Assembly: GCA_011772205.1 (NCBI GenBank)
Contig: WVZY01000076.1
Coordinates: forward strand, 114,567 to 178,566
DNA length: 64,000 bases
DNA from: Candidatus Latescibacterota bacterium
GTDB taxonomy: Bacteria; Krumholzibacteriota; Krumholzibacteriia; WVZY01
Reading direction: 5' to 3'
Shown here: positions 1 through 64,000 of the stretch, one piece after another
How positions within the stretch are numbered: the first letter of the stretch is position 1
How the letters are laid out: each line of letters starts with the position of its first letter
Translations under genes and position numbers: made by a program
Notes under the pieces: model-generated
What the model saw: only the letters and a program-made list of their open reading frames with translations
The model's database searches: none
Told to the model about the DNA's origin: nothing

Positions 1-29
1 TCCGATGATGAGATATGTCTGGAGGCTGA

Positions 30-527
30 TCATTTTCTTCGCACCTCTTTTCTCCCTGCAATGATCGCCCCGATGAGAGCGACGAGAAGGAGCACGGAAG
101 CGATTTCGAATGGGAGAAGATAGCGGGTGAGAAAAGCATTTCCCAGCTCGCCGGTCGTGGGAGTCGGGGGCAGCGGAGCTTTTGTAATCCAATTTGTTTT
201 GACGATGGCGGCAATCAGGATCCCCCCCGACACAATGAGAAGAATCCAGGCGCGGAATGGTTTCAGCGCTTGGTTGGAAATGTTGACCTTCTCGATCTTC
301 TCGGTGAGCATTACGCCGAAAAGTATCAACACGAGTATTCCGCCGATATATACGATGACCTGAGTGGCCGCAACGAAATCAGCCGCCAGGAAAACGTACA
401 GGCCGGCGACGCAGAAAAAGCTCAAGAGGAGCGCGAACGCTGAGTAAACGATGTTTTTGGAAAACGCGACGACTCCGGCTCCGACTGTCGTGCCGACCGC
501 CAAGGCGATGAAGACGATTTCTCCCAT
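30..527 (-). CDS. nuoJ: NADH-quinone oxidoreductase subunit J
   Basis: The translation from the internal Met (MGEIVFIALAVG...) is a multi-TM hydrophobic protein typical of NuoJ/ND6, and it is the last gene of the nuoA-B-C-D-H-I-J order. The longer ORF reaching 629 has an N-terminus (MLARAPPTTRVGQRQR...) that does not look like a protein. Confidence 0.8.
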   Translation of the reverse strand: MGEIVFIALAVGTTVGAGVVAFSKNIVYSAFALLLSFFCVAGLYVFLAADFVAATQVIVYIGGILVLILFGVMLTEKIEKVNISNQALKPFRAWILLIVSGGILIAAIVKTNWITKAPLPPTPTTGELGNAFLTRYLLPFEIASVLLLVALIGAIIAGRKEVRRK

Positions 528-746
528 AATGATTCTATTCCTCGACCCAACTTGCCGCCAGCTGCCCACGGCAGGAAGTGCTCTTTGCCGTTGGCCCACC
601 CGAGTGGTTGGAGGGGCTCGAGCGAGCACTCGAATACCGCGAGGGGTGCGGAATTATTGCTACAACGAGAATTGATGAGAATAAGAAGGCCTGAGAATAG
701 CTTCGGCCAACCATCGTTTCAAGGGGAAACAACTCTCTCGATACGA

Positions 747-1274
747 CTAGCTGCCCTCCGCCCCGGCTTCCTCTTTTTCTTTCTTTTTGGGTTTGGCGGG
801 CTCGATTCGTTCGCCTGGTGGAACAAAACGCCTTACGAGATACTGGACATCGCTCGTGCTGCCTTCGAATTCATTCGTATGTCGGATCGCTCCACCCGGA
901 CATGGATCCACGCACAAACCGCAGTACATACATTTTGCGATATCTATATCGAAACGCGTTATGTAGCGCTTCTTGGTCTCTTTGTCCTTGACGACCTCGA
1001 TCTTGATGCACCCGATGGGACAGGCCCTCTCGCATGCCAGGCAGGCCGTGCAGGTTTTCATATCCAGTTCGAGGATCCCGCGATATCTCTCCGGTAGCGT
1101 ATCCTTGACCGGCTTGGGGGTCCGGTCGGGATACTGAATGGTGATCGGTCGTTGGAGGAGATAACCCAGAGTGACGCTCATCCCTTCCATGATCGAAATG
1201 ATGGCGTTTTTGATGCGTCCGAAATAGGTGCCTCTAAAGCCGGGGACGGCGTCTGTGGATGCTGTGGTTGCCAT
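747..1274 (-). CDS. nuoI: NADH-quinone oxidoreductase subunit I (2x[4Fe-4S] ferredoxin-type)
   Basis: Two CxxCxxCxxxCP motifs (CTACLACERACP and CMYCGLCVDPCP). It sits between nuoH and nuoJ. Confidence 0.9.
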   Translation of the reverse strand: MATTASTDAVPGFRGTYFGRIKNAIISIMEGMSVTLGYLLQRPITIQYPDRTPKPVKDTLPERYRGILELDMKTCTACLACERACPIGCIKIEVVKDKETKKRYITRFDIDIAKCMYCGLCVDPCPGGAIRHTNEFEGSTSDVQYLVRRFVPPGERIEPAKPKKKEKEEAGAEGS

Positions 1275-1289
1275 TCGAAGCTCCTTTTA

Positions 1290-2504
1290 TCATATAAACG
1301 GATTCAGATGGATTTCACTCTTGGCAAGTCGGAAATTCCTTGTGATTTTCATCGCAATGGCGAGTGGAACCATTAGTCCCACAACAAACAAGATGTAGCG
1401 CACGTAACCCAGCACGGGAGCTGCATCGGCCAGAACCATCCAGATAATTGTTCCGACAATGTTTGCAAATGAGAACGGAACGAAATACTTCCAGCAAACG
1501 TCCATCATCTGATCGACCCTGAGTCGTGGCAGCGTCCACCGTATCCAGATGATGACGAATACGAGGAAAAGAGATTTGAGGATGAAAACGAACGTTCCTG
1601 CGACATCCACGGAGCGGTGGAGGAGACCGAACAAATTCGTGTACAGATGCGCCGGCGTATTCCAGCCACCGAGAAACAGCGTCACCGTCAGAGCGGCGAT
1701 AATGTAAAGATTCGCCCACTCGGCAAAGAAGAAGAAAACAAATCGCATTCCGCTGTATTCGGTATTGTATCCCGCGACCAGTTCGCTCTCTGCTTCGGGT
1801 ATATCGAAGGGCGTCCGATTACCCTCGGCAAGGGCGCCGATAAAGAAAATGAAAAATGCGATGAATGTAAATGGATTGTGGAAGGCGAACCACTGCCAGG
1901 GATACGGTCCTTGAGCCCGGATGATGTCCTGCATCCCCAAGCTGCCGGTGAGCAGGATCACAGGAAGAATAGCGAGGCTTACAGGTATTTCATAGCTCAC
2001 GATTTGTGCCGCCGAGCGCATCCCGCCGAGGAGCGACCATTTGTTGTTCGAGCTCCAACCGCTCATCAGTATTCCAACGACAACGAGAGACGATATGGCA
2101 AGGACGTAGAAAATACCGATGTTCAGGTTGCTGATGATGAGGCCGTCGCCGAACGGGACGACGACGAAAACGGCGAACATCCCGGCAAATACGATGTATG
2201 GGGCAAGGAGGAACAGCTTTTTATCGGCGGCAGCGGGGACGAAATCTTCCTTGAGGAAGCATTTCAAGCCGTCGGCGATCCACTGGAGAAATCCCTGAGG
2301 ACCAACCCGGTTCGGCCCGATCCGGGATTGGATTCTTCCTGCGACTCGCCGTTCCACCCAGCTGGTTATTCCTGCGAACAGGGCCACCCAGAACAGCAGC
2401 ATGCAGGTGGCAAAAAAAAGCATGATGATCAGGTCGACGATCACCCGAGGTATCTGCTGAAGAAACGGGAGATTGTACACAATATAATCAGCAAGTCTTT
2501 CCAT
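1290..2504 (-). CDS. nuoH: NADH-quinone oxidoreductase subunit H
   Basis: NuoH/ND1 signatures: VERRVAGRIQSRIGPNRVGPQGFLQ, and the EGNRTPFD and ESELVAGYNTEYSG motifs. Multi-TM protein. Confidence 0.92.
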   Translation of the reverse strand: MERLADYIVYNLPFLQQIPRVIVDLIIMLFFATCMLLFWVALFAGITSWVERRVAGRIQSRIGPNRVGPQGFLQWIADGLKCFLKEDFVPAAADKKLFLLAPYIVFAGMFAVFVVVPFGDGLIISNLNIGIFYVLAISSLVVVGILMSGWSSNNKWSLLGGMRSAAQIVSYEIPVSLAILPVILLTGSLGMQDIIRAQGPYPWQWFAFHNPFTFIAFFIFFIGALAEGNRTPFDIPEAESELVAGYNTEYSGMRFVFFFFAEWANLYIIAALTVTLFLGGWNTPAHLYTNLFGLLHRSVDVAGTFVFILKSLFLVFVIIWIRWTLPRLRVDQMMDVCWKYFVPFSFANIVGTIIWMVLADAAPVLGYVRYILFVVGLMVPLAIAMKITRNFRLAKSEIHLNPFI

Positions 2505-2525
2505 TGAAGCTCCTCACCATGCACT

Positions 2526-3719
2526 TCATCTGTCGATTTCCGGAGCGATAACATCCAGGCTCGAGATGAGCGCCACCATGTCGGCAATCATGATACCTTT
2601 GGAGACTTCCTCCATAATGGCCATCGCGCTGAAGGAACCCGTGCGAATCTTGACCCTCTCGGGATTGAGCCCGCCGTTCGAGACGAGGTAATAACCCATT
2701 TCTCCCCTTGCGCTCTCGCTGCGGACATACACCTCGCCTTTCGGGGGTTTGAGCTGTCTTGGCAGCTTCGACTGAATCTCTCCCTCAGGCATTTTATCGA
2801 GGCATTGGCGGATGATTTTCGATGATTCTCTCATCTCGTCCACCCGCACGATGAAGCGATCGAAACAATCCCCTACTGTTCCGACCTCCCCTTTGCCGAC
2901 GGGAATGTCGAACTCCACTTGCGGGTAGATCGAATAGGGTTCGTCCTTGCGAAGATCCCATTTGACACCGGATGCCCTGAGGTTTGGCCCGACGAGCGCC
3001 CATGCGATCGCTTGTTCTCTAGGGATGATGACGATGTTCGCAAGACGATTGACGAAGATCTCGTTGTATGTAATGAGCCGGTTGAACTCGTCGATGATAG
3101 GCTCGAAGTGATCGAGGAATCGCAATGCTCTATCGCGGAATCCGTCGGGCAGGTCGGATGAAACCCCGCCGATTCGAATGTAGTTGTAGGTGAGCCTGGC
3201 GCCGCAGAGCTCTTCCAAAAGATCGTTGATCGTCTCCCTCTCCCTCAAGAAGTAAGGAAACGGCGTCACCGCGCCAATATCCATCGCCATCACGCCGAGC
3301 ATGATCAGGTGGCTCGAAATCCTGTTGAGCTCGGCGGCGATCACTCTCAGGTACTCGGCCCGTTCGGGTACTTGATAGCCGCCCAGCTTCTCGACGGTCA
3401 GTGCCCAGGCGAAATTCGAGTTCATTGCTGCAACGTAGTCCACTCGGTCGGTGTAAGGCATGAAACCGTGGTAGGTGACCTTTTCGGCGATTTTTTCAAT
3501 GCTCCGGTGCAGATAGCCCACGTCGGGCTTGACGCTATGGATCACTTCACCATCGCTGGTAAGCTGAAACCGAAGAACGCCGTGCGTGCTTGGGTGCTGC
3601 GGACCCATATTCAGGGTCATTTCTTCGGTGATGAACTCAGTCACTCTGTTTCTCCTTCTCCGGAGCGTCCGCCAGCGGTAATACATCCATCGGTTCGTTG
3701 CGCGATGTCCCCATTCCAT
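2526..3719 (-). CDS. nuoD: NADH-quinone oxidoreductase subunit D (49 kDa)
   Basis: [17 protein letters not shown] motif, then a conserved NuoD body. The start is uncertain: the longest ORF overlaps the nuoC 3' end by about 80 nt. Alternative starts are at about 3686 or a GTG at about 3644. Confidence 0.85.
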
Positions 3720-4173
3720 GGTATTCTTCCTGTTCTACCCAGTCTTTTCTGAGTGGATGCCCCACCCAATCATCAGGAAGCATGATACGCCGCAGATCAT
3801 TGTGGCCCATAAAGTTGATTCCCATCAAATCATACGCCTCTCTCTCGAACCAGCCGGCGCCGGGCCACACTGTTTGGACAGTCGGCACATCGGGCGCCCC
3901 CCTGGGGACGCGAACTTTTAGGACGGAGTAATGCCGGTGCTCGTAGGAGAAGAGGTGATAGACCACCGTGAGGATTTCTCCCTCGTCCACGCTGCTCAGA
4001 TTGGACAGCGCATCTAAGCGGAGGTCGGGATCGTCTCTCAAGAAACGGCAAATACCGGCGGTCCTTTCCGCCGGAATGACGAGATAGGGATGGTCCGTAT
4101 TTTCTTCGATCAATTCGAAAGCGACGCCGGGAAATTCCGCCATCACCTTTTCGAGAATATTTTTTTCGTTCAT
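3637..4173 (-). CDS. nuoC: NADH-quinone oxidoreductase subunit C (30 kDa)
   Basis: NuoC-family sequence (…[12 protein letters not shown]…GHP…LRKD…) placed between nuoB and nuoD. Confidence 0.88.
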
Positions 4174-4195
4174 ATCGCTAATAGAGTATGTGCGC

Positions 4196-4717
4196 TCAAG
4201 TGATGATCTTCGTGTCCTCGTGCTTCTGTCTGAGCGGCCTGGACCTCTTTATTTGCCGCTGGACGTGTATGAGAGCCTCTGTCAACGCTTCGGGCCTTGG
4301 AGGGCAGCCCGGCAGGTAGACATCGACGGGTATGATTTTGTCGACGCCTTTGAGCACCGAATAACCGGGTGAAAACAGCCCCCCGCAGGTCGCGCAGCTG
4401 CCCATTGCTATGACAAACTTGGGTTCGGTCATCTGTTCGTAGAGCAGTTTCGTCCGGATCGCCATCTTATATGTCAATGTTCCGGCAACGAGCATGAGAT
4501 CGGACTGCCTCGGTGTCGGCCTCGGAACCGCACCAAACCGATCGAGGTCCGCCCGGGGTCCACCTGTCTGCATCATTTCGATGGCGCAGCAGGCAAGGCC
4601 GAAAAGCATGTACCAAAGGGAGTTGGCTCTACCCCAGTTCAATACGTCGTCGACCCGGGTGGTGATGACGGTTGCTCCCGGTTCTCCGCTGGGGACCAAT
4701 GACATTGGCTTATACAT
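4196..4717 (-). CDS. nuoB: NADH-quinone oxidoreductase subunit B (20 kDa, [4Fe-4S])
   Basis: NuoB signatures: [19 protein letters not shown] and [10 protein letters not shown] chose the start at [11 protein letters not shown], with a short overlap onto the nuoA stop. The longest ORF would overlap nuoA by 74 nt. Confidence 0.88.
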
Positions 4718-5120
4718 CTTTCGCTCCTCTAGCCTCGCTCGGTGTCGGTTTGATCCAATCGAGGTCGCCTTTGGCCCACGCATAAATAAGCCCTACAAAC
4801 AGGATGAGCACGAAAACGAGGATCTCGACGAGGGCCACCATACCCAGTTTCTGCGCAATCCAATTGCGGAAAACCACCGCAACGGGAAAAATGAAAACGA
4901 CCTCGACTTCGAAGATTAGAAAGATCAGAGCGATCAAAAAGAAGCGGGAGTTGTAGTTGATCCAAGCGGATCCAACGGGCTCTTCGCCGCATTCGTAGGT
5001 TGTGCTCTTGACCGAATCATAGCTGGATGGCCGGAAGAGCCGCCCGATGAATAGGACGACTCCGACGAAAGCCATGCCGACGAGCAGGAAAACGATAACG
5101 TTGGCGAACTGGAAATACAT
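4710..5120 (-). CDS. nuoA: NADH-quinone oxidoreductase subunit A
   Basis: Three-TM small protein with the YECGEEP motif; first gene of the operon. Confidence 0.88.
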
Positions 5121-5331
5121 AGTTCACATGCGGCATTCGCCGCGATTACCCTTTCGTGAATGATCCCATACAGTCGGCAGATAATTTGACCGGCATGCGG
5201 CATTGATATCGTTGCAATATACACCAGGCGGGGGGGCGAATAAAGTAAAAAATTCACAATTTGGAGAGAACAGAGGTCCTGTAACCCCTTATTCACAAAA
5301 AAGATGAGACATATCAAATGAGATGTGCCGA

Positions 5332-5985
5332 TCAGTAATCCAGAAGGACTTCGACACCTTCGAGCGCATGGACGCTTTCCACGAAGGAGGTGTGTTTTGC
5401 TTCCGGGCCGATGTACTCCATGTCGATCAGGATGGCATTTGCGTCTCTCTCGAGAGAGATGTTCTCGGGTGCAACCCGGTGCTCCGAGATAATGCTCTTG
5501 AACTGCTGCATGGCCCCCCGCGTCGCCTCAATCCGGAACCTGAGGAAATGGAGCCGCTGCGTCACCTCGAGTCGTCTCTCGAAGCGGCCGAGGGCAGTTA
5601 GGGTGAGAATGATGAGGAATGCTGCCACAACCGCTAATAGAAAGTCACCGTGGCCGATCACGAGACCCAGCGCTGCAACGAACCATAACGTTGCGGCGGT
5701 GGTCAGACCTGCTACAGAGACGCGTGATCGTATGATCGTCCCCGCTCCGAGAAAACCGATCCCCGTCACTACCTGGGCGGCGATCCTCCCCGGGTCAGCC
5801 GTGCTGCCTCCAGCGCGGGCAACTTCGGTGGAGAGAATCATGAGGAGACAGGAACCGAGGCACATGAGCATGTTGGTTCTCATGCCCGCCGGTTTCCCTT
5901 TTGTCTCCCGCTCGACTCCGATCAGCCCCCCTATGACGAGCGCGAAGATCAGGCGGAAAATATATTGGGAGAATACGGGGTCCAT
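5332..5985 (-). CDS. MgtC/SapB family membrane protein
   Basis: MgtC-family N-terminal motif (GGLIGVERETKGKPAGMRTNMLMCLGSCL), four TMs, and a C-terminal soluble domain. Confidence 0.75.
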   Translation of the reverse strand: MDPVFSQYIFRLIFALVIGGLIGVERETKGKPAGMRTNMLMCLGSCLLMILSTEVARAGGSTADPGRIAAQVVTGIGFLGAGTIIRSRVSVAGLTTAATLWFVAALGLVIGHGDFLLAVVAAFLIILTLTALGRFERRLEVTQRLHFLRFRIEATRGAMQQFKSIISEHRVAPENISLERDANAILIDMEYIGPEAKHTSFVESVHALEGVEVLLDY

Positions 5986-6080
5986 GCCGGGAATGATCGG
6001 CCTGGGCCGTACGCATTGTCAAGGAAATGTATCGGGCGTCCCAGGCAGCGGTGTTTCGGAGGCTTTGTGCAGAACTCCCC

Positions 6081-6109
6081 TTGCAATTCAGGAATAACGG
6101 TGATAAATT
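6081..6109 (+). promoter_or_regulatory. candidate sigma70-type promoter for guaB
   Basis: TTGCAA, a 17-nt spacer, then TAAATT, about 35 nt upstream of the guaB ATG. A GGGGG ribosome-binding site precedes the start. Confidence 0.35.
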
Positions 6110-6141
6110 TCACAAATTAAGCCAAAAATTGGGGGTTCTTC

Positions 6142-7623
6142 ATGCCTGAGAAGATATTGGGAATGGGTATTACGTTTGACGATGTGCTTCTGATTCCTGG
6201 CAAATCGTCCGTTCAGCCATCGGAAGTGAACGTCAGCACACGACTTACAAAGGACATTGCACTCAATATTCCAATTGTCTCCGCTGCAATGGATACTGTC
6301 ACAGAAGCGGAATTTGCCATCGCGCTCGCCCGGGAAGGTGGGATTGGGATCATCCACAGAAACATGAGCCCTGAGGCTCAGGCGGGGCAGGTGGATATGG
6401 TGAAGCGCAGCGAGAGCGGAGTCGTCAGCAATCCCATCACACTGGGACCGGACCAGCTTGTGAGAGACGCCAGGGCGGTGATGCGAAAATACAACATCTC
6501 AGGTGTTCCGATTACGGATATGGGGATACTCGTCGGTATGCTCACTACTCGGGACTTGCGCTTCGTCGAGGACGATTCGGTTCCCATTAGAGAATTGATG
6601 ACATCCGAAGGGCTCATAACCGCCGCGGAGGGAATCTCGATGGAGGAAGCAAAAAGAATCCTCCACGAGCACAGGATCGAAAAGCTGCCGGTCGTTGATT
6701 CGAAAAAGAGAATGAAAGGCCTCATTACGTTCAAAGACATAAAAAAGAGCACGGATTATCCGAACGCGTGCAAGGATGAGGAAGGCAGGCTTCGAGTAGG
6801 CGCTGCTGTGGGTGTTGGAAAAGACGCAGCACGGCGCGTGGATCTCCTCGTCGAGAGTCATGTAGATGTGATCGCGATCGACACGGCCCATGGGCATTCG
6901 GAAAATGTGATCGACACACTAACGAAAGTCAAGACACGGCACAGAAACCTTCAGGTAATTGCGGGAAACATTGCAACAGCAGCTGCGGCGAGAGATCTCA
7001 TCAAAGCGGGCGCGGACGGAATCAAGGTCGGCGTGGGGCCGGGAGCGATCTGCACGACGCGGGTGATTGCAGGCATCGGGGTTCCTCAGATCACCGCTAT
7101 CATGGAATGTGCCGCCGTTGCTGGAAAAGTTGGGGTGCCGCTCATCGCCGACGGAGGCGTGAAATACAGCGGGGACATCGTCAAGGCAATCGCTGCCGGT
7201 GGGGATACGGTAATGATTGGAAGCCTGTTCGCAGGCGCCGACGAGACGCCGGGAGAAATCGTCCTTTATGAGGGCCGGAGCTTCAAGATTTATCGTGGAA
7301 TGGGATCTGTGGAGGCGATGAGGCAGGGAAGCCGGGATCGTTACGCACAGGAGGATGTGGCGGAAGAGACCAAGCTTGTCGCAGAGGGAATCGAGGGACG
7401 AGTACCCTACAAAGGAAAGCTCTCGGAATCCGTGTTCCAGCTCGTCGGTGGATTGCGTGCCGGTATGGGATATTGCGGAGTCCGGACCATAGATGAGCTC
7501 AAAAGGAAAGGCAGCTTCATCCAGGTCACTGCGGCTGGGCTTAGAGAAAGCCATCCGCATGATGTCATTATCACCAAAGAAGCCCCTAACTATCGTCTCA
7601 GCCAGATCGACAATCGTCGCTAG
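6142..7623 (+). CDS. guaB: IMP dehydrogenase
   Basis: IMPDH N-terminus ([16 protein letters not shown]), a CBS pair, the catalytic loop [20 protein letters not shown], and GSLFAG. Confidence 0.95.
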
Positions 7624-7711
7624 AGAGATTTATTGCCCTCCGGTATTCCCCTGGATTGGGAAAGCAATCTCAACCAGCCGGAACGAATGAACCAAAACTC
7701 ATCTGTCCACC

Positions 7712-8575
7712 ATGACGTGGCACGGCCAAATCAACCGAACCCTCTGGGAGATTGAAGCTCTTCTCGAAAAGGATCCGAAGCGCTTCGTCCTGCGGCGAGA
7801 ACTGCTTCGGACTCATTTTCTCCAACGTTACGAGTTCGATCGGAACCTTCATATTCCGAGAGATGATCGCTCGTTCCTTTTTCTGCAACAGGAGCCCGCG
7901 GCTGTCTGCTTGCTGTTCCACGGCGGCAACGGCACACCGGCGGAAATGAGGGATCTCGGCAATTGTCTGTACGCGAAAGGCTATACAGCTTATTGTCCGC
8001 GATTTTTCAGGATGGATTCCAAAGACCGGATGGTTTCCTGGGAATCGTGGTTGACGTATGCCCAAAACGCTCTTCAGGTCTCCAGGCGATACTCGGAAGA
8101 AGTATATATCATCGGACTGAGCATTGGCGGAACGCTCGCTTTGATATTGAACAAAATGCACGAGGTGAACGCTTTCGTGCTCCTCTCTCCCGCACTTTTC
8201 CCCCGGTACACCATGAAGGAACGGGCAGCCGAAGTGGGGAGGCGTGTTGCACCGACGTTTTTTTATCGAGTAGCCGGCTGGAACGGCGAACTCGCCAAAG
8301 CGATGGAACACGCTAGAGAACATCCGGCGGAAGTCAGAGCACCCATGTTAGTGCTCCAGGCAAGGGACGATAAAAGGCTATCCACCCGCGGGCTAAAATT
8401 TCTCCGGCGTTTGGCTGTACATCCGATGAGCCAGGTCAGGCTCCTGCCATTTGGATCGCACATTCTCACTCGCGGCAAAGCAAGGGAAGAAGCCTTTGAG
8501 CGGATAAGCGATTTCCTGCAGGCGGTTCAGTCTCAAGGAAACCACCGAACGGGGACCGGCAGGCGATCTTCGTAA
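7712..8575 (+). CDS. alpha/beta-fold hydrolase (esterase/lipase family)
   Basis: HGG oxyanion motif (LLFHGGNG) and a GxSxG nucleophile elbow (GLSIGG). About 287 aa. Confidence 0.65.
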   Translation: MTWHGQINRTLWEIEALLEKDPKRFVLRRELLRTHFLQRYEFDRNLHIPRDDRSFLFLQQEPAAVCLLFHGGNGTPAEMRDLGNCLYAKGYTAYCPRFFRMDSKDRMVSWESWLTYAQNALQVSRRYSEEVYIIGLSIGGTLALILNKMHEVNAFVLLSPALFPRYTMKERAAEVGRRVAPTFFYRVAGWNGELAKAMEHAREHPAEVRAPMLVLQARDDKRLSTRGLKFLRRLAVHPMSQVRLLPFGSHILTRGKAREEAFERISDFLQAVQSQGNHRTGTGRRSS

Positions 8576-8725
8576 GGGTGCTGGGTGATGGGGATTCCTC
8601 ACCTGCGCTCACTATGAAGAATGACGGATCAAGACGCGCTAGCGGAGGCGACTCCCTTTTGGACGCGAGGCTTTATGGCTCAATCCAGGTGTTTTTTGAG
8701 TGGGATTAAATAGTGCAAGGATCGA

Positions 8726-9490
8726 TTAATCGTCGATCTTGAAATAGAACGACTCATCGATTAGCTGAATGGCTTTGACGAGTTTTTCGAGCTCGATTCT
8801 CAGCTCGGGATCTTTGGATTTCCGGTACGCCGAGTAAAGATCGAGGAAGCGATCGCGGAGTTCTTTGAGCTCTTCGCTTTCTTGGTACTTGTCGATTGAT
8901 CTTTCAAGGTGATAGATGTCTCCGTTTCCCAACCTCTCTAGTATGTTGAAGTATTCGCCCCGCATGTGGCTGAGGATCTCCACGTAGTTTTCGAATCCCC
9001 GGGATAGCTTTTCGAGAACCTCACTGATCGCCGTCGGTTTCCGGAACATCGACTGGCTGTAAGAATAGGCAAACTGATAATATGCTTTTCCTTTCCCCAT
9101 GTGGGCTTCTTCCGTGTGTTTGAACAGCGGTGAAGAAACGCCCCTGCCATCTGGATTTCGAAAGATGCCAATTGATATGAGAAGAAAATCTGCATTGGTC
9201 TTGTAAATAGTGTATTTCAGCCGAACATCCGACGAGTCCTTTATCTTTTCGAACAGGCTCTGGTCATAAGGGGAGAGGTATTTTTTCGCCCTGCGGTGAT
9301 ATTCGGGATTCATGAACGAGCACAACAAGTTTGCGAGATATACGTTTACGTCTTCATCGTAGAAATCATGATTTGAAGGATAGCCTGTCTCCATCCGGCT
9401 GTAGAGGAGACAGTTCATCATGAAGAAGAAATCGGGTTCGATCTCTCTTTTGCTGTTCGATCCAAAGTTGATGTGAGATTCGAGTTCCAC
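8726..9490 (-). CDS. hypothetical protein (AT-rich, compositionally atypical orphan)
   Basis: Long ORF (254 aa) with a clearly lower GC than its neighbours and codons rich in K, E, Y, F, N and I. I recognise no family. Confidence 0.5.
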   Translation of the reverse strand: MELESHINFGSNSKREIEPDFFFMMNCLLYSRMETGYPSNHDFYDEDVNVYLANLLCSFMNPEYHRRAKKYLSPYDQSLFEKIKDSSDVRLKYTIYKTNADFLLISIGIFRNPDGRGVSSPLFKHTEEAHMGKGKAYYQFAYSYSQSMFRKPTAISEVLEKLSRGFENYVEILSHMRGEYFNILERLGNGDIYHLERSIDKYQESEELKELRDRFLDLYSAYRKSKDPELRIELEKLVKAIQLIDESFYFKIDD

Positions 9491-9810
9491 TGGTGTCTTT
9501 CTGTTGATGATAAGTGTTCATTCCCCCAATTCTTTGACCACGAAAAACAGCAAGCATTATGCCACCACGCAGTATCTGCTGTTTCTGCAGGTAATCTTGG
9601 GGACCACTCCCTTTCGCTGATTTCCAGTCCCTGAGGCTGATCTGGGACCCCTGCCTAAAATTTGATCGTGGAGAAATTATCGAAAAAGGCGGAGTGGAGA
9701 GCAGATGTGCTGCAAGCTACATTATATAATTGTGAATTATTATGATATAGCAAATCCAAAAGGCGTTTAGAGTGCCCATCAAATCTGATTAATTAAGATC
9801 GCTTTGGTAT

Positions 9811-9838
9811 TTTCAACCTTCGAAAAATCCGCTATAAT
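9811..9838 (+). promoter_or_regulatory. candidate promoter with a perfect TATAAT -10 upstream of the C-N hydrolase gene
   Basis: TTTCAA, a 16-nt spacer, then TATAAT. It would produce a leader of about 130 nt containing two GC-rich hairpins (CCAGC…GCTGG and CGCGCC…GGCGCG). Confidence 0.35.
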
Positions 9839-9973
9839 GAAGCTCGTGAAACCGCCCAAAGGCGCTTAACTCCTTTAGAGAGTGCTAGTTTCTCAGCCTG
9901 CTTTGCACCAGCCCTCTTTACTGCTGGGTCGCCGCGCCAAAAATGGAAGGCGCGCCATAACAGGGGGTGAACA

Positions 9974-10783
9974 TTGAAAATCGGTTTCCTGCAACTCAGG
10001 CCAAAATTCGGCGAAGTCAAGGAAAACGTAAGAAGTGCCTTGTCGCTTCTGAAAAACGTCTCTGACGCGACGATCGTCCTGCCCGAGCTGTTCAATACGG
10101 GTTATTTGTTCCGCAACCTCGAGGAACTCAAGGAATTAGCAGAGCCGATCAACCGCGGATATACGGTGCCTGCTCTCAAGAAGGTCGCGAAACAGCGGGG
10201 ACTCAACTTGGCCTTTGGGATGGCAGAAGTGAAGAATAGAAAGTACTACAATTCGTCCGTCCTGATCACCGCCAAAGGAAAAGTATACAGCTATCAGAAG
10301 ACTCATCTTTTCGACAGAGAGAAGCTCTTCTTTCAACCTGGGACCAAGGCCTACCAGATCTACCCGGTTGACGGCACGAAACTGGGGATGATGGTCTGTT
10401 TCGATTGGATTTTCCCGGAGGTCACCAGAATCCTTGCATTGAAAGGCGCTCAGATTATTCTTCATCCCGCAAATCTCATTCTTCCATGGGGCCAGGATGC
10501 GATGCGAACCAGATCGATAGAGAACAGGGTATTTTCCATTACTGCGAATCGGATCGGCACCGAGAAACGAGGCAACCTCTCGCTGTCGTTCAGCGGTAGA
10601 AGCCAGATTGTCGATCCGAAGGGTAATATTCTGGCAAGTGCTGGAGAGCGGAGCGAATCGCTCAAGATCGTCGAGATCGATGCGCGCGAGGCCCAGGACA
10701 AGATGGTGACCGCCAACAACGATCTATTCAAGGATCGAAAAGTATCGCTCTACAAGTCTCTCGTTGGCAGGAATACCGGTTAG
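9974..10783 (+). CDS. carbon-nitrogen hydrolase family protein (nitrilase/amidase superfamily)
   Basis: C-N hydrolase fold features: an E…K…C triad context (LPELFNTGY; MMVCFDWIFPE with the catalytic Cys). TTG start with a GGGGGTGA ribosome-binding site. Confidence 0.75.
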   Translation: MKIGFLQLRPKFGEVKENVRSALSLLKNVSDATIVLPELFNTGYLFRNLEELKELAEPINRGYTVPALKKVAKQRGLNLAFGMAEVKNRKYYNSSVLITAKGKVYSYQKTHLFDREKLFFQPGTKAYQIYPVDGTKLGMMVCFDWIFPEVTRILALKGAQIILHPANLILPWGQDAMRTRSIENRVFSITANRIGTEKRGNLSLSFSGRSQIVDPKGNILASAGERSESLKIVEIDAREAQDKMVTANNDLFKDRKVSLYKSLVGRNTG

Positions 10784-11043
10784 GCATGACGGCTCCGTTA
10801 GCTCAACAATGACACGTTAAAAGCAACGCTGTTCCCACCCGGCTCTTGCAAACTGCAAAGGTCACTCACTCCTACAGTACGTATTTGCTGCTTCAGAACC
10901 GATTTAATCATAAAGAGTTAAGCACGTACCGGGTCTGTATTACACGGCCGGGTGCTGGCATAGTACTTGCGATCCAACCCACGAAACACCCAGTTTTTTC
11001 AATACGTTCGAAAGTAACGTCTCGCTCAAAAAGGAGATAAGCT

Positions 11044-13032
11044 GTGGATGCAAAGCGACCTCCAGCGCTGACTTCGCCTTGGAAAATCGGCTTTCTCGTT
11101 TCACTGCTACTTATTTTTCTAAGCGTCGGCGTGAACTACATGCTTTTTAGAATATTTCACCTATCGTGGAGCTGGATTGGATTAGAGGAAGGGAATTGGT
11201 TCTTCAACAAGGATCGATTTGTTCGTGAAATGTTCCCGCTCATGGCCCTCATTGCCCTCGCCTCACTCATCGCTTATTTTGCGATTACGTCGGCGGTTCG
11301 AAGGTACAAAGCTTATTTGGATTCCGGACATGATTATCGGAATCTCATAACAATGGTCAAAGGGATCAGAGATCTCGACGACGAGAATGTTATCAGAAAA
11401 TTAAGCAAGTATCCGGAGCTTCGTGATTTTCTTAGAAACGTGCGAGAGCAAGCCAAGGAAAGAGATCTAGCGCTTGCCGAACGTGAAGATGCTGTTGCCG
11501 AAAGAGAGCAGCAAAATGTTTCCTCTGATCTCATCAGAAGAGAAAGCGAATCGCTTGCGCGGGCGATTTTGGAGTTGTCGGATGGCGGATTAATCGGAGA
11601 CGTGAAAACTACCGTTCCGGATCTCATGCCAATTGAGAAAGCAATCCACGGGCTTGCAAACTCGGGTGGTGCCCAACCTGGAGCCGTTGACCTAGGAAAA
11701 CTTCATGGCGTGCGTAAGGACGTCGATGAAGCGATCAAGTATTTGAAAAGCCGCTTGGCCGAAAGCTCAAAAGAGCACAAAGCGAGCTGCAGCGTTGCTC
11801 AGGAGATCGAAAATCAGTTATCCCAGCTGAATGCAGTTCTGGCCAGCACGGGCGGGGTAACTCCCGCGGGAGCGGGCGGTACCGATTTCACTGGACTGGT
11901 CCAGTCGATGGATACGATAGAGCGGCTGTCCCTGGTTCTTGCAGATCTTGGCGAAGAAGCCAAGGGCATCGCAATCAATACGGCGCTGCAAGCCGGGTCG
12001 GGCGAGGGGGCGGTGGCAGATCTCATACAGTTGGCTGAAGATGTCCGCGGTGTCGCGTTGAAGTTTACGGACATGGCCCAATCCTATCAGGAAGCAATCG
12101 AACAAATGCGCAAGTCGATGGCGGGCGTGGAAGCTTCACGAGCAACGCCCGCTGGGGAATGCGAAGAGGGCCGGAATGTCGCACAGGTAGCTTCCGCGCT
12201 CAAAAGTAAAGTCTCACTGTGGGTCGAGCGCATGGTAGTCCTTTCGGATCAGATCAAGAACGTCGAGAAAAGCTTGGGACTAACGTTTGGGCCGCTCCAA
12301 GAAAAACTGGCCAACCTCAGAGAAGAGGGTGCGAAGCTGAGCGTGGAACCGACTGGCAAAGAAAGAGCGGCTAAGGGTCTCCAAGTGGAGACAGCTGGAG
12401 GCGGCTCGCCTGAGGAAGATCTGCAGGTAGAGACGAGCGCACCGCCGGGACTCGAACAAACAAAATCCGCTTCTACGGTGTTTTCCCAAATGGGAGCTCC
12501 CTCTCAAGACATACCAGGCCTCGAGAGCAATACGGGTCAGGTTTTCGACCAAGAGCCTAAAGAAGGGGAGATGTTCGCCGAACTCTCGAAGGCGGATTCA
12601 ATCGAGAAAGATGAAGACGTAACGTTCGAAGAAATCTCGTCGGAGAAGCTGGAAAAGCAGCGGGGAACGCCTTTGCGGCGTAAACGGCAGGACCCATCTG
12701 AGAGTGAACCGCCAGAAGAGACGATTGCAATAGAGCCTCCCAGCTCAGGATCCCCACTTGGAGGTCCTGCGGGCGAGGATACTGCGAGCGCTGATACATT
12801 CGAGGGAAAGATTGCTTTTGATCTGAGCAAAGCTACTGGATCCGAAGCCCAAGATTCTGAGGACTCGGAAGGCATGTACGACCACAACGCATTCTCATTT
12901 GAGGACATGAAAACAGCGGGGCGGCAGCAGATCCCAGCACAGAAGGCCGATTGGAAAGGTGCATTAGATGGTGCAACGGATGAAGAAGAAGTCATCGATC
13001 TTTACGAGCTCGGCGCTGTGGATTTCGTTTAG
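11044..13032 (+). CDS. membrane protein with a degenerate MCP-like signalling (hairpin-tip) segment and an acidic low-complexity tail
   Basis: GTG start with an AAAGGAGAT ribosome-binding site. Two N-terminal TMs with only a ~15-aa loop, so no sensor domain. Coiled-coil regions follow. The segment GIAINTALQAGSGEGAVADLIQLAEDVRGVALKF resembles the MCP consensus [31 protein letters not shown]. The C-terminal ~200 aa are D/E/S/P-rich. Confidence 0.55.
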   Translation: MDAKRPPALTSPWKIGFLVSLLLIFLSVGVNYMLFRIFHLSWSWIGLEEGNWFFNKDRFVREMFPLMALIALASLIAYFAITSAVRRYKAYLDSGHDYRNLITMVKGIRDLDDENVIRKLSKYPELRDFLRNVREQAKERDLALAEREDAVAEREQQNVSSDLIRRESESLARAILELSDGGLIGDVKTTVPDLMPIEKAIHGLANSGGAQPGAVDLGKLHGVRKDVDEAIKYLKSRLAESSKEHKASCSVAQEIENQLSQLNAVLASTGGVTPAGAGGTDFTGLVQSMDTIERLSLVLADLGEEAKGIAINTALQAGSGEGAVADLIQLAEDVRGVALKFTDMAQSYQEAIEQMRKSMAGVEASRATPAGECEEGRNVAQVASALKSKVSLWVERMVVLSDQIKNVEKSLGLTFGPLQEKLANLREEGAKLSVEPTGKERAAKGLQVETAGGGSPEEDLQVETSAPPGLEQTKSASTVFSQMGAPSQDIPGLESNTGQVFDQEPKEGEMFAELSKADSIEKDEDVTFEEISSEKLEKQRGTPLRRKRQDPSESEPPEETIAIEPPSSGSPLGGPAGEDTASADTFEGKIAFDLSKATGSEAQDSEDSEGMYDHNAFSFEDMKTAGRQQIPAQKADWKGALDGATDEEEVIDLYELGAVDFV

Positions 13033-13062
13033 ATTTGAGCTGATAAGCTTTTGGAGGAGTAC

Positions 13063-15141
13063 ATGAAACCCGCCCTAGACAGCCTCGGATTGTTTATCGC
13101 GCAGGTTAAGCAGCATGCAGCAGCGCTCACCGAACTCTTGACGAAGGGCTCGAGTGTCGACCAGGCAAGCGACCTGATGGAAAGGTGTATCGTCTCGACC
13201 ACTATGCTTGCGGGCAGCACATCGGTCATGGGATTAGAAAGCTGGCAGGATTGCTTATCTGCTTGCGAAGCCCTGCTATCTCGCTACCGCAGTCTTTCGC
13301 TCCCGTGGGATGAGAAAATCGCCCAAGTGCTTTCCGAGTTGATCGAGAAAGAGGATCTGCTTGTGTCAGCCCACGCTGGCGGCGAGATTGGTGACCTGTC
13401 CTCCATCGTGTCCGCAGAAGAGATTCAGGCGTTGCTGGAGGAGGCCAACGTATTGCTCGATACCGAACCGGTTACTGTAGCTCCCGAGGCGGATTCGAAG
13501 CCGGAAGGGGGATCGGCGGGGGGCGGGCGGAAATCCACGGGAACCGGGATTGCAGCGGAAATGAGTGGGGAGGCAGGCGCAGCGGAGAAAGCTGCAGGAA
13601 TTGATGCGAGTCAGAGGGCATTCCTAGCTGGAACGACAGCGTCTCTCAAGAAAGCCGCCAATTCTCTGTTCGATGGATTGTCGGTCATTCAGGGCGACAG
13701 GGGCGAAATATTGGATGGCTCGCTCATGGACATTCGCAAGCAGCTTTGTCTCCTTAGTTTTTTTGCACGCTCAATGGGTGGGATATTGAGGCAAGACTCA
13801 GGCGAAAATCTCCACACGGTCACATCATCGCTCGAGCCTGCAAAAGTGGCGCTTAAAGATTACGCGGGCGGTCTCTGCAGGAGCGGGGAGAGACATGTTG
13901 ATATTGCTTTCGGGGGCACTCAAAATGAAGTGGATGCAGGTCTACTTTTCCATATCGAGCGAGTGCTTCAGTGGATGATTCACGATGTATACGTTCGATG
14001 CGAAGAACCTCATCTCAAAATCGATGTCGAGGTCAGTGAGAAAAACGGGGCGCTGTGGTGGAAAGTGAGAGATAACGGGGAGAACTTCATAACAAACTCG
14101 AGAGTAGACCATGATGAGTTACTGGCATTCTATCCCTCCCTCAAGGAGGTTCGCAAAACACTCCAACATCTAGAAGGCGTCTTATGGGTTGAGCCCGATG
14201 AAAACCACGACACCCGTTTTGCATTCTCGACGCCTCTGTCCAAGGAGCAGATTAGATTCTTGGTCTGGGGTAAAGGGGAGAAAAGCTTCGCAGTTCTTTC
14301 AACACAATTCTGCACGACTTTGCAGGTAGAGTCTACTTCGGTCGAGTGTGATTCGAGAGGAGAACATTTGGTAATAGACGACCGCAGAGTTCCGTTAGTG
14401 AGATTGGAACTCGTCTACCCCGAGGCGCCTGGAGAAGGGAATGAGATCGCAGTCATAGGGGCTGTTGAAAAGAGAGTTGCATTTTACGTGGAGGGTGAAG
14501 GGCGACACGAGGAAGGTCTCTGGTTGAAGGACGCCATACCGTTGTGGAAAGGGCTTCCCAGTGGGGTGGCTCAAGTGGGACGCCGGAGAATCCCGCTCAT
14601 TGAAGCAAAGGATCTGTTGGAGAGATATCTATATGCCTCGGAAGAAGCTGTTGAAGCGGAAGTTTCTGGAGGAGTGGTACAAGAAGACAAGGATCTTTCC
14701 CAAGCTCAGGCAACGCTGGAGAAAGGTTCTCCATCTCCTCCAGAACTAAATACAGAGGGAAAAGAGGTCGATGTGCTCGTGGTGGAGAGAAGTGATGCCG
14801 TGAAGGAGGCGTTCGAGTCTGTATTAGCAAGAGGGAATTACAGAGCGAAAGTCGTGGGTAAGCTTGATGAGGCGATGGAGATCATAGAAAACAGCACTCC
14901 GCGTCTCATCATTAGCGAGTTCCGAATGCCTTCGATGGCGGCGAAGAAACTAACACAGGCCTTAAGGAAGGAAGGCAAAAACATCCCCGTGCTGGTGACG
15001 ACATCTCACTCAGGGGCCAATGCCGAGCTCCTCGTAGAGAAACTGGGTGTTTCAGGCTACCTCAGCAAGCCCCTCGATGACGACGCCGTTTATGCGAAGG
15101 TCACTGACATTCTGCGAGAGGAAAACGGTTCCGGCGAATGA
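13063..15141 (+). CDS. CheA-like protein with degenerate HPt, HATPase and receiver-like domains (putative pseudo-histidine kinase)
   Basis: ATG preceded by GGAGGAG. HPt-like N-terminus where the phospho-His position reads RCIVSTTMLAGSTSV instead of RAAHSIKGGAG. Kinase-core-like stretch HIERVLQWMIHDVYV…KVRDNGENFI…GVLWVEPDENHDTRFAFSTPL, against the CheA N, G1 and G2 boxes ending …GTxFxIxLPLT. A CheW-like region follows. The C-terminal receiver-like domain has E where the phospho-Asp should be (LIISEFRMP). Confidence 0.55.
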   Translation: MKPALDSLGLFIAQVKQHAAALTELLTKGSSVDQASDLMERCIVSTTMLAGSTSVMGLESWQDCLSACEALLSRYRSLSLPWDEKIAQVLSELIEKEDLLVSAHAGGEIGDLSSIVSAEEIQALLEEANVLLDTEPVTVAPEADSKPEGGSAGGGRKSTGTGIAAEMSGEAGAAEKAAGIDASQRAFLAGTTASLKKAANSLFDGLSVIQGDRGEILDGSLMDIRKQLCLLSFFARSMGGILRQDSGENLHTVTSSLEPAKVALKDYAGGLCRSGERHVDIAFGGTQNEVDAGLLFHIERVLQWMIHDVYVRCEEPHLKIDVEVSEKNGALWWKVRDNGENFITNSRVDHDELLAFYPSLKEVRKTLQHLEGVLWVEPDENHDTRFAFSTPLSKEQIRFLVWGKGEKSFAVLSTQFCTTLQVESTSVECDSRGEHLVIDDRRVPLVRLELVYPEAPGEGNEIAVIGAVEKRVAFYVEGEGRHEEGLWLKDAIPLWKGLPSGVAQVGRRRIPLIEAKDLLERYLYASEEAVEAEVSGGVVQEDKDLSQAQATLEKGSPSPPELNTEGKEVDVLVVERSDAVKEAFESVLARGNYRAKVVGKLDEAMEIIENSTPRLIISEFRMPSMAAKKLTQALRKEGKNIPVLVTTSHSGANAELLVEKLGVSGYLSKPLDDDAVYAKVTDILREENGSGE

Positions 15142-15336
15142 CCCGGATCCAAGATTGGCTGGTTGCGGGGCCTAATAAGCTAAGACGTTTAATCATAAGC
15201 GCTTCCATTGGGTGAATATCCATTGGCATTGAGGCCGCTTTTCCAATAGTGGCGGTGGTTTTGGTACAGATCGTGCAACCGCTTGAAATGGGTGAGATAC
15301 TCAGAATACGATCGGCAAGCAAAAGGATGGAAAGTT

Positions 15337-15558
15337 ATGAGCAAGTGGAGAGAATCTGATTATTCCAGCATTATCATCGGCGGCGAGGATGCGGATGTCG
15401 TGATGACTTCGGTGGAAGCAGCAGAGTATCTCAAGATGCATGTCAAAACGGTTTGTAGGCTTGCAAAAGAGAAGAAAATTCCTGCGAAGAAGGTGGGCAG
15501 TGAGTGGAGGTTCCTCAAGAGCGTTTTGGATAAATGGCTTGCCCAGGAGGTGGTCTAG
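15337..15558 (+). CDS. excisionase-family helix-turn-helix DNA-binding protein
   Basis: About 74 aa from the internal Met, with an AAGGATGG ribosome-binding site. The TSVEAAEYLKMHVKTVCRLAKEKKIP segment is typical of HTH_17/Xis-type domains. Confidence 0.55.
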   Translation: MSKWRESDYSSIIIGGEDADVVMTSVEAAEYLKMHVKTVCRLAKEKKIPAKKVGSEWRFLKSVLDKWLAQEVV

Positions 15559-15632
15559 AGAGGCGTCGCCCGTGAGATTTCACCTCTCTGCTTTCCCCCC
15601 AATGCCGGACCGATCACCACCATACCACGAGA

Positions 15633-17465
15633 GTGCCAATGGCCAAAACGGTCATAGAGAAAGTCCCTTCAAAAAGCTCCGGTGTAACAGTATTTAAAAT
15701 CACCGGCACTCTCGGTTTCCACGAAAAAGAGAACCTTATCAAGCTGTTTGATGAGTGCGAGAAGCACGGGATTAGCAAGCTCGTAATGGATTTTTCCGAG
15801 TTGACATCACTTGGAGGAGGGTGCGCCAAAATCATTCGCGAAAAGGCCGATTCGGGGGATTTCTTCATCGGTGTGGCAGGTGCATCGAAGACGACTCTGA
15901 AATTCCTACGTAATGAAGATGAGCCAGGGCGTGTTCGCTTCGCATCGACTGTAGAGGAAGCGATGGAAGAGATCGGAAGCGGATCTGGCGAGGAAGTCGT
16001 TGTGGAGCACCCCGCGAAAAAATCCGCTTCAACCTCCGCGGCTAAGAAACAGAAAGCCAAGAAGCTCCAAGCGAAGGAAAAAGAACCCAAGGTGTCGGCT
16101 CGTGTGGAAGCTGATCACGCGAAAGAGGATGAGATTGAAAAGCATGAAACCGATGGAGCCAGATCCGAGGCACAAAATCGCACCGCACCTGATACCGGCG
16201 ACAATGGACTACCGAACGTGATCTGTCTCGGCCACGACGCCAACGGCGTCGTGAGCGAAGAAAGCACGGGAGAGCCCGTCGACGAGTGGTACGCTGATGC
16301 GCCTGTGCCGGGTCTGGAGGGGGCGCCGATCGAGGAGAAATCGGCGGATCTCGAAAAATCATCGGATAGGAAGCTCAAGAGAAGGTTGGTGCAATATAGC
16401 TCGCTTCTCTCGATCAGCTCGGATTTCAACCGAATCATGGAGAAATCGAAGCTTCTGGACACGATTCTTCTTACCACGATCGCCCAGGTTGGCGTGGAAT
16501 CTGCAGCCTTCTTCGAATACCGGGAGGATGGGCTCGAGCCGATCGCGGCGAAGGGGATCGAACTCGAACAGTGCACCCCGCTGGTTCTCGAAGGGACAGG
16601 GGATGGACGCATCTGGGAAGGTGATGAAATCTTGGAGATGTCTGATTCTCCGATCGAGGAAGAGTCCAAAAAGAAAGCCCTGTCATCGGGATTTGCTTGG
16701 GCGGCTCCTGTGATCATTTATAACGAATTCAGAGGGCTTGTTCTGATCGGCAAGCCAATCAAAAAAACATTAAACGAGGATTCGCTCGAAGTTCTGAACA
16801 TAATTGTCCGGCAAGCCGCAGTTGCTTATGAAAACACCCGCCGTTTCGAGGAAGAAAGTGAGCGAATCCTTGGTCTGGTCCAGAGTCTTATCTCGCTCAT
16901 CGAGGAGAGAACCCTTGCGAGGGGCAACACGTCGCTCATCGCAGGTCACTCGTATATGCTCGCAAAAAAGATGCACTACCCGGACGAGCTCATCAAGGAT
17001 CTGATGTTCGGCGTGGTACTTCGAGACATTGGGATGATCAAGGTGAGCGACCTCATTGTAAGGAGTCCCAGGGAGCTCGGTAAGGAGGAGTGGGAGATTA
17101 TCAAGAGGCACCCAATCGACGGTGCCGACATGCTTAGGAAGATGAAGTTCTCGGACCACGCCGTCAAGATTGTCCTGTGCCATCATGAGCGGTATAACGG
17201 CGAGGGTTATCCGAATCAATTAAGGGGCGGTGAGATTCCTCTCGGCGCCAGAATCGTCTCGGTCGTAGAGAGTTATGGGGCGATGTTGCAGGACCGTCCG
17301 ACAAGACCTGCGCTGACGCGCGAAGAGGCTTTGAACACTTTGAAGGAAAATTGGGGGATGCGATACGACCCTGAGGTCGTCGAACAATTCGTCGAGATCA
17401 TCGAAGAAGAAATACGCACGGGAGAAAACAAACAATACATGAGCAGCGAATTTTTCAGCGTCTAG
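15633..17465 (+). CDS. STAS–GAF–HD-GYP domain protein with a substituted HD motif
   Basis: N-terminal STAS/anti-sigma-antagonist-like domain, a long acidic linker, a GAF domain, and a C-terminal HD-GYP (HHERYNGEGYP). The usual LHDIGK reads LRDIGM, and the upstream His motif is not obvious. Confidence 0.7.
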   Translation: MPMAKTVIEKVPSKSSGVTVFKITGTLGFHEKENLIKLFDECEKHGISKLVMDFSELTSLGGGCAKIIREKADSGDFFIGVAGASKTTLKFLRNEDEPGRVRFASTVEEAMEEIGSGSGEEVVVEHPAKKSASTSAAKKQKAKKLQAKEKEPKVSARVEADHAKEDEIEKHETDGARSEAQNRTAPDTGDNGLPNVICLGHDANGVVSEESTGEPVDEWYADAPVPGLEGAPIEEKSADLEKSSDRKLKRRLVQYSSLLSISSDFNRIMEKSKLLDTILLTTIAQVGVESAAFFEYREDGLEPIAAKGIELEQCTPLVLEGTGDGRIWEGDEILEMSDSPIEEESKKKALSSGFAWAAPVIIYNEFRGLVLIGKPIKKTLNEDSLEVLNIIVRQAAVAYENTRRFEEESERILGLVQSLISLIEERTLARGNTSLIAGHSYMLAKKMHYPDELIKDLMFGVVLRDIGMIKVSDLIVRSPRELGKEEWEIIKRHPIDGADMLRKMKFSDHAVKIVLCHHERYNGEGYPNQLRGGEIPLGARIVSVVESYGAMLQDRPTRPALTREEALNTLKENWGMRYDPEVVEQFVEIIEEEIRTGENKQYMSSEFFSV

Positions 17466-17477
17466 AGGTGAATAGTC

Positions 17478-19043
17478 ATGCAAGAAGATATCCTCGTCGT
17501 CGATGACGATCCGGATGTTCTGGACATTCTAAGCGAAACGCTCAATAAGCGGGGTTATAACGTTGTGGTTGCCCTGGATGCGCAGTCTGCGCTCCGGTCT
17601 TTCAAGCGGAAGCAACCCAGCCTCGTGATCCTGGATATCATGCTGCCGGATATGGACGGCTTGGAGGTCTTCAAGCGGATGCGCGCAGACCAAGCGGATC
17701 GCTACATTCCGATCCTCTTCCTCTCGTCTAACGGCGATCTGGAGACAAAGCTAAGCGGATTCGATATGGGGGCGGAAGATTACCTGGTAAAGCCGGTTTC
17801 GCTGAAGGAATTGAATGCTAAGATCGGGAAGATTCTAAAACGCACGTCCCAGGCCCAGGCGCTCTGGGAAGAGCGCGAAGCGTTGGAAACGGAAGTAACG
17901 AAGGAGCATGAGAATTACATTCATATCAATAAGCAGCTAAAGAAGCAGGTCCTCGCTATGAAGACGCTTTTTTCCATATCGCAGGACCTGACCCGCATCC
18001 TCGAACTGGATGAATTGATCAATGCCTTTGCACTCACGATTGTTGGAGAGCTGAGAATCTCGAGTATGGCGTTTTTCGCCCTGGTGAGCGAGAACAGCAA
18101 GATCCTCAGCCTACGGGGAGTCAAAGGTTTCCGAAAGGAGAAATTCGCAGGTCTTGAAATACCCAGAGACTGTGCCTTCGTTGAATGGCTGGGAACCCGG
18201 GCCAAGCCCAAAAAGATAGTGAGGAGCAACGACCGCACGTGGGTCAAGCGACTTCCAGACATCCGGTTGGCTGCTTTCGAGTACGCAACGCCAATCATGA
18301 TCAAGGACAAGATGAGAGGAATCGTTTTCACAGGGCCAAAGCTGAGCAGGGATGATTACACACCATATGACCTCGATATGCTGCAGTTCATTTGCAACTC
18401 CGCTGGAGTCGGTATGGAGAATGCACGATTGTTTAAAGAGCTTCAGACAACGTATCTATCAACGGTAAAAACGCTTGTTTCCATTATCGAAGCGAAGGAT
18501 AGCTATACGAGGGGCCATACGGAACGGGTTGCGGAGTACGCCATAGCGATCGCAGAAAGAATGAATCTTCCCCAAGAGGAGCAAAGGCGGATCGCATTCG
18601 GTGCGGTCCTTCATGATATCGGTAAACTCGGGGTCCTGGAAAAAGTCCTCAATAAAAAGGAGCAGTTGGATACTGAGGAATGGAAGATATTGAAAGCCCA
18701 CCCCGAAGTCGGAGCCAGCATCATCGAGAATATGGAGTTCCTTACGGGAACGGTAGAACTGGTGCGGCATCACCATGAAAACTGGAATGGGAAAGGTTAC
18801 CCGGATGGGTTGAAAGGAGAGGAGATCCCAATTGGATCGAGAATCATTGCAGTCGCAGATGGCTTCGATGCAATGACAACAGATCGTCCCTACCGTAAAG
18901 CGCTAAAATGGACCGAAGCCCTCTCGACAATCAAGGAAGGCTCCGGCATCCAATACGATCCCGAAGTTGTGCGGAGCTTCGAGGAGATTATCAGAGACAA
19001 GAACTTCAGAAAACGAATGAGAGAAAAGCATTCCAATCCATAA
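17478..19043 (+). CDS. response regulator with GAF and canonical HD-GYP phosphodiesterase domains (RpfG-like)
   Basis: REC domain (VVDDDPD…LVILDIMLPDMDG…K). HD-GYP motifs are intact: YTRGHTERV, LHDIGK, HHHENWNGKGYP and AVADGFDAMTTDRPYR. GAGGTGA ribosome-binding site. Confidence 0.85.
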   Translation: MQEDILVVDDDPDVLDILSETLNKRGYNVVVALDAQSALRSFKRKQPSLVILDIMLPDMDGLEVFKRMRADQADRYIPILFLSSNGDLETKLSGFDMGAEDYLVKPVSLKELNAKIGKILKRTSQAQALWEEREALETEVTKEHENYIHINKQLKKQVLAMKTLFSISQDLTRILELDELINAFALTIVGELRISSMAFFALVSENSKILSLRGVKGFRKEKFAGLEIPRDCAFVEWLGTRAKPKKIVRSNDRTWVKRLPDIRLAAFEYATPIMIKDKMRGIVFTGPKLSRDDYTPYDLDMLQFICNSAGVGMENARLFKELQTTYLSTVKTLVSIIEAKDSYTRGHTERVAEYAIAIAERMNLPQEEQRRIAFGAVLHDIGKLGVLEKVLNKKEQLDTEEWKILKAHPEVGASIIENMEFLTGTVELVRHHHENWNGKGYPDGLKGEEIPIGSRIIAVADGFDAMTTDRPYRKALKWTEALSTIKEGSGIQYDPEVVRSFEEIIRDKNFRKRMREKHSNP

Positions 19044-19960
19044 CTCTCCCTCCACTCGTCTATAACAGATATTGTCGGTTCCCGTGCACATGCATGGGAT
19101 ATCGTCAACTGCGTTTCCGATGGCATATATGTCCTTACGCTCCATTTCCTCTTACATTTGACCGACTCGGCGACCTGCTGAACTGCCGGTTGCTGTAAAT
19201 CCAGTGGACGGACCGGGCAGCAGCCGGTGAGCTCAATTGGAAAATACCGCACGGAGAATTTCATAATCCGTATCGCTGCAATGAGATATATAAACCTTTA
19301 ATGATGATTCTGGCGGTTGCTTGGCACTTGTTTTGCGATGACGAGAAGCTGGCAATGCGAGACTTGGAGAGATGAGGGGTAAGCATGTGTGAAGTGTTGG
19401 GTTTGGGATGATGTGGTGCAACGCATAGAGTGCTTCTCATCTCCTAATGGAAAAAGAGGGAGTCGGATCAAGCGTGGATTGGGAGGAACCACGTTGCGGT
19501 CCTTGGAAAGCCAGCTTTTAGCGGCCGGACACTTCGAACGAGGCACCTAACGGAGCAGTTAGGTAATCTTAACTTCGCGGCTAGCAACTGCAGAGGGTGT
19601 TGCTAAATGACCCGCCAATCGGGCGGGCTGTTCCGACGTGCTTCAGAGAGGAACACCATCGCTTGCAGGTCTTTTCAAAAGAGCTCCCTCTTTTTTCATT
19701 GCTCGTGCAGATGCTGGCTCAATCCGGTATTGAGTGGAAGAACGCGTCCCCGGGTTCCAAGCCTTTCCGACCGGCACGGCTCCTTCGAAGATAAGGGCAT
19801 GCGCAGGACTCATCATATTCTGCACTTAGAAATGCCTTGTAACGCCTGAGCCAGATCCCTATCATTAGCATAACTCGAATGCTTAAGAGCGGTTACCGCG
19901 CCGGCTAAGTATGGCTTGTTTTGCGGATAACTGCTTGCGCTTCTCCCTCTTCATGGCGGT

Positions 19961-22636
19961 GTGCTCATGCCTCATCGGCAGGTGGATAACAGCGTAGTCA
20001 AGAGAACTTTGCCCAATGGGCTTACTGTTTTGGTAAAGGAAGACCACTCCAGCCCCGTAGTCGCTATTAATGTGTGGATGAATGTCGGATCAGTTAATGA
20101 GGCTGAAGAAATGAGCGGTTTGGCCCATTTCCAAGAGCATATGGTTTTCAAAGGGACCGAAAAGTACGGGGTTGGAGAGATTGCCAACCTCATCAAATCG
20201 GCCGGAGGGAATTTGAATGCCGGAACGAGCTATTCCTACACGATGTACTATGTCGTGCTGCCTTCCCGAGCTTTCTCTCTCGGTCTTGCCGTTCAAGCGG
20301 ATGCAATGATGCACTCCACCTTCGATCCAGATGAGTTCAGGAAGGAAAGGATCGTCGTTTTGGACGAAGCCAGGATGTATGATGATCAACCGGATGCGTA
20401 CACTTTCTATCGGACCATGGAACTGGGTTTCAATGTCCACAACTACAGACGGCCGATTGCCGGTTATGAAAGCGTGTTGGAAAAAATAAGCAGAGATCAA
20501 CTGCTCGATTTCTACCGAACATATTACAGGCCGTCGAACGCTATCATCACTGTAGTAGGGGATGTGGACCTCAATAGAGCTTTCGATAAAATCGAGGAAG
20601 TCTACGGCGAATGGCAGGATCGCTCCTCACAGATTTATGAGTCACCTGAAGAGCCGGAGCAGAAGGAATTCCGCTTCAAGTCGTTCAGGGGTAGTATCGA
20701 TCATGCATATATGGGTCTAGGCTTCCATATTCCAGATATACTTCACGACGATTATCCCGCACTCGAAATGCTGACAGAACTCCTTGCCGCCGGACGGAGT
20801 TCCAGGCTTTATCTGAATGTACTGGAGAAAAAGCGCCTGCTAACGACGTTCCACGCAGAGGTGCTGGCGGAGAAGTGGCCGGGATTTTTCCAGATTTACG
20901 CATCGATGCCTGCGGAAAAATGGAATGCGGCAAGGAATGCAATCTTTGATGAGCTGCAGCGTTTCAAGAACGAAGCCGTGAGCGAGGAAGAGCTTATTAA
21001 AGCAAGGCGCCAGCTTCAGAAATCGATTTACTCCGAGCTGGAAACGATGGAAGGGCAAGCATCAAATCTCGGCTATTACGAAACGTTGGGGGATTATAGG
21101 CTGGCTGAAAGGCATCGCGAGGCGATCAGCAAAGTTACAGCAGATGAAATCGTCGCCGTTGCGAACAAGTATTTCAATCTGAAGAACTGTTCGGTGGTTG
21201 CCTATTTGCCGACGGACGATACAGTGCCGGAACCAGACGCCGGCGATGTGGAGAAGGTGTTGGAGCAGAGGCTTTCACGCCCCCCGGCGCCGGTGTCTTT
21301 TCAAACACCCAGGCCAGGGGAAAAAGGTCCTGCGCGCGCCAGCAAATCCAAGGCTGCTACCGTGAAGACCCGGCAAGCAGAGAAGACGCAAATAGAAATG
21401 CTGCGGCTGGCAAACGGCGTCCGCGTTCTCGTCAAAAGGAGGACTTCTGTCCCGCTCGTTGCGTTGATCACGATGGTTCAAGGCGGACCTCGCCTGGAGC
21501 CGAAAGGAAAGGCTGGCCTCTCCCTGCTCACCTTCCGTTCGCTCCTCAAGGGGACCGCATCCTTTTCTGCTGAGGACATCGCCAAGACGGTTGAGGGATT
21601 CGGGGGAAGCATCGAGAGCTTCTCCGGTTTCGACTCGGGAGGTGTTTTCGTCAACGTTTTATCGGATAATGCAGAGGCGGTTCTCCCCGTGTACAAGGAG
21701 ATTGTTCGCAGCCCGGATTTTTCCAAGAAAACGGTGGAAAAGGAAAAGGAAAAGCTTTTAGAGGAACTCGCGAAACGGCGTGATAACCCCATTCAGTTCG
21801 GAATCGACAATCTCTTTCTGAACGTCTTCGGTGATCATCCATATTCTCGTCCCTTTCTTGGTGAAGAATCCCAGGTTAAGCGGCTTGCAGCGGAAGACTG
21901 CAAGAAATGGTACGAGCGAATCCTCGTTCCCGACAATATCGTGCTGTGCTTCGTAGGGGATATTCCGAGGGACAGGGCTGTAGACATCGCCGAGCAGCTA
22001 TGCGGGGACCTGGAGATAAGCGAGGTACCGGAGCCCGAGATCGAAGCTCCTCAATATCCTGTGCATCCAGGCTTACATGAGCTCAGGCGCCCGCAGATCA
22101 AGCAAGCCGTTGCGTTGGCAGGATTCACCGCGCCGCCGATGATGAGCAAAGAAGCGATTAGTCTCGAGGTGCTGAACGGGATTCTCACGGGTCTCGGCGG
22201 AAGACTTTTCGTGGAGCTCAGGGATAAGCGCTCGCTCGGTTATATGACGGGATCCGCGCTTGTTTCACTGAAGGAACGTTCCTTGTTTTTTGGCTACGCG
22301 AATCCAACTCCGGACAGAGTAAATGAAGCCTTGGAGATTATCATCAATGAGCTGGTGAAGATGGGGGCAGAAACGGTGAGTGATGAAGAGTTCGAGCGGG
22401 CCAAGGAATGGCTGCTCGGCACCCAGATCATGAGGCTTCAGAGAAACCTGGCTCAGGCAGTTGCCTATGGGACATACGAGGTTCTCGGCTTCGGGTATGA
22501 TGTTGTGGACCGGACGCGGGAGATCATCCAGGAAATTACCAAGGCAGATATCATGAAATCAGCTGCTGCTGTCTTCGATGAGAATAAGGCCGCGCTTGTT
22601 GCACTTCTTCCCGGTGAAGGATCTTCTGACGAATGA
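19961..22636 (+). CDS. M16 family zinc peptidase, two tandem M16 units (insulinase/PqqL-like)
   Basis: Inverted zincin HxxEH motif (HFQEHMVFKGT) with downstream Glu. 891 aa with an active plus inactive M16 repeat organisation. GTG start, or an ATG two codons in. Confidence 0.85.
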   Translation: MLMPHRQVDNSVVKRTLPNGLTVLVKEDHSSPVVAINVWMNVGSVNEAEEMSGLAHFQEHMVFKGTEKYGVGEIANLIKSAGGNLNAGTSYSYTMYYVVLPSRAFSLGLAVQADAMMHSTFDPDEFRKERIVVLDEARMYDDQPDAYTFYRTMELGFNVHNYRRPIAGYESVLEKISRDQLLDFYRTYYRPSNAIITVVGDVDLNRAFDKIEEVYGEWQDRSSQIYESPEEPEQKEFRFKSFRGSIDHAYMGLGFHIPDILHDDYPALEMLTELLAAGRSSRLYLNVLEKKRLLTTFHAEVLAEKWPGFFQIYASMPAEKWNAARNAIFDELQRFKNEAVSEEELIKARRQLQKSIYSELETMEGQASNLGYYETLGDYRLAERHREAISKVTADEIVAVANKYFNLKNCSVVAYLPTDDTVPEPDAGDVEKVLEQRLSRPPAPVSFQTPRPGEKGPARASKSKAATVKTRQAEKTQIEMLRLANGVRVLVKRRTSVPLVALITMVQGGPRLEPKGKAGLSLLTFRSLLKGTASFSAEDIAKTVEGFGGSIESFSGFDSGGVFVNVLSDNAEAVLPVYKEIVRSPDFSKKTVEKEKEKLLEELAKRRDNPIQFGIDNLFLNVFGDHPYSRPFLGEESQVKRLAAEDCKKWYERILVPDNIVLCFVGDIPRDRAVDIAEQLCGDLEISEVPEPEIEAPQYPVHPGLHELRRPQIKQAVALAGFTAPPMMSKEAISLEVLNGILTGLGGRLFVELRDKRSLGYMTGSALVSLKERSLFFGYANPTPDRVNEALEIIINELVKMGAETVSDEEFERAKEWLLGTQIMRLQRNLAQAVAYGTYEVLGFGYDVVDRTREIIQEITKADIMKSAAAVFDENKAALVALLPGEGSSDE

Positions 22637-22662
22637 TTGTTCACCAAATTCCCTTCATCATC

Positions 22663-23451
22663 TCACGTAGCGGAGGCAGGGCTCGGGACGGTTTCTTCCG
22701 TTCCCAAGCCGAAGTTCTTGAGCAAGTCGTTCCTGAGGGTTTTCGTATCGATCTTCCGCTTTAGCTTTCCTCCCTGTGCATATGCGATGGTTCGTGTTTC
22801 TTCCGAGACCACGATGATGATTGCATCGGTCTCTTCGGATAAACCGAGGGCGGCGCGGTGACGTGTGCCGAGGGTTGCGGATAGCCGCTGGTCTTGTGTC
22901 AAGGGGAGAATACATCCCGCTGCGACAACCCGATCGTTCTGTATGATCACGGCGCCGTCGTGCAGGGGGCTTGGGGGGGTGAAAATCGTTTCTAGAAGCT
23001 CCGCGCCCACTTTAGCGTCGATTTTGGTGCCGGTTTCCACGTAGTTTTTCAAACCCATATCCTTTTCCAAAACGATGAGCGCGCCAAGCCCTTTCTCGGT
23101 CAGGTGGGTGCACGCTTTGATGATTTCGGGGATGATCCCGGTCTCTTCCACTCTAAAGTATCGGCGAAGAAAGCTGTGCTGCCCGATGGAAGCGAGGGCC
23201 CGGCGCAATTCGGGCTGAAAAATGATGACGAAAGCGATGACCCAAACCGTCTTGAGGCTCGAAATGATCCAGTTCAGCGCGATGAGGTTGATCCATTGGG
23301 CAGCTACGGAGAGGACGAAGAGGATAATGAGCCCGATGAACATGTGCACCGCTCGGGTTCCCTTCATCAGAATGAAAAGCCTGTAGAGCAGATAGGACAC
23401 GACCAGGATGTCGAGTATGTCGATTATTAGATCTGTAGAAATGAAGCCCAT
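22663..23451 (-). CDS. cdaA: diadenylate cyclase (c-di-AMP synthase)
   Basis: Three N-terminal TMs plus a DAC domain (DGAVII…, LGTRHRAALG, and the RTIAYA-type motifs). Confidence 0.88.
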   Translation of the reverse strand: MGFISTDLIIDILDILVVSYLLYRLFILMKGTRAVHMFIGLIILFVLSVAAQWINLIALNWIISSLKTVWVIAFVIIFQPELRRALASIGQHSFLRRYFRVEETGIIPEIIKACTHLTEKGLGALIVLEKDMGLKNYVETGTKIDAKVGAELLETIFTPPSPLHDGAVIIQNDRVVAAGCILPLTQDQRLSATLGTRHRAALGLSEETDAIIIVVSEETRTIAYAQGGKLKRKIDTKTLRNDLLKNFGLGTEETVPSPASAT

Positions 23452-23478
23452 CGAAATCCCATCGTAAGGGTGAGGATT

Positions 23479-24372
23479 CTAGCTGTCTATAGAGTATGCA
23501 CTCCCATCGGCCATCGCGTCCAGCACCTTCAGCAGCTCGACCGTTTCCTTTACATCATGCACCCTGATGATCTCAACGCTTTCGGACCAGCAACGAGCAG
23601 CTACTGCGAGACTTCCGGAAAGCCTATGATCAGCGTCCGCATCGAGGAGTTTTCCTAGAAAGCTCTTACGAGACCCTCCAACGAGAACGGGATACCCGAG
23701 GGACCTGATTTTTCCGATGTTGTCGAGTAGTGCGAGATTGTCACAAAGGCGCTTGCCAAATCCAATTCCCGGATCGACAACGATGGAATCCCCAGCGATG
23801 CCTTTTCCCCTTAGTTGGTGGGCACGTTCAGATAGAAAGTCTGTGACTTCGCGGACAACATTGGAGTAAGTCGGATCGTCCTGCATTGTCTTTGGATCGC
23901 CTTTCATGTGCATGATGACTACCGGCGCCTTGTACCTCAGGAGCACTTCGACCATCCTCGGATCGCGGCAAGCACAAACGGCGTTGATCATATGGCAGCC
24001 GAGCCTGAGGGCTTCCTCCGCGATGAAGGGTTTCTGCGTGTCCACTGAGATAGGAATCTGAATCTTCCCAATAATGGCTTCAAGAACCGGCCCGATCCTG
24101 TCGAGCTCGGTCTCCTCCGAGACAGGATCGGACCCGGGGCGGGTGGATTCACCGCCGATATCGAGGATATCAGCCCCATCTTCCGCGAGCTCGAATGCCC
24201 TCTCGATTGCTCTTTCGCTATCGATGTATCGTCCGCCATCGGAAAAAGAGTCGGGGGTCACGTTGAGGATCCCCATAACGAGAGGAGTCCGAACGAACGA
24301 GAGGCTCACATCACGACAGCGCAATGAACGGATTCTTTCGTGGTTAGAGAATTGTTTCATGCCGGGAATCAT
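23479..24372 (-). CDS. folP: dihydropteroate synthase
   Basis: Pterin-binding domain ([31 protein letters not shown]). Its stop overlaps ftsH by 4 nt. Confidence 0.9.
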
Positions 24373-26426
24373 TCGGCCAGGCTGGTGTCGGGCTCGGCAA
24401 ATGGAGGCGGTTTTTTCGGGAGCGCGTCCTTGTCTGCCTCGGTTGCAGCATCTTTTGGTTTCTCACCCGGATGCTCTTTATCGGCGGATTTTATCTTCAA
24501 TGGAGGCAGCTCACCGCCTTTTAGAAGGATATCGATCTCCTCCCTGTCCAATGTCTCTCTTTCGAGGAGCGCGTCGGCAACGGCGTGCAGCTGGTCCATA
24601 TTTTCCTCGAGGATCTTTTTGGCCCGGTCGTAACATTCTGTGATGATTCTGCTGACCTCTTCGTCGATCGCTTGGGCCGTTGTTTCACTGTAGTCCTGGT
24701 GTTGAGCAATCTCCCGACCCAAGAAGATCTGCTCCTCTCTCTCACCAAAGGAGATCGGTCCGAGATTTGAGCTCATACCCCAGCGCATAACCATTTTTCG
24801 AACGAGCTTCGTGGCCATTTCGATATCCTGCTGAGCGCCGCTTCCCATGCGATTCAAGATGAGCTGCTCAGCCACCCTGCCGCCGAGGGACTGGGTAATA
24901 GTGTCGAGGCACCAATCTTTTGACACCTCTGTCCGGTCATCCTCCGGGAGGAAAAACGTGACCCCTCCCGCCCGACCGCGTGGGATTATGGTCACCTTAT
25001 GAATCGGGTCGGAGTATTTTAGCTGCGCGCCCACCACGGCATGACCGGCCTCGTGGTATGCGGTGAGGCGTTTGACATCTTCTTTGATAATACGACTCTT
25101 TTTCTCCGGTCCGAGCAGAATCTTATCCTTGGCTTCTTCGAATTCCTCCATCGACACCTTGTTCTTGTCGTACCGTGCTGCCAGAAGGGCCGCTTCGTTT
25201 ACCATATTGGCCAGATCGGCACCGCTCATCCCTGGAGTTCCTCTGGCAAGCACATGCAGGTCAACATCTTCAGCAAGCGGGATTTTTCTCGTGTGCACTT
25301 TGAAAATCCCCTCGCGCCCGTGGACGTCAGGCATGTCAACGATGATTCTCCTGTCGAAACGACCGGGTCTCAGGAGTGCCGGGTCGAGAACGTCAGGGCG
25401 GTTTGTCGCCGCAAGCAGGATCACGCCTTCATTACTCTCAAACCCATCCATCTCGACGAGGAGCTGGTTCAATGTCTGTTCCCGCTCGTCGTGCCCTCCA
25501 CCGAGTCCGGCACCGCGATGGCGTCCCACAGCGTCGAGCTCATCGATGAAAAGGATGCAGGGCGCATGTTTTTTCCCTTGATCGAAAAGATCCCTTACAC
25601 GGGAGGCGCCGACACCGACGAACATTTCGACGAAATCCGAGCCGCTCATCGAGAAGAACGGAACATTTGCCTCGCCGGCTACGGCTCTGGCGAGAAGCGT
25701 CTTTCCGGTGCCGGGCGGACCCAGAAGCAGAGCTCCCTTGGGAATTCGGCCGCCGAGTTTTTGAAACTTCTTGGGGTCTTTGAGGAACTCAATGATTTCC
25801 TGAAGCTCTTCTTTCGCCTCGTCAGTCCCGGCCACGTCCTCAAACGTTATGCGCGGGCGGTCGCCACCGAACATTCTCGCGCGGCTCTTCCCAAAACTGA
25901 AAGCGCGGTTCCCGCCCGCCTGCATTTGTCGCATGATCAGGAGCCACAATCCCACGATCAACAGGAGGGGAAGGCCCGAAGTGAGGAGTTTCACCCAAAG
26001 GCTTCCGCCAGGGATCTCGCCCTCGATGATGGCATTCTCGTTTTTCTCGAGAATCCTTTGAGGGATGTCCTTGTCCTCTGCCGGAAGAATGAGAGAGAAA
26101 TTCTCTACCCGCAGTTCCCGCTGCTTTCCTTCGGATGCATCGGGAGGGCCAACGGGAATGATGGTCGGGGCGAGCAGCGTTCCGTGAACTTCCAAACCCT
26201 TAATGACGATTTTCTTGATATTGCCCGTTTCAACCTGCCTGATGAACTCGGAATAGGAGATCCGGTACTCCGGCGTTTTTCCCATCTCGAACATCTGGAA
26301 AGCGATGAGCAAGATCAGGACGAGAATTACCCAGAAGACCATTGCCTTGAATGGCTTGCCGGGCTTTGCCAGGCCGGGTTTCTTGGGAGCGCCGGGTTTC
26401 CTGGGTCCTTCTTCGTACTCAGGCAT
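24369..26426 (-). CDS. ftsH: ATP-dependent zinc metalloprotease FtsH
   Basis: AAA Walker A (GPPGTGKT), the SRF region, and an HEAGH zinc site. Start trimmed to the ATG (MPEYEEG) preceded by AAAGAGAGAGG; the longest ORF begins with TTG. Confidence 0.93.
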
Positions 26427-26452
26427 GTGGGATCCGCCTCTCTCTTTCAAGG

Positions 26453-27004
26453 CTATAAGTTTTTATAATGCAATAGCTTAGCAATATAAGGGAGGTTACG
26501 GAAATTTTCTTGATAATCCAGCCCGTACCCGACGACAAATACGCTTGGAATGTCCTTCCCTACATATTTCATTGAAATGCCGCTTTTTAGGGCGGGTGGC
26601 TTCCGTAATAGGGCGCAGACTTCAAGCGATTTCGGGGATCGGAGCCTCAACATATTAAAAATATAAGTCAGAGTCCTTCCACTGTCTATGACATCTTCCA
26701 CGACGAGCACATGCCGTCCCTCTATATTGCTGCTGAGATCTTGGACGATTCTCACCACTCCGCTCGAGCTGGTGTTGTTTCCATAGCTCGAAACGTTGAG
26801 GAAATCAATGTGATGTGGAATGGTCATCTGTCGCATGAGGTCGGCAAGAAAAACCACTCCGCCTTTCAATAGGTTCACCAGCACCGGTTGCTTTCTTTCA
26901 TAGTCGGCGCAAATCTCGCGCCCGAGACGGCCGACGACTTCAGCGATTTCCTCAGCGCTGAGCAAAATCTCGCCAAGCTCATATTGTGACGATGTATGGC
27001 TCAT
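26453..27004 (-). CDS. hpt: hypoxanthine phosphoribosyltransferase
   Basis: PRPP-binding motif ([13 protein letters not shown]). 183 aa. Typical tilS-hpt-ftsH synteny. Confidence 0.9.
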
Positions 27005-27021
27005 ACAACTCGTAGCTTATT

Positions 27022-28482
27022 TTATTCCCGTTCGATGGTAATTTTTAGAATTTTTTCCGTATTTTTTTCGATCCGTCCTCTCTCGCTCGTCGTCACGCCT
27101 ATGAGCCAGAGAATACCACTGGCGTCTGAGACGACCAACGCACGTGATCTTTCTCTACCTGGTATTTTCTTGTCGATGAAAATATCGCTGAGTTTCTTGG
27201 ATCCGCGCATTCCGAAAGGCTGCATTCTATCTCCTGGTCGGGGCCTTCGAATCGTAACCGGTGGGGAAATCAGATCCAGAGCAAAATACGCCGAATCGCC
27301 AACCGATTGGAAAGAATTGCCTGTCAATTTGGATTCCTCATGCACTTCCGTTTTGATGATCATTCCGGCCGCAGAAGCCTGTCCAGGAATGGGAAGCGTC
27401 AGGTCGATGGGACTCGGTTCTCGCGGCTTTGATGTTTTTGTCTGAAGGGTGAAGATGAGATTTTCGAACTCCCTTTTAGCGGACAGTCCGGGAAGCGAAA
27501 GTTTTTTCCCAGACACGGAGCTATCTTTGGCAAAACGGACTAGCTGCTCGTAGTGGGATCGGGTGAAATCCATATCGAGTTGCATCACCTCTGCGAACAA
27601 ATCTCCGAACAAGATGACGAGCGATGTTTCGTCGAGTCCCGATAGCTTTGCCACATTCAGCATCCATTCGTTTTCGGACACCTGCCTTGAATGCCGTTTG
27701 AGAAGCGGTCCGGTGCGTTCGCGGATGGAAGTGATGAGCGCCTTGGCGTTCTCGGAAACACGGAGGATATTCTCATCGATTGAAGGGTGGAGCTTTCTCA
27801 AGGAAGGTAGGAGCTGGAGCCGGATTTTGTTTCTGAAAAACTGGGGATCCGTGTTCGAAGGATCGGTGACAAAGAGAATATTCAGAGCGTTGCAATAGGT
27901 CAGCGTCTCGTTTCTCTCCAACTGGATCAGCGGGCGAATGAGTTTGCCCCGTTGCGTGGGGATTCCGGCAAGCCCGCGAACGCCAGAGCCCCTTAGAAAG
28001 CGCATGATGACCGTCTCCACTTGGTCGTTTTTGGTATGACCCGTGGCAATTCGGTCCGCTCCAATTTCATTTGCAGTGTGCAAGAAGAATCGGTATCGCG
28101 CTTTTCTTGCGGCTTCCTCGATAGGCTCCCGGGCGGATTCGGCCAGGGAGCGCACATCTTCTGATTCCGCGTACACATCGAGCGCGCAGGATCTTGCAAA
28201 GTCCTCTACGACCTTGCGGTCTAGCTTGCTGGATTCTCTCAGACTGTGGTCGAAATGCGCCACGGCCAGCTGGAAATGGAGCTCCTCGGATAACCGGTGG
28301 AGGATTGACAGCATGGCCATGGAATCTTGACCGCCCGATACGGCAGCGAGGATGAGAGCATCCTTCGGGATCAACTCCTCGGATACAATGAACCACTTGA
28401 CCGTTTCTTCGAGTCTCCTCGCATGCTCCGCCGGATCAGCGGGATTCCGCGGGGAGTACCGCTTTTTCGATTCGAGGATCAA
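27022..28482 (-). CDS. tilS: tRNA(Ile)-lysidine synthetase
   Basis: PP-loop SGGQDS and a TilS body. Start moved to a TTG with a strong AAGGAG ribosome-binding site, because the longest ORF runs through the upstream tRNA gene. Confidence 0.8.
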   Translation of the reverse strand: MILESKKRYSPRNPADPAEHARRLEETVKWFIVSEELIPKDALILAAVSGGQDSMAMLSILHRLSEELHFQLAVAHFDHSLRESSKLDRKVVEDFARSCALDVYAESEDVRSLAESAREPIEEAARKARYRFFLHTANEIGADRIATGHTKNDQVETVIMRFLRGSGVRGLAGIPTQRGKLIRPLIQLERNETLTYCNALNILFVTDPSNTDPQFFRNKIRLQLLPSLRKLHPSIDENILRVSENAKALITSIRERTGPLLKRHSRQVSENEWMLNVAKLSGLDETSLVILFGDLFAEVMQLDMDFTRSHYEQLVRFAKDSSVSGKKLSLPGLSAKREFENLIFTLQTKTSKPREPSPIDLTLPIPGQASAAGMIIKTEVHEESKLTGNSFQSVGDSAYFALDLISPPVTIRRPRPGDRMQPFGMRGSKKLSDIFIDKKIPGRERSRALVVSDASGILWLIGVTTSERGRIEKNTEKILKITIERE

Positions 28483-28557
28483 GGGGATCTCCTTGGCAGA
28501 TGGCGTCTGCGCAGATAGGGAAGGATCCAGACAGTAAGCTTCAAAGTATGAAGGAAA

Positions 28558-28634
28558 TGGTGGCGGTGCAGGGATTCGAACCCCGGACACGAAGATTATG
28601 ATTCTCCTGCTCTGACCAGCTGAGCTACACCGCC
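28558..28634 (-). tRNA. tRNA with CAT anticodon (elongator Met or tRNA-Ile2/lysidine type), CCA encoded
   Basis: Manual cloverleaf: acceptor GGCGGTG/CACCGCC, D arm GCTC-AGCTGGTC-AGAGC, anticodon stem-loop GGAGA-ATCATAA-TCTTC, T arm CGGGG-TTCGAAT-CCCTG, then a discriminator A and CCA. The G1-C72 pair means it is not an initiator. Confidence 0.8.
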
Positions 28635-28899
28635 TAACCTTTAATTAACGCTCCCTTAATCTATCCGACGATCCCCTAGTTGTCAATAGGCTGCTATTTG
28701 ATGGCCATATCGGGTGGTCCAACTGCATGCCTCCGTTTGCTGTATGTCCGCAGCCGGAAGTGTACGGAGTGATCCTGGCAGCAGAAAAAAGCGCTTGCCC
28801 GGGAATCGGAGGAGAAAAAGTGGGACGGGCATTCTGCTTTTATAGTAGAATACAGGATTGCTGTACAATCAGTTGCATGCACAATAGGCAGGAATTTCG

Positions 28900-29895
28900 A
28901 TGAAGATTTATCGGCAAGCAGATCTTTCGCGGAACCTCCTTCTCGACCAAACCATAGCTGTTCTGGGATACGGCAATCAGGGACACGCCCATGCGCTGAA
29001 CCTGAAGGAAAGCGGGATTCATGTCGTCGTAGGAGCCCGTCCTGGCGGGAGCGCCTGGCGTCGCGCGCAAATGGATGGGTTTGAACCGGGCACCATCCAA
29101 GGGGCAACGGAAACCGCCGATTGCATAGCGATTCTGCTCCCCGATGAAGTTCAAAGCGCCGTGTTCCAAAACGAGGTTGCGCCGTTTCTCAAAGCGGATG
29201 CAACGCTTGTTTTTGCTCATGGATTTACAATTACATTTGGCTTGATCAAGCCGCCGGAAGACCGCGATGTGGTTCTCGTTGCCCCGAAGGGGCAGGGGCA
29301 CTATCTGCGCAAGCTGTTCAGCGAGGGAAAGAGCCTGCCATGCCTCGTTGGGGTCGAGCAGGATGTGTCGGGATCCGCGCTGGAGAAAGCGCTATCTTAC
29401 GCGTCTCTCATTGGTTGCCTGCCCGCCGGAGCGATCGAGACAAGTTTCAAAGAGGAGGCGGTCACCGATTTGTTCGGCGAGCAGGTGGTATTGTGTGGGG
29501 GCGTACCTGAGTTGGTGAAGGCAGCGTTCGAAATTCTCGTGGATAACGGCTACCGTCCTGAAGTCGCGTATCTCGAGTGTCTCCACGAGCTTAAGATCAT
29601 TACTGACCTCATGCACAAGGGGGGTATTGCATCTATGAAGGAGCATATCAGCCGGACTGCCGCTTGGGGAAGTTTTGAAACGGGGAGGAGCGTTATCTCT
29701 TCGCATACACGGGCCAAATTGGAAGAAGTTCTCAAAACCATCGAGTCCGGCGAGTTCGCGCGCAAATGGGAGGCGGAAGCGGCTGGCGGACAAAAGCGAT
29801 TGAAAGCCGCTCTCGAAGAGGAACGATCTCACTCTGTCGAGTCAGCGGGAAAACGGATTCGTGCGCTCATGCCGTATCTGGATGACAACGATTGA
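28900..29895 (+). CDS. ilvC: ketol-acid reductoisomerase
   Basis: Class I KARI N-terminus (IAVLGYGNQGHAHALNLKESG) and the conserved C-terminal helical domain. Confidence 0.92.
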   Translation: MKIYRQADLSRNLLLDQTIAVLGYGNQGHAHALNLKESGIHVVVGARPGGSAWRRAQMDGFEPGTIQGATETADCIAILLPDEVQSAVFQNEVAPFLKADATLVFAHGFTITFGLIKPPEDRDVVLVAPKGQGHYLRKLFSEGKSLPCLVGVEQDVSGSALEKALSYASLIGCLPAGAIETSFKEEAVTDLFGEQVVLCGGVPELVKAAFEILVDNGYRPEVAYLECLHELKIITDLMHKGGIASMKEHISRTAAWGSFETGRSVISSHTRAKLEEVLKTIESGEFARKWEAEAAGGQKRLKAALEEERSHSVESAGKRIRALMPYLDDND

Positions 29896-29987
29896 GCGCA
29901 AGCTGTTGTGGGAAAAAAGGTTCAGCTGTTGCTGAACCGGGTTGCCCAACTCGGGCTGATCCATTACGGATCTCGGAGGTGGACGCT

Positions 29988-30908
29988 ATGTGGATAAAAG
30001 AATTCATCCTGCCCGCGTGGCTCGCCCTTGTCGTTATCGCATGGGGTGTGCTTCCAGGGTGTAGGGAGGAATCGTCACCAGAGAAAGCCGGAAGCAAGGA
30101 AGGTGAAGAACATAAACATCAGCTACAGGTCACCAAGATTCCTCCTGCGGTCATGGACTCGTTGCTCTTGAAAAAGAAACGATTTCGAATTACGCGCGAT
30201 GAATACTGGGACAAGGAGGGCGGAGTCCTTGGGAGCGAATACCTCGAAGTCTGGTACCCTCCAGGCCAGCTCACCGTCACTCACGGGATGCATGCATTCG
30301 AGCAAATCGTTTTGGCGAGGAGGGTGTGTCAGGAGTTTTTCGGAAGAGTCCCTCATGAGAAGCTTCGTGTGGTGTGTTCCGCTGATATCGACACTTACAA
30401 GGAAAAAACCAAACGGGATTGGTGGTATTACGCAGAGATAGAGAGTGACCAAATCGTTTTCCAGCCGATATACGTACTTGCACAGAGAGGACTGGGAGAG
30501 GTCGCCATTGCGCATGAATATTGCCAATGGGCGGTCAGGAAACTCTCGGCCAACGGAGCCCCAAGGTGGTTGGAGGAGGGCCTTGCATCGCATCTCTCAG
30601 GAGAAGAGGAGTTGCTGCGAGCTCAAATGAAGGAGTTTTCGACTCGGGAACAGAAAGTCGAGTGGACAGCCGATGAAATAGAGAACGCCCTCAAGAGAGA
30701 GTCCCGGAGGGATCTCGCGCGGATCGCGTACTATCATGCCCACCAAATGACGAAAACGCTCATATTCCGGTACGGCGAGACAGCGCTGAAAATGACGGTG
30801 ATCCGTATGGGAGAGGGACTCAAGACAGATGCGGCGTTCGCGGCGGTGTTCAAGAAACCGTACGACGACGTCATCACAGAGGCAATGGATTACAAAATAG
30901 AAATCTAA
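29988..30908 (+). CDS. lipoprotein of unknown function (possible metallopeptidase-like fold)
   Basis: ATG with a GGAGGTG ribosome-binding site. Signal peptide with an LPGC lipobox. Contains an HEYxxW…RWLEEGLASHLSGEE segment. The longer ORF from 29892 overlaps ilvC. Confidence 0.55.
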   Translation: MWIKEFILPAWLALVVIAWGVLPGCREESSPEKAGSKEGEEHKHQLQVTKIPPAVMDSLLLKKKRFRITRDEYWDKEGGVLGSEYLEVWYPPGQLTVTHGMHAFEQIVLARRVCQEFFGRVPHEKLRVVCSADIDTYKEKTKRDWWYYAEIESDQIVFQPIYVLAQRGLGEVAIAHEYCQWAVRKLSANGAPRWLEEGLASHLSGEEELLRAQMKEFSTREQKVEWTADEIENALKRESRRDLARIAYYHAHQMTKTLIFRYGETALKMTVIRMGEGLKTDAAFAAVFKKPYDDVITEAMDYKIEI

Positions 30909-30910
30909 TC

Positions 30911-32458
30911 ATGATCGGTTCGCAAGTACGCGTTCGTTTTGCACCCAGCCCCACTGGTTATCTCCATATCGGGGGAGCCCGAACGGCTCTGTATAACTGG
31001 CTGTACGCTAGAAAAACGGGTGGTGTGTTTATCCTCCGAATCGAGGATACGGACGTAACTCGGTCGACAAAGGAGTCTTACGAGGCGATTCTGGATGCTC
31101 TCAATTGGCTTGGACTCGATTGGGATGAAGGTCCGGAAAAGGGGGGGCAGTACGGGCCGTACCTCCAATCTGCAAGACAGGTGCTTTACCACACCGAGGC
31201 GCAAAAGCTTCTCGAGAGCGGCGATGCGTATCGCTGTTTCTGTACCCAAAAAGAGCTCGAGGAGATGCGTGAAGAAGCGGCTGAAAAGGGAGAACCAACC
31301 CGGTACGACGGGCGATGCAGGAACCTGCCGACGGATGAAGCCCAACGCCGGCTGGCAATGAATGTCCCGCATGTCGTGCGGATTCGGATCCCCGAAGGTG
31401 AGACACATTTCCGGGATATTATCAGAGGTCAGGTCAGGTTTCAGAATACTGAACTGGATGATTTTGTTCTCATCAAGTCGGATGGGAGACCGACATACAA
31501 TTTTGCCGTGGTGGTAGATGATGCCCGGATGGCGATCACTCATGTGATTCGCGGTGATGATCATCTTTCCAACATGCCCAAGCAGGTAATCTTGTACAAG
31601 GCGTTGGGGTATTCCCTTCCAAAGTTCGCGCATCTTCCGATGATTCTTGGGAGCGACCGAAGCCGTCTTTCCAAGCGGCACGGAGCCAGCTCCGTGCAGG
31701 AGTTCCGACGCATGGGTTACATGAGCGACTCCCTGGTCAATTATCTGGCTTTGCTCGGCTGGTCGCTAGACGGTGTGACTGAATTTTTTACTAGAAAGAG
31801 CTTGATCGAAAAGTTTTCTCTCAAGCGCGTAAGCAAGAATCCCGCGGCCTTCGACATCGGCAAGCTGGACTTTATCAATGGAGAGCATTTCAAGCGGCTG
31901 GATTCAATGGAAAAGGTGTCGATTGTTTTCGAGAAGCTCGAAGAAGAAAAGCTGATACCCCCTGACTTCCGGGTGAAGGAATGGGGATCCGCCGATGCTG
32001 CAAGGAGTCCAGACGCAAAGAAAGAGAACAGAGAGGCTTACTTCAAAGAAGAGCGGCCACGGCTGGCGTTTATTTTGAAAGTGATGGGTCACCGGCTGAA
32101 GAACTTGAAAGATGTGCGATCGAAGCTCTGCTATTTCTATAAGGATGATTACCGCAAAGTCGAGGAAGCATATAAGGAACATCTTGCCAATCCGGAAATT
32201 GGCCCTCATCTCCTTCAGATGGCCGATATGATCGAGCACCTGGAACCGTTCGAACGATCGAAGATCGAAGGAGCAGTGAGGAATCTCGCCGATGATCTAG
32301 AAGTTTCAGCGGGAACTCTCATACACGCCTCCCGGGTGGCGCTGACGGGTGACAGCGTCTCGCCGGATATCTTTTCGGTAATGCATCTGTTGGGCAGAGC
32401 GAAATGCATCGAGCGCCTGCGTCAAGCCGCATCGCACGTGATCTCCAAGAAGTCATGA
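30911..32458 (+). CDS. gltX: glutamate--tRNA ligase
   Basis: Class I HIGH motif (PSPTGYLHIGGARTA) and KMSKS (LSKRHG). Confidence 0.93.
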   Translation: MIGSQVRVRFAPSPTGYLHIGGARTALYNWLYARKTGGVFILRIEDTDVTRSTKESYEAILDALNWLGLDWDEGPEKGGQYGPYLQSARQVLYHTEAQKLLESGDAYRCFCTQKELEEMREEAAEKGEPTRYDGRCRNLPTDEAQRRLAMNVPHVVRIRIPEGETHFRDIIRGQVRFQNTELDDFVLIKSDGRPTYNFAVVVDDARMAITHVIRGDDHLSNMPKQVILYKALGYSLPKFAHLPMILGSDRSRLSKRHGASSVQEFRRMGYMSDSLVNYLALLGWSLDGVTEFFTRKSLIEKFSLKRVSKNPAAFDIGKLDFINGEHFKRLDSMEKVSIVFEKLEEEKLIPPDFRVKEWGSADAARSPDAKKENREAYFKEERPRLAFILKVMGHRLKNLKDVRSKLCYFYKDDYRKVEEAYKEHLANPEIGPHLLQMADMIEHLEPFERSKIEGAVRNLADDLEVSAGTLIHASRVALTGDSVSPDIFSVMHLLGRAKCIERLRQAASHVISKKS

Positions 32459-32564
32459 TCAATAGCCCCGTCCTCTCGTGATTTTTGCCGACGCCGATGG
32501 TTCATCAGGTGGCATAGAAATCGCTTGATTTTATCCGATAATAGCTGCTAACTTGAGTATTCAC

Positions 32565-32638
32565 TGGCGAGTCGTCCAGCGGCAGGACAGCTGGCTCTGG
32601 ACCAGCCGACGGGGGTTCGAATCCTCCCTCGCCAACCA
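32565..32638 (+). tRNA. tRNA-Gln (CTG)
   Basis: Manual fold: U1-A72, anticodon loop CTCTGGA, T loop TTCGAAT, CCA encoded. Confidence 0.8.
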
Positions 32639-32643
32639 TCAAT

Positions 32644-32718
32644 GGCCCCTTCGTCTAGTGGTTAGGACGTATGGTTCTCAGCCATAAAACAGGGGTTCGA
32701 CTCCCCTAGGGGCTACCA
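32644..32718 (+). tRNA. tRNA-Glu (CTC)
   Basis: Manual fold: acceptor GGCCCCT/AGGGGCT, anticodon loop TTCTCAG, T loop TTCGACT, CCA encoded. Confidence 0.8.
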
Positions 32719-32748
32719 AAAGACCTGTTTGAGAGCAGGTCTTTTGCT
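32718..32748 (+). terminator. rho-independent terminator after the tRNA pair
   Basis: Hairpin AAAGACCUG-UUUGAGAG-CAGGUCUUUU followed by a U-rich tail. Confidence 0.6.
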
Positions 32749-32851
32749 TCTAATTAGCGAATACAGCTTCTGCAGAATCGAGCGTGCAAGAGCACATGGA
32801 AAGCTCCGGCTGCTGCAGCTCGTGTCACTTTCCCAATTGTCCCACTTGCGA

Positions 32852-33319
32852 TCAGAATTCTCCGCCCCAGAGGTAGCGCGTGAAGCGATAAACGGATCCT
32901 CCTATGAGGAGTATGCCGGCGAGGATCATGATCAGGATGCCGCCCGCAGGCGTCGAGGCAAACTTGACCGACACGGTTTTCGTAACGCTGAACTCACCGC
33001 TGTCACCGGCTGTTCGGGTGGCCGAGAGCGTCACGATGCCGGCGCTTTGGGGGATCCAGTCGACGCTGCCCGCATCATCCGTCATGCCGATTTCAGATTC
33101 AGTGGAGACGCGGCTTCCAGGCCTGTAGGTTGCCCTCACAACCGCCCCTATCACGGGTGTCCCATCTTCTGACACCACGAGTATCCGTGTCTTCTCTTGA
33201 TGAACCGGGTAGTCGCTTTGCAGGGAAATGGTAACCTGTGATGCGGCCGTGTGGATGTTCGTTCCATAGAGAACGGCTATCAAAATCGAAGGCAAAAGAA
33301 TCTTATTAGCTCGATTCAT
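32852..33319 (-). CDS. exported single-pass membrane protein with a beta-sandwich-like domain
   Basis: Signal peptide, a ~100-aa S/T/V-rich beta-like domain, and a C-terminal TM. Its start overlaps the stop of the upstream symporter gene by 14 nt. Confidence 0.5.
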   Translation of the reverse strand: MNRANKILLPSILIAVLYGTNIHTAASQVTISLQSDYPVHQEKTRILVVSEDGTPVIGAVVRATYRPGSRVSTESEIGMTDDAGSVDWIPQSAGIVTLSATRTAGDSGEFSVTKTVSVKFASTPAGGILIMILAGILLIGGSVYRFTRYLWGGEF

Positions 33320-34868
33320 ATTTACCCTTTCGGGTGAGCCTCAAGGATAGAAGCGTGCTCGATAAGAGCCAAAAGGCCAGGACGATGCCCGGAAAGTACC
33401 GCATGAAGCGATAAGGCTCGTTGTAGTTTTCAGAAAATGCCGTCCCGTAAAGTCCGTCTGTAATCTCGTTTTTGATCGAGTATCCCAGAACGAAAAGCAG
33501 GGCCAGCGGAATAATGTACTTGATCAGCGCGTCGAACCATATTCCCAAGCGCATTCGGGAATGGCTGTTCAGATGCGCCCTGATCGTATCCGCTCCCATA
33601 ATCCAGCCCACGAGAATACACTCGAACAGCCCAATTATGAGAAGCCCGTACGAGAAGGCCCAGTGATCTACGAAGTCCAGGATCGTAAAGCCAAGAGTCC
33701 CGTTATCCTGGAGGCCGGGATTCACGATCTGCGGGAGTGCAAACACCGCACTGCCTATGAATCCAAAACACCCCGCAACGGTGATTGTTTTCCAGCGTGA
33801 CCACCCGAATTTGTCGCGCATGGAAGATACGAGCGCTTCGACGAGGGAGACAGAAGATGTAAGCCCGGCGAGCAGAAGAAGGATGAAGAACATCGTTCCA
33901 AACGGTATCACCGCCTGGAGACCGCCGGGGAGCTGGCTGATCCCCTTGGGCAGTATGAAGAACATCATAGCAAGCGTGCTCGCCCTCGGAACCATGGCAA
34001 AGGCGAACAGGATCGAGAAGACGGCGAGGCCCGCTATGTACTCGAATCCGCAGTTGAGAAAAGAGGTGATAAAAGCGTTCTGCGTCAGGTCGCTCTTTTT
34101 CGGGAGGTAAGAAGCGTATGCGGTCATGATGCCGAAGCCGAGCGACAGTGTGAAGAAGATCTGGCTGAAAGCCCCCTGCCAAACGGCGGAATCCTTCATC
34201 ACTGAAAAGTCCGGCGTGAACAGAAGCATGACTCCTTCGAATCCATTAGTCAGCGTGACGCCGCGAATGATCAAGACGATCATGAAAATCCACATCAGGG
34301 GCACGAATATCCGTGTAGCCTGCTCGATTGTTTCAGGGCCCCTTCGGACGATGATTACGTTGAAAATCCAGACGAGAAGCACGAAAAGAACCGGTTGCCA
34401 CGTTGACAGCATGCGGAAGAAGTATGCGTAGGGATTGTCAAGCACACCCTCTTCCAGGCCGAAAGCGGGGACTGGAAGGGATTCCTTCCAGAGGTCTCCA
34501 AAAGCGCCTGTTAGCATTCCGAACACCCAGCCGAGTATTGTGATGTAGTACATCGTGATGAAGAAGGCGTTGAAAATCGCCCACCATCCTACGAATTCGC
34601 CTTTTTTGCCGGCGATACGATAGAGTGATTCGGGGAATGCACGTCCCGTAAAGTTGCCCAGCCCGAATTCGAGGATCATCACGGGGATGCCCATTGCAAA
34701 CAGGGCAATAAGGTAAGGAAGGTAGAAAGCACCGCCGCCGAATCGATAAGCATTTGCCGAGAAGAAAACAATATTGCCCAGGCCGATGGCGGATCCCGAA
34801 GCTGCAAGAATAAAGCCGAGCCGTGTTTTCCACTGGCCACGCGAGACGCCGTCCGGTGCCAAATACAT
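33306..34868 (-). CDS. sodium-dependent transporter, NSS (neurotransmitter:sodium symporter) family
   Basis: SNF-family N-terminus (RGQWKTRLGFILAASGSAIGLGNIVFFSANAYRFGGGAFYLPYL). Roughly 11–12 TMs. Confidence 0.85.
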   Translation of the reverse strand: MYLAPDGVSRGQWKTRLGFILAASGSAIGLGNIVFFSANAYRFGGGAFYLPYLIALFAMGIPVMILEFGLGNFTGRAFPESLYRIAGKKGEFVGWWAIFNAFFITMYYITILGWVFGMLTGAFGDLWKESLPVPAFGLEEGVLDNPYAYFFRMLSTWQPVLFVLLVWIFNVIIVRRGPETIEQATRIFVPLMWIFMIVLIIRGVTLTNGFEGVMLLFTPDFSVMKDSAVWQGAFSQIFFTLSLGFGIMTAYASYLPKKSDLTQNAFITSFLNCGFEYIAGLAVFSILFAFAMVPRASTLAMMFFILPKGISQLPGGLQAVIPFGTMFFILLLLAGLTSSVSLVEALVSSMRDKFGWSRWKTITVAGCFGFIGSAVFALPQIVNPGLQDNGTLGFTILDFVDHWAFSYGLLIIGLFECILVGWIMGADTIRAHLNSHSRMRLGIWFDALIKYIIPLALLFVLGYSIKNEITDGLYGTAFSENYNEPYRFMRYFPGIVLAFWLLSSTLLSLRLTRKGKYESS

Positions 34869-35137
34869 CCCTTTCTGATAAAGGAAGCGTGAAACGAAGG
34901 ATTGAATGAGCCACTATAATCATTGCAACGCTTTATTGTCAAGAAATTTAGCGTGATGCGGCTGGAAACGAAAAACGAGTTATTGCAATCGGACAACTCC
35001 TGGCCGCTGTTGGGGGCTTCTTATTCGGCTTGCAATTTCACTGGTCTTTGTTGATACTAAATTGTTGGGAGGGTTGATATAAAAACGGGAGGCGGTTCGG
35101 AAAGGGCAGCGTTTTACCAAGCCGAGGAAGGTTTGAG

Positions 35138-36145
35138 ATGCGCATCGTCGTATTTGGGGCGGGCGCTGTGGGGAGTACTCTCGGCGGACTCCTTGCCCTG
35201 AACAATCGGGATGTCCTTCTTGTCAGCAGAAAAAGCCATTCCGAGGCAATTCGGAGCCAGAAAGGTCTCCGGATAAAGTCCGGAACGGGCGATTATTTCG
35301 CCTCCTTGAAATCCACGGATAAGCTGAACGCGAAGCTGCTCGAGGGAGATTGCTGCATATTTTTTACTCCCAAGTCGAACGATACGAGAAAATGCGTAGA
35401 AAAGCTTTCGAAAGTCGCTCCAAAGGATATTCCCGTAATCAGCTTCCAAAACGGGATTGCCAACGAGGATATTATCGCCGAAAAATTCTCCAACGTTTAC
35501 GGCGGCGTCTGCAAAATGACATGCTCATTTCTTCAGCCGGGGCATGTTTCCTTCCGAAGGATCGGAAGGCTCATCATCGGTAAGCACCCGAAGGGCAGCG
35601 ATGCTTTCACCCGGCTTCTCCTGAATATGCTGAGTGAAGCGGGCTTTCGTGCTGCTGTTTCGAGAAGCATCGCATGCGACAAGTGGCTGAAGCTTGCAGC
35701 AAACCTGCAGAGTACGATTCACGCGATCATCGACAACCGTGATCACGATTCCCCTGAATTCACCGCTTTGAAACTGGGGCTGGTTGAGGAAGCAAAAAAG
35801 GTATTCAAGCTGCACAAGATCAAAGCGAAACCTTGTGACGCGCAGGAGATGTCCCTTGACGAGATGATCAGCGAGCTCAAAAAGCCAAAGGCACCGAGAG
35901 CTGGCCCTGCTGTGAGGGTGCACAACTCCACGTGGCAGAACCTCTATCTCAAAAGGAAACAAATCGAGAATGGCTTTTTTCACGGGCCTGTCATTTACCT
36001 CGCACGCGAAAGCGGGACGCCCGTGCCGTTCAACGAGGTTGCTTTGGAAATGGTGACCAAATCTCATACGGAGGAATTGGGACCCGAAGCATTTCGCGCG
36101 GCCGAGGTGCTTGAAATGGTGAAAAACCGCGTGGATAAAAAATGA
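35138..36145 (+). CDS. 2-dehydropantoate 2-reductase family protein (ApbA/PanE)
   Basis: Rossmann GAGAVG N-terminus and an ApbA-family C-terminal domain. GGAAGG ribosome-binding site. Confidence 0.7.
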   Translation: MRIVVFGAGAVGSTLGGLLALNNRDVLLVSRKSHSEAIRSQKGLRIKSGTGDYFASLKSTDKLNAKLLEGDCCIFFTPKSNDTRKCVEKLSKVAPKDIPVISFQNGIANEDIIAEKFSNVYGGVCKMTCSFLQPGHVSFRRIGRLIIGKHPKGSDAFTRLLLNMLSEAGFRAAVSRSIACDKWLKLAANLQSTIHAIIDNRDHDSPEFTALKLGLVEEAKKVFKLHKIKAKPCDAQEMSLDEMISELKKPKAPRAGPAVRVHNSTWQNLYLKRKQIENGFFHGPVIYLARESGTPVPFNEVALEMVTKSHTEELGPEAFRAAEVLEMVKNRVDKK

Positions 36146-37818
36146 AAGCGCTCTTTTATACGCTGCTGCTAAGTGCGCTTCTCGTAGGCGCAATTTTTAT
36201 TCTTCGGTCCATCGAGGAACGTGAAGGTCCTTCCCCCCGACGTTTGATCTCTCATCCAGTTGTCAGCAGCGAACCTGCTCCTATGGGGACGTTCGACCTA
36301 AAGGGCACGGAGGCTGTTGAAACCGGAGAAATCTATGCGACGGGCGCGATCCTCATGGATCTCTGGCACGTGAAGGAAGCGATGGAGACGTTCGAGGAGG
36401 CGGCGAGGAGGGATTCCAGTTATCTCGACGTTTACATAAGGCTCGTTGAGTGTTATTCGCATCCGCTCATATGCAGGGAAGACAAAGCAAAGTCCTCTTG
36501 GAGCTGTGCTCAGCGGATCGCAGCTATGGAAGGGCTGGAGGACACGCTGTTCGTTTCGGCTTTGGGAAGCCTGTATCTTGAAGCTGACTTCGAATCTGCT
36601 GCCGAAGGATTCGAAAGGTTTATCACAACTCCTGACAGGGAGGATGATTCGCGATATTTTCTCGCAACGGCTCTTTTCCACCTGGGTCGGTTGGATGAAG
36701 CGGAACGTCATCTGAGAAAGCTGCTGGAAAAGGACGAGAGCAGCGGCAAAGCCCGTGAGTTCCTCGTCCGGTGCGCTGCTGCCAGAGGGGACTTGGAGGA
36801 AGCGAGAGCGCGAGCAAAGGAACTCGCTGCGTTGTATTCAGAAGAACCTTTCCCTTACGTGCTGCTCTCCCAGACGGAGATGCTTGGCAGGGATTTCGAG
36901 GAAGCATTATCGTTTTGCAACAGTGCGCTTGCAATCGACCCGAAATATATCCCAGCGATATTATGCAAAGGAAATCTTTTTGCTATTCAAGGGAAGCGGG
37001 AAGCAGCGCGGGCCACTTTCGAAAAACTTCTTTTGTTCGATGATCCAATCCTAGTCTCGATCGGTTCCGAGTCCATCGCTTTCGTCGATTTTCTTTGGGG
37101 GCAATTCGATGACGGAGGCGACATGATGGATGACGCAATCCGCAGCGCCATGCTCGCCGGTTCGGTGAGGAGGGGGCTTTTCTATGCGTTGCGGCTCGTG
37201 GAATACTTCTGCCAGCTTGGGCGAGGTGACAAAGCAGAGGCCATCGTCGAACGGTGGTTCAGCGGTTTTGGGGCAATTCCGGCACGGCTGGGAACTCTGA
37301 GGCTCGATATCTGCAATGGGGATCTACTGAGCGCGAGACATCTCCTTGAGGAAATGACGGGGAAACTCGAGTGGCGCTCGTGGATGCGCTTGCTTGGCTT
37401 GGATTACGAAAAAGTCGTAGCTCTTGCCCACATAAAAAACCAGGAGTACGTGCGCGCACTCGAGCTACTAGATGGAGGTGGCGCGGTTGTTATGGTCGAT
37501 GAAGAGCGCTCATATCTCAGAGGGTATGCAGCGTTCGAAAGTGGAGAAGCAGAACTCGCCGCCGCCGCCTTCCGAGAGGTGCTGGCGTACCCTCGTGGCC
37601 TTGAGTTCCCCTACCACCATGATCCCGTCCTCCACGTTCAGGCACTTTTCTATCTGGCGGAAACCGAAATCGCCCGCGGTGATCAAAGGGAAGCTGCAAA
37701 GCATTACGCGGCGTTTCTCGAGCACTGGGGGGAGGCGGAGTGGGATATGCAGGCTGTGGATCGGGCTCGAGAAAAGTTGAACACGCTTTCGAATACGTTT
37801 GAGGGCGGCCAGCCTTGA
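36142..37818 (+). CDS. TPR-repeat protein, N-terminally membrane-anchored
   Basis: N-terminal TM, then multiple TPR-like helical repeats. ATGA overlap with the upstream gene. Confidence 0.65.
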   Translation: MKALFYTLLLSALLVGAIFILRSIEEREGPSPRRLISHPVVSSEPAPMGTFDLKGTEAVETGEIYATGAILMDLWHVKEAMETFEEAARRDSSYLDVYIRLVECYSHPLICREDKAKSSWSCAQRIAAMEGLEDTLFVSALGSLYLEADFESAAEGFERFITTPDREDDSRYFLATALFHLGRLDEAERHLRKLLEKDESSGKAREFLVRCAAARGDLEEARARAKELAALYSEEPFPYVLLSQTEMLGRDFEEALSFCNSALAIDPKYIPAILCKGNLFAIQGKREAARATFEKLLLFDDPILVSIGSESIAFVDFLWGQFDDGGDMMDDAIRSAMLAGSVRRGLFYALRLVEYFCQLGRGDKAEAIVERWFSGFGAIPARLGTLRLDICNGDLLSARHLLEEMTGKLEWRSWMRLLGLDYEKVVALAHIKNQEYVRALELLDGGGAVVMVDEERSYLRGYAAFESGEAELAAAAFREVLAYPRGLEFPYHHDPVLHVQALFYLAETEIARGDQREAAKHYAAFLEHWGEAEWDMQAVDRAREKLNTLSNTFEGGQP

Positions 37819-37978
37819 TACGTCGTTCTTCAACCAGCTTCACGTAAGAGCTTCTGACAAAGGATGAACTGTTTTCGGCCCGTTGCGCTGATCCAAGTAG
37901 GTGCGCTTCGTGGGGGTGATGAACCATTGTGCGGAGCCTTCTGTGATATCACCGATATAGAAAAACGGTGCATCGAGT

Positions 37979-38821
37979 CTAGTGAACCTTGAATCTCAAG
38001 ATGTAGGCGCATTCCTTTTCGAGGACCAACGTGGTAAGCTGCGGGCGAACCACACGGATCGATTGCTCCACCCTCACCTCACCTTCCAGCGGAAATCCAC
38101 TCTCGACCTCCAGCAACAGCGTTCCTCCCAAGTGAATGTCATTGTTGAGGATCATCGCGCTTTCGCCGTTTGGCAGCGTTATTCGGATCTCCTTGACGGT
38201 AGTGTCCGACGACAACACTGCGGTGGCCGCACCATTGGATATATGCACGACCCTGCCGGCAATGGGCATAGCGGGCCGGAATCCAAGGCCTTCGTAACTG
38301 GGCAAATCCTTGTTTTCGGTCCAGCGGAAGCCTTCCTCCAGAATGGGAACCGGTGCGCTTGTGAAGAACGTGCCAAGTGCAAAGGGCAAATCCAACCTGG
38401 TATATTCACCGCTTTTGCATTTTTCTTTTAAAGGGGTGATCTCGTAACGAGGGGGATTGGATAGAAATCGAATCTCGACGGCTGGACCAGTGAACAAACA
38501 TGCCAGCATCGTGTCGTAAGCCTGATAGTGCCCCCTGTCGACGACGTTCGGGCCTGACTGTGATGAGTAGTACATGGTGTCGCGGGACATAAACGTTTCG
38601 AAGCGGAGCGGGGAGAAGCTCCGAAACAGCAGCGAATCGTTAAAGGCCAGCGAGGGATTCGTATCCCTAACGCTAACCGCGTACAGATGACCATACAAGA
38701 TGAGTTTCGATTCGAGCTCGATCTTCATGGGCTCGGCGTTCACCGCGGAAGCCCGGTCTTCGAGCCGGTGCTCAAGAACCTCCAGGGAAAACGATCGTCC
38801 CCTGACATCCTCCGCGCTCAC
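37979..38821 (-). CDS. hypothetical protein
   Basis: 280-aa ORF with the same composition as the host. No motif recognised. Confidence 0.45.
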   Translation of the reverse strand: MSAEDVRGRSFSLEVLEHRLEDRASAVNAEPMKIELESKLILYGHLYAVSVRDTNPSLAFNDSLLFRSFSPLRFETFMSRDTMYYSSQSGPNVVDRGHYQAYDTMLACLFTGPAVEIRFLSNPPRYEITPLKEKCKSGEYTRLDLPFALGTFFTSAPVPILEEGFRWTENKDLPSYEGLGFRPAMPIAGRVVHISNGAATAVLSSDTTVKEIRITLPNGESAMILNNDIHLGGTLLLEVESGFPLEGEVRVEQSIRVVRPQLTTLVLEKECAYILRFKVH

Positions 38822-38924
38822 CAGATCTCAGGAATCAGCGGTGAGCACGCACATAATCAGACTTGGAGAAAGAAAACGGCGAAGAATCCGGAAGAAGATC
38901 GCCTCTCCAACACCTGTGTTTTTA

Positions 38925-40958
38925 TCAGTGCCCATCGGTTTCGTTAGGTTTTCCAAAGAGCATCACCATCCCGACAACAGCTGCCGCACCCACTAGGAGA
39001 ACGATGGGGGATGGGATGCGGTAAGCCGCGGGGAAGTACCCTAGGAAGATAGCGATGAGGGCGACTGCCAATGCGTAAGGCAGCTGTGTCCTCACATGGT
39101 CGATGTGATCGGCGGCGCTGGCCATCGATGACATAATCGTCGTATCCGAAATCGGGGAGCAGTGATCACCGAACACGCTTCCAGCGAGAATCGCTGCGAT
39201 ACCCGATAGGAGAATCGCCTCCTGAGCGGGGCCGCTAACAGCGTTCTGCTGAGTTACTTGAAACACTAAGGGAATGCTGATTGGTGTCAGGATCGTCATT
39301 GTGGCCCATGAGGTTCCGGTGGCGAAGCTGACCAGGGCTGCGATCAGAAATATCAGCGCCGGCAATAGATGGGGGGATAGGACCCCGGAAACCTTGCTTA
39401 CTAGATAATCAGCTGTGTGAAGATCGACGCATACGGAGCCAATGCTCCAGGCGAGCAGGAGGATGATGAACGCCATGAACATGGATTTCATGCCGGCAAC
39501 CCAAGCATTCATGGCTTCAGAAACCGTTAAGAGGCGTTGGCCGACGGCGAGAAGGAAGGCGACCACGCACCCGCTGAGCGAGCTCCACAACAGGGCGTCG
39601 AACGAGTTGCTAGCGCGGAATGCTTCCATGAGGCTCCAACTCGTTTGTCCCGATCCCATTAAAGCGCTTCTGCCGGTAATGACAAGCCCAATGATCGTTC
39701 CGAAAACGACCGTGGCTACCGGCAGAGCAGCGTTGTACCATCGCGGGATAACTCCCTTGGCGGGCGTGATATCTCTATCAATATTGGAAATCGGAACGGC
39801 CTTCTCCGACAGAACGTCTCCCTTTCGCCTGGCCCGGCGTTCCGCTTTGAGCATCGGGCCGAAATCCCTCCTGGTCGAGGCGATCATCAGCACGAACAAA
39901 ATGGTGAGTATTGGATAATAGCTGTAGCGAATCGAGGAAACGAAAGTGGTAAGGGGGTTTCGATCGACATTCAGCGAGTCGAAGGCGTCCTTGATCAAAC
40001 TGATCTCGAAGCCAATCCAGCTGCTGATGACACCGATGGCTGCAACTGGGGCGGCTGTAGAGTCGACGATATAAGAGAGCTTTTCCCGGGAGATTCGCAA
40101 TTTGTCCGTTAGTGGTCGCATGGTGTTCCCGACAATGAGCGTGTTCGTGTAGTCATCGAAGAAGATCGCAATTCCCATGAGCCAGGTCGACAGCTGGCCC
40201 CGTCTGGGAGTCGTTGCAATCGTCGCAATCTTGTTCACGATTCCCTGGGTACCTCCCATTTTCGAAAAAATCCCCACCATTCCACCGAGGAGAAGTGTGA
40301 AAACCGACACAGCAACGTGATCGGCTCCGCTTTCCCCGGCCAGAGCATCGACAGTGTAATGGTCGACAACGTAGAAAAATCCCCGAACCAGCTGAAAGTC
40401 ATTCACGAAAAATGCTCCCATCCAGACTCCCATGAAAAGGGCGATAATGACCTGGCGGAAGATCAGTGCTACAAGGATCGCCATAATCGGGGGAAGCAAT
40501 GTAAGAACACCGGGAAGTGATCTGATTATGTGCACCCTGGTATCGCCAGCAGCTTTGAGGGTGACGGTATGTCTACCTGCGGAAGGGATTTTCACTCCTT
40601 GGATCGTCTCTGGGAGTGTTCCTTCGTGGGTGAAAACGACCTCTCCGTGTTTTGTTATTTCCAACGTGTAAGGGATTCTCTCCCCCGAAGGGTGAGCCAG
40701 GTCGATCTCAAAAGGGACTCCAGACGCTGCCACTTTAGGGAGCGCAGAGGCGTGCCAGTTCCCGTCCGCTCCGCGCCCCTCATGCGGATAGACTGAAACG
40801 GCGAAGAGCGAGATGGCGAAGAATATGGGTTTCCATGAGTGGCGACGAGTTGCACCAGCGGTTTTTGGATTGTGGCATTCATGGTGCCGGGTGCAGCGTC
40901 CAGCGATAGAAGTCCACTTGAGCATTGTGTCCATCGGATCAGTCGAATTCTCCAGCAA
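38925..40958 (-). CDS. NhaC-family Na+/H+ antiporter with an N-terminal extracytoplasmic extension
   Basis: NhaC-type core (…FFDDYTNTLIVGNTMRPLTD…), preceded by about 150 aa with a signal or TM segment and a beta-rich domain. The exact start is uncertain. Confidence 0.7.
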   Translation of the reverse strand: MLENSTDPMDTMLKWTSIAGRCTRHHECHNPKTAGATRRHSWKPIFFAISLFAVSVYPHEGRGADGNWHASALPKVAASGVPFEIDLAHPSGERIPYTLEITKHGEVVFTHEGTLPETIQGVKIPSAGRHTVTLKAAGDTRVHIIRSLPGVLTLLPPIMAILVALIFRQVIIALFMGVWMGAFFVNDFQLVRGFFYVVDHYTVDALAGESGADHVAVSVFTLLLGGMVGIFSKMGGTQGIVNKIATIATTPRRGQLSTWLMGIAIFFDDYTNTLIVGNTMRPLTDKLRISREKLSYIVDSTAAPVAAIGVISSWIGFEISLIKDAFDSLNVDRNPLTTFVSSIRYSYYPILTILFVLMIASTRRDFGPMLKAERRARRKGDVLSEKAVPISNIDRDITPAKGVIPRWYNAALPVATVVFGTIIGLVITGRSALMGSGQTSWSLMEAFRASNSFDALLWSSLSGCVVAFLLAVGQRLLTVSEAMNAWVAGMKSMFMAFIILLLAWSIGSVCVDLHTADYLVSKVSGVLSPHLLPALIFLIAALVSFATGTSWATMTILTPISIPLVFQVTQQNAVSGPAQEAILLSGIAAILAGSVFGDHCSPISDTTIMSSMASAADHIDHVRTQLPYALAVALIAIFLGYFPAAYRIPSPIVLLVGAAAVVGMVMLFGKPNETDGH

Positions 40959-41321
40959 GGCTACCTCGCTCGGGGATTAGCAAAAAACGAGATGAGTGAG
41001 TGTGCCAGGAAGGCGCTTAGGTTACCAGAATAGCGACTTTTTCGCAAGCGGCATCGATGTGAGGATGGGTGCATTCATTCTCTCCATCCATACCAAGGAG
41101 ACGATGGGCGCTGCGTCATCGGCAGGAGGATCCAATTGGTATGCAGCTTGCAGTTTTCTGTACGGCGCTTTCAACCGGCGTGGTTTGGAAAATTTCTATT
41201 CAACTCAAAGGGAATTGTGACGAATATGTTTCCAGTTGCAGAGCACGCTGATATTTTTAGTCGAGCACCACGAGTCGGCGTGTATCGGGAGAAAAAAATT
41301 TTCGCAGCTGCGATGTTTTTT

Positions 41322-41351
41322 CTTGACACCTTGTCTTACAAATGACTAAAA
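41322..41351 (+). promoter_or_regulatory. candidate promoter for the basic repeat protein gene
   Basis: TTGACA, a 17–18-nt spacer, then TAAAAC, about 130 nt upstream of the ATG. Confidence 0.3.
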
Positions 41352-41481
41352 CATCAAAAAAAGCTGTTATCGCAACAGTGTTCTGCTTTTTCGTTGTGTG
41401 ATTGCGAGCTCTTAACCCATGAAGGAGGTGAAACGAGAAGGTCGTTAATTCCTCTTTCACCCTTACCGAAAGGAAGAAGTA

Positions 41482-41688
41482 ATGGCAGTAAAGAAGAGGA
41501 GAGCCAAAGCCAAAACCAAAGCCAAGCGCAAAGTGAGGCGTAAAGCCAAGGCCAAGACCAAAGGCAAGCGCAAAGTGAAGCGCAAAGCCAAGGCCAAAAC
41601 CAAAGCCAAGCGCAAAGTGAAACGCAGAAAAGCCAAAACCAAGGCCAAGGCAAAGCGCAAAGCCAGGCGCAAAGCCAAAAAGAAATAA
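41482..41688 (+). CDS. small, highly basic KAKA-repeat protein (histone H1-like / nucleoid-associated candidate)
   Basis: 68 aa made almost only of K, A, R, T and V in ~14-aa repeats (AKAKTKAKRKVKRK). Strong AAGGAAG ribosome-binding site, and a strong terminator downstream. Confidence 0.7.
   Translation: MAVKKRRAKAKTKAKRKVRRKAKAKTKGKRKVKRKAKAKTKAKRKVKRRKAKTKAKAKRKARRKAKKK
41497..41685 (+). repeat. ~42–45-nt imperfect tandem repeat (about 3.5 copies) encoding the KAKA repeats
   Basis: Units such as GCCAAAGCCAAAACCAAAGCCAAGCGCAAAGTGAGGCGTAAA recur with few substitutions. Confidence 0.8.
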
Positions 41689-41760
41689 TAGCGCAATATG
41701 AGCAACCGGTATAGCTGATTGCTCAATGCTAGGCTTTGGGAATACAACAATTTAAACCAA

Positions 41761-41797
41761 GAAAAGGGAGAGCTAACATAGGCTCTCCCTTTTCTTG
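41761..41797 (+). terminator. rho-independent terminator
   Basis: 13-bp perfect stem GAAAAGGGAGAGC/GCUCUCCCUUUUC with an 8-nt loop, ending in a U-rich stretch. Confidence 0.7.
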
Positions 41798-42003
41798 TCA
41801 CCACTTAGTATACTCGCTCTATTGTGCGCGCCGGAAGGCACAACATCATGCTAAAGTCTTTTGTGGCTTGACATTTCACAACAATTCCTCTATATCTTTC
41901 CCGCTAGGTACGCATGGATTCGTCGAATGGGCGCTCCGGTCGGATTAGCATTCAATTCGATCGTAGAGGATCGTTTATGAACGAGCATCTCAGGAGGTCT
42001 TCA

Positions 42004-42549
42004 ATGCACTATGCTCCCTCAAATATGTTTCTGACCAGGGGAATGGGTAGACACCGTGAGAAGCTCACGAGTTTCGAGCTGGCCTTGAGAGCAGCTGGGA
42101 TCGCCTCATACAATCTTGTTTCGGTATCGAGTATTCTCCCACCACACTGCAAGCTGATTCCAAAATCGAAGGGCATTGGCTTGCTGCAGGATGGAGAAAT
42201 TGTCTACTGCGTGCTCAGCCGCAATTCCACCAACGAGCCGCATCGATTGATCGGCGCATCCATCGGGGTGGCTATTCCCGCTGATCAAGGCCGCTATGGG
42301 TACCTGTCGGAACACCACAGCTACGGGCAAAAACAGAAGACGGAGGGGGAATACGCAGAAGATCTCGCCGCCACAATGCTGGCGCACACCCTGGGAATCG
42401 AGATAGATCCGGACCAAGCTTGGGATGAGCGGAAAGAATACTGGAAAATCGCAGGGCGGATAGTGAAGACGACGAACATTACCCAAACTGCCGTTGGCAA
42501 AGACAAGTTATGGACATCGGTGGTCGCTGCAGCCGTCTTCTGCGGATAG
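42004..42549 (+). CDS. pdaD: pyruvoyl-dependent arginine decarboxylase
   Basis: PdaD-family motifs FLTRGMGRHREKLTSFELALRAAGIASYNLVSVSSILPP, where the Ser-Ser is the self-cleavage site. Start chosen at the ATG with an AGGAGG ribosome-binding site. Confidence 0.8.
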   Translation: MHYAPSNMFLTRGMGRHREKLTSFELALRAAGIASYNLVSVSSILPPHCKLIPKSKGIGLLQDGEIVYCVLSRNSTNEPHRLIGASIGVAIPADQGRYGYLSEHHSYGQKQKTEGEYAEDLAATMLAHTLGIEIDPDQAWDERKEYWKIAGRIVKTTNITQTAVGKDKLWTSVVAAAVFCG

Positions 42550-42745
42550 ATTCAAAGCATCAAATAGCAAGGACTGGATGGGAGTGCGAGGCGGCTTTTC
42601 GGCACTCGAACTCCTCTTCGGGAAAGGCGATCGAGCTGCTGCAGAAAGTCGTGCTCCCCAGTCGCCCTATGCTGCGCCGGAGAAAGACGGCGTTGCATAG
42701 ATTGGCTCGTGTTCGGCTCATCGTCGACTCTCAGCTGGTGATCAA

Positions 42746-43618
42746 ATGAAAGAAAAGAAAGATGGATTCCTCGAGGACAAAATTGAGCCGGTGGCCGTCG
42801 TGCGGGAGCACAACAGCTATGTGCTGTCCCTCATACCCTATGAGGAAACCACTACCTATATAAAAGGAACAGCTGGTGCTCCGGAGGCAGTCGTTGAGGC
42901 TTCGAGTCACATGGAGCTGATAGATGAGTCACTGGGGATCGATGCTTCGAAACACGGCATTCTTACGCTCAGACCCACTATAACTAGTTTGAAATCAATT
43001 AGTTCCCATGTCAGGGGAGTTATAGCAGATTATCCCGATGCGTTCCATGGATTCATTGGGGGCGAGCATTCTATTACACCCGCTATAATAGAAGGACTGG
43101 GGGAAGAATCACTGGGGATCATCTGGATCGATGCCCATGCGGACCTCCGGGAAGCCTACGGCGGAAGGCGCGATAACCATGCGTGCGCAGGCTTTAATAG
43201 CGCATTGTTCGGTCCGATAGTCCAGGTGGGGGTGAGGACGCTGGCCGAGGAAGAGCTGGAGTACCTCGGGAAATCGGATAGGGTGGCTGCTCACCGCCGG
43301 TGGGGCGAGGCAGCAGAAAAAGCAATTATGGCGCTTCCGCAGAGAGTGTATCTCAGCGTTGATGCGGATGGATTATCACCGGAATTAGTGCGCTCTGTGG
43401 GAACGCCGGAGCCTGGGGGGCTTTCCTGGGGAGAAATGATGGAAATCCTCGAAATCGTCTTCAAAAACAAGGAGGTCTGCGCCTTTGACGTGGTGGAACT
43501 GTGTCCGCAGCCGTCAGACGTTGTCTCCAACTTTACGATTGCGAAGCTGATCTATAAGATCCTCTCCTATCACGCGCTTCATAAGATCGAAAAGCGCGCT
43601 CCCCGACCTGTTCTATGA
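42746..43618 (+). CDS. speB: agmatinase (ureohydrolase family)
   Basis: Arginase-fold Mn-binding motifs GGEHSIT, DAHAD and SVDADGL. Located downstream of pdaD. Confidence 0.8.
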   Translation: MKEKKDGFLEDKIEPVAVVREHNSYVLSLIPYEETTTYIKGTAGAPEAVVEASSHMELIDESLGIDASKHGILTLRPTITSLKSISSHVRGVIADYPDAFHGFIGGEHSITPAIIEGLGEESLGIIWIDAHADLREAYGGRRDNHACAGFNSALFGPIVQVGVRTLAEEELEYLGKSDRVAAHRRWGEAAEKAIMALPQRVYLSVDADGLSPELVRSVGTPEPGGLSWGEMMEILEIVFKNKEVCAFDVVELCPQPSDVVSNFTIAKLIYKILSYHALHKIEKRAPRPVL

Positions 43619-43706
43619 CTCCTTCTGGAAACCGACCAAGCGGAATGCTCGAGTTAAAACGCGAGAGGACTCTTCTCCGCTACCTCTCCTGGTTTTCGCA
43701 TCCTGG

Positions 43707-44009
43707 CTATTCAGGGTATTTCCTGAAAATGAGGTACAAGCCAAATATGATGAGCAGGATTGGGGGAACGGGATGCCCAAATACGCCGAGGGTGTAGAGC
43801 AGCCAGAGGATGCCGACGCCGACGATGATCAGCCCCCCAGATGGTGAAATGGCCAGGGCTTTCCACCTCTTGCCAGCTTCTGGATCCTCCCTCAGGCGCT
43901 GCTTCCCCTTGTCGAGGCTTTCTTCCACGCGCTTGACACCTTCCGAGACAGTTTTGGAGATCTTCTCCGTCACTTCATCCAGCTTCTTCTCGAATCCTTT
44001 TTGCTCCAT
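43707..44009 (-). CDS. small membrane protein (amphipathic N-terminus, two C-terminal TMs)
   Basis: Start at MEQKGFEKK with a strong AAAGGAG ribosome-binding site. The longer ORF is unsupported. Confidence 0.5.
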   Translation of the reverse strand: MEQKGFEKKLDEVTEKISKTVSEGVKRVEESLDKGKQRLREDPEAGKRWKALAISPSGGLIIVGVGILWLLYTLGVFGHPVPPILLIIFGLYLIFRKYPE

Positions 44010-44180
44010 GCCGCTCCTTTCTATGTCTCGTTCATCATACACCAATCGGGTGTATTGGACATACTGTTTTTCGAGATAAGCTCTCCCAGCAGGTGCCCCC
44101 AAGCAAGGCATACATGCCTGTGGATAATGGGCTTCGGGCTCGCGGCACCCAGGGGAACGTCCCGCCGCCAAAAAATGCAG

Positions 44181-45437
44181 TTAGTTGCGCACATGCTTCA
44201 ATTGTCTGCTCGCGACGATCAGTACGACGACGCTCGAGACGATTAGGAAGGCGAAACCGGCGAGAAACATATAAACGATCTCGAGGGAGTAGGCCTGCTT
44301 CACTGCTCCGATGAGGTAGACCACGGTCGCGCCCACGCCGAAATTCAGGATGAATTTGACTGCGAAGCTCGTGCTGCGCCATTTAACTGGAGTGAATGCG
44401 GCGATCAAGCTGTTCTCGATCGGCTGCATGCCGAGGCTGAAGAACACATAAGCCGCCGCACAAAAGGCGAGAAGATAATTGGTGACGAAAGCCATCGCCA
44501 GGAGAAAGGGGACGCTCGCCAAATGCACGAAAAGATAAGCGTAGCGAAGATCCTTGCGGTCTGCAAGTCGCCCACCCGTGATCTGCCCGAATATGCCGCT
44601 CAGGAGAATAGCGGATGTGAGAACCGTGGCTGCCAATGTAGCCGTTCCCTGGGTCTTTGTGACGGGGAATGCTTCTATCAACCGCAGGAAAAAGGTCGTT
44701 TTCAACTCCAAATAGGCGGGGAGAAGCAACATGTTGCCGCGGTAGCTGAGACCCCCGAAAATCATAGCAAAGCAAAGGATCACGAAATATCTAGTGTAAT
44801 TTATCTCTTTGCTCGTCGACCGGTGCACTTCCGTTCTTGGAGATTCGTCGATCTTGAGTGTGCTCAGCAGAAAGGCGATGAAAATGCATACGGTGCCTAG
44901 GATGATAAATGTCAACTGCCAGGAGAGGAGCCAAGTGAGCAGGCCTGTAACCAAAGGGGCAGCTGAGATTCCCAGGTTCCCAAACACTCCGTTGATCCCG
45001 AGAGCGTGACCGCGCTGCCTCACGGTGCGGGAGATCAAAGACAGCCCCGTAGGATGGTAAGTGCTTGCACCGATTCCAACTAGCGCAAGGGTGTAGGGCA
45101 TCAGCGATGAGTTGGGATAGATCCCGCTCGACGCGAGACCGACTCCCATAGTGATCTGGCCGATGACAAGCATCCCTTTTGCTTGCCATTTATCTACGAT
45201 TACGCCGACGGGTAGTGCGCACAGTCCGTAGAAAAGGTACATGAAAAAACTGATTTTCACGACCTCTTCCAAGGGAAGCCCGAGCGTGTTGACGAGCGGC
45301 ATTGCAACCGCGGGAAATACGAGGATGAACATGTGGCTCGTGAAATGCGCGGGGCACGTCAGCATGAGGATCCGCTTCTCGAGCCCGCTGAACTCACCGA
45401 GGAATCCGCGGCCATGGTTTTTGGTGTGTCCCGTCAT
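44181..45437 (-). CDS. MFS transporter
   Basis: Twelve-TM MFS-like protein. Start chosen at MTGHTKNHG with an AAGGA ribosome-binding site. Confidence 0.75.
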   Translation of the reverse strand: MTGHTKNHGRGFLGEFSGLEKRILMLTCPAHFTSHMFILVFPAVAMPLVNTLGLPLEEVVKISFFMYLFYGLCALPVGVIVDKWQAKGMLVIGQITMGVGLASSGIYPNSSLMPYTLALVGIGASTYHPTGLSLISRTVRQRGHALGINGVFGNLGISAAPLVTGLLTWLLSWQLTFIILGTVCIFIAFLLSTLKIDESPRTEVHRSTSKEINYTRYFVILCFAMIFGGLSYRGNMLLLPAYLELKTTFFLRLIEAFPVTKTQGTATLAATVLTSAILLSGIFGQITGGRLADRKDLRYAYLFVHLASVPFLLAMAFVTNYLLAFCAAAYVFFSLGMQPIENSLIAAFTPVKWRSTSFAVKFILNFGVGATVVYLIGAVKQAYSLEIVYMFLAGFAFLIVSSVVVLIVASRQLKHVRN

Positions 45438-45639
45438 CTCATCATCCTTCTGCAAAACGCCTCCAGATTGATCGGCATGCTTCTGGGGTGGACCATCCTG
45501 CTTTGAGCGCTTGCCAGTTGCCAAGGATGCGAGTTTATGCTATGAAGATGTCTGTAACCACCCCTTTTCCTTTCCTCCCCGGTCTCTTTCATCCGAATCC
45601 GTGTGTTAAATGGTGGGTGGGTTGTGAGGAGGTGGAATC

Positions 45640-47334
45640 GTGCACACGACTTTTTATTCCGGTGCCATACTGGGTGTTGAGGGATTTCTCGTCGAAGTAG
45701 AGGTGGATATTTCAAGAGGAATCCCATGTTTTTCTCTCGTCGGGCTCGCGAATACGGCCGTCCGTGAAAGCCGGGAGCGGGTCACTGCGGCAATCAAGAA
45801 TTCTGATTTGGAATTTCCGCTCGAAAGAATAACCGTGAACCTCGCACCGGCGGACATCAAAAAAGAAGGGGCGGCTTTTGACCTTGCCATTGCGCTGGGC
45901 ATTATCGCTGCTTCGGGTCAGCTCGAAAGGGCGGACGCGTCGCCGCCAATGGATGTCTCCGCTGCAGGAGGGCCTATCCAAGCTGGCCACTCTCAAGCAC
46001 ATGAGAAGCACCGCCGGCGCATGTTCACATTGGATGAAAAGGTCATGCGGCGAGCTCGGAAAACTATTTTTCTCGGCGAGCTGGCGCTGGATGGAAACCT
46101 GCGTCGTGTGAAAGGGGCCTTACCCATCTTATTGCATGCCAGGGAGGCTGGATTTGAGCGGGGCATTGTTCCTGAGGAGAACTTTGGCGAAGCGCTGGTC
46201 GCCAAAGGGATCGAAGTATTTGGGTGCCAGCGGCTCCGTGATGCCGTTCGCGTCGTTCTGGGACGAGGGTTCATGGATGTGGATGATGGAAAACTCATTG
46301 TGGATGTGGATGAGGGCATTCGCCGTAAAGCAAGAGACACTGCCTGCCGTCGAACCGAAGATTTTCCCGCGGAAGAGGGGCTGGATATGGGGGAGGTGAT
46401 TGGACAGGAATCCGCAAAACGGGCGCTAACAGTCGCGGCTGCAGGCGGGCACCACGTGCTTATGGTCGGTCCCCCCGGGGCGGGGAAGACGATGCTGGCA
46501 AGGCGACTGCCGTCGATCCTGCCCCCTCTCGATGACCGGGCTGCCCTGGAGACGACCATGATCTATAGTATCGTCGGCCTGCTCGATGGAACGGGCCTCA
46601 TCTGGAATGGCCCGTTTCGAGCACCTCACCACAACGCAAGCGATGCCGGGCTGATCGGAGGCGGAAACATCCCCCGCCCCGGAGAAGTGACCCTCGCTCA
46701 CAACGGGATTTTGTTTCTCGACGAGCTCCCAGAGTTCAAACGGCACGTGCTCGAGACGCTCAGGGAGCCTTTGGAGGCGGGGAAAATCACGATTTCGCGT
46801 GCGAAGCAAGCGGTGACATTTCCAGCGAGATTCCAGCTCGTTGCCGCCATGAATCCTTGTCCGTGCGGGTATCTGGGGAGCCGGGAGCAGCAGTGCCGGT
46901 GCAGCCCTCTCCGGGTGGAAAAGTATTTGGGGAAAATATCTGGGCCGCTTTTGGATCGCATATCGATCCACGTATTCGTTCGGCCCGTAGAAACGGCCGC
47001 TTTCAGGAAACCTCAAGCTCGCCACGAGAGTCCTTCGATCCGCGAGGCTGTAATCGAGGCCCGCGAGATTCAGCAGCGTCGATCAAGAAAATCGCCCGTT
47101 GCTGCATGCAATGCCCGGCTGCCGGAAGGTCTCTTCAAAGCGGTTTGCCGGATGGAAGCGTCAGCCGAGGAACTGTTGTACAAGGCCCAGAAACAACTCA
47201 GAATCAGCGCTCGGGGCCGGAGCCATGTGATTCGGATGGCGAGAACGATCGCGGACCTCGAAGGAGCAGACAGGATTGCTGCGCATCATCTCGCTGAGGC
47301 GGTCCAGTACAGGCTCAGAGAACTTCCTGTCTAG
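45640..47334 (+). CDS. yifB: YifB/ComM family Mg-chelatase-like AAA+ ATPase
   Basis: Lon-like N-domain, AAA+ Walker A (GPPGAGKTMLARRLP), an arginine finger region, and a C-terminal ChlI-like segment. GTG start with GAGGAGGTG. About 45 extra residues are inserted in the N-domain. Confidence 0.85.
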   Translation: MHTTFYSGAILGVEGFLVEVEVDISRGIPCFSLVGLANTAVRESRERVTAAIKNSDLEFPLERITVNLAPADIKKEGAAFDLAIALGIIAASGQLERADASPPMDVSAAGGPIQAGHSQAHEKHRRRMFTLDEKVMRRARKTIFLGELALDGNLRRVKGALPILLHAREAGFERGIVPEENFGEALVAKGIEVFGCQRLRDAVRVVLGRGFMDVDDGKLIVDVDEGIRRKARDTACRRTEDFPAEEGLDMGEVIGQESAKRALTVAAAGGHHVLMVGPPGAGKTMLARRLPSILPPLDDRAALETTMIYSIVGLLDGTGLIWNGPFRAPHHNASDAGLIGGGNIPRPGEVTLAHNGILFLDELPEFKRHVLETLREPLEAGKITISRAKQAVTFPARFQLVAAMNPCPCGYLGSREQQCRCSPLRVEKYLGKISGPLLDRISIHVFVRPVETAAFRKPQARHESPSIREAVIEAREIQQRRSRKSPVAACNARLPEGLFKAVCRMEASAEELLYKAQKQLRISARGRSHVIRMARTIADLEGADRIAAHHLAEAVQYRLRELPV

Positions 47335-47424
47335 GCAAAGGCAGAAGCCCAAAAATTCGCTTTGATGTGGTAGAATAAGAACCGCTGAACGCCGCTATAG
47401 ATCTCCCTCGAAAGGCAGCGGGAA

Positions 47425-48597
47425 ATGCGTGGACGGATTCTGAATCGGCTGGCTTCGAACGTCGCTCTGAGCCTCACGGTAATTGCTGCGCTTCTCATTG
47501 CGACTGAAATCATCGTTCGATTCGTCTATCACCCCGAAAACCTCGGGACGGTCATCCAGTTCGACGCGAAACTCGGGTGGTTGCTAAAACCCGGCTCCTA
47601 TCTTCACAGCGTCGACCGCGGTCGAGGTTTGGACTATCGAATACGCATCAATTCTCTCGGCCTCAGAGAGCGCAGCATCTCCATGCAAAAGCCCGCCGGA
47701 AAAAAGAGGGTCCTGATTCTGGGAGATTCGATCGCTTTCGGGACTGGCGTCGAAATCGGAGAGCGCTTCTCCGACCTTCTTGGCAATCATTTGGGGGAGG
47801 GGATAGAAGTGGTGAATGGTTCGATTTGTGGGTGGGGAAACGACCAGGAATTGCTATTTTACGAAACGTTCGCCCGGCGCTTGAATCCGGATATCGTGGT
47901 CCTAACACTGACTCTCAACAATGACATCCTAAACAACATGCTGGACCATCTCTATCTCGAAACGGCCCCGAAACCGCGATTTTTATTAAGGAGCGATTCT
48001 CTAATCCTGGATGAGGGCCACCTGGTTCCACCCAAGCTTCCCCTGAGCTTGAAGATCCGGCGCCTGTTCAGAAAGAGCCGGTTTCTCGTTTATATCAAGA
48101 GACGGCTCGATATGAGGCGCTACCAGCAGATTACCGATGCGCTCACCCATATACCTACCAGAGGATTCGAGAAAAAACGGTTGGAAGAGGATTGTTCATA
48201 CTGGTCTGTTTACAGAAAAGGCTACGGGCAGAGGTTTGAGCAAGGGTGGAATGTAACGGAGGCTATACTGTCGCGGTTCATATCGCGATGTAACGAGCAT
48301 GGTACAAAGCCGATCATCTTTGCGTTCCCACTGAAAATCGAGGTGGACGATACTTGGAGGAGCCAGCTGTTCGACCGGGCAAATGTCGATTCGATGCTTT
48401 TCGATTTTAGAAAGCCCTACGATCGGCTATCCAGCTTCTGTGCGGCCAAGCAGACAGTATTCGTCTATCCTCTGGAGGATTTCAGGGAAGCCTCCAGGCG
48501 CGTTCCTCTCTATTTCGAGAGAGACAGCCACCCGAACCGCAACGGCCACGCCCAAGCCGCAGCCGCGCTGCATGCTGTTCTCGAGGATCGCCTTTGA
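47425..48597 (+). CDS. SGNH/GDSL-family hydrolase, membrane-anchored
   Basis: N-terminal TM, a GDS block (VLILGDSIAFGTG), and a C-terminal DSHPN catalytic D-x-x-H. Confidence 0.7.
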   Translation: MRGRILNRLASNVALSLTVIAALLIATEIIVRFVYHPENLGTVIQFDAKLGWLLKPGSYLHSVDRGRGLDYRIRINSLGLRERSISMQKPAGKKRVLILGDSIAFGTGVEIGERFSDLLGNHLGEGIEVVNGSICGWGNDQELLFYETFARRLNPDIVVLTLTLNNDILNNMLDHLYLETAPKPRFLLRSDSLILDEGHLVPPKLPLSLKIRRLFRKSRFLVYIKRRLDMRRYQQITDALTHIPTRGFEKKRLEEDCSYWSVYRKGYGQRFEQGWNVTEAILSRFISRCNEHGTKPIIFAFPLKIEVDDTWRSQLFDRANVDSMLFDFRKPYDRLSSFCAAKQTVFVYPLEDFREASRRVPLYFERDSHPNRNGHAQAAAALHAVLEDRL

Positions 48598-48626
48598 TCT
48601 TTTCGCCGTTGTTGGATCGGATGTCT

Positions 48627-48655
48627 GTGGTAGGGAGTCGCTGTTTTCCTACCAC
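48627..48655. terminator. possible bidirectional terminator hairpin between convergent genes
   Basis: 8-bp stem GTGGTAGG/CCTACCAC with a 13-nt loop. Confidence 0.3.
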
Positions 48656-48663
48656 GCGTCAGA

Positions 48664-49008
48664 TCAGGGGGGCAGCTTTGGCTTCTTGGCCCGTCTCGAT
48701 ATAGCAAGCAAGAATTTCTTGGGATCGAGATGCTTCCGGGCAAGGTCCAGTTCTGCAGTGTCGATATAGATTCCGAAGCAATCCCTGCACACCTCAAAAT
48801 AGATATCCAGGGATTTTTGCTCGAACATATCCCCACCACATTTTGGACATAGATTCCAGAAATGCGCCCATTGTGTCTCGAACCTTCGGAGATTTCGTTT
48901 TTCTGCTAGGCGTTTGCGGGATCGCTGGAACACCGGATCCTGCCCGCCCGACGTGGATTTTGGCTTTGATTTAGGCTTCTTCCGGCGTATATTACCCGAC
49001 GTCATATT
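48664..49008 (-). CDS. zinc-ribbon protein (TFIIB-type zinc finger, CPxCG…CxxC)
   Basis: From the internal Met MTSGNIRRKK: a basic N-terminus followed by CPKCGGDMFEQKSLDIYFEVCRDCFGIYIDTAELD, typical of zf-TFIIB-like bacterial proteins. Confidence 0.55.
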   Translation of the reverse strand, partial: NMTSGNIRRKKPKSKPKSTSGGQDPVFQRSRKRLAEKRNLRRFETQWAHFWNLCPKCGGDMFEQKSLDIYFEVCRDCFGIYIDTAELDLARKHLDPKKFLLAISRRAKKPKLPP

Positions 49009-49080
49009 TTCTCCCTCGTGTTGGAAACTAGTGGGATTTGATGCTAGCGGGGTATCGGCCGGTCTGTCAAGTTTCTCGGG

Positions 49081-49809
49081 ATGAATGATCCCTGGGCGAT
49101 CAAAAGGAGACAGGTCGTGAAAACGAAGCTGCAACAGGGACAAGCGCATCCTGCTAACTCCCGCTTTGCTCTTCGGGTCATAGAGGATATTGGCAAAGCC
49201 TTGGGCGGGGAAAAACTACCGTCCGTGTCCCGGCTCGCGCGCAAAAAGCGGGATCCCTTCAAAACTCTGATTTCGACCATGCTGAGCCTCCGGACCAAGG
49301 ATGATGTGACATCGGAAGCATCGAAAAAGCTGTTCGCAGTCGCTAGCTCTCCTGAAGAGCTTTCCCGGACGCCGGTGAGGGTGATCGAGAAGGCCATTTA
49401 CCCTATTGGCTTCTACAAAACCAAAGCACGCTCGATAAAAGAGATTTCCAGGCGTCTCATCAAGGAATATGACGGTGTCGTTCCGGACACGATCGAAGAG
49501 CTCCTCCGCTTCAAGGGAGTAGGTCGCAAAACGGCGAACTTGGTCGTGACGCTGGGTTATGGAAAACCGGGGATTTGCGTGGACACCCATGTCCATCGCG
49601 TCTCCAACCGTCTCGGAATCGTTGGGACAAGCTCACCGGAAAAGACCGAGTTTGCCCTCATGGAGGTTCTTCCGAAGGAATACTGGATCGGTTACAACGA
49701 GCTTCTAGTGAGCTTCGGCCAGCAAATTTGCAAGCCTATCTCCCCTCATTGTTCGAAGTGTCCTCTGGAAAGCGGATGTCCGAAAGTTGGAGTTGGCAAG
49801 CGGCGCTAG
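49081..49809 (+). CDS. nth: endonuclease III (HhH-GPD with [4Fe-4S] cluster)
   Basis: HhH-GPD motif (LLRFKGVGRKTANLV…VDTHVHRVSNRLG) and C-x6-C-x2-C-x5-C (CKPISPHCSKCPLESGC). The N-terminal start is uncertain. Confidence 0.82.
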   Translation: MNDPWAIKRRQVVKTKLQQGQAHPANSRFALRVIEDIGKALGGEKLPSVSRLARKKRDPFKTLISTMLSLRTKDDVTSEASKKLFAVASSPEELSRTPVRVIEKAIYPIGFYKTKARSIKEISRRLIKEYDGVVPDTIEELLRFKGVGRKTANLVVTLGYGKPGICVDTHVHRVSNRLGIVGTSSPEKTEFALMEVLPKEYWIGYNELLVSFGQQICKPISPHCSKCPLESGCPKVGVGKRR

Positions 49810-50312
49810 AGCGTCCTGGAGCGTGTTTTGGAAATGTCTTTGAACAGTATGATGCGGTCCAGCCCCGTATCGTAATAGTTTTGCTCCACACCAATCGATT
49901 GGAATCCCCGGTGATAATAAAACGCTCTGACCTTTTCGTACGGCTCGTAAGGCACGGTGTAGGAGAGTGTGGAGGTTACGAGCTTATAGATTCCCTTTTC
50001 ATCAAGAATGGTTTCGAGCGATTGTAGAAGGAGCGTCCCGAGCCCGAGACCATGGTAGTCTTCGTCCACACCCATCCAAAGGATTTCGGCCGTTTCACGG
50101 TCCCTCAGCGTGTAGACGAGAAATCCGATGACATTCTTCCCTGTCGTGCCGATGATCGTAGGCTGCGTTTTGAGAAGGGCTTCGAGAACCGGGAGCGAGT
50201 TCTTTGGAAAGAATTTCTCCAGCGATTCGGCAAGCAGAAGGACATCTTGGCGGTCCTTCGCCTCCATCGGCTGGATTTGGAATTGCTCGATCGGTTGGGA
50301 TGTCATGAACAC
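49806..50312 (-). CDS. GNAT family N-acetyltransferase
   Basis: 168 aa with acetyl-CoA motif A-like VDEDYHGLGLGTLLL. 4-nt overlap with nth. Confidence 0.65.
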   Translation of the reverse strand: MFMTSQPIEQFQIQPMEAKDRQDVLLLAESLEKFFPKNSLPVLEALLKTQPTIIGTTGKNVIGFLVYTLRDRETAEILWMGVDEDYHGLGLGTLLLQSLETILDEKGIYKLVTSTLSYTVPYEPYEKVRAFYYHRGFQSIGVEQNYYDTGLDRIILFKDISKTRSRTL

Positions 50313-50477
50313 CGTACTTGCGAGTCAATCGTTTAATTGATGGGCCTCTTGGAATCTGGTACTATTTTACTCCGAATTGCGGGATAATTCAAGCTGGATG
50401 GAAGCAAGCGAACCAGCTTGAAAATGCTGGCAAGAGAGTGGATTGGCCTTGAACTCCATAAATCGAGAGAGGTTGGG

Positions 50478-51461
50478 ATGAAACGGCTACAGGCGGTATC
50501 TCTGTTTGTTGTGATTCTTTCGTTATGGTTATTGGGGTGCTCGGGAAAAAACGGGCGACAATCGAAAGTCTCCTTTCCGGACAGTATCGTGGATTCAGAG
50601 CTGCTTGCGACGGTGAACAACTACCCAATCCGGGGCAGTGACGTGAGGGTCTTCGCGGCTATGTCCAGCTCCGGGAAGTGGGAGTCGGAATCTATCAGGG
50701 AGTATAACGAAAGATTGTTGGAGCAATTCATCCGGCGGATCCTGCTTTGGCAGGAGGCCGTGGCAATGAGCATATCCGTTGAGGACTCCACCGTTCAGAC
50801 AGTGTTCATGAATTTGATGCGGTCCATGGGTGGGGGAGAGGCGCTTTTGAGAATGCTTAACGAATCCGGCATCGAGAGGGAGGATCTGCTTCAAAGCATC
50901 CAGCGCGATCTGGTAATAAGGGAGTTCTTGGAAACGCGGTTCTCACCTGGTGCAGCGGTGGGGGAGGAGGAGGCACGTAGGTTTCACGAGGTGAACAGAG
51001 GCAGGTTTTATACGCCTGATAGCGTTCGAGCGCGGCATATTTTGGTACAAGTCAGCCCGTCAGACAATGATTCGATCCAAAGGGTGAAGAGAGGCAGAAT
51101 CGAGAAGATCCTGGAGGAGGTGCAAGCAGGCGGCGATTTTGCAACTCTGGCCGAGCAGCATTCGGAGGGTCCCTCCAGAGTCCGTGGAGGGGATTTGGGA
51201 TACTTTGTAAGAGGAACAATGGTGCAGCCTTTCGACAGCGTCGCTTTCGCTCTGGCACCTGGAGAGGTCAGCGATGTCATTCTAACGAGGTTCGGCTACC
51301 ACATTATCAAAGTCGAAGATAAAAGGGGAGGGAGGTTTCTTGCTTTCGAAGAAATCAAGGACTCGCTGATCGTTACTCTTCGACAGCAGAAGCTTGCTTA
51401 TAACGTTCAAAACCACTTGAAGGAGATCTACGACCTCGCCATAATAGAGAGAAATTATTAG
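50478..51461 (+). CDS. parvulin-type peptidyl-prolyl isomerase, lipoprotein (PrsA/SurA-like)
   Basis: Start at MKRLQAV with a GAGAGG ribosome-binding site. LLGCSG lipobox. PpiC domain (RARHILVQ…GGDLGYF…GYHIIKVED). Confidence 0.78.
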   Translation: MKRLQAVSLFVVILSLWLLGCSGKNGRQSKVSFPDSIVDSELLATVNNYPIRGSDVRVFAAMSSSGKWESESIREYNERLLEQFIRRILLWQEAVAMSISVEDSTVQTVFMNLMRSMGGGEALLRMLNESGIEREDLLQSIQRDLVIREFLETRFSPGAAVGEEEARRFHEVNRGRFYTPDSVRARHILVQVSPSDNDSIQRVKRGRIEKILEEVQAGGDFATLAEQHSEGPSRVRGGDLGYFVRGTMVQPFDSVAFALAPGEVSDVILTRFGYHIIKVEDKRGGRFLAFEEIKDSLIVTLRQQKLAYNVQNHLKEIYDLAIIERNY

Positions 51462-51471
51462 ACAGAAGTGG

Positions 51472-51546
51472 GGGCTTAACTCAGCGGGAGAGTGCTACCT
51501 TCACACGGTAGAAGTCACTGGTTCAAATCCAGTAGCCCCCACCATT
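51472..51546 (+). tRNA. tRNA-Val (CAC)
   Basis: Manual fold: acceptor GGGGGCT/AGCCCCC, anticodon loop TTCACAC, T loop TTCAAAT, CCA encoded, followed by a T-run. Confidence 0.8.
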
Positions 51547-51611
51547 TTTTCTCATGTTCCCTGGTAAATCACCATCCGTTTAGGCGCTGTTTTCACACGT
51601 GCGTCTCGCAA

Positions 51612-54047
51612 TCATCGTGCTTCGGCCTCGCCGGGTCCCTCAGAGCCGCCCACTTGTGAGTTCTGATTGGAGATCGTCGAGTTCGAGTCGGTCCCAATGG
51701 GTGCGTCGATCGGTATTCCCTCATCAATGAACCACTTGAGCAGTTTGGCCTTCCGGATGATTTCCGCTTCGCCCGTGGAGGATAACAGGATGCTTACAAA
51801 TCCTTCCGCCCTCGCCGTCTCACCTAATCGCGCCAGGGTGAGCGCGGTACCGTAAAGCGCTTCAGGATTGTCGGGAGCGTAACCGACGATGGTCATGTAG
51901 ACGTCCCTTGCATCCTCCAGACGGCCTAGACGCGTGAGGCTCGTTGCCTGCCCGAGCCGTGCAGCGGTGAAATGCGGTGCCTGGTTGACGCACGCGTTGA
52001 AGAGACCGAGCGCCGTCGAGTCGTTGCCTGCTTCGTGTTCGTTTCTGGCGTTCCCGTACAATAGCATGAGGTTAGTGATTCGTTCGTGAAAAAGCTCGAG
52101 GCTATCGTTATTCCGCACGAGAATCTCGTACTGGTAAATTGGTGGATGGTCGGTGGAAAAGATCGGCTTGATGTGGTCCGTAACCTCGAACAAGCGGTGC
52201 CCGTCGTTCTCGTAGACAAGAGCGAACCGCTTGAGCGCTTCAGGGAAAAAGTGCATCTTGTAAGCCACCGAAGCAGGAATAAGCTGTTTTCGGCCGCAAA
52301 GATAACGGGGAGAGAATGTTGTTCCGTCGAGTGCCAATTCGACCGAGTATAAGACATATTCAACCCCGTTTGCCCGGCAGGTTCTATAGAGCTCTTCTTC
52401 GCTTCCGTAATATTTTCCAAGCATCTCGACGGTTTTTTCGATCGTCTCCCTGGATGTTCCCCCCGAAAACAACAGCGTCGTTCGTCCTCCGAAGGTGGAG
52501 AGAAGGGATGAAATAGCCGGGAGACCCAATATTGGATCTCTCACGGATGTTCGGGTGAGCAGGAAGCGAACGAGGTTCCTGTCAGGATTCCCAATGCTTA
52601 CCCGAAGGAAATCTCCGCCGATCGGATTTAACCCGGCCCGCCGCGCGATCCACCGGGATAGGTCCAGTCTACCGTCAGGCGATAACGTCTGCGCCAGAAT
52701 GAGGATCGCTCCCAACGCTATGAACGCACTCCGTTTCTTCAAGTGTCGACCGATGGCGTAAAAGGACAGGGCGACCAGAGGAAATGCTCCAATCACAGAA
52801 AGCGGAAGCCCGCTTCTGTCGAAAAAGTAGAGCCCCCAGATAAGAAGAGCCGCGACAACGGCTGGAATCAAGATGTTTGGGGGCTTCCTTCGAGTTGCAG
52901 TGACGCTGGTGGGGGGCGGCGTTGGGAGTGACGTTTCTTTTTGGAAAGACAGCGCGCCGGAGACCATCGCGGGAATCAAGAACAGAAAGGGGAAAAGAGC
53001 GATGAAGATATTGAATTCGGAAGGCGCTGCATGCTCTTTTGACCAAACGTAGCGAACTGCATCGGGGAGAGTCGAGGGATCGATCGGTTTAGCCGCCAGG
53101 TAACGGAGCCTGTAATAGACGTACTGAAGAGCGGGAAAAGATCTCGACGCACCGAATTGGAGCGGTCGAAATATCGCTGAAAGGATCAGCGCTCCCACGA
53201 TCACGTAGAGCATTCCTGGCCAAAAGCGTCTTTCCTTCAGAGGCAGCTTTCCAGCGAAGAAGGCGTAAAGCACTGCAGAATAGACGAGTGACGCCGGCAC
53301 TGCAAATGCAACTCGATGGGCGCTGAGGTACGGGAGCAGCAAGGCTCCGGCAACGAAAAAAACTCCATGAAGGGAGAGCAGGATGCGTTTGTTTCTAAGG
53401 TTTTCTTCAGGCCATATGGCATAGAGGAGAGCGAATATGGCGATGTAATAGACCGAGGCTTCCCACATGGTAAGGAGAACAAAGAAAGACAGGGCAGCGG
53501 TTACCGCAACGGGGATCGTAAATCGATTTTTCAAGCGGAGGATGAGGAAAAGGTGCAGGCTCACTAGAACGGCGGCGTATTGGACGTGGAGAAAAGTAGT
53601 TCCGTTTGTGTCATCTATGAGGGGACTGGAAAGCGCGACGAGGAAACCGGCGAAAAGCGCTCCAGCCTGGCTTCGCCACAAAGTGTACGAGAGAGCGTAC
53701 AGGGTGAAAACGAGAAGCGACGAAAACAGCCTTGTGAATTGCCTTACGAATTGTCGCTCATCTGCTTCACTGAAATACCTGACCAGTCTGTATACGTAGC
53801 CGGTGAAATACTCTACTCCAAGGGGCCTTTCCAAAGCAGGCCGTACTCCTTCCGGCCAGGCTGCTTTCTGATCCAGAACGGGGGCGGATCCCGTCTGGCT
53901 GATGCTGACCATGTACCTGTAGTTGGTCGCGGAGACGCCGTCGAAATAGGGGTATTTCGATTTGTCGGCACTGGCAACACGTATGATGACGGACACTGCG
54001 TACAGCAGGACTAGGGAAGCTATAATGAAGTACTTGGGCAGTTTCAT
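51612..54047 (-). CDS. large polytopic membrane protein with C-terminal TPR repeats (GT-C-like glycosyltransferase or TMTC/PMT-like candidate)
   Basis: About 15 predicted TMs over ~600 aa, then TPR-like repeats (…ALGLFNACVNQAPHFTAARLGQATSLTRLGRLEDARDVY…). Confidence 0.5.
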   Translation of the reverse strand: MKLPKYFIIASLVLLYAVSVIIRVASADKSKYPYFDGVSATNYRYMVSISQTGSAPVLDQKAAWPEGVRPALERPLGVEYFTGYVYRLVRYFSEADERQFVRQFTRLFSSLLVFTLYALSYTLWRSQAGALFAGFLVALSSPLIDDTNGTTFLHVQYAAVLVSLHLFLILRLKNRFTIPVAVTAALSFFVLLTMWEASVYYIAIFALLYAIWPEENLRNKRILLSLHGVFFVAGALLLPYLSAHRVAFAVPASLVYSAVLYAFFAGKLPLKERRFWPGMLYVIVGALILSAIFRPLQFGASRSFPALQYVYYRLRYLAAKPIDPSTLPDAVRYVWSKEHAAPSEFNIFIALFPFLFLIPAMVSGALSFQKETSLPTPPPTSVTATRRKPPNILIPAVVAALLIWGLYFFDRSGLPLSVIGAFPLVALSFYAIGRHLKKRSAFIALGAILILAQTLSPDGRLDLSRWIARRAGLNPIGGDFLRVSIGNPDRNLVRFLLTRTSVRDPILGLPAISSLLSTFGGRTTLLFSGGTSRETIEKTVEMLGKYYGSEEELYRTCRANGVEYVLYSVELALDGTTFSPRYLCGRKQLIPASVAYKMHFFPEALKRFALVYENDGHRLFEVTDHIKPIFSTDHPPIYQYEILVRNNDSLELFHERITNLMLLYGNARNEHEAGNDSTALGLFNACVNQAPHFTAARLGQATSLTRLGRLEDARDVYMTIVGYAPDNPEALYGTALTLARLGETARAEGFVSILLSSTGEAEIIRKAKLLKWFIDEGIPIDAPIGTDSNSTISNQNSQVGGSEGPGEAEAR

Positions 54048-54078
54048 TCCGGATCGATTCGTTTGATGTGACGTTTCA

Positions 54079-54852
54079 TTAATATCCGGTGGGGGCGGAA
54101 ATGAATTTGCAGACTATCGGAAATCGCTCTCGAATATGTCTCGCCAGCGCTTTCAGGCCCACGGTTTCGCTCGCATAATGCCCCGCGTAGATCACGTTGA
54201 CGCGCGCCTCCTTGGCGAAATGATACACTACGTGCGATGTCTCACCCGTGATCAGCGTATCACAACCTTCTTCCTTTGCATTGGTGGCGAGAAAACCGGC
54301 ATCACCCGACACGATGCCGACCTTTTTCACCCCCCGAGGACCAAAGGGAAGCATCTCCACCTGTGCTTCAAGCTTTTTCTCTAATCTCTTCACAAGTTCT
54401 TCTCGACGCAAGACTTTTTCAGGTCTGGCAATCACGCCGATTTTGGTTCCTTTGTAAGAACCGAATTTTCCGAGATTCTCGAAGCCGAGGATTCTCGAGA
54501 GCTCGACGTTGTTTCCCACCACGTCGTGACCGTCCAGGGGCAAATGTGACGCGTAAAGTGAGATCCCGTTCGCCAGGAGAGCAAGAATGCGTTCGCGCAT
54601 CACACCGATTATGCGTTGATGAGTTCCGCTCCAGAACAAACCGTGGTGCACGATGAGAATGTTAGCCCGATTTCGAGCAGCAGCACGAATCGTTTTGAGG
54701 CAGGCATCTACCGCAAAAGATGCTCTTGAGATTCTGGCGGAACCCTCCACCTGCAGGCCGTTAACCGAGTCATCCGTGATGGAAGTAACGGACAAGTACT
54801 CGTTGAGATAGCGGATCAAGCGATCTCGCGAAACGGATTTTTCCTTTGCCAT
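54079..54852 (-). CDS. Nif3-like dinuclear metal-centre protein (GTP cyclohydrolase 1 type 2 homologue)
   Basis: NIF3-family motifs (ILIVHHGLFW…, LYASHLPLDGH, IYAGHYASE). Confidence 0.8.
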   Translation of the reverse strand: MAKEKSVSRDRLIRYLNEYLSVTSITDDSVNGLQVEGSARISRASFAVDACLKTIRAAARNRANILIVHHGLFWSGTHQRIIGVMRERILALLANGISLYASHLPLDGHDVVGNNVELSRILGFENLGKFGSYKGTKIGVIARPEKVLRREELVKRLEKKLEAQVEMLPFGPRGVKKVGIVSGDAGFLATNAKEEGCDTLITGETSHVVYHFAKEARVNVIYAGHYASETVGLKALARHIRERFPIVCKFISAPTGY

Positions 54853-54946
54853 GTTCTGCCCCTTTGATGGAGTTCATGCACTCCGGCGGAAAACATGTCG
54901 CACTGCTCCCCCAGAGTGTGCACGTCTTTACCGGAACGGATTCCGG

Positions 54947-57900
54947 CTATTGCATTCTGTCGTAATCTCTTAAACGCACATACAGCGTTGGCTTGGTGAT
55001 ACCGAGAAGCTCGGCTGCCTTGGTCTTTCCTCCCACAAAATCGACCATTTTTTTGGCGAGAATGGGCTCGACTTGCTGAAGCAACGGGTTGGCTTTGGAG
55101 TAGGTGCTTCGCTCGATGATCTGCTGGATGAGCGCCTCGAGGCTTTTGTGCGGCTGGCCTCCCGATTCGGATACCTTTTCCAGGAAGTCCTCAGGCAGTG
55201 AACCGGGATGAATCACGTCGTCATCGGATAGCAACACGATTTGTTCGATTAAGTGCTGGAGCTCCCGCACGTTTCCTTCCCATGGGGCTTTCTGGAGAAT
55301 CCTTATTGCGTCCGGAGCAATTGTCTTTCGGAGTACTCCGCTTTCAGAGCATCGTTTTTCCAAATAATCCAGCGCGATGGCAACGATGTCTTCTTTTCTA
55401 TCGCGCAGAGGTGGTATCCGGATTTGAAGGACGTTCAACCGGTAATATAAATCCTTTCTGAACTTTCCCTGCTCGCAGAGTTCTTCCAGGTCTTCATTGC
55501 TGGCCGCGATGATGCGAACATTCGAATGGATCTTTTTCGTTCCACCGACGCGATTGAAGCTCTTGCTTTCGAGGAAGTTCAGTAGCTTTGTCTGTATCGT
55601 CATCGGAATGACATTGACATCGTCGAGAAAAACCGTCCCCCCGTCCGCTTTCTCGCACAAACCGAGTTTGCGCGCCACTGCGCCGGTGAAGGCACCTTTT
55701 TCGTGTCCGAAGAGCTCACTTTCGAGAAGGCTTTCGGGGATCTGAGCACAGTGGATGTCCTGGAACACCTTGTGGGATCTGGGGCTGTTGTAATGAATTG
55801 CCCGCGCAAGCTCCGTTTTGCCCGTGCCGCTTTCGCCGATGATGAGGATACCGGTGTCTATGTCCTTGACTTTTTCGATGGTCCGGAAAATTTTTCTCAT
55901 CGATTCACTCTTGCCGATGAGGTTCTCGAAGCGGTACTGATCTTCGACCTGCGCTTTGAGGGCCACGACTTCCTCCACCAAGCGTTCCTCTTTGTGAACG
56001 TGCTCTTCGAGATGGAACATCAGCGTCAAGATCCCGGAAATATGTCGACCAAGGGCTGTGAAAAAGTTCAAGTTGTCTTTTGAAACGGGGAGCGAATCCT
56101 GAGGCATATAGAAGAGGAGGCACCCCAAATCTTCCCTTATTGCTTTGAGCGGGATACACACAAATCCTCCCCCTCCCACATCAATCTGGGGTGCGAGATC
56201 CAACGCGTCTGGTGAGCTGCTTTCCAAAACGCGACCCAGAAGGAGCGTTCTGTTCATTAGTTCCGTCAGGCCCTCATCCTGAAGAGATTTCTCCCTGCCT
56301 CCCGCGTCGATAACAGCGAATCGACCGTCTTCTCTCTTGAGAATGAGGCGGCATTCGTCGGGACCAATGATATTCCGGGTGAGGTCCAGAATTCGTCTGA
56401 AGCACTCATTCCTGTCGAAGGGGGGTTCGAAGAGCAGGCTGAGCTCGTAAAAGGCTTTGAGGAGATTCTGGGTTTGGCTCCCTGCGATGTAGGTCCGCGC
56501 AGGATGCGCCCTGATCTCCTCACGAAGAGTGATGATCTCCTCCGGAACCTCATGACCGAAGTCTGAGTGGATCTGGCGCTCTGCCCTGTCCAGGTATTGC
56601 ATCGCGTCGAATGTGTTGGCGCCGCGAGCGTGAAGGAGCCCAATCTTCGCGAGCGCCGCTGCAGCGAGACGGTTGTTCGATAATGTTGTAAAGGCGCTCG
56701 CAGCTTTTTCATAGTATTCCAGCGCCTCCATCAGCTTGTTCTGCTCTGTTTCCAGGTCTCCCAATATCATGTTGATTTGCGCGCTCTCGTATTTTGAGCC
56801 GATCAGCGTGGCGAGCTCCGATGCTTTTTCAACGTGCTCTCGTGATTTGGCATACATTTTCTGCGTGAGGTAGAGGGTGGAAAGCCGCCTGTGAGAGCCA
56901 AGCTCTACGTTTGTCGATCCGAGTTCGCGCGATATTCGTAGGGAGTCCAGAAAGTATTTTTCGGCTTCCAGATATTGATCCCGGACGGTGGCAATAGCTC
57001 CCAGCGTGTTGTAAATCTCTGCTGTGAGCATGGCTATGCCCAGCTTGGAGCTGATTGCCATGCTGTCCATGCACCGTTTTTCCGCTTCCTCATAATCGTG
57101 CATTTCATAAGAGAGAAGGGCGAGATTTAGGTAAGCGGCGGCTATTCCCACCCGATTGTTTTGCCGCTGTTTGATCTCGAGGCTCTTTTTATAATATTCG
57201 AGAGCTTTATCGTATTCACCTTTGGTTTGATAGGCGAGGGCAAGGTTGTTGTAGCTGCCCGAGAGCGCATTGATGTCGCCGGCGTTCTCTCGGAGCATGG
57301 CGCTCCTGTTGTAGTATCGGATTGCCTCGTCATAACGGCTCGTGTTGAATTGGACCACTCCTGTCAGGTTGAGTGCCTGGGCAACGATGAGCGGGTATTG
57401 ACTCGGATTGAGAGTTGTGAGACTGAGCTTGCAGCACTCGAGGGAATTTTCATAGTTGCCAAGGCGGTAATGGAACCAGCCGATATCATTTAGAAGCTGC
57501 GCCTGCTCTGGCAGCGGGAGCGCTGACTGAAGCTCTTCCCTGACGGCACTGAGAAGGTCGAGGGATCTCTTGTATTCTCCTCTGGACTCCCAGGTATCGG
57601 CCAGCAAACGGCATATGCTGCTTGCGATCTCTGCGTTCTCGCGCCTACCCTCGATTCCCACCTCATCGAGGTTTTGCTTGGCAGTGAGCAGCAAGTTTTC
57701 GGCCTCCCCTGACCGTCCCTTGTCGATCAGATCGATGCTCGCCTCGCGGAGAATAAAGAGCTTGTCGGCTATGGCAAGCGCCTTGTGAAGTCCTCGGTGA
57801 ATGAGTTTCATGCAGTGCTCGAGAATGAGCGCATCCCTGTTGTCACGCCTCGTCTCTCTCAGATAGGACACGCAGTGCTCCGCGGCAAGATGTGTTTCCT

Positions 57901-59680
57901 CCCCTTCCAAAAGGTGGTGGACGAGGAATAGCGCAGGGAAAGCGCTGCGCTCTTCAACATGAAGAGCCACAGTGCGGTGGAGGTTTCTTCTTCTCTCCGG
58001 GGGAATGCTCCGATAGACCAGACGCCGAATCGAAGCGCTTTTCGGGCTGAGCAGGATCGAGACACCTATGCCCGTCCCGTTGGAACGGTATGAAATGCAT
58101 ATCAAATCCAGCGCTGCAAGGCGGTGGATGCACCTGTGGATTTTGCCATCAGATCCAGGAAAAATCGAAAGGGCAATCTGCAGTGGTATCGCAAACTGTG
58201 CAACTGAAACGAATTCCAGGAGTTGCCGTTCTTCTTCCATGAGGCAACCGAGGACTTCTTCGGTCAACCGCTCGAGGGAAGAGGATTTGAATGGACGGTG
58301 GTCGGGTTCGAGGTAACGGACAATACCATTCAAGTATGCTTGCAGCCGGACGGACGGGTGCTCTGCTCTCGTCGTGGTTACGCCGGGCGGGTGCTTGTGG
58401 TGCTCCGGGACGGGCGTCTCTAGCTTATCTGCTGAATCGGATTCATGATACTCGGCAGGCAGATGGAATTCGTGAACTCGCTCTCCGAATTTCCCTTTCA
58501 AGTGATCGATAAAAGCGCTCGACTCCTTCGAAACTCGTGCTGGGTCGATCGTCAGGAGCAGGAGCGTTTCGGAAAGACTGATGTCCTCCTCTAATCTTTT
58601 GGAGATACGGGAGCAGGTCAACGCCCGATCCGTTGCATCGTCAATGATCCACAGGAATTTCGAAGAAGCAGCTCCTTTGGGAACCGTTTTCTTTCTGGTC
58701 TTCCCGGTTATATTCCACTCGTCGGGCCAAAGAACCGTCCAACCACCGTTTTCCGGCAGCGATAGTTTTTCAGCCGCCAATTCAACGATCGTGCTCTTGC
58801 CGGAAAAAGCTTCCCCCTTCAGTACGATGAGGCGGTGACCTTCGGAGACGGCATCGAGCGCATCCTGCACCAAGATTTCCGCCTGCAATGCCGGAAACAT
58901 TTCGGCACGAGAAACGGAGAACGGTATGAGCTGCTGCGGCAAGGGTTCACCGAAGAGTTTCTCGTGCAGAGCCGATAGCGTAACGGTGCTGCCGGATTCG
59001 ATACTGGATCCGGATTCCATAATGATATTCATGAACTCGTCTTCTTGCTGCAATGCCGCGATTGCACCCTTCTTGCGGAGCGGTGCCAGCAAATGTATGA
59101 AACGGGAAATGGCGCGCGGGTGGATGGAAATGGTGGCAGGCAACGTGAGTGCAGTGCTTTTCGATAGTTGAGCCTGGGTGTCGGCTTCGACCTTCGCTGG
59201 ATCGTGCCCACCAGATAACGCAAAAGGAAGTATATAGGCGTTGGGGAGGATGAAAATTCTATTATCCTCGTCAACTCCGATAGAGGCAGGGGACAAGTGG
59301 GGAGCGAAGAAATTGTAGTTTTCCAAATGGGCCAGCGTTTCGATGAGCGTTCTGATCATTTCCTCAAGCGGCAGAAAATCTTGTGGAATGTTTTGGAGCA
59401 GCCGCAAATAGGGCGTGAAAAGTTCGATGCCTCCGTCCGCACTCGTCGCGAAAAGAATTTGCGGGCAATTCGATGGAGAGATTGCCGAAGCGCTGCTGCC
59501 CAGGAATTCGAGGACACCGGGATCAACTGTCGTTCGGTTGATCGTTTGGGTGCGGAGTCGGAGGAATTTTCTTTCGCTGACCAGATCGACAAAAGCGGCG
59601 ATTCGCCAAATTCCGGCCTGGATCTCTTCTTCGATTTGTTCGAGGTTTTTCTGGTAGGGATGGGTGGAACGCATCTCCAT
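54947..59680 (-). CDS. giant multidomain sigma-54-dependent transcriptional activator
   Basis: 1577 aa. N-terminus shows a kinase-like catalytic-loop/DFG pattern with HRD and DFG replaced (…HLSPASIGVDEDNRIFILPNAYI…). Then P-loop Walker A GEAFSGKST and Walker B FLWIIDD, a long TPR array, and a GAF domain. The sigma-54 interaction domain has GESGTGKE, ESELFGHEKGAFTGA and an arginine finger. C-terminal Fis-type HTH (AELLGITKPTLYVRLR). Confidence 0.75.
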   Translation of the reverse strand: MEMRSTHPYQKNLEQIEEEIQAGIWRIAAFVDLVSERKFLRLRTQTINRTTVDPGVLEFLGSSASAISPSNCPQILFATSADGGIELFTPYLRLLQNIPQDFLPLEEMIRTLIETLAHLENYNFFAPHLSPASIGVDEDNRIFILPNAYILPFALSGGHDPAKVEADTQAQLSKSTALTLPATISIHPRAISRFIHLLAPLRKKGAIAALQQEDEFMNIIMESGSSIESGSTVTLSALHEKLFGEPLPQQLIPFSVSRAEMFPALQAEILVQDALDAVSEGHRLIVLKGEAFSGKSTIVELAAEKLSLPENGGWTVLWPDEWNITGKTRKKTVPKGAASSKFLWIIDDATDRALTCSRISKRLEEDISLSETLLLLTIDPARVSKESSAFIDHLKGKFGERVHEFHLPAEYHESDSADKLETPVPEHHKHPPGVTTTRAEHPSVRLQAYLNGIVRYLEPDHRPFKSSSLERLTEEVLGCLMEEERQLLEFVSVAQFAIPLQIALSIFPGSDGKIHRCIHRLAALDLICISYRSNGTGIGVSILLSPKSASIRRLVYRSIPPERRRNLHRTVALHVEERSAFPALFLVHHLLEGEETHLAAEHCVSYLRETRRDNRDALILEHCMKLIHRGLHKALAIADKLFILREASIDLIDKGRSGEAENLLLTAKQNLDEVGIEGRRENAEIASSICRLLADTWESRGEYKRSLDLLSAVREELQSALPLPEQAQLLNDIGWFHYRLGNYENSLECCKLSLTTLNPSQYPLIVAQALNLTGVVQFNTSRYDEAIRYYNRSAMLRENAGDINALSGSYNNLALAYQTKGEYDKALEYYKKSLEIKQRQNNRVGIAAAYLNLALLSYEMHDYEEAEKRCMDSMAISSKLGIAMLTAEIYNTLGAIATVRDQYLEAEKYFLDSLRISRELGSTNVELGSHRRLSTLYLTQKMYAKSREHVEKASELATLIGSKYESAQINMILGDLETEQNKLMEALEYYEKAASAFTTLSNNRLAAAALAKIGLLHARGANTFDAMQYLDRAERQIHSDFGHEVPEEIITLREEIRAHPARTYIAGSQTQNLLKAFYELSLLFEPPFDRNECFRRILDLTRNIIGPDECRLILKREDGRFAVIDAGGREKSLQDEGLTELMNRTLLLGRVLESSSPDALDLAPQIDVGGGGFVCIPLKAIREDLGCLLFYMPQDSLPVSKDNLNFFTALGRHISGILTLMFHLEEHVHKEERLVEEVVALKAQVEDQYRFENLIGKSESMRKIFRTIEKVKDIDTGILIIGESGTGKTELARAIHYNSPRSHKVFQDIHCAQIPESLLESELFGHEKGAFTGAVARKLGLCEKADGGTVFLDDVNVIPMTIQTKLLNFLESKSFNRVGGTKKIHSNVRIIAASNEDLEELCEQGKFRKDLYYRLNVLQIRIPPLRDRKEDIVAIALDYLEKRCSESGVLRKTIAPDAIRILQKAPWEGNVRELQHLIEQIVLLSDDDVIHPGSLPEDFLEKVSESGGQPHKSLEALIQQIIERSTYSKANPLLQQVEPILAKKMVDFVGGKTKAAELLGITKPTLYVRLRDYDRMQ

Positions 59681-59836
59681 GATCGGCCTCCTCGCTGGCG
59701 TGGACGCTGGCCAGATGAGGTAAAGAAATTTTACAGGGTAAAAATATTTTACGAGAACAGAGATATTTGTAAAGTCTTTTTTGTTGGGAAGGGAGCTTGC
59801 AACTTGGCTCCAGCTATGTGTTTAAAAGAGAAGGTA

Positions 59837-60190
59837 TTACGGAAAGTAAAGAATTCTTCCGCAGCTCTCGCAGGTCAAGATCTGGTTTTTATTTTGGAGC
59901 GATTGATAGGAGGTTGGAAGCGTTACAAAGCACCCCAAACAGAAATTGTCTGTGACCGGGACGATGGCCCTGTCATAACTGCGGGCGACCCTTTCATAGC
60001 GGTTGAGGAGTTGAGGGTCGATTCTCTTGGCCAACTTGTCTCGGGCTTCTTGGAGTTTGGCGACGCCATCGAGCTTGAATCCCATTTCTTTCAGCTCGGT
60101 GGAAGTATCACTGTCTCGGGCTTCCTTGATCAACAAGTCAAGGTCTTGCAGCGCAACGAGTAGTTTTGCCTGATCTTCCATGGCTCTCAC
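59837..60190 (-). CDS. C4-type zinc-ribbon domain protein (COG1579/DUF164-like)
   Basis: Coiled-coil N-terminus plus C-terminal CxxC…CxxC (CLGCFVTLP…CESCGRILY). Confidence 0.6.
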   Translation of the reverse strand: MRAMEDQAKLLVALQDLDLLIKEARDSDTSTELKEMGFKLDGVAKLQEARDKLAKRIDPQLLNRYERVARSYDRAIVPVTDNFCLGCFVTLPTSYQSLQNKNQILTCESCGRILYFP

Positions 60191-60645
60191 GAGTCGAAAA
60201 TCGCCTGGAGCTCGGGAAAGCTGGTGACTTCCATGAGCTTTCTCCGCTTGCTGGCGTTCTTAATGAGCTCCACTACGCACCCGAGCACCTGGAGGTAGAG
60301 GTTTTCCTTGTCCTGTGGTGGGGCGATGATGAGGAAAAAGAGGTGCGTGGGCTTTTTATCGAGTGAATCGAAGTTGACTCCGTCAGCGGACCGAGCAAAC
60401 AGTACGGTAAGCTCCTGGATCGCAAGTGTGCGTCCGTGAGGAAAGGCAACACCCTTCCCAATGGCGGTGCTCCCGAGACTTTCACGGTTCAGCAGCATTT
60501 CGAGGATAATATCCCTGTCTTTTAACCGGCACTCCCTGCTGATGCGGTCCACCATTTCTTCCAATGCGCTCTTTTTGTCCCGGGCTTGGAGGTTGAAAAT
60601 GCAGAGGGATTCCTGAAAATACTCTCTGAGTTCTTCTGTTTTCAT
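60187..60645 (-). CDS. ptsN: PTS EIIA-type-2 protein (nitrogen-regulatory EIIA-Ntr-like)
   Basis: EIIA-2 fold with the phospho-His motif GKGVAFPHGR. Start chosen at MKTEELREYF. Confidence 0.7.
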   Translation of the reverse strand: MKTEELREYFQESLCIFNLQARDKKSALEEMVDRISRECRLKDRDIILEMLLNRESLGSTAIGKGVAFPHGRTLAIQELTVLFARSADGVNFDSLDKKPTHLFFLIIAPPQDKENLYLQVLGCVVELIKNASKRRKLMEVTSFPELQAIFDS

Positions 60646-60771
60646 TGGCCTGGAAATGGTTGTTCGCGAGCGCATTTGAGAAATACCAGCTGGAAAATAT
60701 CAGAAAATGCGATTATCCTCAACCCCAAAGTGAGCGAAATCTGCTCGCTCTTGATACCGACATTACCACCA

Positions 60772-61707
60772 ATGCCGAAGTCTAAGAGAGAAGGCCGGGT
60801 TATCCGCGTGACCGGCGGTGATGTGTGGGTGGAAGTCGAAGATCGGCTTTTGTCCTGCGTCCTCCGGGGACGCTTTCGACAGCGGGGACGGGGCGTCCAG
60901 ATTGCCGCCGGTGATCGCGTGCTCGTTTCCACCGCCGGCCCCGATAGCGACGTTGGGGCCATCGAGGAAGTGCTTCCCAGAGAATCAAGTCTTTCCCGAT
61001 TCATCGAGGGTCGGGATTCAGGCGAGAAGCTGATCGTGGCCAACATTGATATGTTATTTGCTGTGACGACCTTGCGTGCGCCGTCAGTGAATTATAATTT
61101 CATCGACCGTGTGCTGGTATCCGCGGAATGGGGAGAGGCGAATGCATGTGTATGTCTTAATAAAATCGACCTCGTGGAGGACCGGAGCGAAATCGAGCGG
61201 TTGGCGGCAATATACACCTCTTGCGGCTACAGGACGATTCGGACGAGCGCAAAAACGGGCGAAGGAGTGGATGAGCTCGAAAAAATGCTCCAAGGAGGCA
61301 TATATGCGTTTGTCGGCGAATCCGGCGTAGGTAAGAGTTCACTTCTCATGAAGATGGATCAAGAACTGGACTTAAAAGTACGCTCCCTCGGGGAAAAATC
61401 CAAAAAGGGGAGGCACACCACCGCTTATTCCCAGCTTTTCCCCATCCGGGGTGGGTATATGGCGGATACTCCGGGGATCCAAACGTTCGGATTCCCGGGG
61501 ACGGAGTTGGAATCCATATCGAACTGTTTTCCAGAGTTCAGGGATATGGAAAGCGACTGTCATTTCCACCGATGCACCCACTCCCATGAGCCCGATTGCG
61601 CTGTGAAGGCAGCATTGGAACAGGGGCGGGTTCACCGCAGCCGGTACGACAGCTATCTGAGCATTCTTTCCGAGGTGGAGGCTCGCATCAAGAAGAAGGC
61701 ATATTAG
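60772..61707 (+). CDS. rsgA: ribosome small-subunit-dependent GTPase A
   Basis: OB domain, a circularly permuted GTPase (NKIDL…, GESGVGKSSL, DTPG), and a C-terminal zinc finger (CHFHRCTHSHEPDC). Start at the internal ATG (MPKSKREG). Confidence 0.85.
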   Translation: MPKSKREGRVIRVTGGDVWVEVEDRLLSCVLRGRFRQRGRGVQIAAGDRVLVSTAGPDSDVGAIEEVLPRESSLSRFIEGRDSGEKLIVANIDMLFAVTTLRAPSVNYNFIDRVLVSAEWGEANACVCLNKIDLVEDRSEIERLAAIYTSCGYRTIRTSAKTGEGVDELEKMLQGGIYAFVGESGVGKSSLLMKMDQELDLKVRSLGEKSKKGRHTTAYSQLFPIRGGYMADTPGIQTFGFPGTELESISNCFPEFRDMESDCHFHRCTHSHEPDCAVKAALEQGRVHRSRYDSYLSILSEVEARIKKKAY

Positions 61708-61770
61708 GCTCAATTGCAGCATGTGTCTCACGCAGAATCATCGGCCGAGTGGCGGTTGGGAACAAAACCA

Positions 61771-62895
61771 ATGGGAAACCTCAAGAGCATCGAGCGGTCA
61801 TCGAAGCGCGCACTGATGCGCGCCATGGGGAAGATCATCCGAACGCAAAAGCTATCCCCGGAGGAGATCCTCCGGCGTCATCCGGAGCGGATCCTCATCA
61901 TCCGGCAGCATAATCAAATGGGCGATATGGTTCTAGCCATTCCCGCGCTTCGCGCCGTGAAAGAATCGTTTCCCAGGTCAGAAGTCGGTATCGTCACCTC
62001 AACCATCAATAGAGATGTAATGCTCAACAATCCGTACGTGGATCACCTCTTTGTTTACGAGAAACAAAGAGTCCACAGCCTTCCTGGTTTTGTCATGGCA
62101 ATCCGCCGGAAGCGGTTCGATTTAGTGATTGTTCTCAACACAGTATCGTTCTCTTTCACAAGCGCTGTTCTCGCCCTTCTTTCCGGAGCAAAGATCCGTG
62201 TTGGGTCTTCCTCTTTGCCGTTCGGCAGTGAAATCGGCGGCTCGTTCTACCATTTGGAACTGCCGCTTCCTGGTGAAGCGGAGCTGCGGGAAATGAGCGA
62301 GACAGAACACAATCTTTACCCCCTGAGGATGCTGGGCATCAGTACGAACGATCTTTCGCCCCTTCTGGTTCCTTCCCTGGAAAGCGAGGTTTGGGCGCAG
62401 GATTTCTCATCGGAGTGCTGGAGATCCGATCAACTCAAACTCGTCGTGCACCCCGGGGCAGGCAAGAAAGAGAATATATGGGCGCCGGAAAAGTTCGCCG
62501 CCGTTGTTAATCGATTGAATTCCGTTAGACCCGTGGGGCTCGTCGTCGTTTCGGGACCGAGGGATGCAAAACCAGTAGCTGCATTCCTGCAAAACGTATC
62601 CGTGCCGGGCAAGGTACTCGAAGCACGATCGATTGGCGATGTTGCGGCCGTTATGAAAAAATCCGATCTCGTTATTTGCAATGACACGGGTACAATGCAC
62701 GTCGCATGCGCCGCTGGAGCACGTACCCTGGGCGTGTTCGGACCAACCGATCCGAAACGCTGGGCACCGAGGTCCCCAAACCTTTGCACAATCCAAGCGC
62801 CGGAAAAGCGTTTGGATCTGCTGACTTGGGAAATGGTTTTCGAGAAAGCGCTGGAAGCACTGCAGCTAGTATCTCGGACTCAATATGATCTTTAG
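61771..62895 (+). CDS. glycosyltransferase family 9 (ADP-heptose:LPS heptosyltransferase-like)
   Basis: GT9 N-terminus (RILIIRQHNQMGDMVLAIPALRAVKESFP) and a C-terminal GT-B domain (…ICNDTGTMHVACAAG…). Start uncertain: TTG at 61714, or ATG at 61771 or 61816. Confidence 0.75.
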   Translation: MGNLKSIERSSKRALMRAMGKIIRTQKLSPEEILRRHPERILIIRQHNQMGDMVLAIPALRAVKESFPRSEVGIVTSTINRDVMLNNPYVDHLFVYEKQRVHSLPGFVMAIRRKRFDLVIVLNTVSFSFTSAVLALLSGAKIRVGSSSLPFGSEIGGSFYHLELPLPGEAELREMSETEHNLYPLRMLGISTNDLSPLLVPSLESEVWAQDFSSECWRSDQLKLVVHPGAGKKENIWAPEKFAAVVNRLNSVRPVGLVVVSGPRDAKPVAAFLQNVSVPGKVLEARSIGDVAAVMKKSDLVICNDTGTMHVACAAGARTLGVFGPTDPKRWAPRSPNLCTIQAPEKRLDLLTWEMVFEKALEALQLVSRTQYDL

Positions 62896-64000
62896 CGGAA
62901 GCACCTTGTTCGCCGGTACATCGATTTCGGAGCTCCACATATGAAATCCCACCTTTTTGAGCGACAGCTGGTGGGGGCCCGCTTCTACTGATATAGGAGT
63001 CTTGATTGGCGTTATGCCAATGAATTTTCCGTCGATATAGAACTCCGCTCCTTCGGTCGCTGCGAGAGAGATCTGGCCTTTTAGCTTTTTCAGAACAATC
63101 TCTCGCCGTGACAATTCTCCGGAAACGATCCTTACTACTTCCACATACGGCTCGTAATGCGGATTCTTGCACTCGAGTTTATGGCGGCCCTTTACTAGCT
63201 CGACGGAGATGGAGGGCGGCGTATCACCCACGTACTTGCCGTCAATATGAACTTCGGCATGTGGGTATGCCGACACTGACAGCCACCCTTTTTTGACGGC
63301 GGGTTTGGATTCGGATTTGCTTGTCTCGATCTCCGGATCGCCGACGGCTTGGTCACTTCCGGGGGAAGCTGCGGAATCACTTTCGGCTTTCCCTCCCTCA
63401 GCCGCTGAATAAGCCGTCTTCGATCCATCACGCGCCTTACTCCTCGGTGGCACCGGATTCTCTGAAGGCATCGAATCTGACAGCGCTGAACGCGAAGTAT
63501 CGACCGCTGCGCCCAACAATCTTTCCAGAGAATCCACCGATGCCGCTTTGCCGTTGTTTGGAACGCCCAGGGAAGTACCTTCTTCCATGCTGCCTGCCAT
63601 TACTTGATTCTCTCCCGGGTTTGGCGAATGGGATGCATTGAAGAGATTCGAAATTTTATTCCGCGCACCCGGCGCCAAAGCGATAAGCGCTGCAGCCGCA
63701 ACGGCTGCGGCAAGCGCTCCGAAAGTTGCGATGCGTTGCCTGGAAGATTTTCTCCTGACGAGTCCCGCTGCCGACGTCGATTGCAGTGCAATAGTCGATG
63801 AGTTGGTCAACAAAAGGGACTTCAGATTGTCTTGAGTTTCTTTGAGCCGTGACGGTCCGAGGAATTCTTCGACAGCGATCCTAAACTGCGACGCCGTCTG
63901 AAATCTGGCATCGCGGTTCTTGCTCAGCGCGCGGGAAAGGATCGCTTCGACCTTCGGGGGAATTTCGCAATTCATACGTTTGGGAGAAGGGACACTCCTG
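62866..64000 (-). CDS. Ser/Thr protein kinase with C-terminal PEGA domains, partial (N-terminal kinase domain runs off the window)
   Basis: The visible part begins in the kinase C-lobe (…IPPKVEAILSRALSKNRDARFQTASQF…), followed by a TM, an S/A/P-rich linker, and two PEGA-like beta domains (HAEVHIDGKYVGDTP and GAEFYIDGKFIGITP). Confidence 0.7.
   Translation of the reverse strand, partial: RSVPSPKRMNCEIPPKVEAILSRALSKNRDARFQTASQFRIAVEEFLGPSRLKETQDNLKSLLLTNSSTIALQSTSAAGLVRRKSSRQRIATFGALAAAVAAAALIALAPGARNKISNLFNASHSPNPGENQVMAGSMEEGTSLGVPNNGKAASVDSLERLLGAAVDTSRSALSDSMPSENPVPPRSKARDGSKTAYSAAEGGKAESDSAASPGSDQAVGDPEIETSKSESKPAVKKGWLSVSAYPHAEVHIDGKYVGDTPPSISVELVKGRHKLECKNPHYEPYVEVVRIVSGELSRREIVLKKLKGQISLAATEGAEFYIDGKFIGITPIKTPISVEAGPHQLSLKKVGFHMWSSEIDVPANKVLPLKIILSPRY

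Follow-up and report, generated by a model that had tools for sequence, protein, structure and literature searches.

HD-GYP proteins are a less-studied class of c-di-GMP phosphodiesterase and, to our knowledge, few non-catalytic members have been characterized, all of which lost their metal sites wholesale. Inactive or receptor-type HD-GYP proteins are already known, namely DvhD, PA2572 and HnoD. PmGH, from Persephonella marina (PDB 4mcw/4mdz), is an active tri-iron GAF-HD-GYP enzyme in which single alanine substitutions of H189, H221, K225, D183 or D308 abolished activity or reduced it as metal-ligand mutations did (PMC4159591). DvhD, from Desulfovibrio vulgaris (PDB 9rbz/9rc0), binds c-di-GMP with sub-micromolar affinity, does not hydrolyze it, and signals via a dimeric stalk (PMC13090378). 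The REC-YN-GYP protein PA2572 of Pseudomonas aeruginosa physically interacts with the MCP-like protein PA2573, which is encoded by the adjacent gene (PMC3411652). According to a published survey, HnoD from Shewanella oneidensis does not hydrolyze c-di-GMP and inhibits a partner phosphodiesterase, HnoB (Galperin and Chou, bioRxiv 10.1101/2021.11.05.467447).

The locus described here lies in a 64-kb window, the whole stretch of DNA that was analyzed. Five genes are found in the order gene A (MCP-like), gene B (CheA-like), a small HTH gene, ORF1 and ORF2. An open reading frame check confirmed the coordinates originally given for ORF1 and ORF2. The ORF1 frame spans 15633–17465 and encodes 610 amino acids counted from a GTG; the true start is likely the ATG at 15639, which matches the identical 608-amino acid database protein P0001. 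The features are the following:

11044–13032, + strand: gene A, MCP-like, two TM (family profile)
13051–15141, + strand: gene B, CheA-like, apparently catalytically dead (hhalign, AF2 model)
15337–15558, + strand: small HTH_17 DNA-binding protein, 73 amino acids (Pfam)
15639–17465, + strand: ORF1, STAS, disordered linker, GAF and altered HD-GYP ("RD-GYP") (Pfam, homologs, AlphaFold)
15639–15980, + strand: STAS domain of ORF1 (family profile, Pfam, AlphaFold model)
15981–16364, + strand: linker of ORF1, disordered, E/A/K-rich, variable in length and sequence (pLDDT, identity, composition)
16365–16847, + strand: GAF domain of ORF1 (PmGH GAF alignment, fold matches)
16875–17432, + strand: altered HD-GYP domain of ORF1 (motif alignment)
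17022–17036, + strand: codons of R464-D465-I-G-M468, the altered HD..K motif
17466–17477, + strand: ORF1–ORF2 spacer, 12 nt, with the Shine-Dalgarno sequence AGGTGA inside
17478–19043, + strand: ORF2, 521 amino acids, REC, GAF and canonical HD-GYP, predicted phosphodiesterase (Pfam, motifs)

The tandem pair and the altered site of ORF1

Pfam searches located in ORF2 a REC domain (residues 5–116, 5.9e-29), a weak GAF match and an HD_5 domain (residues 332–497, 148 bits, 3.9e-43); a GAF between REC and HD-GYP is an arrangement noted by Galperin and Chou. The catalytic motifs are complete (H347, H379-D380, K383, H408, H432-H433-E434, G440-Y441-P442, D461 and D464), as the original prediction had held for the second gene of the pair. 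All seven shared metal ligands are present, and D341, K383 and D464 stand at the positions of PmGH D183, K225 and D308. The signature YHHDKHHHEGYPDDY was found in 47 of 48 complete homologs, and the receiver residues D9, D10, D53, S83 and K105 were conserved in 51/51. A receiver with a full acidic pocket followed by a complete HD-GYP domain fits an RpfG-type response regulator, and ORF2 falls in the "Y" subgroup, for which a binuclear center was predicted (PMC4159591). ORF2 is thus predicted to be an active, phosphorylation-controlled c-di-GMP phosphodiesterase.

ORF1 is a paralog of ORF2 (34% identity over GAF and HD-GYP) and a member of the same fold and sequence family. Its HD_5 match covers residues 422–582 (108 bits, E 5.2e-31), solved HD-GYP structures were retrieved by sequence (PDB 5z7c, 5e-26; 4mcw, 2.5e-22), and its model matched 4mcw (3e-15) and 9rbz (1.7e-9) in Foldseek. 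Over the two domains together, PmGH gave the best match by both sequence and fold; DvhD was the third-best match to the model (E 1.7e-9, TM 0.70). The site consists of N432, R464-D465, M468, H493, H517-H518-E519, G525-Y526-P527, E546 and R555-x-T557-R558, with L-R464-D465-I-G-M468 in place of LHDIGK and R-G-N432 in place of RGH. In PmGH numbering, the replacements are H189 by N432, H221 by R464, K225 by M468 and D305 by E546; G549 (A in the family) is found at D308, R426 (N in the family) at D183, and E185 is also absent. Three of the seven shared metal ligands were therefore replaced, and the ligands of the M and H metal positions and the catalytic Lys/Asp pair are missing. The other four (D465, H493, H517 and H518) make up the full G-site set of PmGH (D222, H250, H276, H277). 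The alignment bore out the LRDIGM reading with HHE and GYP kept, the missing upstream His motif and the loss of His221, although the extent of the change had been under-counted, since the positions of D305, D308, D183 and the RxY tyrosine (T557) are altered too. No displaced metal-ligand His was found: the only family-wide histidines in the domain are H493, H517, H518 and the family-specific H509, none of them near R464 or N432. Since H189, H221, K225, D183 and D308 are all needed in PmGH, conventional c-di-GMP phosphodiesterase activity is very unlikely for ORF1.

The retained residues are nearly invariant. D465, H493, H517, H518 and E519 were kept in 52–53 of 53 ORF1-type proteins and GYP in 52/53. 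The c-di-GMP contact positions of DvhD and PmGH (L482, Y526, M551, R555 and R558, corresponding to L577, Y621, M646, R650 and R653 of DvhD) were also kept in 52–53 of the 53. The RxY[K/R] motif reads R-P-T-R; both basic residues, shared with the RxxK/R of PmGH, were present in 53/53, and the Tyr, equivalent to the stacking Tyr652 of DvhD, was T, N or S in 53/53. With this base-stacking residue replaced, the affinity or specificity for c-di-GMP may be altered. STAS-GAF-"RD-GYP" proteins of a deeper clade retain the Tyr but often have Leu at the R314 position. The site is also other than the metal-free one of DvhD, in which HD became SQ and HH became MN; ORF1 retains D, H, HH and E and with them a complete site for one metal. 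The two proteins differ in architecture as well: DvhD is a dCache-TM-PAS-HD-GYP protein of a Lap-like adhesin system, and ORF1 a cytoplasmic STAS-GAF-HD-GYP protein in a chemosensory-like cluster.

The three replacement residues R, M and E were fixed in 120/120 full-length database homologs (44–62% identity apart from the identical P0001, all with STAS and RD..GM), in 53/53 genomic loci, and likewise in the deeper clade. Across 45 genomes, the mean pairwise identity of the altered domain, the best-conserved part of ORF1, was 70.5%, compared with 60.9% in ORF2's HD-GYP domain. Because it is more conserved than its intact paralog, the ORF1 domain is, by these comparisons, not decaying; its site was redesigned, with one metal site left complete. 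The term "degenerate", used when the pair was first described, is therefore misleading, although the accompanying idea of an inactive or receptor-type protein is strengthened by the loss of the five PmGH-essential residues and by the DvhD precedent.

This degree of retention can also be taken to mean that ORF1 is still an enzyme, with a mononuclear His3-Asp metal and Arg464 as an electrostatic catalyst. Its substrate would be another or a related one (pGpG, cGAMP or another nucleotide), or it would use metals that prefer oxygen ligands through N432 and E546. Invariance of the G-site ligands, HHE and GYP over very deep divergence exceeds the needs of a pure binding module, since DvhD, a proven receptor, dispensed with the G-site and HHE, and the retained metal site could do chemistry or sense something. 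Furthermore, the replacements are chemically specific rather than random (Arg for His, Glu for Asp, Met for Lys), His509 is conserved, and the altered RxY motif suggests that substrate recognition changed. Nonetheless, we consider an altered enzyme unlikely. Catalysis by HD-GYP enzymes is ascribed to a hydroxide that one or two metal ions of the active site activate. In PmGH, a hydroxide that bridges the M-H metal pair, the part of the site lost from ORF1, is the likely nucleophile, and PmGH crystals with a metal in the G-site only contained intact c-di-GMP (PMC4159591). In addition, the residue at the H189 position differs among clade members (N, T, S, Q, L) and does not qualify as a conserved ligand, and with K225 and D183 gone, both of them essential in PmGH, the proposed general-acid pair is missing.

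The STAS domain, the upstream genes and their distribution

The ORF1 STAS domain scored below the Pfam cut-off on its own (18.8 vs 22.6 bits). However, 24 of 25 family N-termini matched PF01740 (best E 7.6e-11), a PDB search with the N-terminal family profile retrieved only SpoIIAA-type and SulP STAS structures, and AlphaFold residues 1–115 (pLDDT ~95) superimposed on SpoIIAA with TM 0.76–0.78 and rmsd 2.6–2.9 Å (best rmsd with 1tid_B, TM 0.76, 2.6 Å). The STAS fusion is therefore real, as had been proposed, and STAS has no mention in the survey of HD-GYP architectures by Galperin and Chou. PmGH lacks this N-terminal addition. The linker (residues 117–234) has pLDDT <50 and a mean identity of 23%; the GAF domain aligns to that of PmGH and its fold matches are GAF domains.

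The family profile of gene A matched MCP signaling domains (2ch7, E 1.8e-11), and the alignment included the hairpin-tip motif. Its long acidic disordered tail ends in a conserved motif, DL[YF]ELGAV[DE][YF], that is retained even in the most distant loci, and the gene lies upstream of the ORF1/ORF2 pair wherever the contig extends far enough. Gene B comprises a helical bundle, a hairpin, and HATPase-like, CheW-like and REC domains. It aligned to a genuine CheA-REC protein (hhalign probability 99.3%, E 1.7e-20) with a gap over the G2 box and ATP lid, and the best folds for its AF2 model (pLDDT 82.5) were CheA in core signaling units (E 2e-14). By motif, it is not a CheA histidine kinase, because bundle helix 2 has no conserved His in the family alignment, Asp replaces the N-box Asn in 40/41, the G1 box is degenerate, and both the G2 box and the lid are deleted. 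With Glu at the phospho-acceptor position of its REC in 32/41, gene B looks like a catalytically dead CheA-like protein with a pseudo-receiver. The small HTH gene (Pfam HTH_17, E 1e-13; weak PDB match 6ama) is the most conserved in the cluster, with 79–95% identity in 46 loci and 71–82% in the most distant loci. Genes for CheW, CheR and CheB are absent from the cluster.

The Wsp system combines the MCP WspA, the CheA-REC hybrid WspE and the REC-GGDEF protein WspR. The present locus likewise groups the gene for an MCP-like receptor with those for a CheA-type protein carrying REC at its C-terminus and for a c-di-GMP enzyme fused to REC. It differs in that the CheA-like protein is apparently kinase-dead with a pseudo-receiver, the output enzyme would degrade rather than make c-di-GMP, no cheW, cheR or cheB accompanies it, and the locus also encodes a putative STAS-fused sensor and an HTH protein. 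PA2572, an inactive HD-GYP variant with an MCP-like neighbor and a regulatory rather than enzymatic role, is a parallel to what is proposed for ORF1. In PA2572, however, YN replaces HD and the input domain is a REC, through which the interaction takes place, and its system is without STAS, CheA-like gene, tandem active paralog or HTH gene.

The original prediction also pointed to a partner switch. In such a scheme, an RsbW/SpoIIAB-type kinase would phosphorylate a STAS serine, a PP2C would remove the phosphate, and the HD-GYP-like domain would bind or release ORF2 accordingly. Both the fold and the profile of the STAS domain resemble those of SpoIIAA, and the conserved residues, in the invariant loops G-x-L-G and L-G-G-G, group in the pair of loops with which SpoIIAA contacts its partner. 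Cases are known in which c-di-GMP enzymes are controlled in trans by STAS proteins or partner switches, as in SiaC-SiaD (PMC8457831). In the ORF1 family, the phospho-Ser of SpoIIAA has no aligned counterpart and falls at an insertion missing from the family, which reads S-L-G-G-G there, and the nearest Ser is Asn in 2/120 homologs and Ala in a distant member. HsbA-HsbD is a further in-trans case. SpoIIAA/RsbV, SiaC-SiaD and HsbA-HsbD share with ORF1 a STAS or STAS-like module, and with its proposed role the control of a c-di-GMP enzyme by protein contact, but act in trans and need Ser/Thr phosphorylation by a dedicated kinase and a PP2C, whereas in ORF1 the STAS is in cis. No HATPase_c_2-type kinase and no PP2C/SpoIIE phosphatase was found among the 45 scanned proteins of the window, in the conserved neighborhood, or among the genes predicted at six distant loci; the sole nearby GHKL-type domain is that of gene B, which is without an ATP lid. 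A partner switch is thus improbable.

An ORF1-type gene was followed directly by a canonical REC-GAF-HD-GYP gene in 52/52 reference loci and in three, probably four, of six distant lineages. Two lineages kept the STAS-GAF-RD-GYP protein and the upstream genes without the tandem HD-GYP, and one kept the HD-GYP pair without STAS, gene A, gene B and the HTH gene; STAS was accompanied by all three genes wherever the locus was of sufficient length to reveal them. The enzyme-plus-paralog pair is consequently adjacent as described, but it is neither the whole unit nor obligatory, and its MCP-like/CheA-like/HTH context had been missed. Although ORF1 is a paralog of ORF2 with several catalytic residues replaced, the chance that it is a decaying duplicate without its own function is negligible, an idea refuted by the conservation data: intact full-length ORFs in more than 170 sequences from at least two phylum-level lineages, fixed replacements, and an altered domain more conserved than the active one.

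Proposed function of the pair

The ORF1 sequence is best read as pointing to a role in binding or regulation, and the protein probably senses a signaling molecule instead of destroying it. We lean modestly toward a model in which ORF1 would be a non-hydrolyzing, single-metal nucleotide sensor or regulatory subunit and ORF2 the working, phosphorylation-controlled c-di-GMP phosphodiesterase. A receptor function is supported by DvhD, an HD-GYP protein without catalytic metals, and by the retention of the G-site ligands and five nucleotide contact positions; a regulatory one has precedents in HnoD and PA2572. HnoD is an altered HD-GYP protein that modulates an active c-di-GMP phosphodiesterase. 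It differs from ORF1 in that HD became SE and HHE became QLE, in having an EAL enzyme instead of a paralogous HD-GYP as its partner, and in lacking a STAS domain.

ORF1 would bind c-di-GMP, or a close relative such as pGpG or cGAMP, uncut, with the fixed Arg464 and Glu546 occupying the space and charge of the lost metals. The ligand could then alter the GAF-stalk-HD-GYP dimer as in DvhD. The adjacency in all reference loci and the 12-nt spacer with its Shine-Dalgarno sequence argue for a functional link with ORF2, which might be reached through a heterodimer of the paralogous GAF-HD-GYP cores or through a common local c-di-GMP pool. Regulating ORF2 cannot be the sole function of ORF1, since two lineages lack the tandem gene. 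The co-occurrence of STAS with genes A, B and HTH, and the loss of all three in the STAS-less variant, suggest a second route in which the STAS domain, on its long flexible linker, would tie ORF1 to the MCP-like/dead-CheA-like scaffold and finally to the small HTH protein. A rather unlikely extension is that together the five genes make up a derived chemosensory array that works independently of phosphorylation. A membrane MCP-like protein, with a tether peptide at its C-terminus, and a kinase-dead CheA-like scaffold with a pseudo-receiver would hold the sensor, its STAS docking on the lid-less GHKL domain as SpoIIAA does on SpoIIAB. The sensor would read local c-di-GMP, or the metal or redox state at its lone metal, and control the BldC-like HTH protein, and the tandem enzyme would reset the signal. 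If true, this would be a previously undescribed wiring from a chemoreceptor scaffold to second-messenger sensing and transcription, to date seemingly limited to Latescibacterota- and Krumholzibacteriota-type bins, with vertical inheritance there.

The conserved five-gene cluster belongs to uncultured bacteria, in phyla without cultured representatives. Its association with MCP-like, dead CheA-like and HTH proteins offers a case, tractable by heterologous expression, of chemosensory hardware reused elsewhere in signaling. The ORF1 family represents a different and very stable solution, in which half of the metal center gave way to fixed residues (Arg, Met and Glu), one full single-metal site persists together with most nucleotide contacts, and the constraint exceeds that on the active paralog. 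If c-di-GMP is bound, these proteins would constitute a metal-containing receptor subclass recognizable by the sequence RDxGM...HHE...GYP...E, and many proteins now labeled "c-di-GMP phosphodiesterase class II" or "anti-anti-sigma factor" would be better annotated.

The tandem HD-GYP pair and its active sites

The original prediction of two tandem HD-GYP genes was confirmed at its coordinates and extended:

15633–17465, forward strand: ORF1, STAS-linker-GAF-altered HD-GYP protein; start most likely the ATG at 15639
17478–19043, forward strand: ORF2, with REC, weak GAF and HD_5 matches in Pfam

The ORF1 start agrees with P0001, an identical 608-amino acid database protein whose source annotation is a Candidatus Latescibacteria bin. 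Both proteins contain the HD-GYP-type domain HD_5, and they are paralogues with 34% identity over about 360 residues of their GAF and HD-GYP regions. The closest solved structures are V-cGAP3, PmGH (from Persephonella marina), PA4781, DvhD and Bd1817. The residue register was set with ORF2 and an ungapped HMMER alignment to PmGH, using the published PmGH numbering.

Table. Active site positions in PmGH, ORF2 and ORF1
PmGH; ORF2; ORF1
D183; D341; R426 (family: N)
E185; Y343; L428
H189; H347; N432
H221/D222; H379/D380; R464/D465
K225; K383; M468
H250; H408; H493
H276/H277/E278; H432/H433/E434; H517/H518/E519
GYP; G440-Y441-P442; G525-Y526-P527
D305; D461; E546
D308; D464; G549 (family: A)
RxY[K/R]; R-P-Y-R; R555-P-T557-R558

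ORF2 is canonical, as anticipated, with the 'Y' subgroup's complete set of HD-GYP ligands and motifs; members of this subgroup were predicted to be binuclear by the authors of the PmGH study (PMC4159591). The catalytic residues of its receiver are all present in 51 of 51 loci. ORF1 is unchanged at D465, H493, H517, H518, E519 and GYP and altered at the remaining tabulated positions; the expected RD in place of HD, M in place of K and missing upstream histidine correspond to R464-D465, M468 and N432. In PmGH, each of the substitutions H189A, H221A, K225A, D183A and D308A abolishes activity or lowers it as metal-ligand mutations do, while E185A and D305A only reduce it (PMC4159591). Taken with the residue table, these data indicate that a single metal site is complete in ORF1, the G-site closest to GYP, and that the remainder of the catalytic machinery is gone. 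The complex of PmGH with c-di-GMP was obtained with iron at the G-site alone (PMC4159591). Rescue of the ORF1 site by a shifted histidine was rejected, there being no conserved histidine near R464 or N432; across the family the domain has no histidines in common beyond the three G-site ligands and the family-specific His509. This last residue (codon 17157–17159), eight residues N-terminal to the HH motif, is histidine in 50 of 53 ORF1-type proteins, and its position is occupied by Gly or Ser in ORF2-type proteins. Five nucleotide-contact positions are common to ORF1, DvhD and PmGH, and the stacking tyrosine of RxY[K/R] is missing from ORF1. E668 of DvhD falls on N573 of ORF1 in the computed alignment, at a position not generally conserved among HD-GYPs.

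The best-supported reading, from sequence, is that ORF1 would serve, without hydrolysis, as a single-metal nucleotide sensor or a regulatory subunit, and ORF2 as a working phosphodiesterase controlled by phosphorylation. Retention of the full metal site would also fit another, unlikely explanation, in which the ORF1 domain remains chemically active or responds to metal or redox state.

Conservation of the altered domain

Among 120 full-length homologues, which apart from the identical P0001 share 44–62% identity with ORF1, R464, M468 and E546 are invariant, as are D465, H493, H517, H518, E519 and GYP; His never occurs at position 432, which holds N, S or T. In a set of 53 loci (the window and 52 reference loci from species-representative genomes, the lowest identity being 38%), the R, M and E are each found in 53 of 53, and no histidine occupies the H189 position in 52. 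The domains of the two types are fixed for different residues at 14 positions, five of them functional residues in PmGH. Across the same 45 genomes, mean pairwise identity is 70.5% for the altered HD-GYP domain versus 60.9% for that of its intact paralogue, with 47% for STAS, 44–46% for the GAF domains and 23% for the linker. The invariant replacements, the fixed differences at PmGH-functional residues and the higher conservation rule out that ORF1 is a decaying copy.

When the ORF1 HD-GYP domain was searched exhaustively against 1.84 billion representative proteins, 38 of the 150 best matches had RDM at the HD..K positions. These include a second tier of proteins, 460–800 amino acids long and 45–55% identical, that begin with STAS followed by GAF domains; the STAS domain was Pfam-significant in three of ten scanned and below threshold in two more, and some sources label these proteins 'anti-anti-sigma regulatory factor'. 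Since the second-tier RDM proteins share the STAS start and the GAF domains, the STAS-GAF-'RD-GYP' architecture is, by sequence, deep and stable. It is not mentioned in the published survey of HD-GYP architectures (Galperin and Chou), and literature searches on 'RD-GYP' and on Latescibacteria with c-di-GMP returned nothing relevant.

The gene cluster and its variants

An ORF2-type gene lies directly 3′ of the ORF1-type gene in 52 of 52 reference loci. Wherever the contig reaches, the upstream order is gene A, gene B and a small HTH gene. These genes and the nearby cdaA lie in the window as follows:

11044–13032, forward strand: gene A, MCP-like protein with two TM segments, hardly any periplasmic loop and a long acidic disordered tail
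13051–15141, forward strand: gene B, CheA-like protein with helical bundle, hairpin, HATPase-like, CheW-like and REC parts
15337–15558, forward strand: HTH_17 gene, 73 amino acids, by far the most conserved of the cluster
22663–23451, reverse strand: cdaA (c-di-AMP synthase), 3.6 kb downstream of the cluster

The spacer between ORF1 and ORF2 is 12 nt long in the window and contains AGGTGA (SD). Promoter and terminator scans gave results no better than shuffled sequence, so the claim of a transcription unit is limited to this SD-containing junction. No riboswitch or other RNA element was found near the cluster with Rfam, whose sole matches in the window, four tRNAs, lie away from it.

Gene A alone had no match in Pfam or NCBIfam; a profile built from its family hit MCP signalling domains (2ch7, E 1.8e-11), and the hairpin tips were in register. 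Its conserved C-terminal peptide, DL[YF]ELGAV[DE][YF], persists in the most distant loci, where it is sometimes duplicated, and is reminiscent of chemoreceptor C-terminal tether peptides. In gene B, Pfam, NCBIfam and profile searches against the PDB identified only REC, and the kinship with CheA was seen through hhalign with real CheA (99.3% probability against CheA-REC) and through a structure model (pLDDT 82.5) whose best fold matches are CheA in core signalling units. Gene B has no conserved phospho-His, its N-box Asn is Asp, the G1 box is degenerate, the G2 box/ATP lid is deleted and the phospho-acceptor position of its REC is Glu in 32 of 41 sequences; it looks like a catalytically dead scaffold rather than a kinase. 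In the Krumholzibacteriota branch gene B is shorter and lacks the REC match. The HTH_17 protein is 79–95% identical among 46 loci where its neighbours are at 25–60%, and 71–82% identical in the most distant loci, where they drop to 21–45%. Its sole relative in the PDB is a weak match, 6ama, a small MerR-like DNA-binding protein, and it is a candidate for the output of the module.

Some loci depart from this arrangement. Locus L043 (Latescibacterota bin977 chromosome CP070631.1) encodes at 8543–11116 an RD-GYP protein without STAS, which has instead an unrelated N-terminus of about 490 amino acids with a signal-peptide-like start and no Pfam match; the locus lacks genes A, B and HTH upstream, and the canonical REC-GAF-HD-GYP gene is still directly downstream. 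Loci L053–L055 and L056, from two distant lineages, have the STAS-GAF-RD-GYP gene and the upstream genes, with no tandem HD-GYP gene after them. In L053, a REC-EAL gene (18128–19348, reverse strand) that lies downstream of the STAS-GAF-RD-GYP gene, at a distance of about 6 kb, might stand in for the missing phosphodiesterase function. The pair is intact in L057, L058 and L059, and probably in L060, where the downstream gene extends to the edge of the contig and the signature is visible only in its first half. These variants indicate that STAS travels with A, B and HTH, and RD-GYP usually, not always, with the canonical paralogue.

Gene order throughout the neighbourhood matches that of the window (alpha/beta hydrolase, CN hydrolase, the cluster, cdaA, folP, ftsH, tilS), indicating vertical inheritance. 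A c-di-AMP link through cdaA was set aside: the gene accompanies the cluster in nearly all loci, alongside folP, ftsH, hpt and tilS, and this is probably background synteny. Elsewhere in the window (54947–59680, reverse strand) is encoded a 1577-amino acid protein with a STAND-type NTPase, many TPR repeats, a sigma-54 activator AAA+ domain and a Fis-type HTH.

The STAS domain and known HD-GYP receptors

The STAS fusion proposed for the first gene was upheld. Taken alone, the ORF1 domain scored below the Pfam threshold (18.8 bits vs a cut-off of 22.6), and 24 of 25 family N-termini match PF01740 (best E 7.6e-11). The family STAS profile retrieved from the PDB only SpoIIAA-type antagonists and one SulP STAS. 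The AlphaFold model of ORF1 (mean pLDDT 79; about 95 for residues 1–115) superposes on SpoIIAA with a TM of 0.76–0.78, and the invariant STAS residues lie in the G-x-L-G and L-G-G-G loops, the partner face of SpoIIAA. The phospho-serine of SpoIIAA aligns to an insertion missing from the ORF1 family, some members have Asn or Ala in place of the nearest serine, and neither an RsbW-type kinase nor a PP2C phosphatase is encoded within the 64-kb window; these results give no support to a classical partner switch driven by phosphorylation. No GGDEF cyclase or histidine kinase was found within the window either. The original interpretation is partly supported: a non-hydrolysing or regulatory ORF1 is the best reading, and the classical partner switch is not supported. 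It is plausible that the ORF1 STAS is a docking module. Co-occurrence of the genes suggests that ORF1 and ORF2 may form a heterodimer, that STAS would dock on the MCP-like/CheA-like scaffold and that the HTH protein could be the output.

Receptor-type or inactive HD-GYP domains are already established. DvhD binds c-di-GMP with sub-micromolar affinity, with no metal and no turnover (PMC13090378); HnoD, as described by Galperin and Chou (bioRxiv 10.1101/2021.11.05.467447), inhibits its partner phosphodiesterase; and PA2572 (YN-GYP) binds an MCP-like sensor (PMC3411652). While DvhD binds without metal, the ORF1 family keeps a full metal site. The family is unusual in two ways, half of the site consisting of fixed replacement residues and the full metal site being retained, and it is a well conserved, uncharacterised family.

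Follow-up and report, generated by a model that had tools for sequence, protein, structure and literature searches.

A candidate lineage-specific polycation gene with strict two-residue periodicity upstream of pdaD in Latescibacterota/Krumholzibacteria

Lysine-rich 'histone H1-like' proteins of bacteria are known from a few pathogens, and the roles ascribed to them (DNA compaction, spacing of polyphosphate granules and activation of translation) are under revision. Chlamydial Hc2 (HctB) is composed of pentamers in which two of five residues (40%) are basic, with 36-aa elements and conserved non-repeat flanks; its length varies from 165 to 237 aa between strains with the reading frame kept, and it binds both DNA and RNA and represses translation (PMC2848022). 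Hc2 also condenses DNA and represses transcription. In AlgP, KPAA repeats follow a folded N-terminal domain, and this lysine-rich protein with a charge of +55 sits on polyphosphate granules, which it spaces via the repeat domain (PMC9239181). The ligands of KPAA domains are DNA, polyphosphate granules (AlgP) or mRNA (PhaF) (PMC9239181, PMC12818456). Finally, alternating (K-x)n tracts can be fused to other domains, the DdbA-type H1-like + DksA proteins of Streptomyces being an example (PMC3643593).

Comparison with described polycations

The window analysed here is a 64,000-nt stretch of a Candidatus Latescibacterota contig (WVZY01000076.1). Its first-pass annotation had described a small lysine-rich ORF as Hc1/Hc2-like or AlgP-like, an assignment that we retain as analogy only, as no Pfam or NCBIfam family is matched and the architecture differs. 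Like Hc2, the window protein is rich in Lys, Arg, Ala, Thr and Val, is nearly devoid of acidic residues and displays a regular charge pattern, with tandem repeats that vary in number and retain the frame (PMC2848022). Unlike Hc2, it comprises 68 aa, belongs to another phylum and possesses a conserved N-terminus of only 8-12 aa; in place of pentamers it has a 14-aa unit with a period of two residues, and 65% of its residues are basic. Neither it nor six family members matched the Pfam models of Hc2 (PF07382) or Hc1 (PF07432).

With AlgP and PhaF the protein shares Lys/Ala-rich repeats resembling H1 tails, clonal variation in repeat number and a high net charge. However, KPAA contains one basic residue in four and is proline-rich, whereas the window protein is free of proline and of KPAA (KPVA, KTAAA) repeats. 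Furthermore, the AlgP and PhaF repeats form the tail of a 124-aa helical domain or a phasin domain, while the window protein consists of the tract alone, with no folded N-terminal domain. The charge-density range of protamines takes in 53-73% basic residues, and the window protein, small, of low complexity and lacking a globular domain, resembles both protamines and the C-terminal tail of H1 in having a charge density within that range and in its presumed neutralisation of DNA charge. Protamines are nevertheless Arg-based and often contain Cys, whereas the window protein is Lys-dominated (31 Lys versus 13 Arg) and matches no protamine P1 profile in Pfam. The winged-helix globular domain of linker histones H1/H5 is likewise missing (no PF00538 match in Pfam; a single helix in AlphaFold2), and no sequence relationship to protamines or H1 was detectable in Pfam or the PDB. 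Judged from sequence, the protein is thus an analogue of Hc2, AlgP and H1 and not a member of their families.

Database searches gave a similar picture. A phmmer search of 5.8 billion proteins with the window protein returned nothing, the query itself included, and exact look-up of its protein cluster found no match. In Pfam, no match was obtained for the window protein at E <= 0.01 or for six family members at E <= 10, negatives that are to be read in the light of the HMMER composition correction, which penalises such sequences. NCBIfam yielded no match for the window protein at E <= 1 and, for six members at E <= 10, only a 7-bit match, due to chance, with a cell-wall-binding protein; the seven members scanned against NCBIfam include the shortest and the longest. 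The sole PDB match was compositional, to the Lys-rich low-complexity tail of ribosomal protein eL29 (E = 0.001).

A search with a six-member profile at E <= 10 retrieved compositional look-alikes only and no family member. Alongside their (K-x)n tracts these carry, among others, four DksA-type zinc fingers, three SWIB domains, one SET domain, a topoisomerase I repeat, an FtsK-gamma domain, a FEN-like nuclease and an AlkA-like glycosylase, the last beside an apparent methyltransferase (ogt) gene read by eye. Because their E-values are insignificant (0.002 to 10), we regard them as look-alikes and not relatives. They share with the window protein the alternation of K-A, K-T and K-V (e.g. P0123, DksA-type; P0128, SWIB), and these, the only database proteins to share (K-x)n tracts with it, bear them fused to DNA or chromatin domains. 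There the tracts are accessory tails on enzymes or regulators, and none stands alone beside pdaD, unlike the window protein.

The gene, its product and its signals

The protein read from the ORF at 41482..41688 (+) is MAVKKRRAKAKTKAKRKVRRKAKAKTKGKRKVKRKAKAKTKAKRKVKRRKAKTKAKAKRKARRKAKKK; Logan gene calling picked the same ORF on its contig, L001. Lysine and arginine account for 44 of its 68 residues, correcting the earlier figure of 'about 45%' to 65%, and the composition (31 K, 13 R, 14 A, 4 T, 4 V, 1 G) includes no Asp or Glu, giving a net charge of +44. Proline is absent, and no family member has more than four. Positions between the obligate basic residues are occupied by Ala, Thr, Val or Arg, and 23 consecutive alternate positions are all basic, a run reached by none of 2000 shuffles. 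AlphaFold2, run on the single sequence, predicted one long helix (pLDDT 92.5) without a globular fold; for a Lys/Ala-rich low-complexity sequence this is weak evidence, which we judge uninformative. Codon bias is apparent in the window (GCC, ACC, CGC) and is unusable as a signal of expression level, since it is confounded by repeat homogenisation.

Table 1. Features of the polycation locus in the window (position 1 is the first nucleotide of the window).
Feature	Coordinates	Strand	Details
Promoter -35 region TTTCTTGACAC	41319..41329	+	TTGACA at 41323-41328, T-rich sequence ahead of it; inferred
Putative -10 element TAAAAC	41347..41352	+	18 nt past the -35 element
5' leader	41359..41481	+	~125 nt; start approximate
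Leader hairpin	41421..41458	+	Outer helix GAAGGAGG...CCUCUUUC, inner helix AACGA/UCGUU; predicted
Shine-Dalgarno sequence AAGGAAG	41470..41476	+	5 nt before ATG; partly within a small CCUU...AAGG hairpin
CDS, alternating (Lys/Arg-x)n protein	41482..41688	+	68 aa; stop codon included
Tandem DNA repeat	41502..41679	+	Tandem Repeats Finder: period 42 nt, 4.2 copies, 82% matches
3' UTR hairpin GAGCAA...TTGCTC	41700..41724	+	12 nt past the stop codon; read from sequence
Intrinsic terminator	41758..41797	+	Perfect 16-bp stem, 8-nt loop
Separate promoter of the downstream operon	41868..41896	+	TTGACA, 17 nt, TATATC; inferred from consensus
pdaD, pyruvoyl-dependent arginine decarboxylase	42004..42549	+	PF01862, E = 1e-56; NF009064, E = 5e-55
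Agmatinase-family ureohydrolase	42746..43618	+	PF00491 (Arginase family), E = 2e-43

The 42-nt period identified by Tandem Repeats Finder corresponds to a 14-aa unit, KAKAKTKAKRKVKR, in agreement with the first-pass annotation, which had described an extreme polycation built from repeats. A Logan assembly of run ERR2564001, made independently, matches the window exactly across 12,207 nt and carries the same repeat, which is therefore not an artefact of a single pipeline. Six related assemblies contain a break or gap within the array, and copy number taken from short-read assembly may be collapsed.

Comparison between relatives favours the lysine frame. In six pairwise comparisons this frame had the lowest pN/pS of all six frames (0.17-0.26), and sequence differences cluster at codon position 3. 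Across the array, frames -1 and -2 contain no stop codon either, giving antisense ORFs of 113 aa (41463..41804, -) and 99 aa (41354..41653, -); we rejected both as by-products of repeat composition.

The signals around the ORF were assessed against related loci. In 11/11 loci with a complete 5' end TTGAC(A) precedes the ATG by 144-160 nt, followed at equal spacing by TAAAAC, TAAATC, TAAACC or ATAACA in the relatives. A consensus promoter scan, which requires a T at position 6 of the -10 box, detected no promoter for the small gene or for pdaD, since that T is missing from both boxes; both assignments rest on conservation across relatives. The AAGGAAG ribosome-binding site claimed earlier is present, and AAAGGA(A/G)G is kept ahead of the ATG in all 11 complete loci.

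Downstream, the terminator hairpin had been reported as 13 bp in length; its perfect stem is in fact 16 bp with an 8-nt loop. It has a G+C core of GGGAGAGC/GCUCUCCC followed by UUUUCUUG, and a folding energy of -29.5 kcal/mol (z = -7.8). Every relative possesses a G+C-rich hairpin and T-run at this position with a different stem sequence, one of which, GGAAGAGG/CCUCUUCC, differs from the window stem by two compensatory pair changes. Between terminator and pdaD, TTGAC(A/T)-17-TATAxx (or -ATAAT) recurs in the relatives read there, L009 being left out. A by-eye reading places a counterpart of the 3' UTR hairpin, of other sequence, at the same place in L088, L089, L003, L008 and L090; Rfam returned no match for the 3' UTR at gathering or E-value thresholds. 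With its own promoter, ribosome-binding site and terminator, the ORF is the genuine gene that had been proposed, and it appears to be monocistronic and separately transcribed.

The 5' leader is conserved across relatives in its length and in blocks of sequence, and its motif TTCACCCTTACCNAAAGGA occurs once only in the window. Rfam gave no match at either gathering or E-value thresholds. The predicted leader hairpin pairs an SD-like strand with an anti-SD-like strand and is present in the minimum free energy fold of 7/7 group-A leaders as well as in their RNAalifold consensus, which was built on these seven as only they align well enough. In this alignment 91% of cells are paired, and three pairs have changes in both partners, where shuffles give 0.9 (three is reached in 14 of 500), with slid controls scoring lower. 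Covariation support from these seven sequences is modest and suggestive only. RNAalifold applied to six leaders from both subgroups gave no meaningful consensus. A pairing of an upstream CCAUG with the start codon, present in single-sequence folds, shows no covariation and is not claimed. A structured and conserved leader that embeds the ribosome-binding site would place synthesis of the protein under control at the level of translation.

Distribution and genomic neighbourhood

As searches with the small protein itself failed, family members were found via the neighbouring pdaD alone. The gene is present in all 17 loci examined whose PdaD is at least 71% identical to that of the window, all of them in Latescibacterota/Krumholzibacteria MAGs, and is absent from 80 loci with PdaD at 69% identity or below; in approximately 68 of these 80 the available sequence reaches 500 nt or more ahead of pdaD. 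Members are defined by an ORF that starts MA(V/A/T)K or MPVKK, is at least 53% basic with at most one acidic residue, and lies immediately ahead of pdaD, with a TTGACA promoter and a ~125-nt leader on its 5' side and a hairpin terminator on its 3' side. All of these features are common to the window gene, L002, L009, L088, L089 and L092-L097, and the partial genes in L003-L005, L008, L090 and L091 agree over the sequence available. The family is unannotated and, from this distribution, appears specific to the Latescibacterota/Krumholzibacteria lineage.

Across the family the products are 53-73% basic, show no more than one acidic residue in all, and range from 24 to 144 aa, most of them 63-144 aa; the two members of 24 and 31 aa are non-repetitive. 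Basic residues alternate over 45 to 111 residues, a periodicity reached in 0/2000 shuffles for seven members. Sequence conservation is confined to an N-terminal stretch of 8-12 aa, MA(V/A)KKRRAK, beyond which the repeat units differ lineage by lineage, with DNA periods in the relatives of 12, 18, 24, 36, 48, 60 or 111 nt, all multiples of 3. The copy-number variation suggested previously is thus seen among related genomes. Member length drifts as short DNA repeats expand and contract in frame.

The neighbours had been named as pdaD and speB, and Pfam identifies a PvlArgDC (pdaD) and an Arginase-family protein there (Table 1). The Logan gene call, together with a GGAGG located 6 nt ahead, places the pdaD start at 42004. 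The ureohydrolase scores 143 bits against the TIGR01230 agmatinase model, under the cut-off of 174. Although the small gene is directly upstream of pdaD in 17/17 clade loci, all of these were located via pdaD and also share wider synteny, and the link between polycation and polyamine genes is one of conserved synteny only, beyond which the functional pairing suggested by the first-pass annotation would go. A strong terminator and a canonical pdaD promoter separate the two, which suggests that the polycation gene and the polyamine operon are separate transcription units. A deoxyhypusine-synthase-like gene lies in the neighbouring operon at nine of nine loci with a gene table, while tblastn found no deoxyhypusine-synthase/SpeY homologue in the window. 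This neighbour points to the SpeY homospermidine pathway (PMC13625781), not to plain putrescine synthesis.

Proposed role and alternatives

The window protein, a polycation that stands alone, most likely binds nucleic acid or another polyanion, the target being suggested by analogy. It would bind nucleic acid irrespective of sequence and neutralise its charge, thereby compacting or coating the nucleoid, in parallel with protamines, the histone H1 tail and chlamydial Hc2. An extended bound chain would suit the strict two-residue period, and in it the obligate basic side chains would lie on one face at a spacing close to that of successive backbone phosphates; the long helix predicted by AlphaFold2 is at odds with this idea. 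A spread of lengths as wide as 24-144 aa would be tolerable in a generic polyanion binder, and length tolerance is known for Hc2 too (PMC2848022). Pfam, NCBIfam and the PDB revealed no homologue among characterised DNA-binding proteins, and DNA is linked to the family by association, through the (K-x)n tracts fused elsewhere to DNA and chromatin domains. The account as a whole starts from established ground (a real gene, its family, the periodicity, the variability of the repeats and the synteny) and extends to a lineage-specific stand-alone polycation that would coat nucleic acid in an extended conformation under the control of its leader; we consider it moderately probable.

Comparable Lys-rich tracts bind RNA, as in PhaF (PMC12818456) and Hc2, the latter repressing translation (PMC2848022), or join polyphosphate granules, so the preferred polyanion of the window protein may be one other than DNA. 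It might instead be associated with RNA or the ribosome, binding rRNA or mRNA and modulating translation or RNA stability rather than acting on the nucleoid. The compositional match to the eL29 tail is the sole similarity in the PDB and is in keeping with this, and the shortest members, at 24-31 aa, are sized like small basic ribosomal proteins. Ribosomal-protein mRNAs have autoregulated leaders, which the long structured leader resembles in style. However, lengths that are not fixed (24-144 aa) and lineage-specific repeat units are hard to fit to a fixed ribosome slot, the gene lies outside any ribosomal-protein cluster, and no ribosomal-protein model in NCBIfam or Pfam is matched, on which grounds membership among small basic ribosomal proteins was rejected. 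With (K-x)n tracts elsewhere mostly fused to DNA-acting domains, we consider an RNA-directed role unlikely.

A role as polyphosphate partner, condensing with granules or tethering them, has its precedent in the granule-bound repeat protein AlgP of Pseudomonas (PMC9239181), and on electrostatic grounds a charge of +44 would favour avid binding of polyphosphate. Conversely, no polyphosphate-related domain was found among ~20 neighbouring ORFs scanned (~28.9-59.7 kb of the window) or in the neighbourhoods of relatives, and the folded N-terminal domain of AlgP, a possible second attachment, is missing here. As nothing specific points to polyphosphate, we regard this role as quite improbable.

Small sensor ORFs such as speFL precede polyamine genes, and the present ORF is invariably directly upstream of an arginine-consuming polyamine operon. 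Its Lys/Arg-rich translation could accordingly sense arginine, lysine or polyamine in cis and set read-through into pdaD, the peptide itself being functionless; constraint on Lys/Arg codons would also give a low pN/pS. Yet a strong terminator and then a TTGACA-17-TATAxx promoter (41868-41896 in the window) intervene before pdaD at every locus read through, the stop codon precedes the terminator by 70 nt with no evident antiterminator by eye, and most members, at 63-144 aa, far exceed known leader peptides. Codon sensing also leaves the strict alternation of basic residues with A, T or V unexplained. Classification as a leader-peptide attenuator was thus rejected, and we hold a purely cis-acting ORF to be very improbable.

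That the array is a non-coding DNA repeat or an assembly artefact, open in several frames by chance, is already disfavoured and hardly credible: frames -1 and -2 do lack stop codons through it and six related assemblies break there, but a conserved ATG, Shine-Dalgarno sequence and N-terminus and the lowest pN/pS coincide in the + Lys frame only, promoter and terminator are oriented to the + strand, every repeat period is divisible by 3, non-repetitive members exist and the Logan assembly equals the window sequence.

Returning to the nucleic-acid-binding polycation, a bolder version would make it a major chromatin or nucleic-acid coat of an uncultured phylum, paired with the adjacent (homo)spermidine-type pathway in a two-component module for charge neutralisation, dosed through a structured leader responsive to polyamines or to the protein itself, and tuned in length by rapid in-frame expansion of its repeats; we think this rather improbable. 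More speculative still is the notion that lysines of the protein are substrates of the neighbouring deoxyhypusine-synthase homologue.

Should the protein prove to be another non-specific nucleoid protein, it would extend a known class only modestly. Genes of this kind systematically escape notice: no family model exists and HMMER fails on its own query, trypsin would destroy an alternating-Lys protein, and the genes break short-read assemblies. The family departs from the known H1-like proteins in consisting of the tract alone, in its protamine-range charge and in its unusually strict two-residue periodicity. Within a phylum that has no cultured model, it would offer a minimal natural system for how bacteria tolerate, regulate and use a pure polycation.

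The lysine-repeat ORF and its reading frame

The first-pass annotation had described a small, repeat-encoded ORF upstream of pdaD, and this ORF is present, with a 68-aa product and the ribosome-binding site AAGGAAG 5 nt ahead of its ATG. Tandem Repeats Finder resolved the array into 4.2 copies of a 42-nt unit (82% matches), the counterpart of the 14-aa protein unit KAKAKTKAKRKVKR. The product comprises 31 K, 13 R, 14 A, 4 T, 4 V, 1 G and 1 M and possesses no acidic residues. At 65% basic (net charge +44), it exceeds the "about 45%" Lys/Arg originally given, which was too low. An assembly artefact had been named as one outcome that would overturn the claim; however, Logan independently assembled run ERR2564001, and its contig matches the window without a difference across 12,207 nt, array included.

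Frames -1 and -2 are also stop-free across the array, which accounts for two antisense entries in the ORF list (113 aa, Leu/Ala/Arg-rich; 99 aa, Trp/Leu/Phe-rich). These bear no sign of selection and were rejected as mechanical by-products of the stop-free repeat. Stop codons by themselves cannot settle the coding frame of the array. Wherever the 5' end of a relative is complete, AAAGGA(A/G)G followed by an ATG, and the conserved N-terminal sequence MA(V/A)KKRRAK, are confined to the Lys frame. Across six pairwise comparisons, differences pile up at the third positions of Lys-frame codons (e.g. 19/30, 33/56), and pN/pS was 0.17-0.26 in the Lys frame, 0.33-0.59 in the complementary frame and >0.65 in the remaining frames, with the alignment built at the protein level in the Lys frame itself. 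Repeat periods in the relatives (12, 18, 24, 36, 42, 48, 60 and 111 nt) are all multiples of 3, and at the equivalent site two relatives have short, hardly repetitive members (31 and 24 aa). The small ORF is a real gene.

Coordinates of features in the window and in related loci (L numbers)
Feature	Locus	Position	Strand	Remarks
Putative -35 box TTGACA	window	41323-41328	+	context TTTCTTGACAC; T/A-rich sequence ahead of box
Conserved leader	window	41359-41481		
Conserved leader	L002; L009; L088; L089	1681-1808; 938-1056; 495-624; 3290-3420		equivalents in L093, L094
Small gene	window	41482-41688	+	
Tandem repeat	window	41502-41679		
Antisense ORFs (rejected)	window	41463-41804; 41354-41653	-	113 aa; 99 aa
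3' UTR hairpin	window	41700-41724		
Terminator hairpin	window	41758-41797	+	8-nt loop; -29.5 kcal/mol; z = -7.8
Predicted pdaD promoter	window	41868-41896	+	between terminator and pdaD
pdaD, mechanical extension	window	41914-42003	+	precedes favoured start
pdaD	window	42004-42549	+	
Arginase-family gene	window	42746-43618	+	
1577-aa protein	window	54947-59680	-	
Deoxyhypusine-synthase-like gene	L088; L089; L092; and others	2929-3858; 5524-6498; 5394-6371		
100-N gap in array	L003	5460-5559		
(K-x)n tract on AlkA-like protein	L098	155-436		best profile match

Transcription unit and 5' leader

All 11 complete loci have a TTGACA box 144-160 nt ahead of the ATG, followed 16-18 nt later by a TAAAAC-like element; since this putative -10 element is non-canonical, the candidate promoter was not picked up by a consensus promoter scan. 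The downstream terminator claimed at first pass was recovered as a perfect 16-bp stem, in which an 8-bp G+C core is followed by UUUUCUUG. Terminators were found in every relative with differing stem sequences: GGGAGAGC/GCUCUCCC in the window and GGAAGAGG/CCUCUUCC elsewhere are related by compensatory changes at two pairs, and other relatives possess unrelated G+C stems with T-runs. Every locus read through the region has a canonical TTGACA-17-TATAxx promoter between terminator and pdaD. Thus, the small gene forms a monocistronic unit apart from the pdaD operon. Its 3' UTR contains a second small hairpin, 12 nt past the stop codon, which might confer stability on the mRNA; several relatives have hairpins of differing sequence at the matching site.

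The leader is conserved over ~125 nt, has no match in Rfam, and its core motif occurs once in the window. For the seven loci whose leaders align well, single-sequence folds and RNAalifold agreed on two elements just 5' of the ATG: a hairpin pairing an SD-like 5' strand (GGAGR) with an anti-SD-like 3' strand (YCUCC) and, 3' of it, a small CCUU...AAGG hairpin enclosing the real Shine-Dalgarno sequence. In the RNAalifold alignment 91% of cells are paired. Both sides have changed in three pairs, where shuffles give 0.9 and 14 of 500 reach three; slid controls score lower. This covariation is modest and, from seven related sequences, suggestive of a structure that may act as a translational control element.

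Distribution and polyamine neighbourhood

A HMMER search with the 68-aa protein returned no match, the query itself included. Because protein-based searching fails, the neighbouring PdaD was used as the handle. The small gene was present in all four genome-collection loci with PdaD 75-77% identical to that of the window (labelled Candidatus Krumholzibacteriia, Latescibacterota and, for one, Binatia), in both metagenome loci at 75%, and in all nine further loci fetched via homologues at 71-84%. It was absent from two genome-collection loci at 57-60% and from 78 metagenome loci at ≤69%. Overall, it accompanies 17 of 17 loci with PdaD ≥71% identical, two near-duplicate pairs included, and none of 80 more distant ones, ~68 of which extend ≥500 nt beyond the 5' side of pdaD. 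With pdaD as the entry point to all loci, the sample is one-directional: pdaD of the clade is always preceded by the small gene, a statement that does not extend to the converse.

Repeat copy number, for which variation between strains had been suggested, does vary: full-length members span 24, 31, 63, 66, 68, 78, 80, 98, 99, 116 and 144 aa. The Lys-repeat array breaks short-read assembly. It is interrupted in six loci, by a 100-N gap in L003 and by contig ends at the 5' ends of L004, L005, L008, L090 and L091; one of these assemblies, CP070631, is a MAG that was submitted as a complete chromosome. Long alleles are therefore probably under-sampled, and copy numbers from short reads need caution.

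The polyamine neighbours reported at first pass, pdaD and an arginase-family gene, were confirmed. Gene tables for nine relatives all give the operon order as pdaD, arginase-family gene, then a deoxyhypusine-synthase-like gene (PF01916). SpeY enzymes join two agmatines, and the "agmatinase" that accompanies them then acts as a specific ureohydrolase, giving homospermidine (PMC13625781). As the relatives' operon is of this SpeY type, and the window "speB" scores under the TIGR01230 cut-off, this gene may be other than a plain agmatinase. The deoxyhypusine-synthase-like gene is absent from the corresponding site (43619-44180) and from the rest of the 64 kb, so the pathway product for the window genome is uncertain.

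The small gene stays beside pdaD though its upstream neighbour varies: an NhaC-type antiporter (window, L089, L093, L094), a DUF362 Fe-S protein (L092, L095, L097) or other ORFs (L096 and, across a gap, L003). This is mild evidence for a retained linkage. Since the clade shares broad synteny, sampling ran in one direction and the two units are transcribed independently, any functional pairing with the polyamine genes is best treated as hypothetical. The mechanical pdaD ORF runs from 41914, but translation most likely begins at 42004, given a GGAGG 6 nt upstream, the Logan gene call and alignment with homologues. The pdaD mRNA leader would then be ~105 nt, and has no match in Rfam. The surroundings are those of an ordinary chromosome and include gltX, ilvC, tRNA genes and transporters. 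Elsewhere in the window, a STAND-type NTPase, numerous TPR repeats and a sigma-54 activator AAA+ domain are united in one protein of 1577 aa, an arrangement unusual among enhancer-binding proteins.

Conformation and likely function of the small protein

Family members are 53-73% basic, with one Asp in L009 as the sole acidic residue. Lys/Arg occupies 23 alternate positions in succession (45 aa) in the window protein, 39 in L088 (77 of 80 aa), 45 in L089 and 56 in L002 (111 of 116 aa), runs matched by none of 2000 composition-preserving shuffles. Ala, Thr, Val, Arg or Lys are found in between. A period of two residues distributes both position classes evenly about the axis of an alpha-helix; on an extended chain it places the obligate basic side chains on one face, ~6.5-7 Å apart, near the phosphate-phosphate distance along a nucleic-acid strand. 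We infer that this match bears on function. The extended state fits the intervening Thr and Val, which are beta-branched. AlphaFold2, from the single sequence, gave one continuous helix (pLDDT 92.5), which we regard as usual output for a Lys/Ala-rich low-complexity sequence. Unbound, a helix with a charge of +44 is physically implausible; one induced upon polyanion binding is possible.

With no domain, no signal peptide, extreme positive charge and a six-fold length range within the family, the protein fits a sequence-independent polyanion binder, a function we infer. A final profile search returned weak compositional matches only, in which (K-x)n tracts are joined, for the most part, to domains that act on DNA or chromatin: four DksA-type zinc fingers, three SWIB, SET, a topoisomerase I repeat, FtsK-gamma and a FEN-like nuclease. 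The best match is N-terminal on an AlkA-like glycosylase beside an ogt-like gene (both read by eye). These look-alikes tilt the choice of partner towards DNA, and coating of DNA or the nucleoid, ranked first, is the explanation we hold to be somewhat probable; the small protein would coat DNA much as the Hc2 tract binds DNA and RNA and condenses the nucleoid (PMC2848022). Such N-terminal extensions, on DksA-type (P0123), SWIB-domain (P0128) and AlkA-like proteins of unrelated metagenomic bacteria, point to a widespread modular DNA-binding tail without a family model.

RNA or ribosome association, for which the mRNA-binding, translation-activating PhaF tract is a precedent (PMC12818456), ranks second and is unlikely. 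A polyphosphate partner, as for the AlgP tract, which associates with and spaces polyphosphate granules (PMC9239181), is improbable. A purely cis-regulatory ORF is more doubtful still. Non-coding sequence or artefact, despite the several open frames, is scarcely credible.

The earlier likening to Hc1/Hc2 and AlgP holds as resemblance to the lysine-rich "H1-like" bacterial proteins, alongside which the small protein acts, or at least appears, alike, but not as membership: none of the testable defining features of Hc2, Hc1, AlgP/PhaF, linker histone H1, protamine P1 or small ribosomal proteins was found. The gene lies outside every described family. Its product, consisting of the tract alone, with protamine-range charge, strict two-residue periodicity and hypervariable length, represents a new lineage-specific variant among bacterial polycationic nucleic-acid-binding proteins.

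Follow-up and report, generated by a model that had tools for sequence, protein, structure and literature searches.

An intact, lineage-restricted sigma-54 activator

The 64,000-nt stretch of DNA that was analysed (the window) carries a gene whose product is probably a lineage-specific sigma-54 enhancer-binding protein (EBP) of Latescibacterota and Krumholzibacteriia, in which a NifA-like output (GAF, AAA+ and Fis-type HTH) is placed under a MalT-like STAND switch. As judged from its translation, the gene is real and encodes an intact transcription activator of 1577 residues that serves sigma-54 RNA polymerase. The open reading frame starts with ATG and has GGAGG 8 nt 5' of the start codon, and an identical NCBI protein, P0034, is named 'MAG: tetratricopeptide repeat protein [Candidatus Latescibacteria bacterium]'. 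A Logan contig also overlaps the window, the overlap being identical save for one base. Six modules follow one another from the N to the C terminus, namely a pseudokinase domain, a STAND nucleotide-binding oligomerisation module (NOD), a TPR array, a GAF domain, an AAA+ core and an HTH (Table 1). The original prediction had parsed the protein into kinase-like, STAND NTPase, TPR, GAF, sigma-54 AAA+ and Fis HTH regions, and this parse is borne out by Pfam scans and fold comparison.

The family is rare. An exhaustive HMMER search recovered 33 clusters out of 1.84 billion representatives, and five of 185,579 GTDB species carry a member; in both surveys all matches belong to Latescibacterota or Krumholzibacteriia and were seen in those genomes only. 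Full-length relatives have 1477-1574 aa and share the domain architecture of the activator. Assignment to a named EBP equivalog (NtrC, NifA, PrdR, RtcR and others) was rejected, since every score is far under its cut-off.

Table 1. Features of the activator gene, its product and its neighbours, in window coordinates
Feature	Residues (aa)	Position	Strand	Basis or remark
Complete gene, multidomain sigma-54 EBP	1577	54947..59680	(-)	ORF list and translation
Pseudokinase domain	8-250	58931..59659	(-)	protein-kinase fold
STAND nucleotide-binding oligomerisation module	266-575	57956..58885	(-)	P-loop domain, helical domain, winged helix
Helical arm and TPR array	576-1050	56531..57955	(-)	TPR_12 1.7e-31, TPR_MalT 1.9e-15, TPR_1/2/8/10
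GAF domain	1089-1215	56036..56416	(-)	Pfam, family profile
Sigma-54 AAA+ activator core and lid	1254-1506	55163..55921	(-)	Sigma54_activat, AAA_lid_14
Fis-type helix-turn-helix	1550-1573	54962..55033	(-)	HTH_8 21.8 bits, cut-off 22
Sigma-70-like promoter TTTACA-16-TAAAAT		59773-59746	(-)	10/12, best promoter-like match of region
15-bp palindrome GTAAAATATTTTTAC		59752-59738	(-)	overlaps/follows sigma-70-like promoter
15-bp palindrome GTAAAATTTCTTTAC		59734-59720	(-)	after sigma-70-like promoter of activator
PtsN-like EIIA-2 protein		60187..60675	(-)	PF00359 3.9e-28, 98.7 bits
Zn_ribbon_9 (DUF164, FlgZ/CdsZ-like) protein	117	59837..60190	(-)	PF02591 37.4 bits vs 29.1
Nif3/DUF34 gene		54079..54852	(-)	PF01784 6.1e-60; 94 nt downstream of activator
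Protein with hydrophobic membrane-like stretches and C-terminal TPR repeats	811	51612..54047	(-)	TPR_16, TPR_19

A NifA-like output with a variant Walker B motif

The AAA+ core is matched by Sigma54_activat at aa 1254-1420 (218.3 bits against a cut-off of 20.2, E 6.6e-65) and by AAA_lid_14 at aa 1426-1506 (68.6 bits), and its PDB relatives are NifA, NtrC1 and FleQ (E 1e-65 to 1e-77). Bacterial EBPs work as AAA+ rings through the GAFTGA loop, which is intact in the activator (aa 1329-1334) and reads GAFTGA or GSFTGA in relatives. The arginine fingers are R1408 and R1414 (FRKDLYYRL) and sensor II is R1472 (NVREL). The AAA+ motifs had been described as textbook, which holds for GAFTGA and for Walker A (GESGTGKT, aa 1282-1289) but not for Walker B, which is FLDD (aa 1351-1354) with D-D (D1353-D1354) instead of D-E. 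The D-D pair is found in 14 of 14 clade members of the family alignment and, among the best AAA+ matches, also in 15 family-like fragments with 62-78% identity, whereas D-E is present in all of the 100 other close EBPs that were parsed.

On sequence grounds, D-D is a variant motif in which the carboxylate is not lost, and given this variant ATP hydrolysis by the core may be slow or altered. A more radical reading is that the core binds ATP and hardly hydrolyses it, so that it would be a slow timer, or would trap or repress the sigma-54 holoenzyme. D1354 replaces the catalytic Glu clade-wide, against D-E in every other EBP parsed, and in PspF, variants at E108 bind sigma-54 in stable complexes. 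Asp is nevertheless still a carboxylate. Conservation of GAFTGA, of the arginine fingers and of sensor II points to a motor that works and is under purifying selection, and we regard a trap or timer as quite improbable.

Upstream of the core, aa 1060-1250 scanned alone pass the Pfam cut-offs for GAF (22.8 vs 22.4 bits) and GAF_3 (27.0 vs 27 bits), while GAF scores 18.1 bits when the whole protein is scanned. GAF models match 9-11 of 12 relatives, and the family profile matches the GAF domains of the sigma-54 regulators 3k2n and 4g3k. At the other end, HTH_8 reaches 28.8 and 32.7 bits on the homologous segment of relatives P0025 and P0026. The activator resembles NifA and the group III GAF-type EBPs in its output of GAF, AAA+ (GAFTGA) and predicted Fis HTH, and NifA 9qq6 is its best PDB sequence match (E 2e-77), with an alignment that begins ahead of the AAA+ core, inside the N-terminal (GAF-region) part of NifA. 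It differs from NifA by about 1050 extra N-terminal residues (pseudokinase, STAND and TPR) and by the D-D Walker B; it scores 303 bits against 529 for the NifA equivalog cut-off, and there are no nif genes nearby.

A STAND module and a pseudokinase precede the output

In the structure model, aa 266-575 adopt a tripartite NOD fold consisting of a nucleotide-binding domain, a helical domain and a winged helix, whose closest and best structural match is MalT. Both the P-loop (Walker A GEAFSGKST, aa 289-297) and Walker B (WIIDD, aa 344-348, with D347-D348) are intact in the activator. The nSTAND_NTPase5 model of Pfam matches aa 271-378 with 33.8 bits against a cut-off of 34, and relatives P0005 and P0018 pass nSTAND3 (31.7 and 30.0 bits vs 27.2). 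H568 (LHRTVA), directly after the predicted winged helix, is invariant in the family, as are G289, D347 and R563; it is a candidate for the MHD-like histidine through which STAND proteins touch their nucleotide. In P0042, P0013, P0018, P0032 and P0026 the Walker A lysine is missing or replaced by N or R, so NTP-driven STAND switching may not be general across the family. TPR_12 and TPR_MalT matches span aa 716-1030 of the arm that follows, and the TPR array is presumed to be the sensor of the STAND module.

Fold comparison of the structure model assigns to aa 8-250 a bilobal protein-kinase fold. A kinase-like region with HRD and DFG replaced had been predicted here, and the fold is indeed kinase-like, with APH (125-127) and LPN (145-147) at those two sites. 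The activation loop is deleted (LPNAYILP), the glycine-rich loop is missing, and there is neither a conserved Lys at beta3 nor a conserved Glu at alphaC, these positions being assigned from the alignment and the secondary structure of the model and not by residue-level superposition. All canonical kinase catalytic residues are lost from the domain. No kinase was matched at E<=10 in the Pfam scan of the N-terminal region or in the PDB profile search with it. The kinase relationship is visible by fold comparison only and not by sequence. W25, D32, P146 and A148 are invariant across relatives. The loop at aa 155-181 is of low confidence in the model, and no conserved Ser/Thr was found in it in the family alignment.

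These losses bear on a simpler view of the protein, in which the pseudokinase and the STAND module are decayed scaffold relics, the GAF domain alone regulates as in NifA, and the N-terminus is a long inert extension of a functionally ordinary GAF-type activator. Every kinase catalytic residue is gone, several members of the family have lost or replaced the STAND Walker A lysine, and the nSTAND Pfam score is under its cut-off. However, no relative, even at about 20% identity, has shortened the roughly 1050 N-terminal residues, and these contain invariant positions; both regions yield confident predicted folds; and the STAND Walker B D-D is intact, as is, in the activator, the whole P-loop. Decay to inert relics is in our view rather unlikely, and a MalT-like switch is the reading that we retain.

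Similar proteins help to place this N-terminal half. MalT, the E. coli STAND activator, has a C-terminal LuxR HTH and works by recruiting sigma-70 polymerase, whereas the activator ends in a second ATPase, the sigma-54 AAA+ core, and a Fis HTH; a kinase-like domain and a GAF domain are present in the activator and absent from MalT. M. tuberculosis PknK combines a kinase with a MalT-like region. The same N-terminal domain order as in the activator is found in Pkinase-AAA_16-TPR(-GAF) kinases, for example in PknK and in the cyanobacterial kinase-GAF-His-kinase 'dual kinases' (PMC1262709), and in P0055, a metagenomic Pkinase-AAA_16-TPR-GAF-Sigma54_activat protein with a homologous STAND region and the same sigma-54 output. 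All of these have a recognisable PF00069 kinase, in contrast to the sequence-undetectable kinase without catalytic residues of the activator. With the family HMM (aa 1-1240), the STAND region of P0055 gives a match of E 2.7e-12, the true PF00069 kinase of P0055 lying in front of this region, and hhalign of the pseudokinase against that kinase gives a probability of 0.2%. The most likely ancestor of the pseudokinase is the active kinase of Pkinase-AAA_16-TPR-GAF-sigma54 proteins.

Besides P0055, the other STAND-TPR-sigma54 proteins of 1400-1660 aa include P0043-P0046 (1414-1427 aa; JGI 'Nif-specific regulatory protein'), which share an N-terminal P-loop STAND, TPR, Sigma54_activat and HTH_8 with the activator but lack the 260-aa pseudokinase and have 28% identity to it over half the length. 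The fusion had been called unusual, and so it appears from the domain matches; it is not unique, since related kinase-STAND-TPR-GAF-sigma54 proteins are known elsewhere.

The activator gene is a conserved resident of its locus

Pfam matches at the locus confirm the predicted neighbours, namely Nif3, a COG1579 zinc ribbon and a ptsN-like gene. The zinc-ribbon protein has two CxxC motifs (CLGC and CESC) and only 117 aa, compared with about 250 aa for the DUF164 type with a long coiled coil (NF047363 CdsZ, 49.7 vs 275), and the start of its gene overlaps the stop of the upstream EIIA gene. The EIIA protein has the His of the FPHG motif and scores 75.9 against 138.7 bits with TIGR01419, the NCBIfam PtsN equivalog. 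The 811-aa gene is the last conserved gene of the cluster, being kept downstream of nif3 in loci L002-L004, and an ORF of similar size follows nif3 in L009.

Every relative examined, in eight loci from at least seven species, has the order ptsN-like, Zn-ribbon, activator, nif3 and TPR membrane protein; this holds at identities as low as 31-45% and for both Latescibacterota and Krumholzibacteriia. In G+C content the activator gene equals its surroundings. The activator gene is therefore a conserved resident of the locus. The original prediction had seen it as inserted between nif3 and the zinc-ribbon gene, and a recent (horizontal) insertion is refuted by this family-wide synteny together with the matching composition. 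In the usual pair nif3 comes first and the zinc-ribbon gene second (PMC3372290), whereas at the activator locus the zinc-ribbon gene comes first.

The same data weigh on the idea that the protein is an anti-phage STAND (Avs/NLR-like) sensor with a transcription activator as its effector. The PADLOC matches are generic ones to AAA+/HTH (RtcR/PspF-type) and TPR models, with no Avs or NLR model among them; the composition shows no anomaly, and the best structural match is the regulator MalT. Moreover, all relatives share a housekeeping neighbourhood (RsgA, Nif3, PPIase and tRNA-Val), which indicates vertical descent. The defence reading was accordingly rejected as extremely unlikely.

Promoters at the activator gene and at a nearby FHA operon

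The two palindromes form a double element that overlaps and then follows the sigma-70-like promoter of the activator (whole element 59720..59773). This promoter-palindrome motif is unique within the window and within each related locus, and it is conserved down to 31% protein identity. No terminator-like site was found by the terminator scan between the activator, nif3 and the 811-aa gene.

The window scan found no sigma-54 promoter beside the activator gene; the window has 48 matches to the -24/-12 element, with 52.6 expected by chance. A recurrent match inside ptsN (60445-60460) was set aside as coding conservation of the GKGVA motif, to which it was attributed because it lies at the same coding place in L002-L004. 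In relatives, a conserved sigma-54 promoter heads a nearby operon for an FHA protein, a phosphoesterase and a Ser/Thr kinase (PEGA), the site of the strain itself lying about 2.9 kb beyond the window end. In five species it has the form TGGCAT-N5-TTGC(C/G), 58-90 nt 5' of the likely start of the FHA gene, and the spacer varies. Neither a shared upstream activating sequence nor the GTAAAA-N3-TTTTAC palindrome of the activator's promoter was found before the FHA-operon promoters. A look for sigma-54 promoters before neighbouring operons had been suggested; one is present at the FHA operon of relatives and none beside the activator in the window. The broader proposal of a sigma-54 regulatory locus likewise stands in part: the PtsN-like EIIA and the DUF164/Zn_ribbon_9 protein are there, while a sigma-54 promoter beside the gene is missing and no rpoN gene occurs within the 64,000-nt window. 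The H. pylori homologue of the DUF164/Zn_ribbon_9 protein, FlgZ/HP0958, protects RpoN from turnover (PMC3372290).

On proximity only, the most plausible target of the activator is the sigma-54 promoter of this neighbouring FHA-phosphoesterase-Ser/Thr kinase(PEGA) operon. The FHA operon also invites a phosphorylation loop, in which the PEGA Ser/Thr kinase would phosphorylate the pseudokinase or its disordered loop, the FHA protein would dock there, and the activator would drive the sigma-54 promoter of the same operon. Mycobacteria offer a parallel in MviN pseudokinase-FhaA-PknB, although the kinase-homology domain of MviN (Rv3910) has no sequence relationship to the pseudokinase of the activator and stands in another protein context. 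Proximity is all that favours this signalling loop; the promoters showed no shared upstream activating sequence, the segment at aa 155-181 offers no conserved Ser/Thr, and the genomes likely encode many activators. We consider such a loop unlikely.

Discussion

In MalT and Apaf-1 the switch works by ligand-dependent nucleotide exchange and oligomerisation; by analogy with them, the TPR arm and an ADP-bound NOD would keep the activator closed at rest. The TPR array, or the pseudokinase in the role of a docking module, might then detect a ligand or partner protein; detection would lead to nucleotide exchange and self-association, and self-association would raise the local AAA+ concentration and yield a ring that remodels sigma-54 RNA polymerase. 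The known stoichiometries of STAND oligomers and of EBP hexamers differ. In the GAF domain the AAA+ core would have a second gate, of the NifA type. Transcription of the activator probably starts at its own sigma-70-like promoter and runs on through nif3 and the gene for the TPR membrane protein, and the palindromes over this promoter would fit negative (auto)regulation.

A wider extrapolation is a closed 'eukaryote-like' circuit, conserved in two candidate phyla and with the activator at its hub. The PEGA kinase, the FHA protein and the phosphoesterase would read the pseudokinase-STAND receptor, which would in turn drive the FHA-operon sigma-54 promoter; the STAND NOD and the D-D AAA+ ring would be coupled in one polypeptide, and the FlgZ-like zinc ribbon and the PtsN-like EIIA would tune sigma-54. 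We hold this complete circuit to be fairly improbable.

What is new here is the family-wide D-D Walker B, the double palindrome at the activator promoter and the FHA-operon sigma-54 promoter in relatives; similar architectures are already in databases, and current understanding is not overturned by these findings. Control of a sigma-54 activator usually lies with a single small sensory domain. In the activator, the AAA+ motor is preceded by a stack of a MalT/Apaf-1-type oligomerisation switch, a pseudokinase and a GAF domain, so that this protein would show the coupling of a STAND 'signalosome' to a second ring ATPase. As a natural experiment, the family-wide Glu-to-Asp replacement in Walker B bears on the catalytic glutamate of EBPs. 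The cluster of PtsN-like protein, FlgZ-like zinc ribbon, activator and Nif3 gives comparative support to the proposed and poorly understood DUF164-Nif3-sigma-54 link. Finally, Latescibacterota and Krumholzibacteriia are known here only through metagenome-assembled genomes, and the activator gives a first point of entry into their regulation.

A lineage-restricted multidomain sigma-54 activator

The activator gene encodes a 1577 aa protein whose sigma-54 AAA+ core and HTH lie at the C terminus. The original prediction of this ORF was borne out by an intact reading frame, by Pfam domains and by an identical deposited protein (P0034, entered as 'MAG: tetratricopeptide repeat protein [Candidatus Latescibacteria bacterium]'). 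GGAGG is found 8 nt upstream of the ATG, and at 0.52-0.535 the gene's G+C content equals that of the whole window. The same strain is also represented by a Logan assembly contig (L001), in which a single base differs within the overlapping stretch.

Features of the activator, its gene cluster and the associated promoters (positions in the window unless preceded by aa or by the name of a related locus)
Feature	Position	Strand	Description
Ser/Thr kinase, C-terminal part	62866-63975, off window end	-	two PEGA domains
PtsN-like EIIA	60675-60187	-	
Zn_ribbon_9 (DUF164) protein	60190-59837	-	117 aa; start overlaps EIIA stop
Promoter plus both tandem palindromes	59720-59773	-	
Sigma-70-like promoter	59773-59746	-	TTTACA-16-TAAAAT; best of region
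Activator gene	54947-59680	-	ORF of 1577 residues, ATG start
STAND Walker A	K295		GEAFSGKST
STAND Walker B	D347-D348		WIIDD
TPR_12 and TPR_MalT	aa 716-1030		Pfam; TPR_12 1.7e-31
Sigma54_activat	aa 1254-1420		Pfam, 218 bits
Walker A	aa 1282-1289		GESGTGKT; sequence and family alignment
GAFTGA	aa 1329-1334		sequence and family alignment
Variant Walker B	D1353-D1354, 55619-55624	-	FLDD, not FLDE
Arginine fingers	R1408, R1414		sequence and family alignment
AAA_lid_14	aa 1426-1506		Pfam
Sensor II	R1472		sequence and family alignment
HTH_8	aa 1550-1573		Pfam 21.8 bits, slightly below cut-off of 22
Nif3	54852-54079	-	
Membrane-like protein with TPR repeats	54047-51612	-	811 aa
FHA-operon sigma-54-type promoter	L002 908-923; L003 857-872; L004 674-689; L006 1777-1792; L007 1815-1830		

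The nearest solved structures to the core are NifA, NtrC1 and FleQ (E 1e-65 to 1e-77). It had been called a textbook sigma-54 core, which holds for Walker A, GAFTGA, the arginine fingers and sensor II but not for Walker B, where D-D replaces D-E. This variant is present in all 14 clade members of the family alignment. Among the 120 best AAA+ matches in a large protein database it was limited to 15 fragments (62-78% identical), apparently C-terminal portions of activator-family proteins, while the other parseable close activators all carry D-E (100/100). A sister clade (P0025, P0031 and P0032; n=3) combines N-E in Walker B with GKD in Walker A. The equivalent of PspF N64 is a His in the activator; because this His co-occurs with D-E in other activators it is not diagnostic, and D-D is the sole diagnostic AAA+ feature of the family. 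The D-D motif suggests slowed or differently controlled hydrolysis, and we also considered that the activator might be an ATPase-poor trap.

STAND, TPR and GAF modules and an N-terminal pseudokinase

Pfam and profile matches, together with an AlphaFold2 model of aa 266-705, supported the proposed STAND-like NTPase, TPR and GAF modules. GAF reached only 18.1 bits when the whole activator was scanned; with aa 1060-1250 scanned separately, GAF scored 22.8 (cut-off 22.4) and GAF_3 27.0 (cut-off 27). GAF models match 9-11 of 12 relatives, and a PDB search with the family profile retrieved the GAF domains of the sigma-54 regulators 3k2n and 4g3k. nSTAND_NTPase5, at 33.8 bits, narrowly misses its cut-off of 34, and nSTAND3 is passed by some relatives. 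The model (15-sequence alignment; pLDDT 82, pTM 0.78) places in order a P-loop domain, a disordered insert, a helical domain, a winged helix and a helical arm leading to the TPR array. H568, within LHRTVA, is invariant across the family. The STAND Walker A and B motifs are intact in the activator; the Walker A lysine is changed to Asn/Arg or absent in 5 of 17 family sequences, so that NTPase activity of this module may not be universal in the family.

The N-terminal domain gave no Pfam match at E<=10, kinases were absent among the matches of a PDB profile search, and hhalign against a true kinase returned a probability of 0.2%. Modelled with AlphaFold2 from a 17-sequence alignment (pLDDT 77, pTM 0.75), aa 1-275 display the protein-kinase strand-helix order, and Foldseek is consistent with a kinase fold (E about 1e-6, TM about 0.45). 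Motif positions were tentatively assigned via the family alignment and the secondary structure of the model. By this assignment the glycine-rich loop, the conserved Lys in strand beta3 and the conserved Glu in helix C are all absent; APH-LSPAS stands in place of HRD-LKPxN (the Asp being kept in three relatives only), LPN in place of DFG, with P146 invariant, and the activation segment is shortened to LPNAYILP. The kinase-like fold with HRD and DFG replaced was thus recognized correctly, and since this fold is joined to lost catalytic motifs we assign the domain, from alignment and model, as a pseudokinase. We considered that the N-terminus might be a relic.

Distribution and related fusions

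HMMER, run exhaustively with aa 1-700 on 1.84 billion cluster representatives, retrieved only 33 proteins; eight of these (1477-1552 aa) have the activator architecture. A word-indexed search queried with the complete activator recovered relatives of 1512-1574 aa, four of them 60% and four 42-45% identical to it. The gene occurs in 5 of 185,579 GTDB species representatives: three Latescibacterota or Latescibacteria MAGs and two Candidatus Krumholzibacteriia. Among more distantly related proteins, P0043-46 (1414-1427 aa) share the STAND-TPR-sigma54-HTH arrangement but have no pseudokinase domain. In P0055 (1662 aa) a genuine PF00069 kinase precedes AAA_16, TPR, GAF and Sigma54_activat, whereas the kinase-like part of the activator lacks catalytic motifs; a family HMM (aa 1-1240) matches the STAND region of P0055 (E 2.7e-12). 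The simplest history would be decay of an active kinase within a P0055-type architecture. Because P0043-46 and P0055 are built so similarly, the theme is not unique; kinases joined to MalT-like modules (PknK) and kinase-GAF-His-kinase proteins are fusions known for many years (PMC1262709).

A conserved gene block and a putative operator

On the minus strand the activator gene is preceded by the PtsN-like EIIA and Zn_ribbon_9 genes and followed by nif3 and the 811-aa TPR gene; RsgA, a family-9 glycosyltransferase and a PEGA-domain Ser/Thr kinase cut by the window end lie divergently upstream. The full kinase gene (601 aa) is found at L001 182-1987. The whole block, as seen in L001 and in relatives, comprises in order an FHA protein, a Metallophos phosphoesterase, Pkinase-PEGA, GT9, RsgA, EIIA, Zn-ribbon, activator, Nif3 and the TPR membrane protein, and it is retained where identity is 60%, 45% and 31-36%, among others in a Krumholzibacteriia genome. 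Such retention had been named beforehand as the outcome that would refute an insertion. The suggestion that the activator was inserted between nif3 and the zinc-ribbon gene is therefore rejected, so that the original prediction stands for the domains and not for the insertion. The usual adjacency of the two genes, as had been stated, is borne out by the literature, in which a DUF164 zinc-ribbon gene commonly follows directly downstream of nif3 (PMC3372290). In the window the zinc-ribbon gene comes first instead, and its separation from nif3 by the activator is, from gene order across relatives, ancient and fixed. A role as a defence sensor is disfavoured both by the PADLOC result and by this housekeeping synteny.

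In Helicobacter pylori, FlgZ/HP0958 guards RpoN against turnover (PMC3372290). The Zn_ribbon_9 protein keeps both CxxC motifs and is CdsZ-like with a score below cut-off, but has about half the length of FlgZ/CdsZ, and all relatives encode it in this short form, with 114-120 aa. The EIIA protein falls below the PtsN equivalog cut-off, and no rpoN was found in the 64-kb window.

The -10 element of the sigma-70-like promoter is contained in a 15-bp palindrome, GTAAAATATTTTTAC, and a second 15-bp palindrome, GTAAAATTTCTTTAC, starts three bases after it. The pair occurs only once, both in the window and in each related locus. Unlike the remaining intergenic DNA, it is conserved upstream of orthologues down to about 31% protein identity; the most distant loci keep the first copy. 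This placement fits a putative operator for negative regulation, to which the HTH of the activator itself could bind. The stretches linking the activator gene to nif3, and nif3 to the 811-aa TPR gene, contain no terminator-like site.

Sigma-54 promoters and a candidate target

It had been suggested to look for sigma-54 promoters upstream of neighbouring operons. None adjoins the activator gene, and -24/-12 matches across the window are at chance level. TGGCAT-N5-TTGC(C/G) is found 58-90 nt upstream of the likely FHA gene start in five species of two lineages. The FHA gene is the first of the FHA-Metallophos-Pkinase/PEGA operon, which adjoins the activator cluster, and this promoter is the sigma-54 promoter nearest the activator in every locus examined. 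Its GG and GC are invariant and its spacer is variable; in the window's strain it is expected about 2.9 kb past the window end. In L007 the element overlaps the FHA start as listed, so that the real start is probably further downstream. No shared upstream element linking the FHA-operon promoters to the activator was found.

Elsewhere in the window, a perfect TGGCAC-N5-TTGC lies at 19322-19336 (+), with about 0.1 expected by chance in 64 kb. Within 600 nt downstream there is no ORF start of at least 100 aa, the next large gene being an M16 peptidase at 19961, and a small RNA or a long leader could be transcribed from the element. Good -24/-12 elements also precede, by 59 nt, an unknown 254-aa gene at 8726-9490 (TGGCATAATGCTTGCT, 9549-9564, minus strand) and, by 73 nt, the operon 11044-19043 (TGGCATAGTACTTGCG, 10956-10971, plus strand), which encodes an unknown 662-aa protein, a 696-aa receiver-domain protein and two HD-GYP-type (HD_5) proteins. 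A 564-aa Mg-chelatase-like AAA+ protein at 45640-47334 (+) (ChlI, Mg_chelatase, Mg_chelatase_C; YifB/ComM-type) was rejected as a sigma-54 activator despite faint Sigma54_activat matches in the precomputed annotations of L001.

The anatomy, conservation and gene context of the activator are established, and from them we infer how it may work. Assembly of the sigma-54 AAA+ ring would be governed by a switch of the MalT/Apaf-1 type that combines a TPR sensor, nucleotide exchange and self-association, with the GAF domain as a possible second, NifA-like gate and the pseudokinase as a putative docking or regulatory surface. Our hypothesis is that the best candidate for a target is the FHA-phosphoesterase-kinase operon, which might also, by analogy with MviN-FhaA-PknB, supply an input. 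Altogether, the activator is a lineage-restricted multidomain sigma-54 activator related to kinase-STAND-TPR-GAF fusions, noteworthy for its cryptic pseudokinase, its family-wide D-D Walker B and its conserved putative operator.
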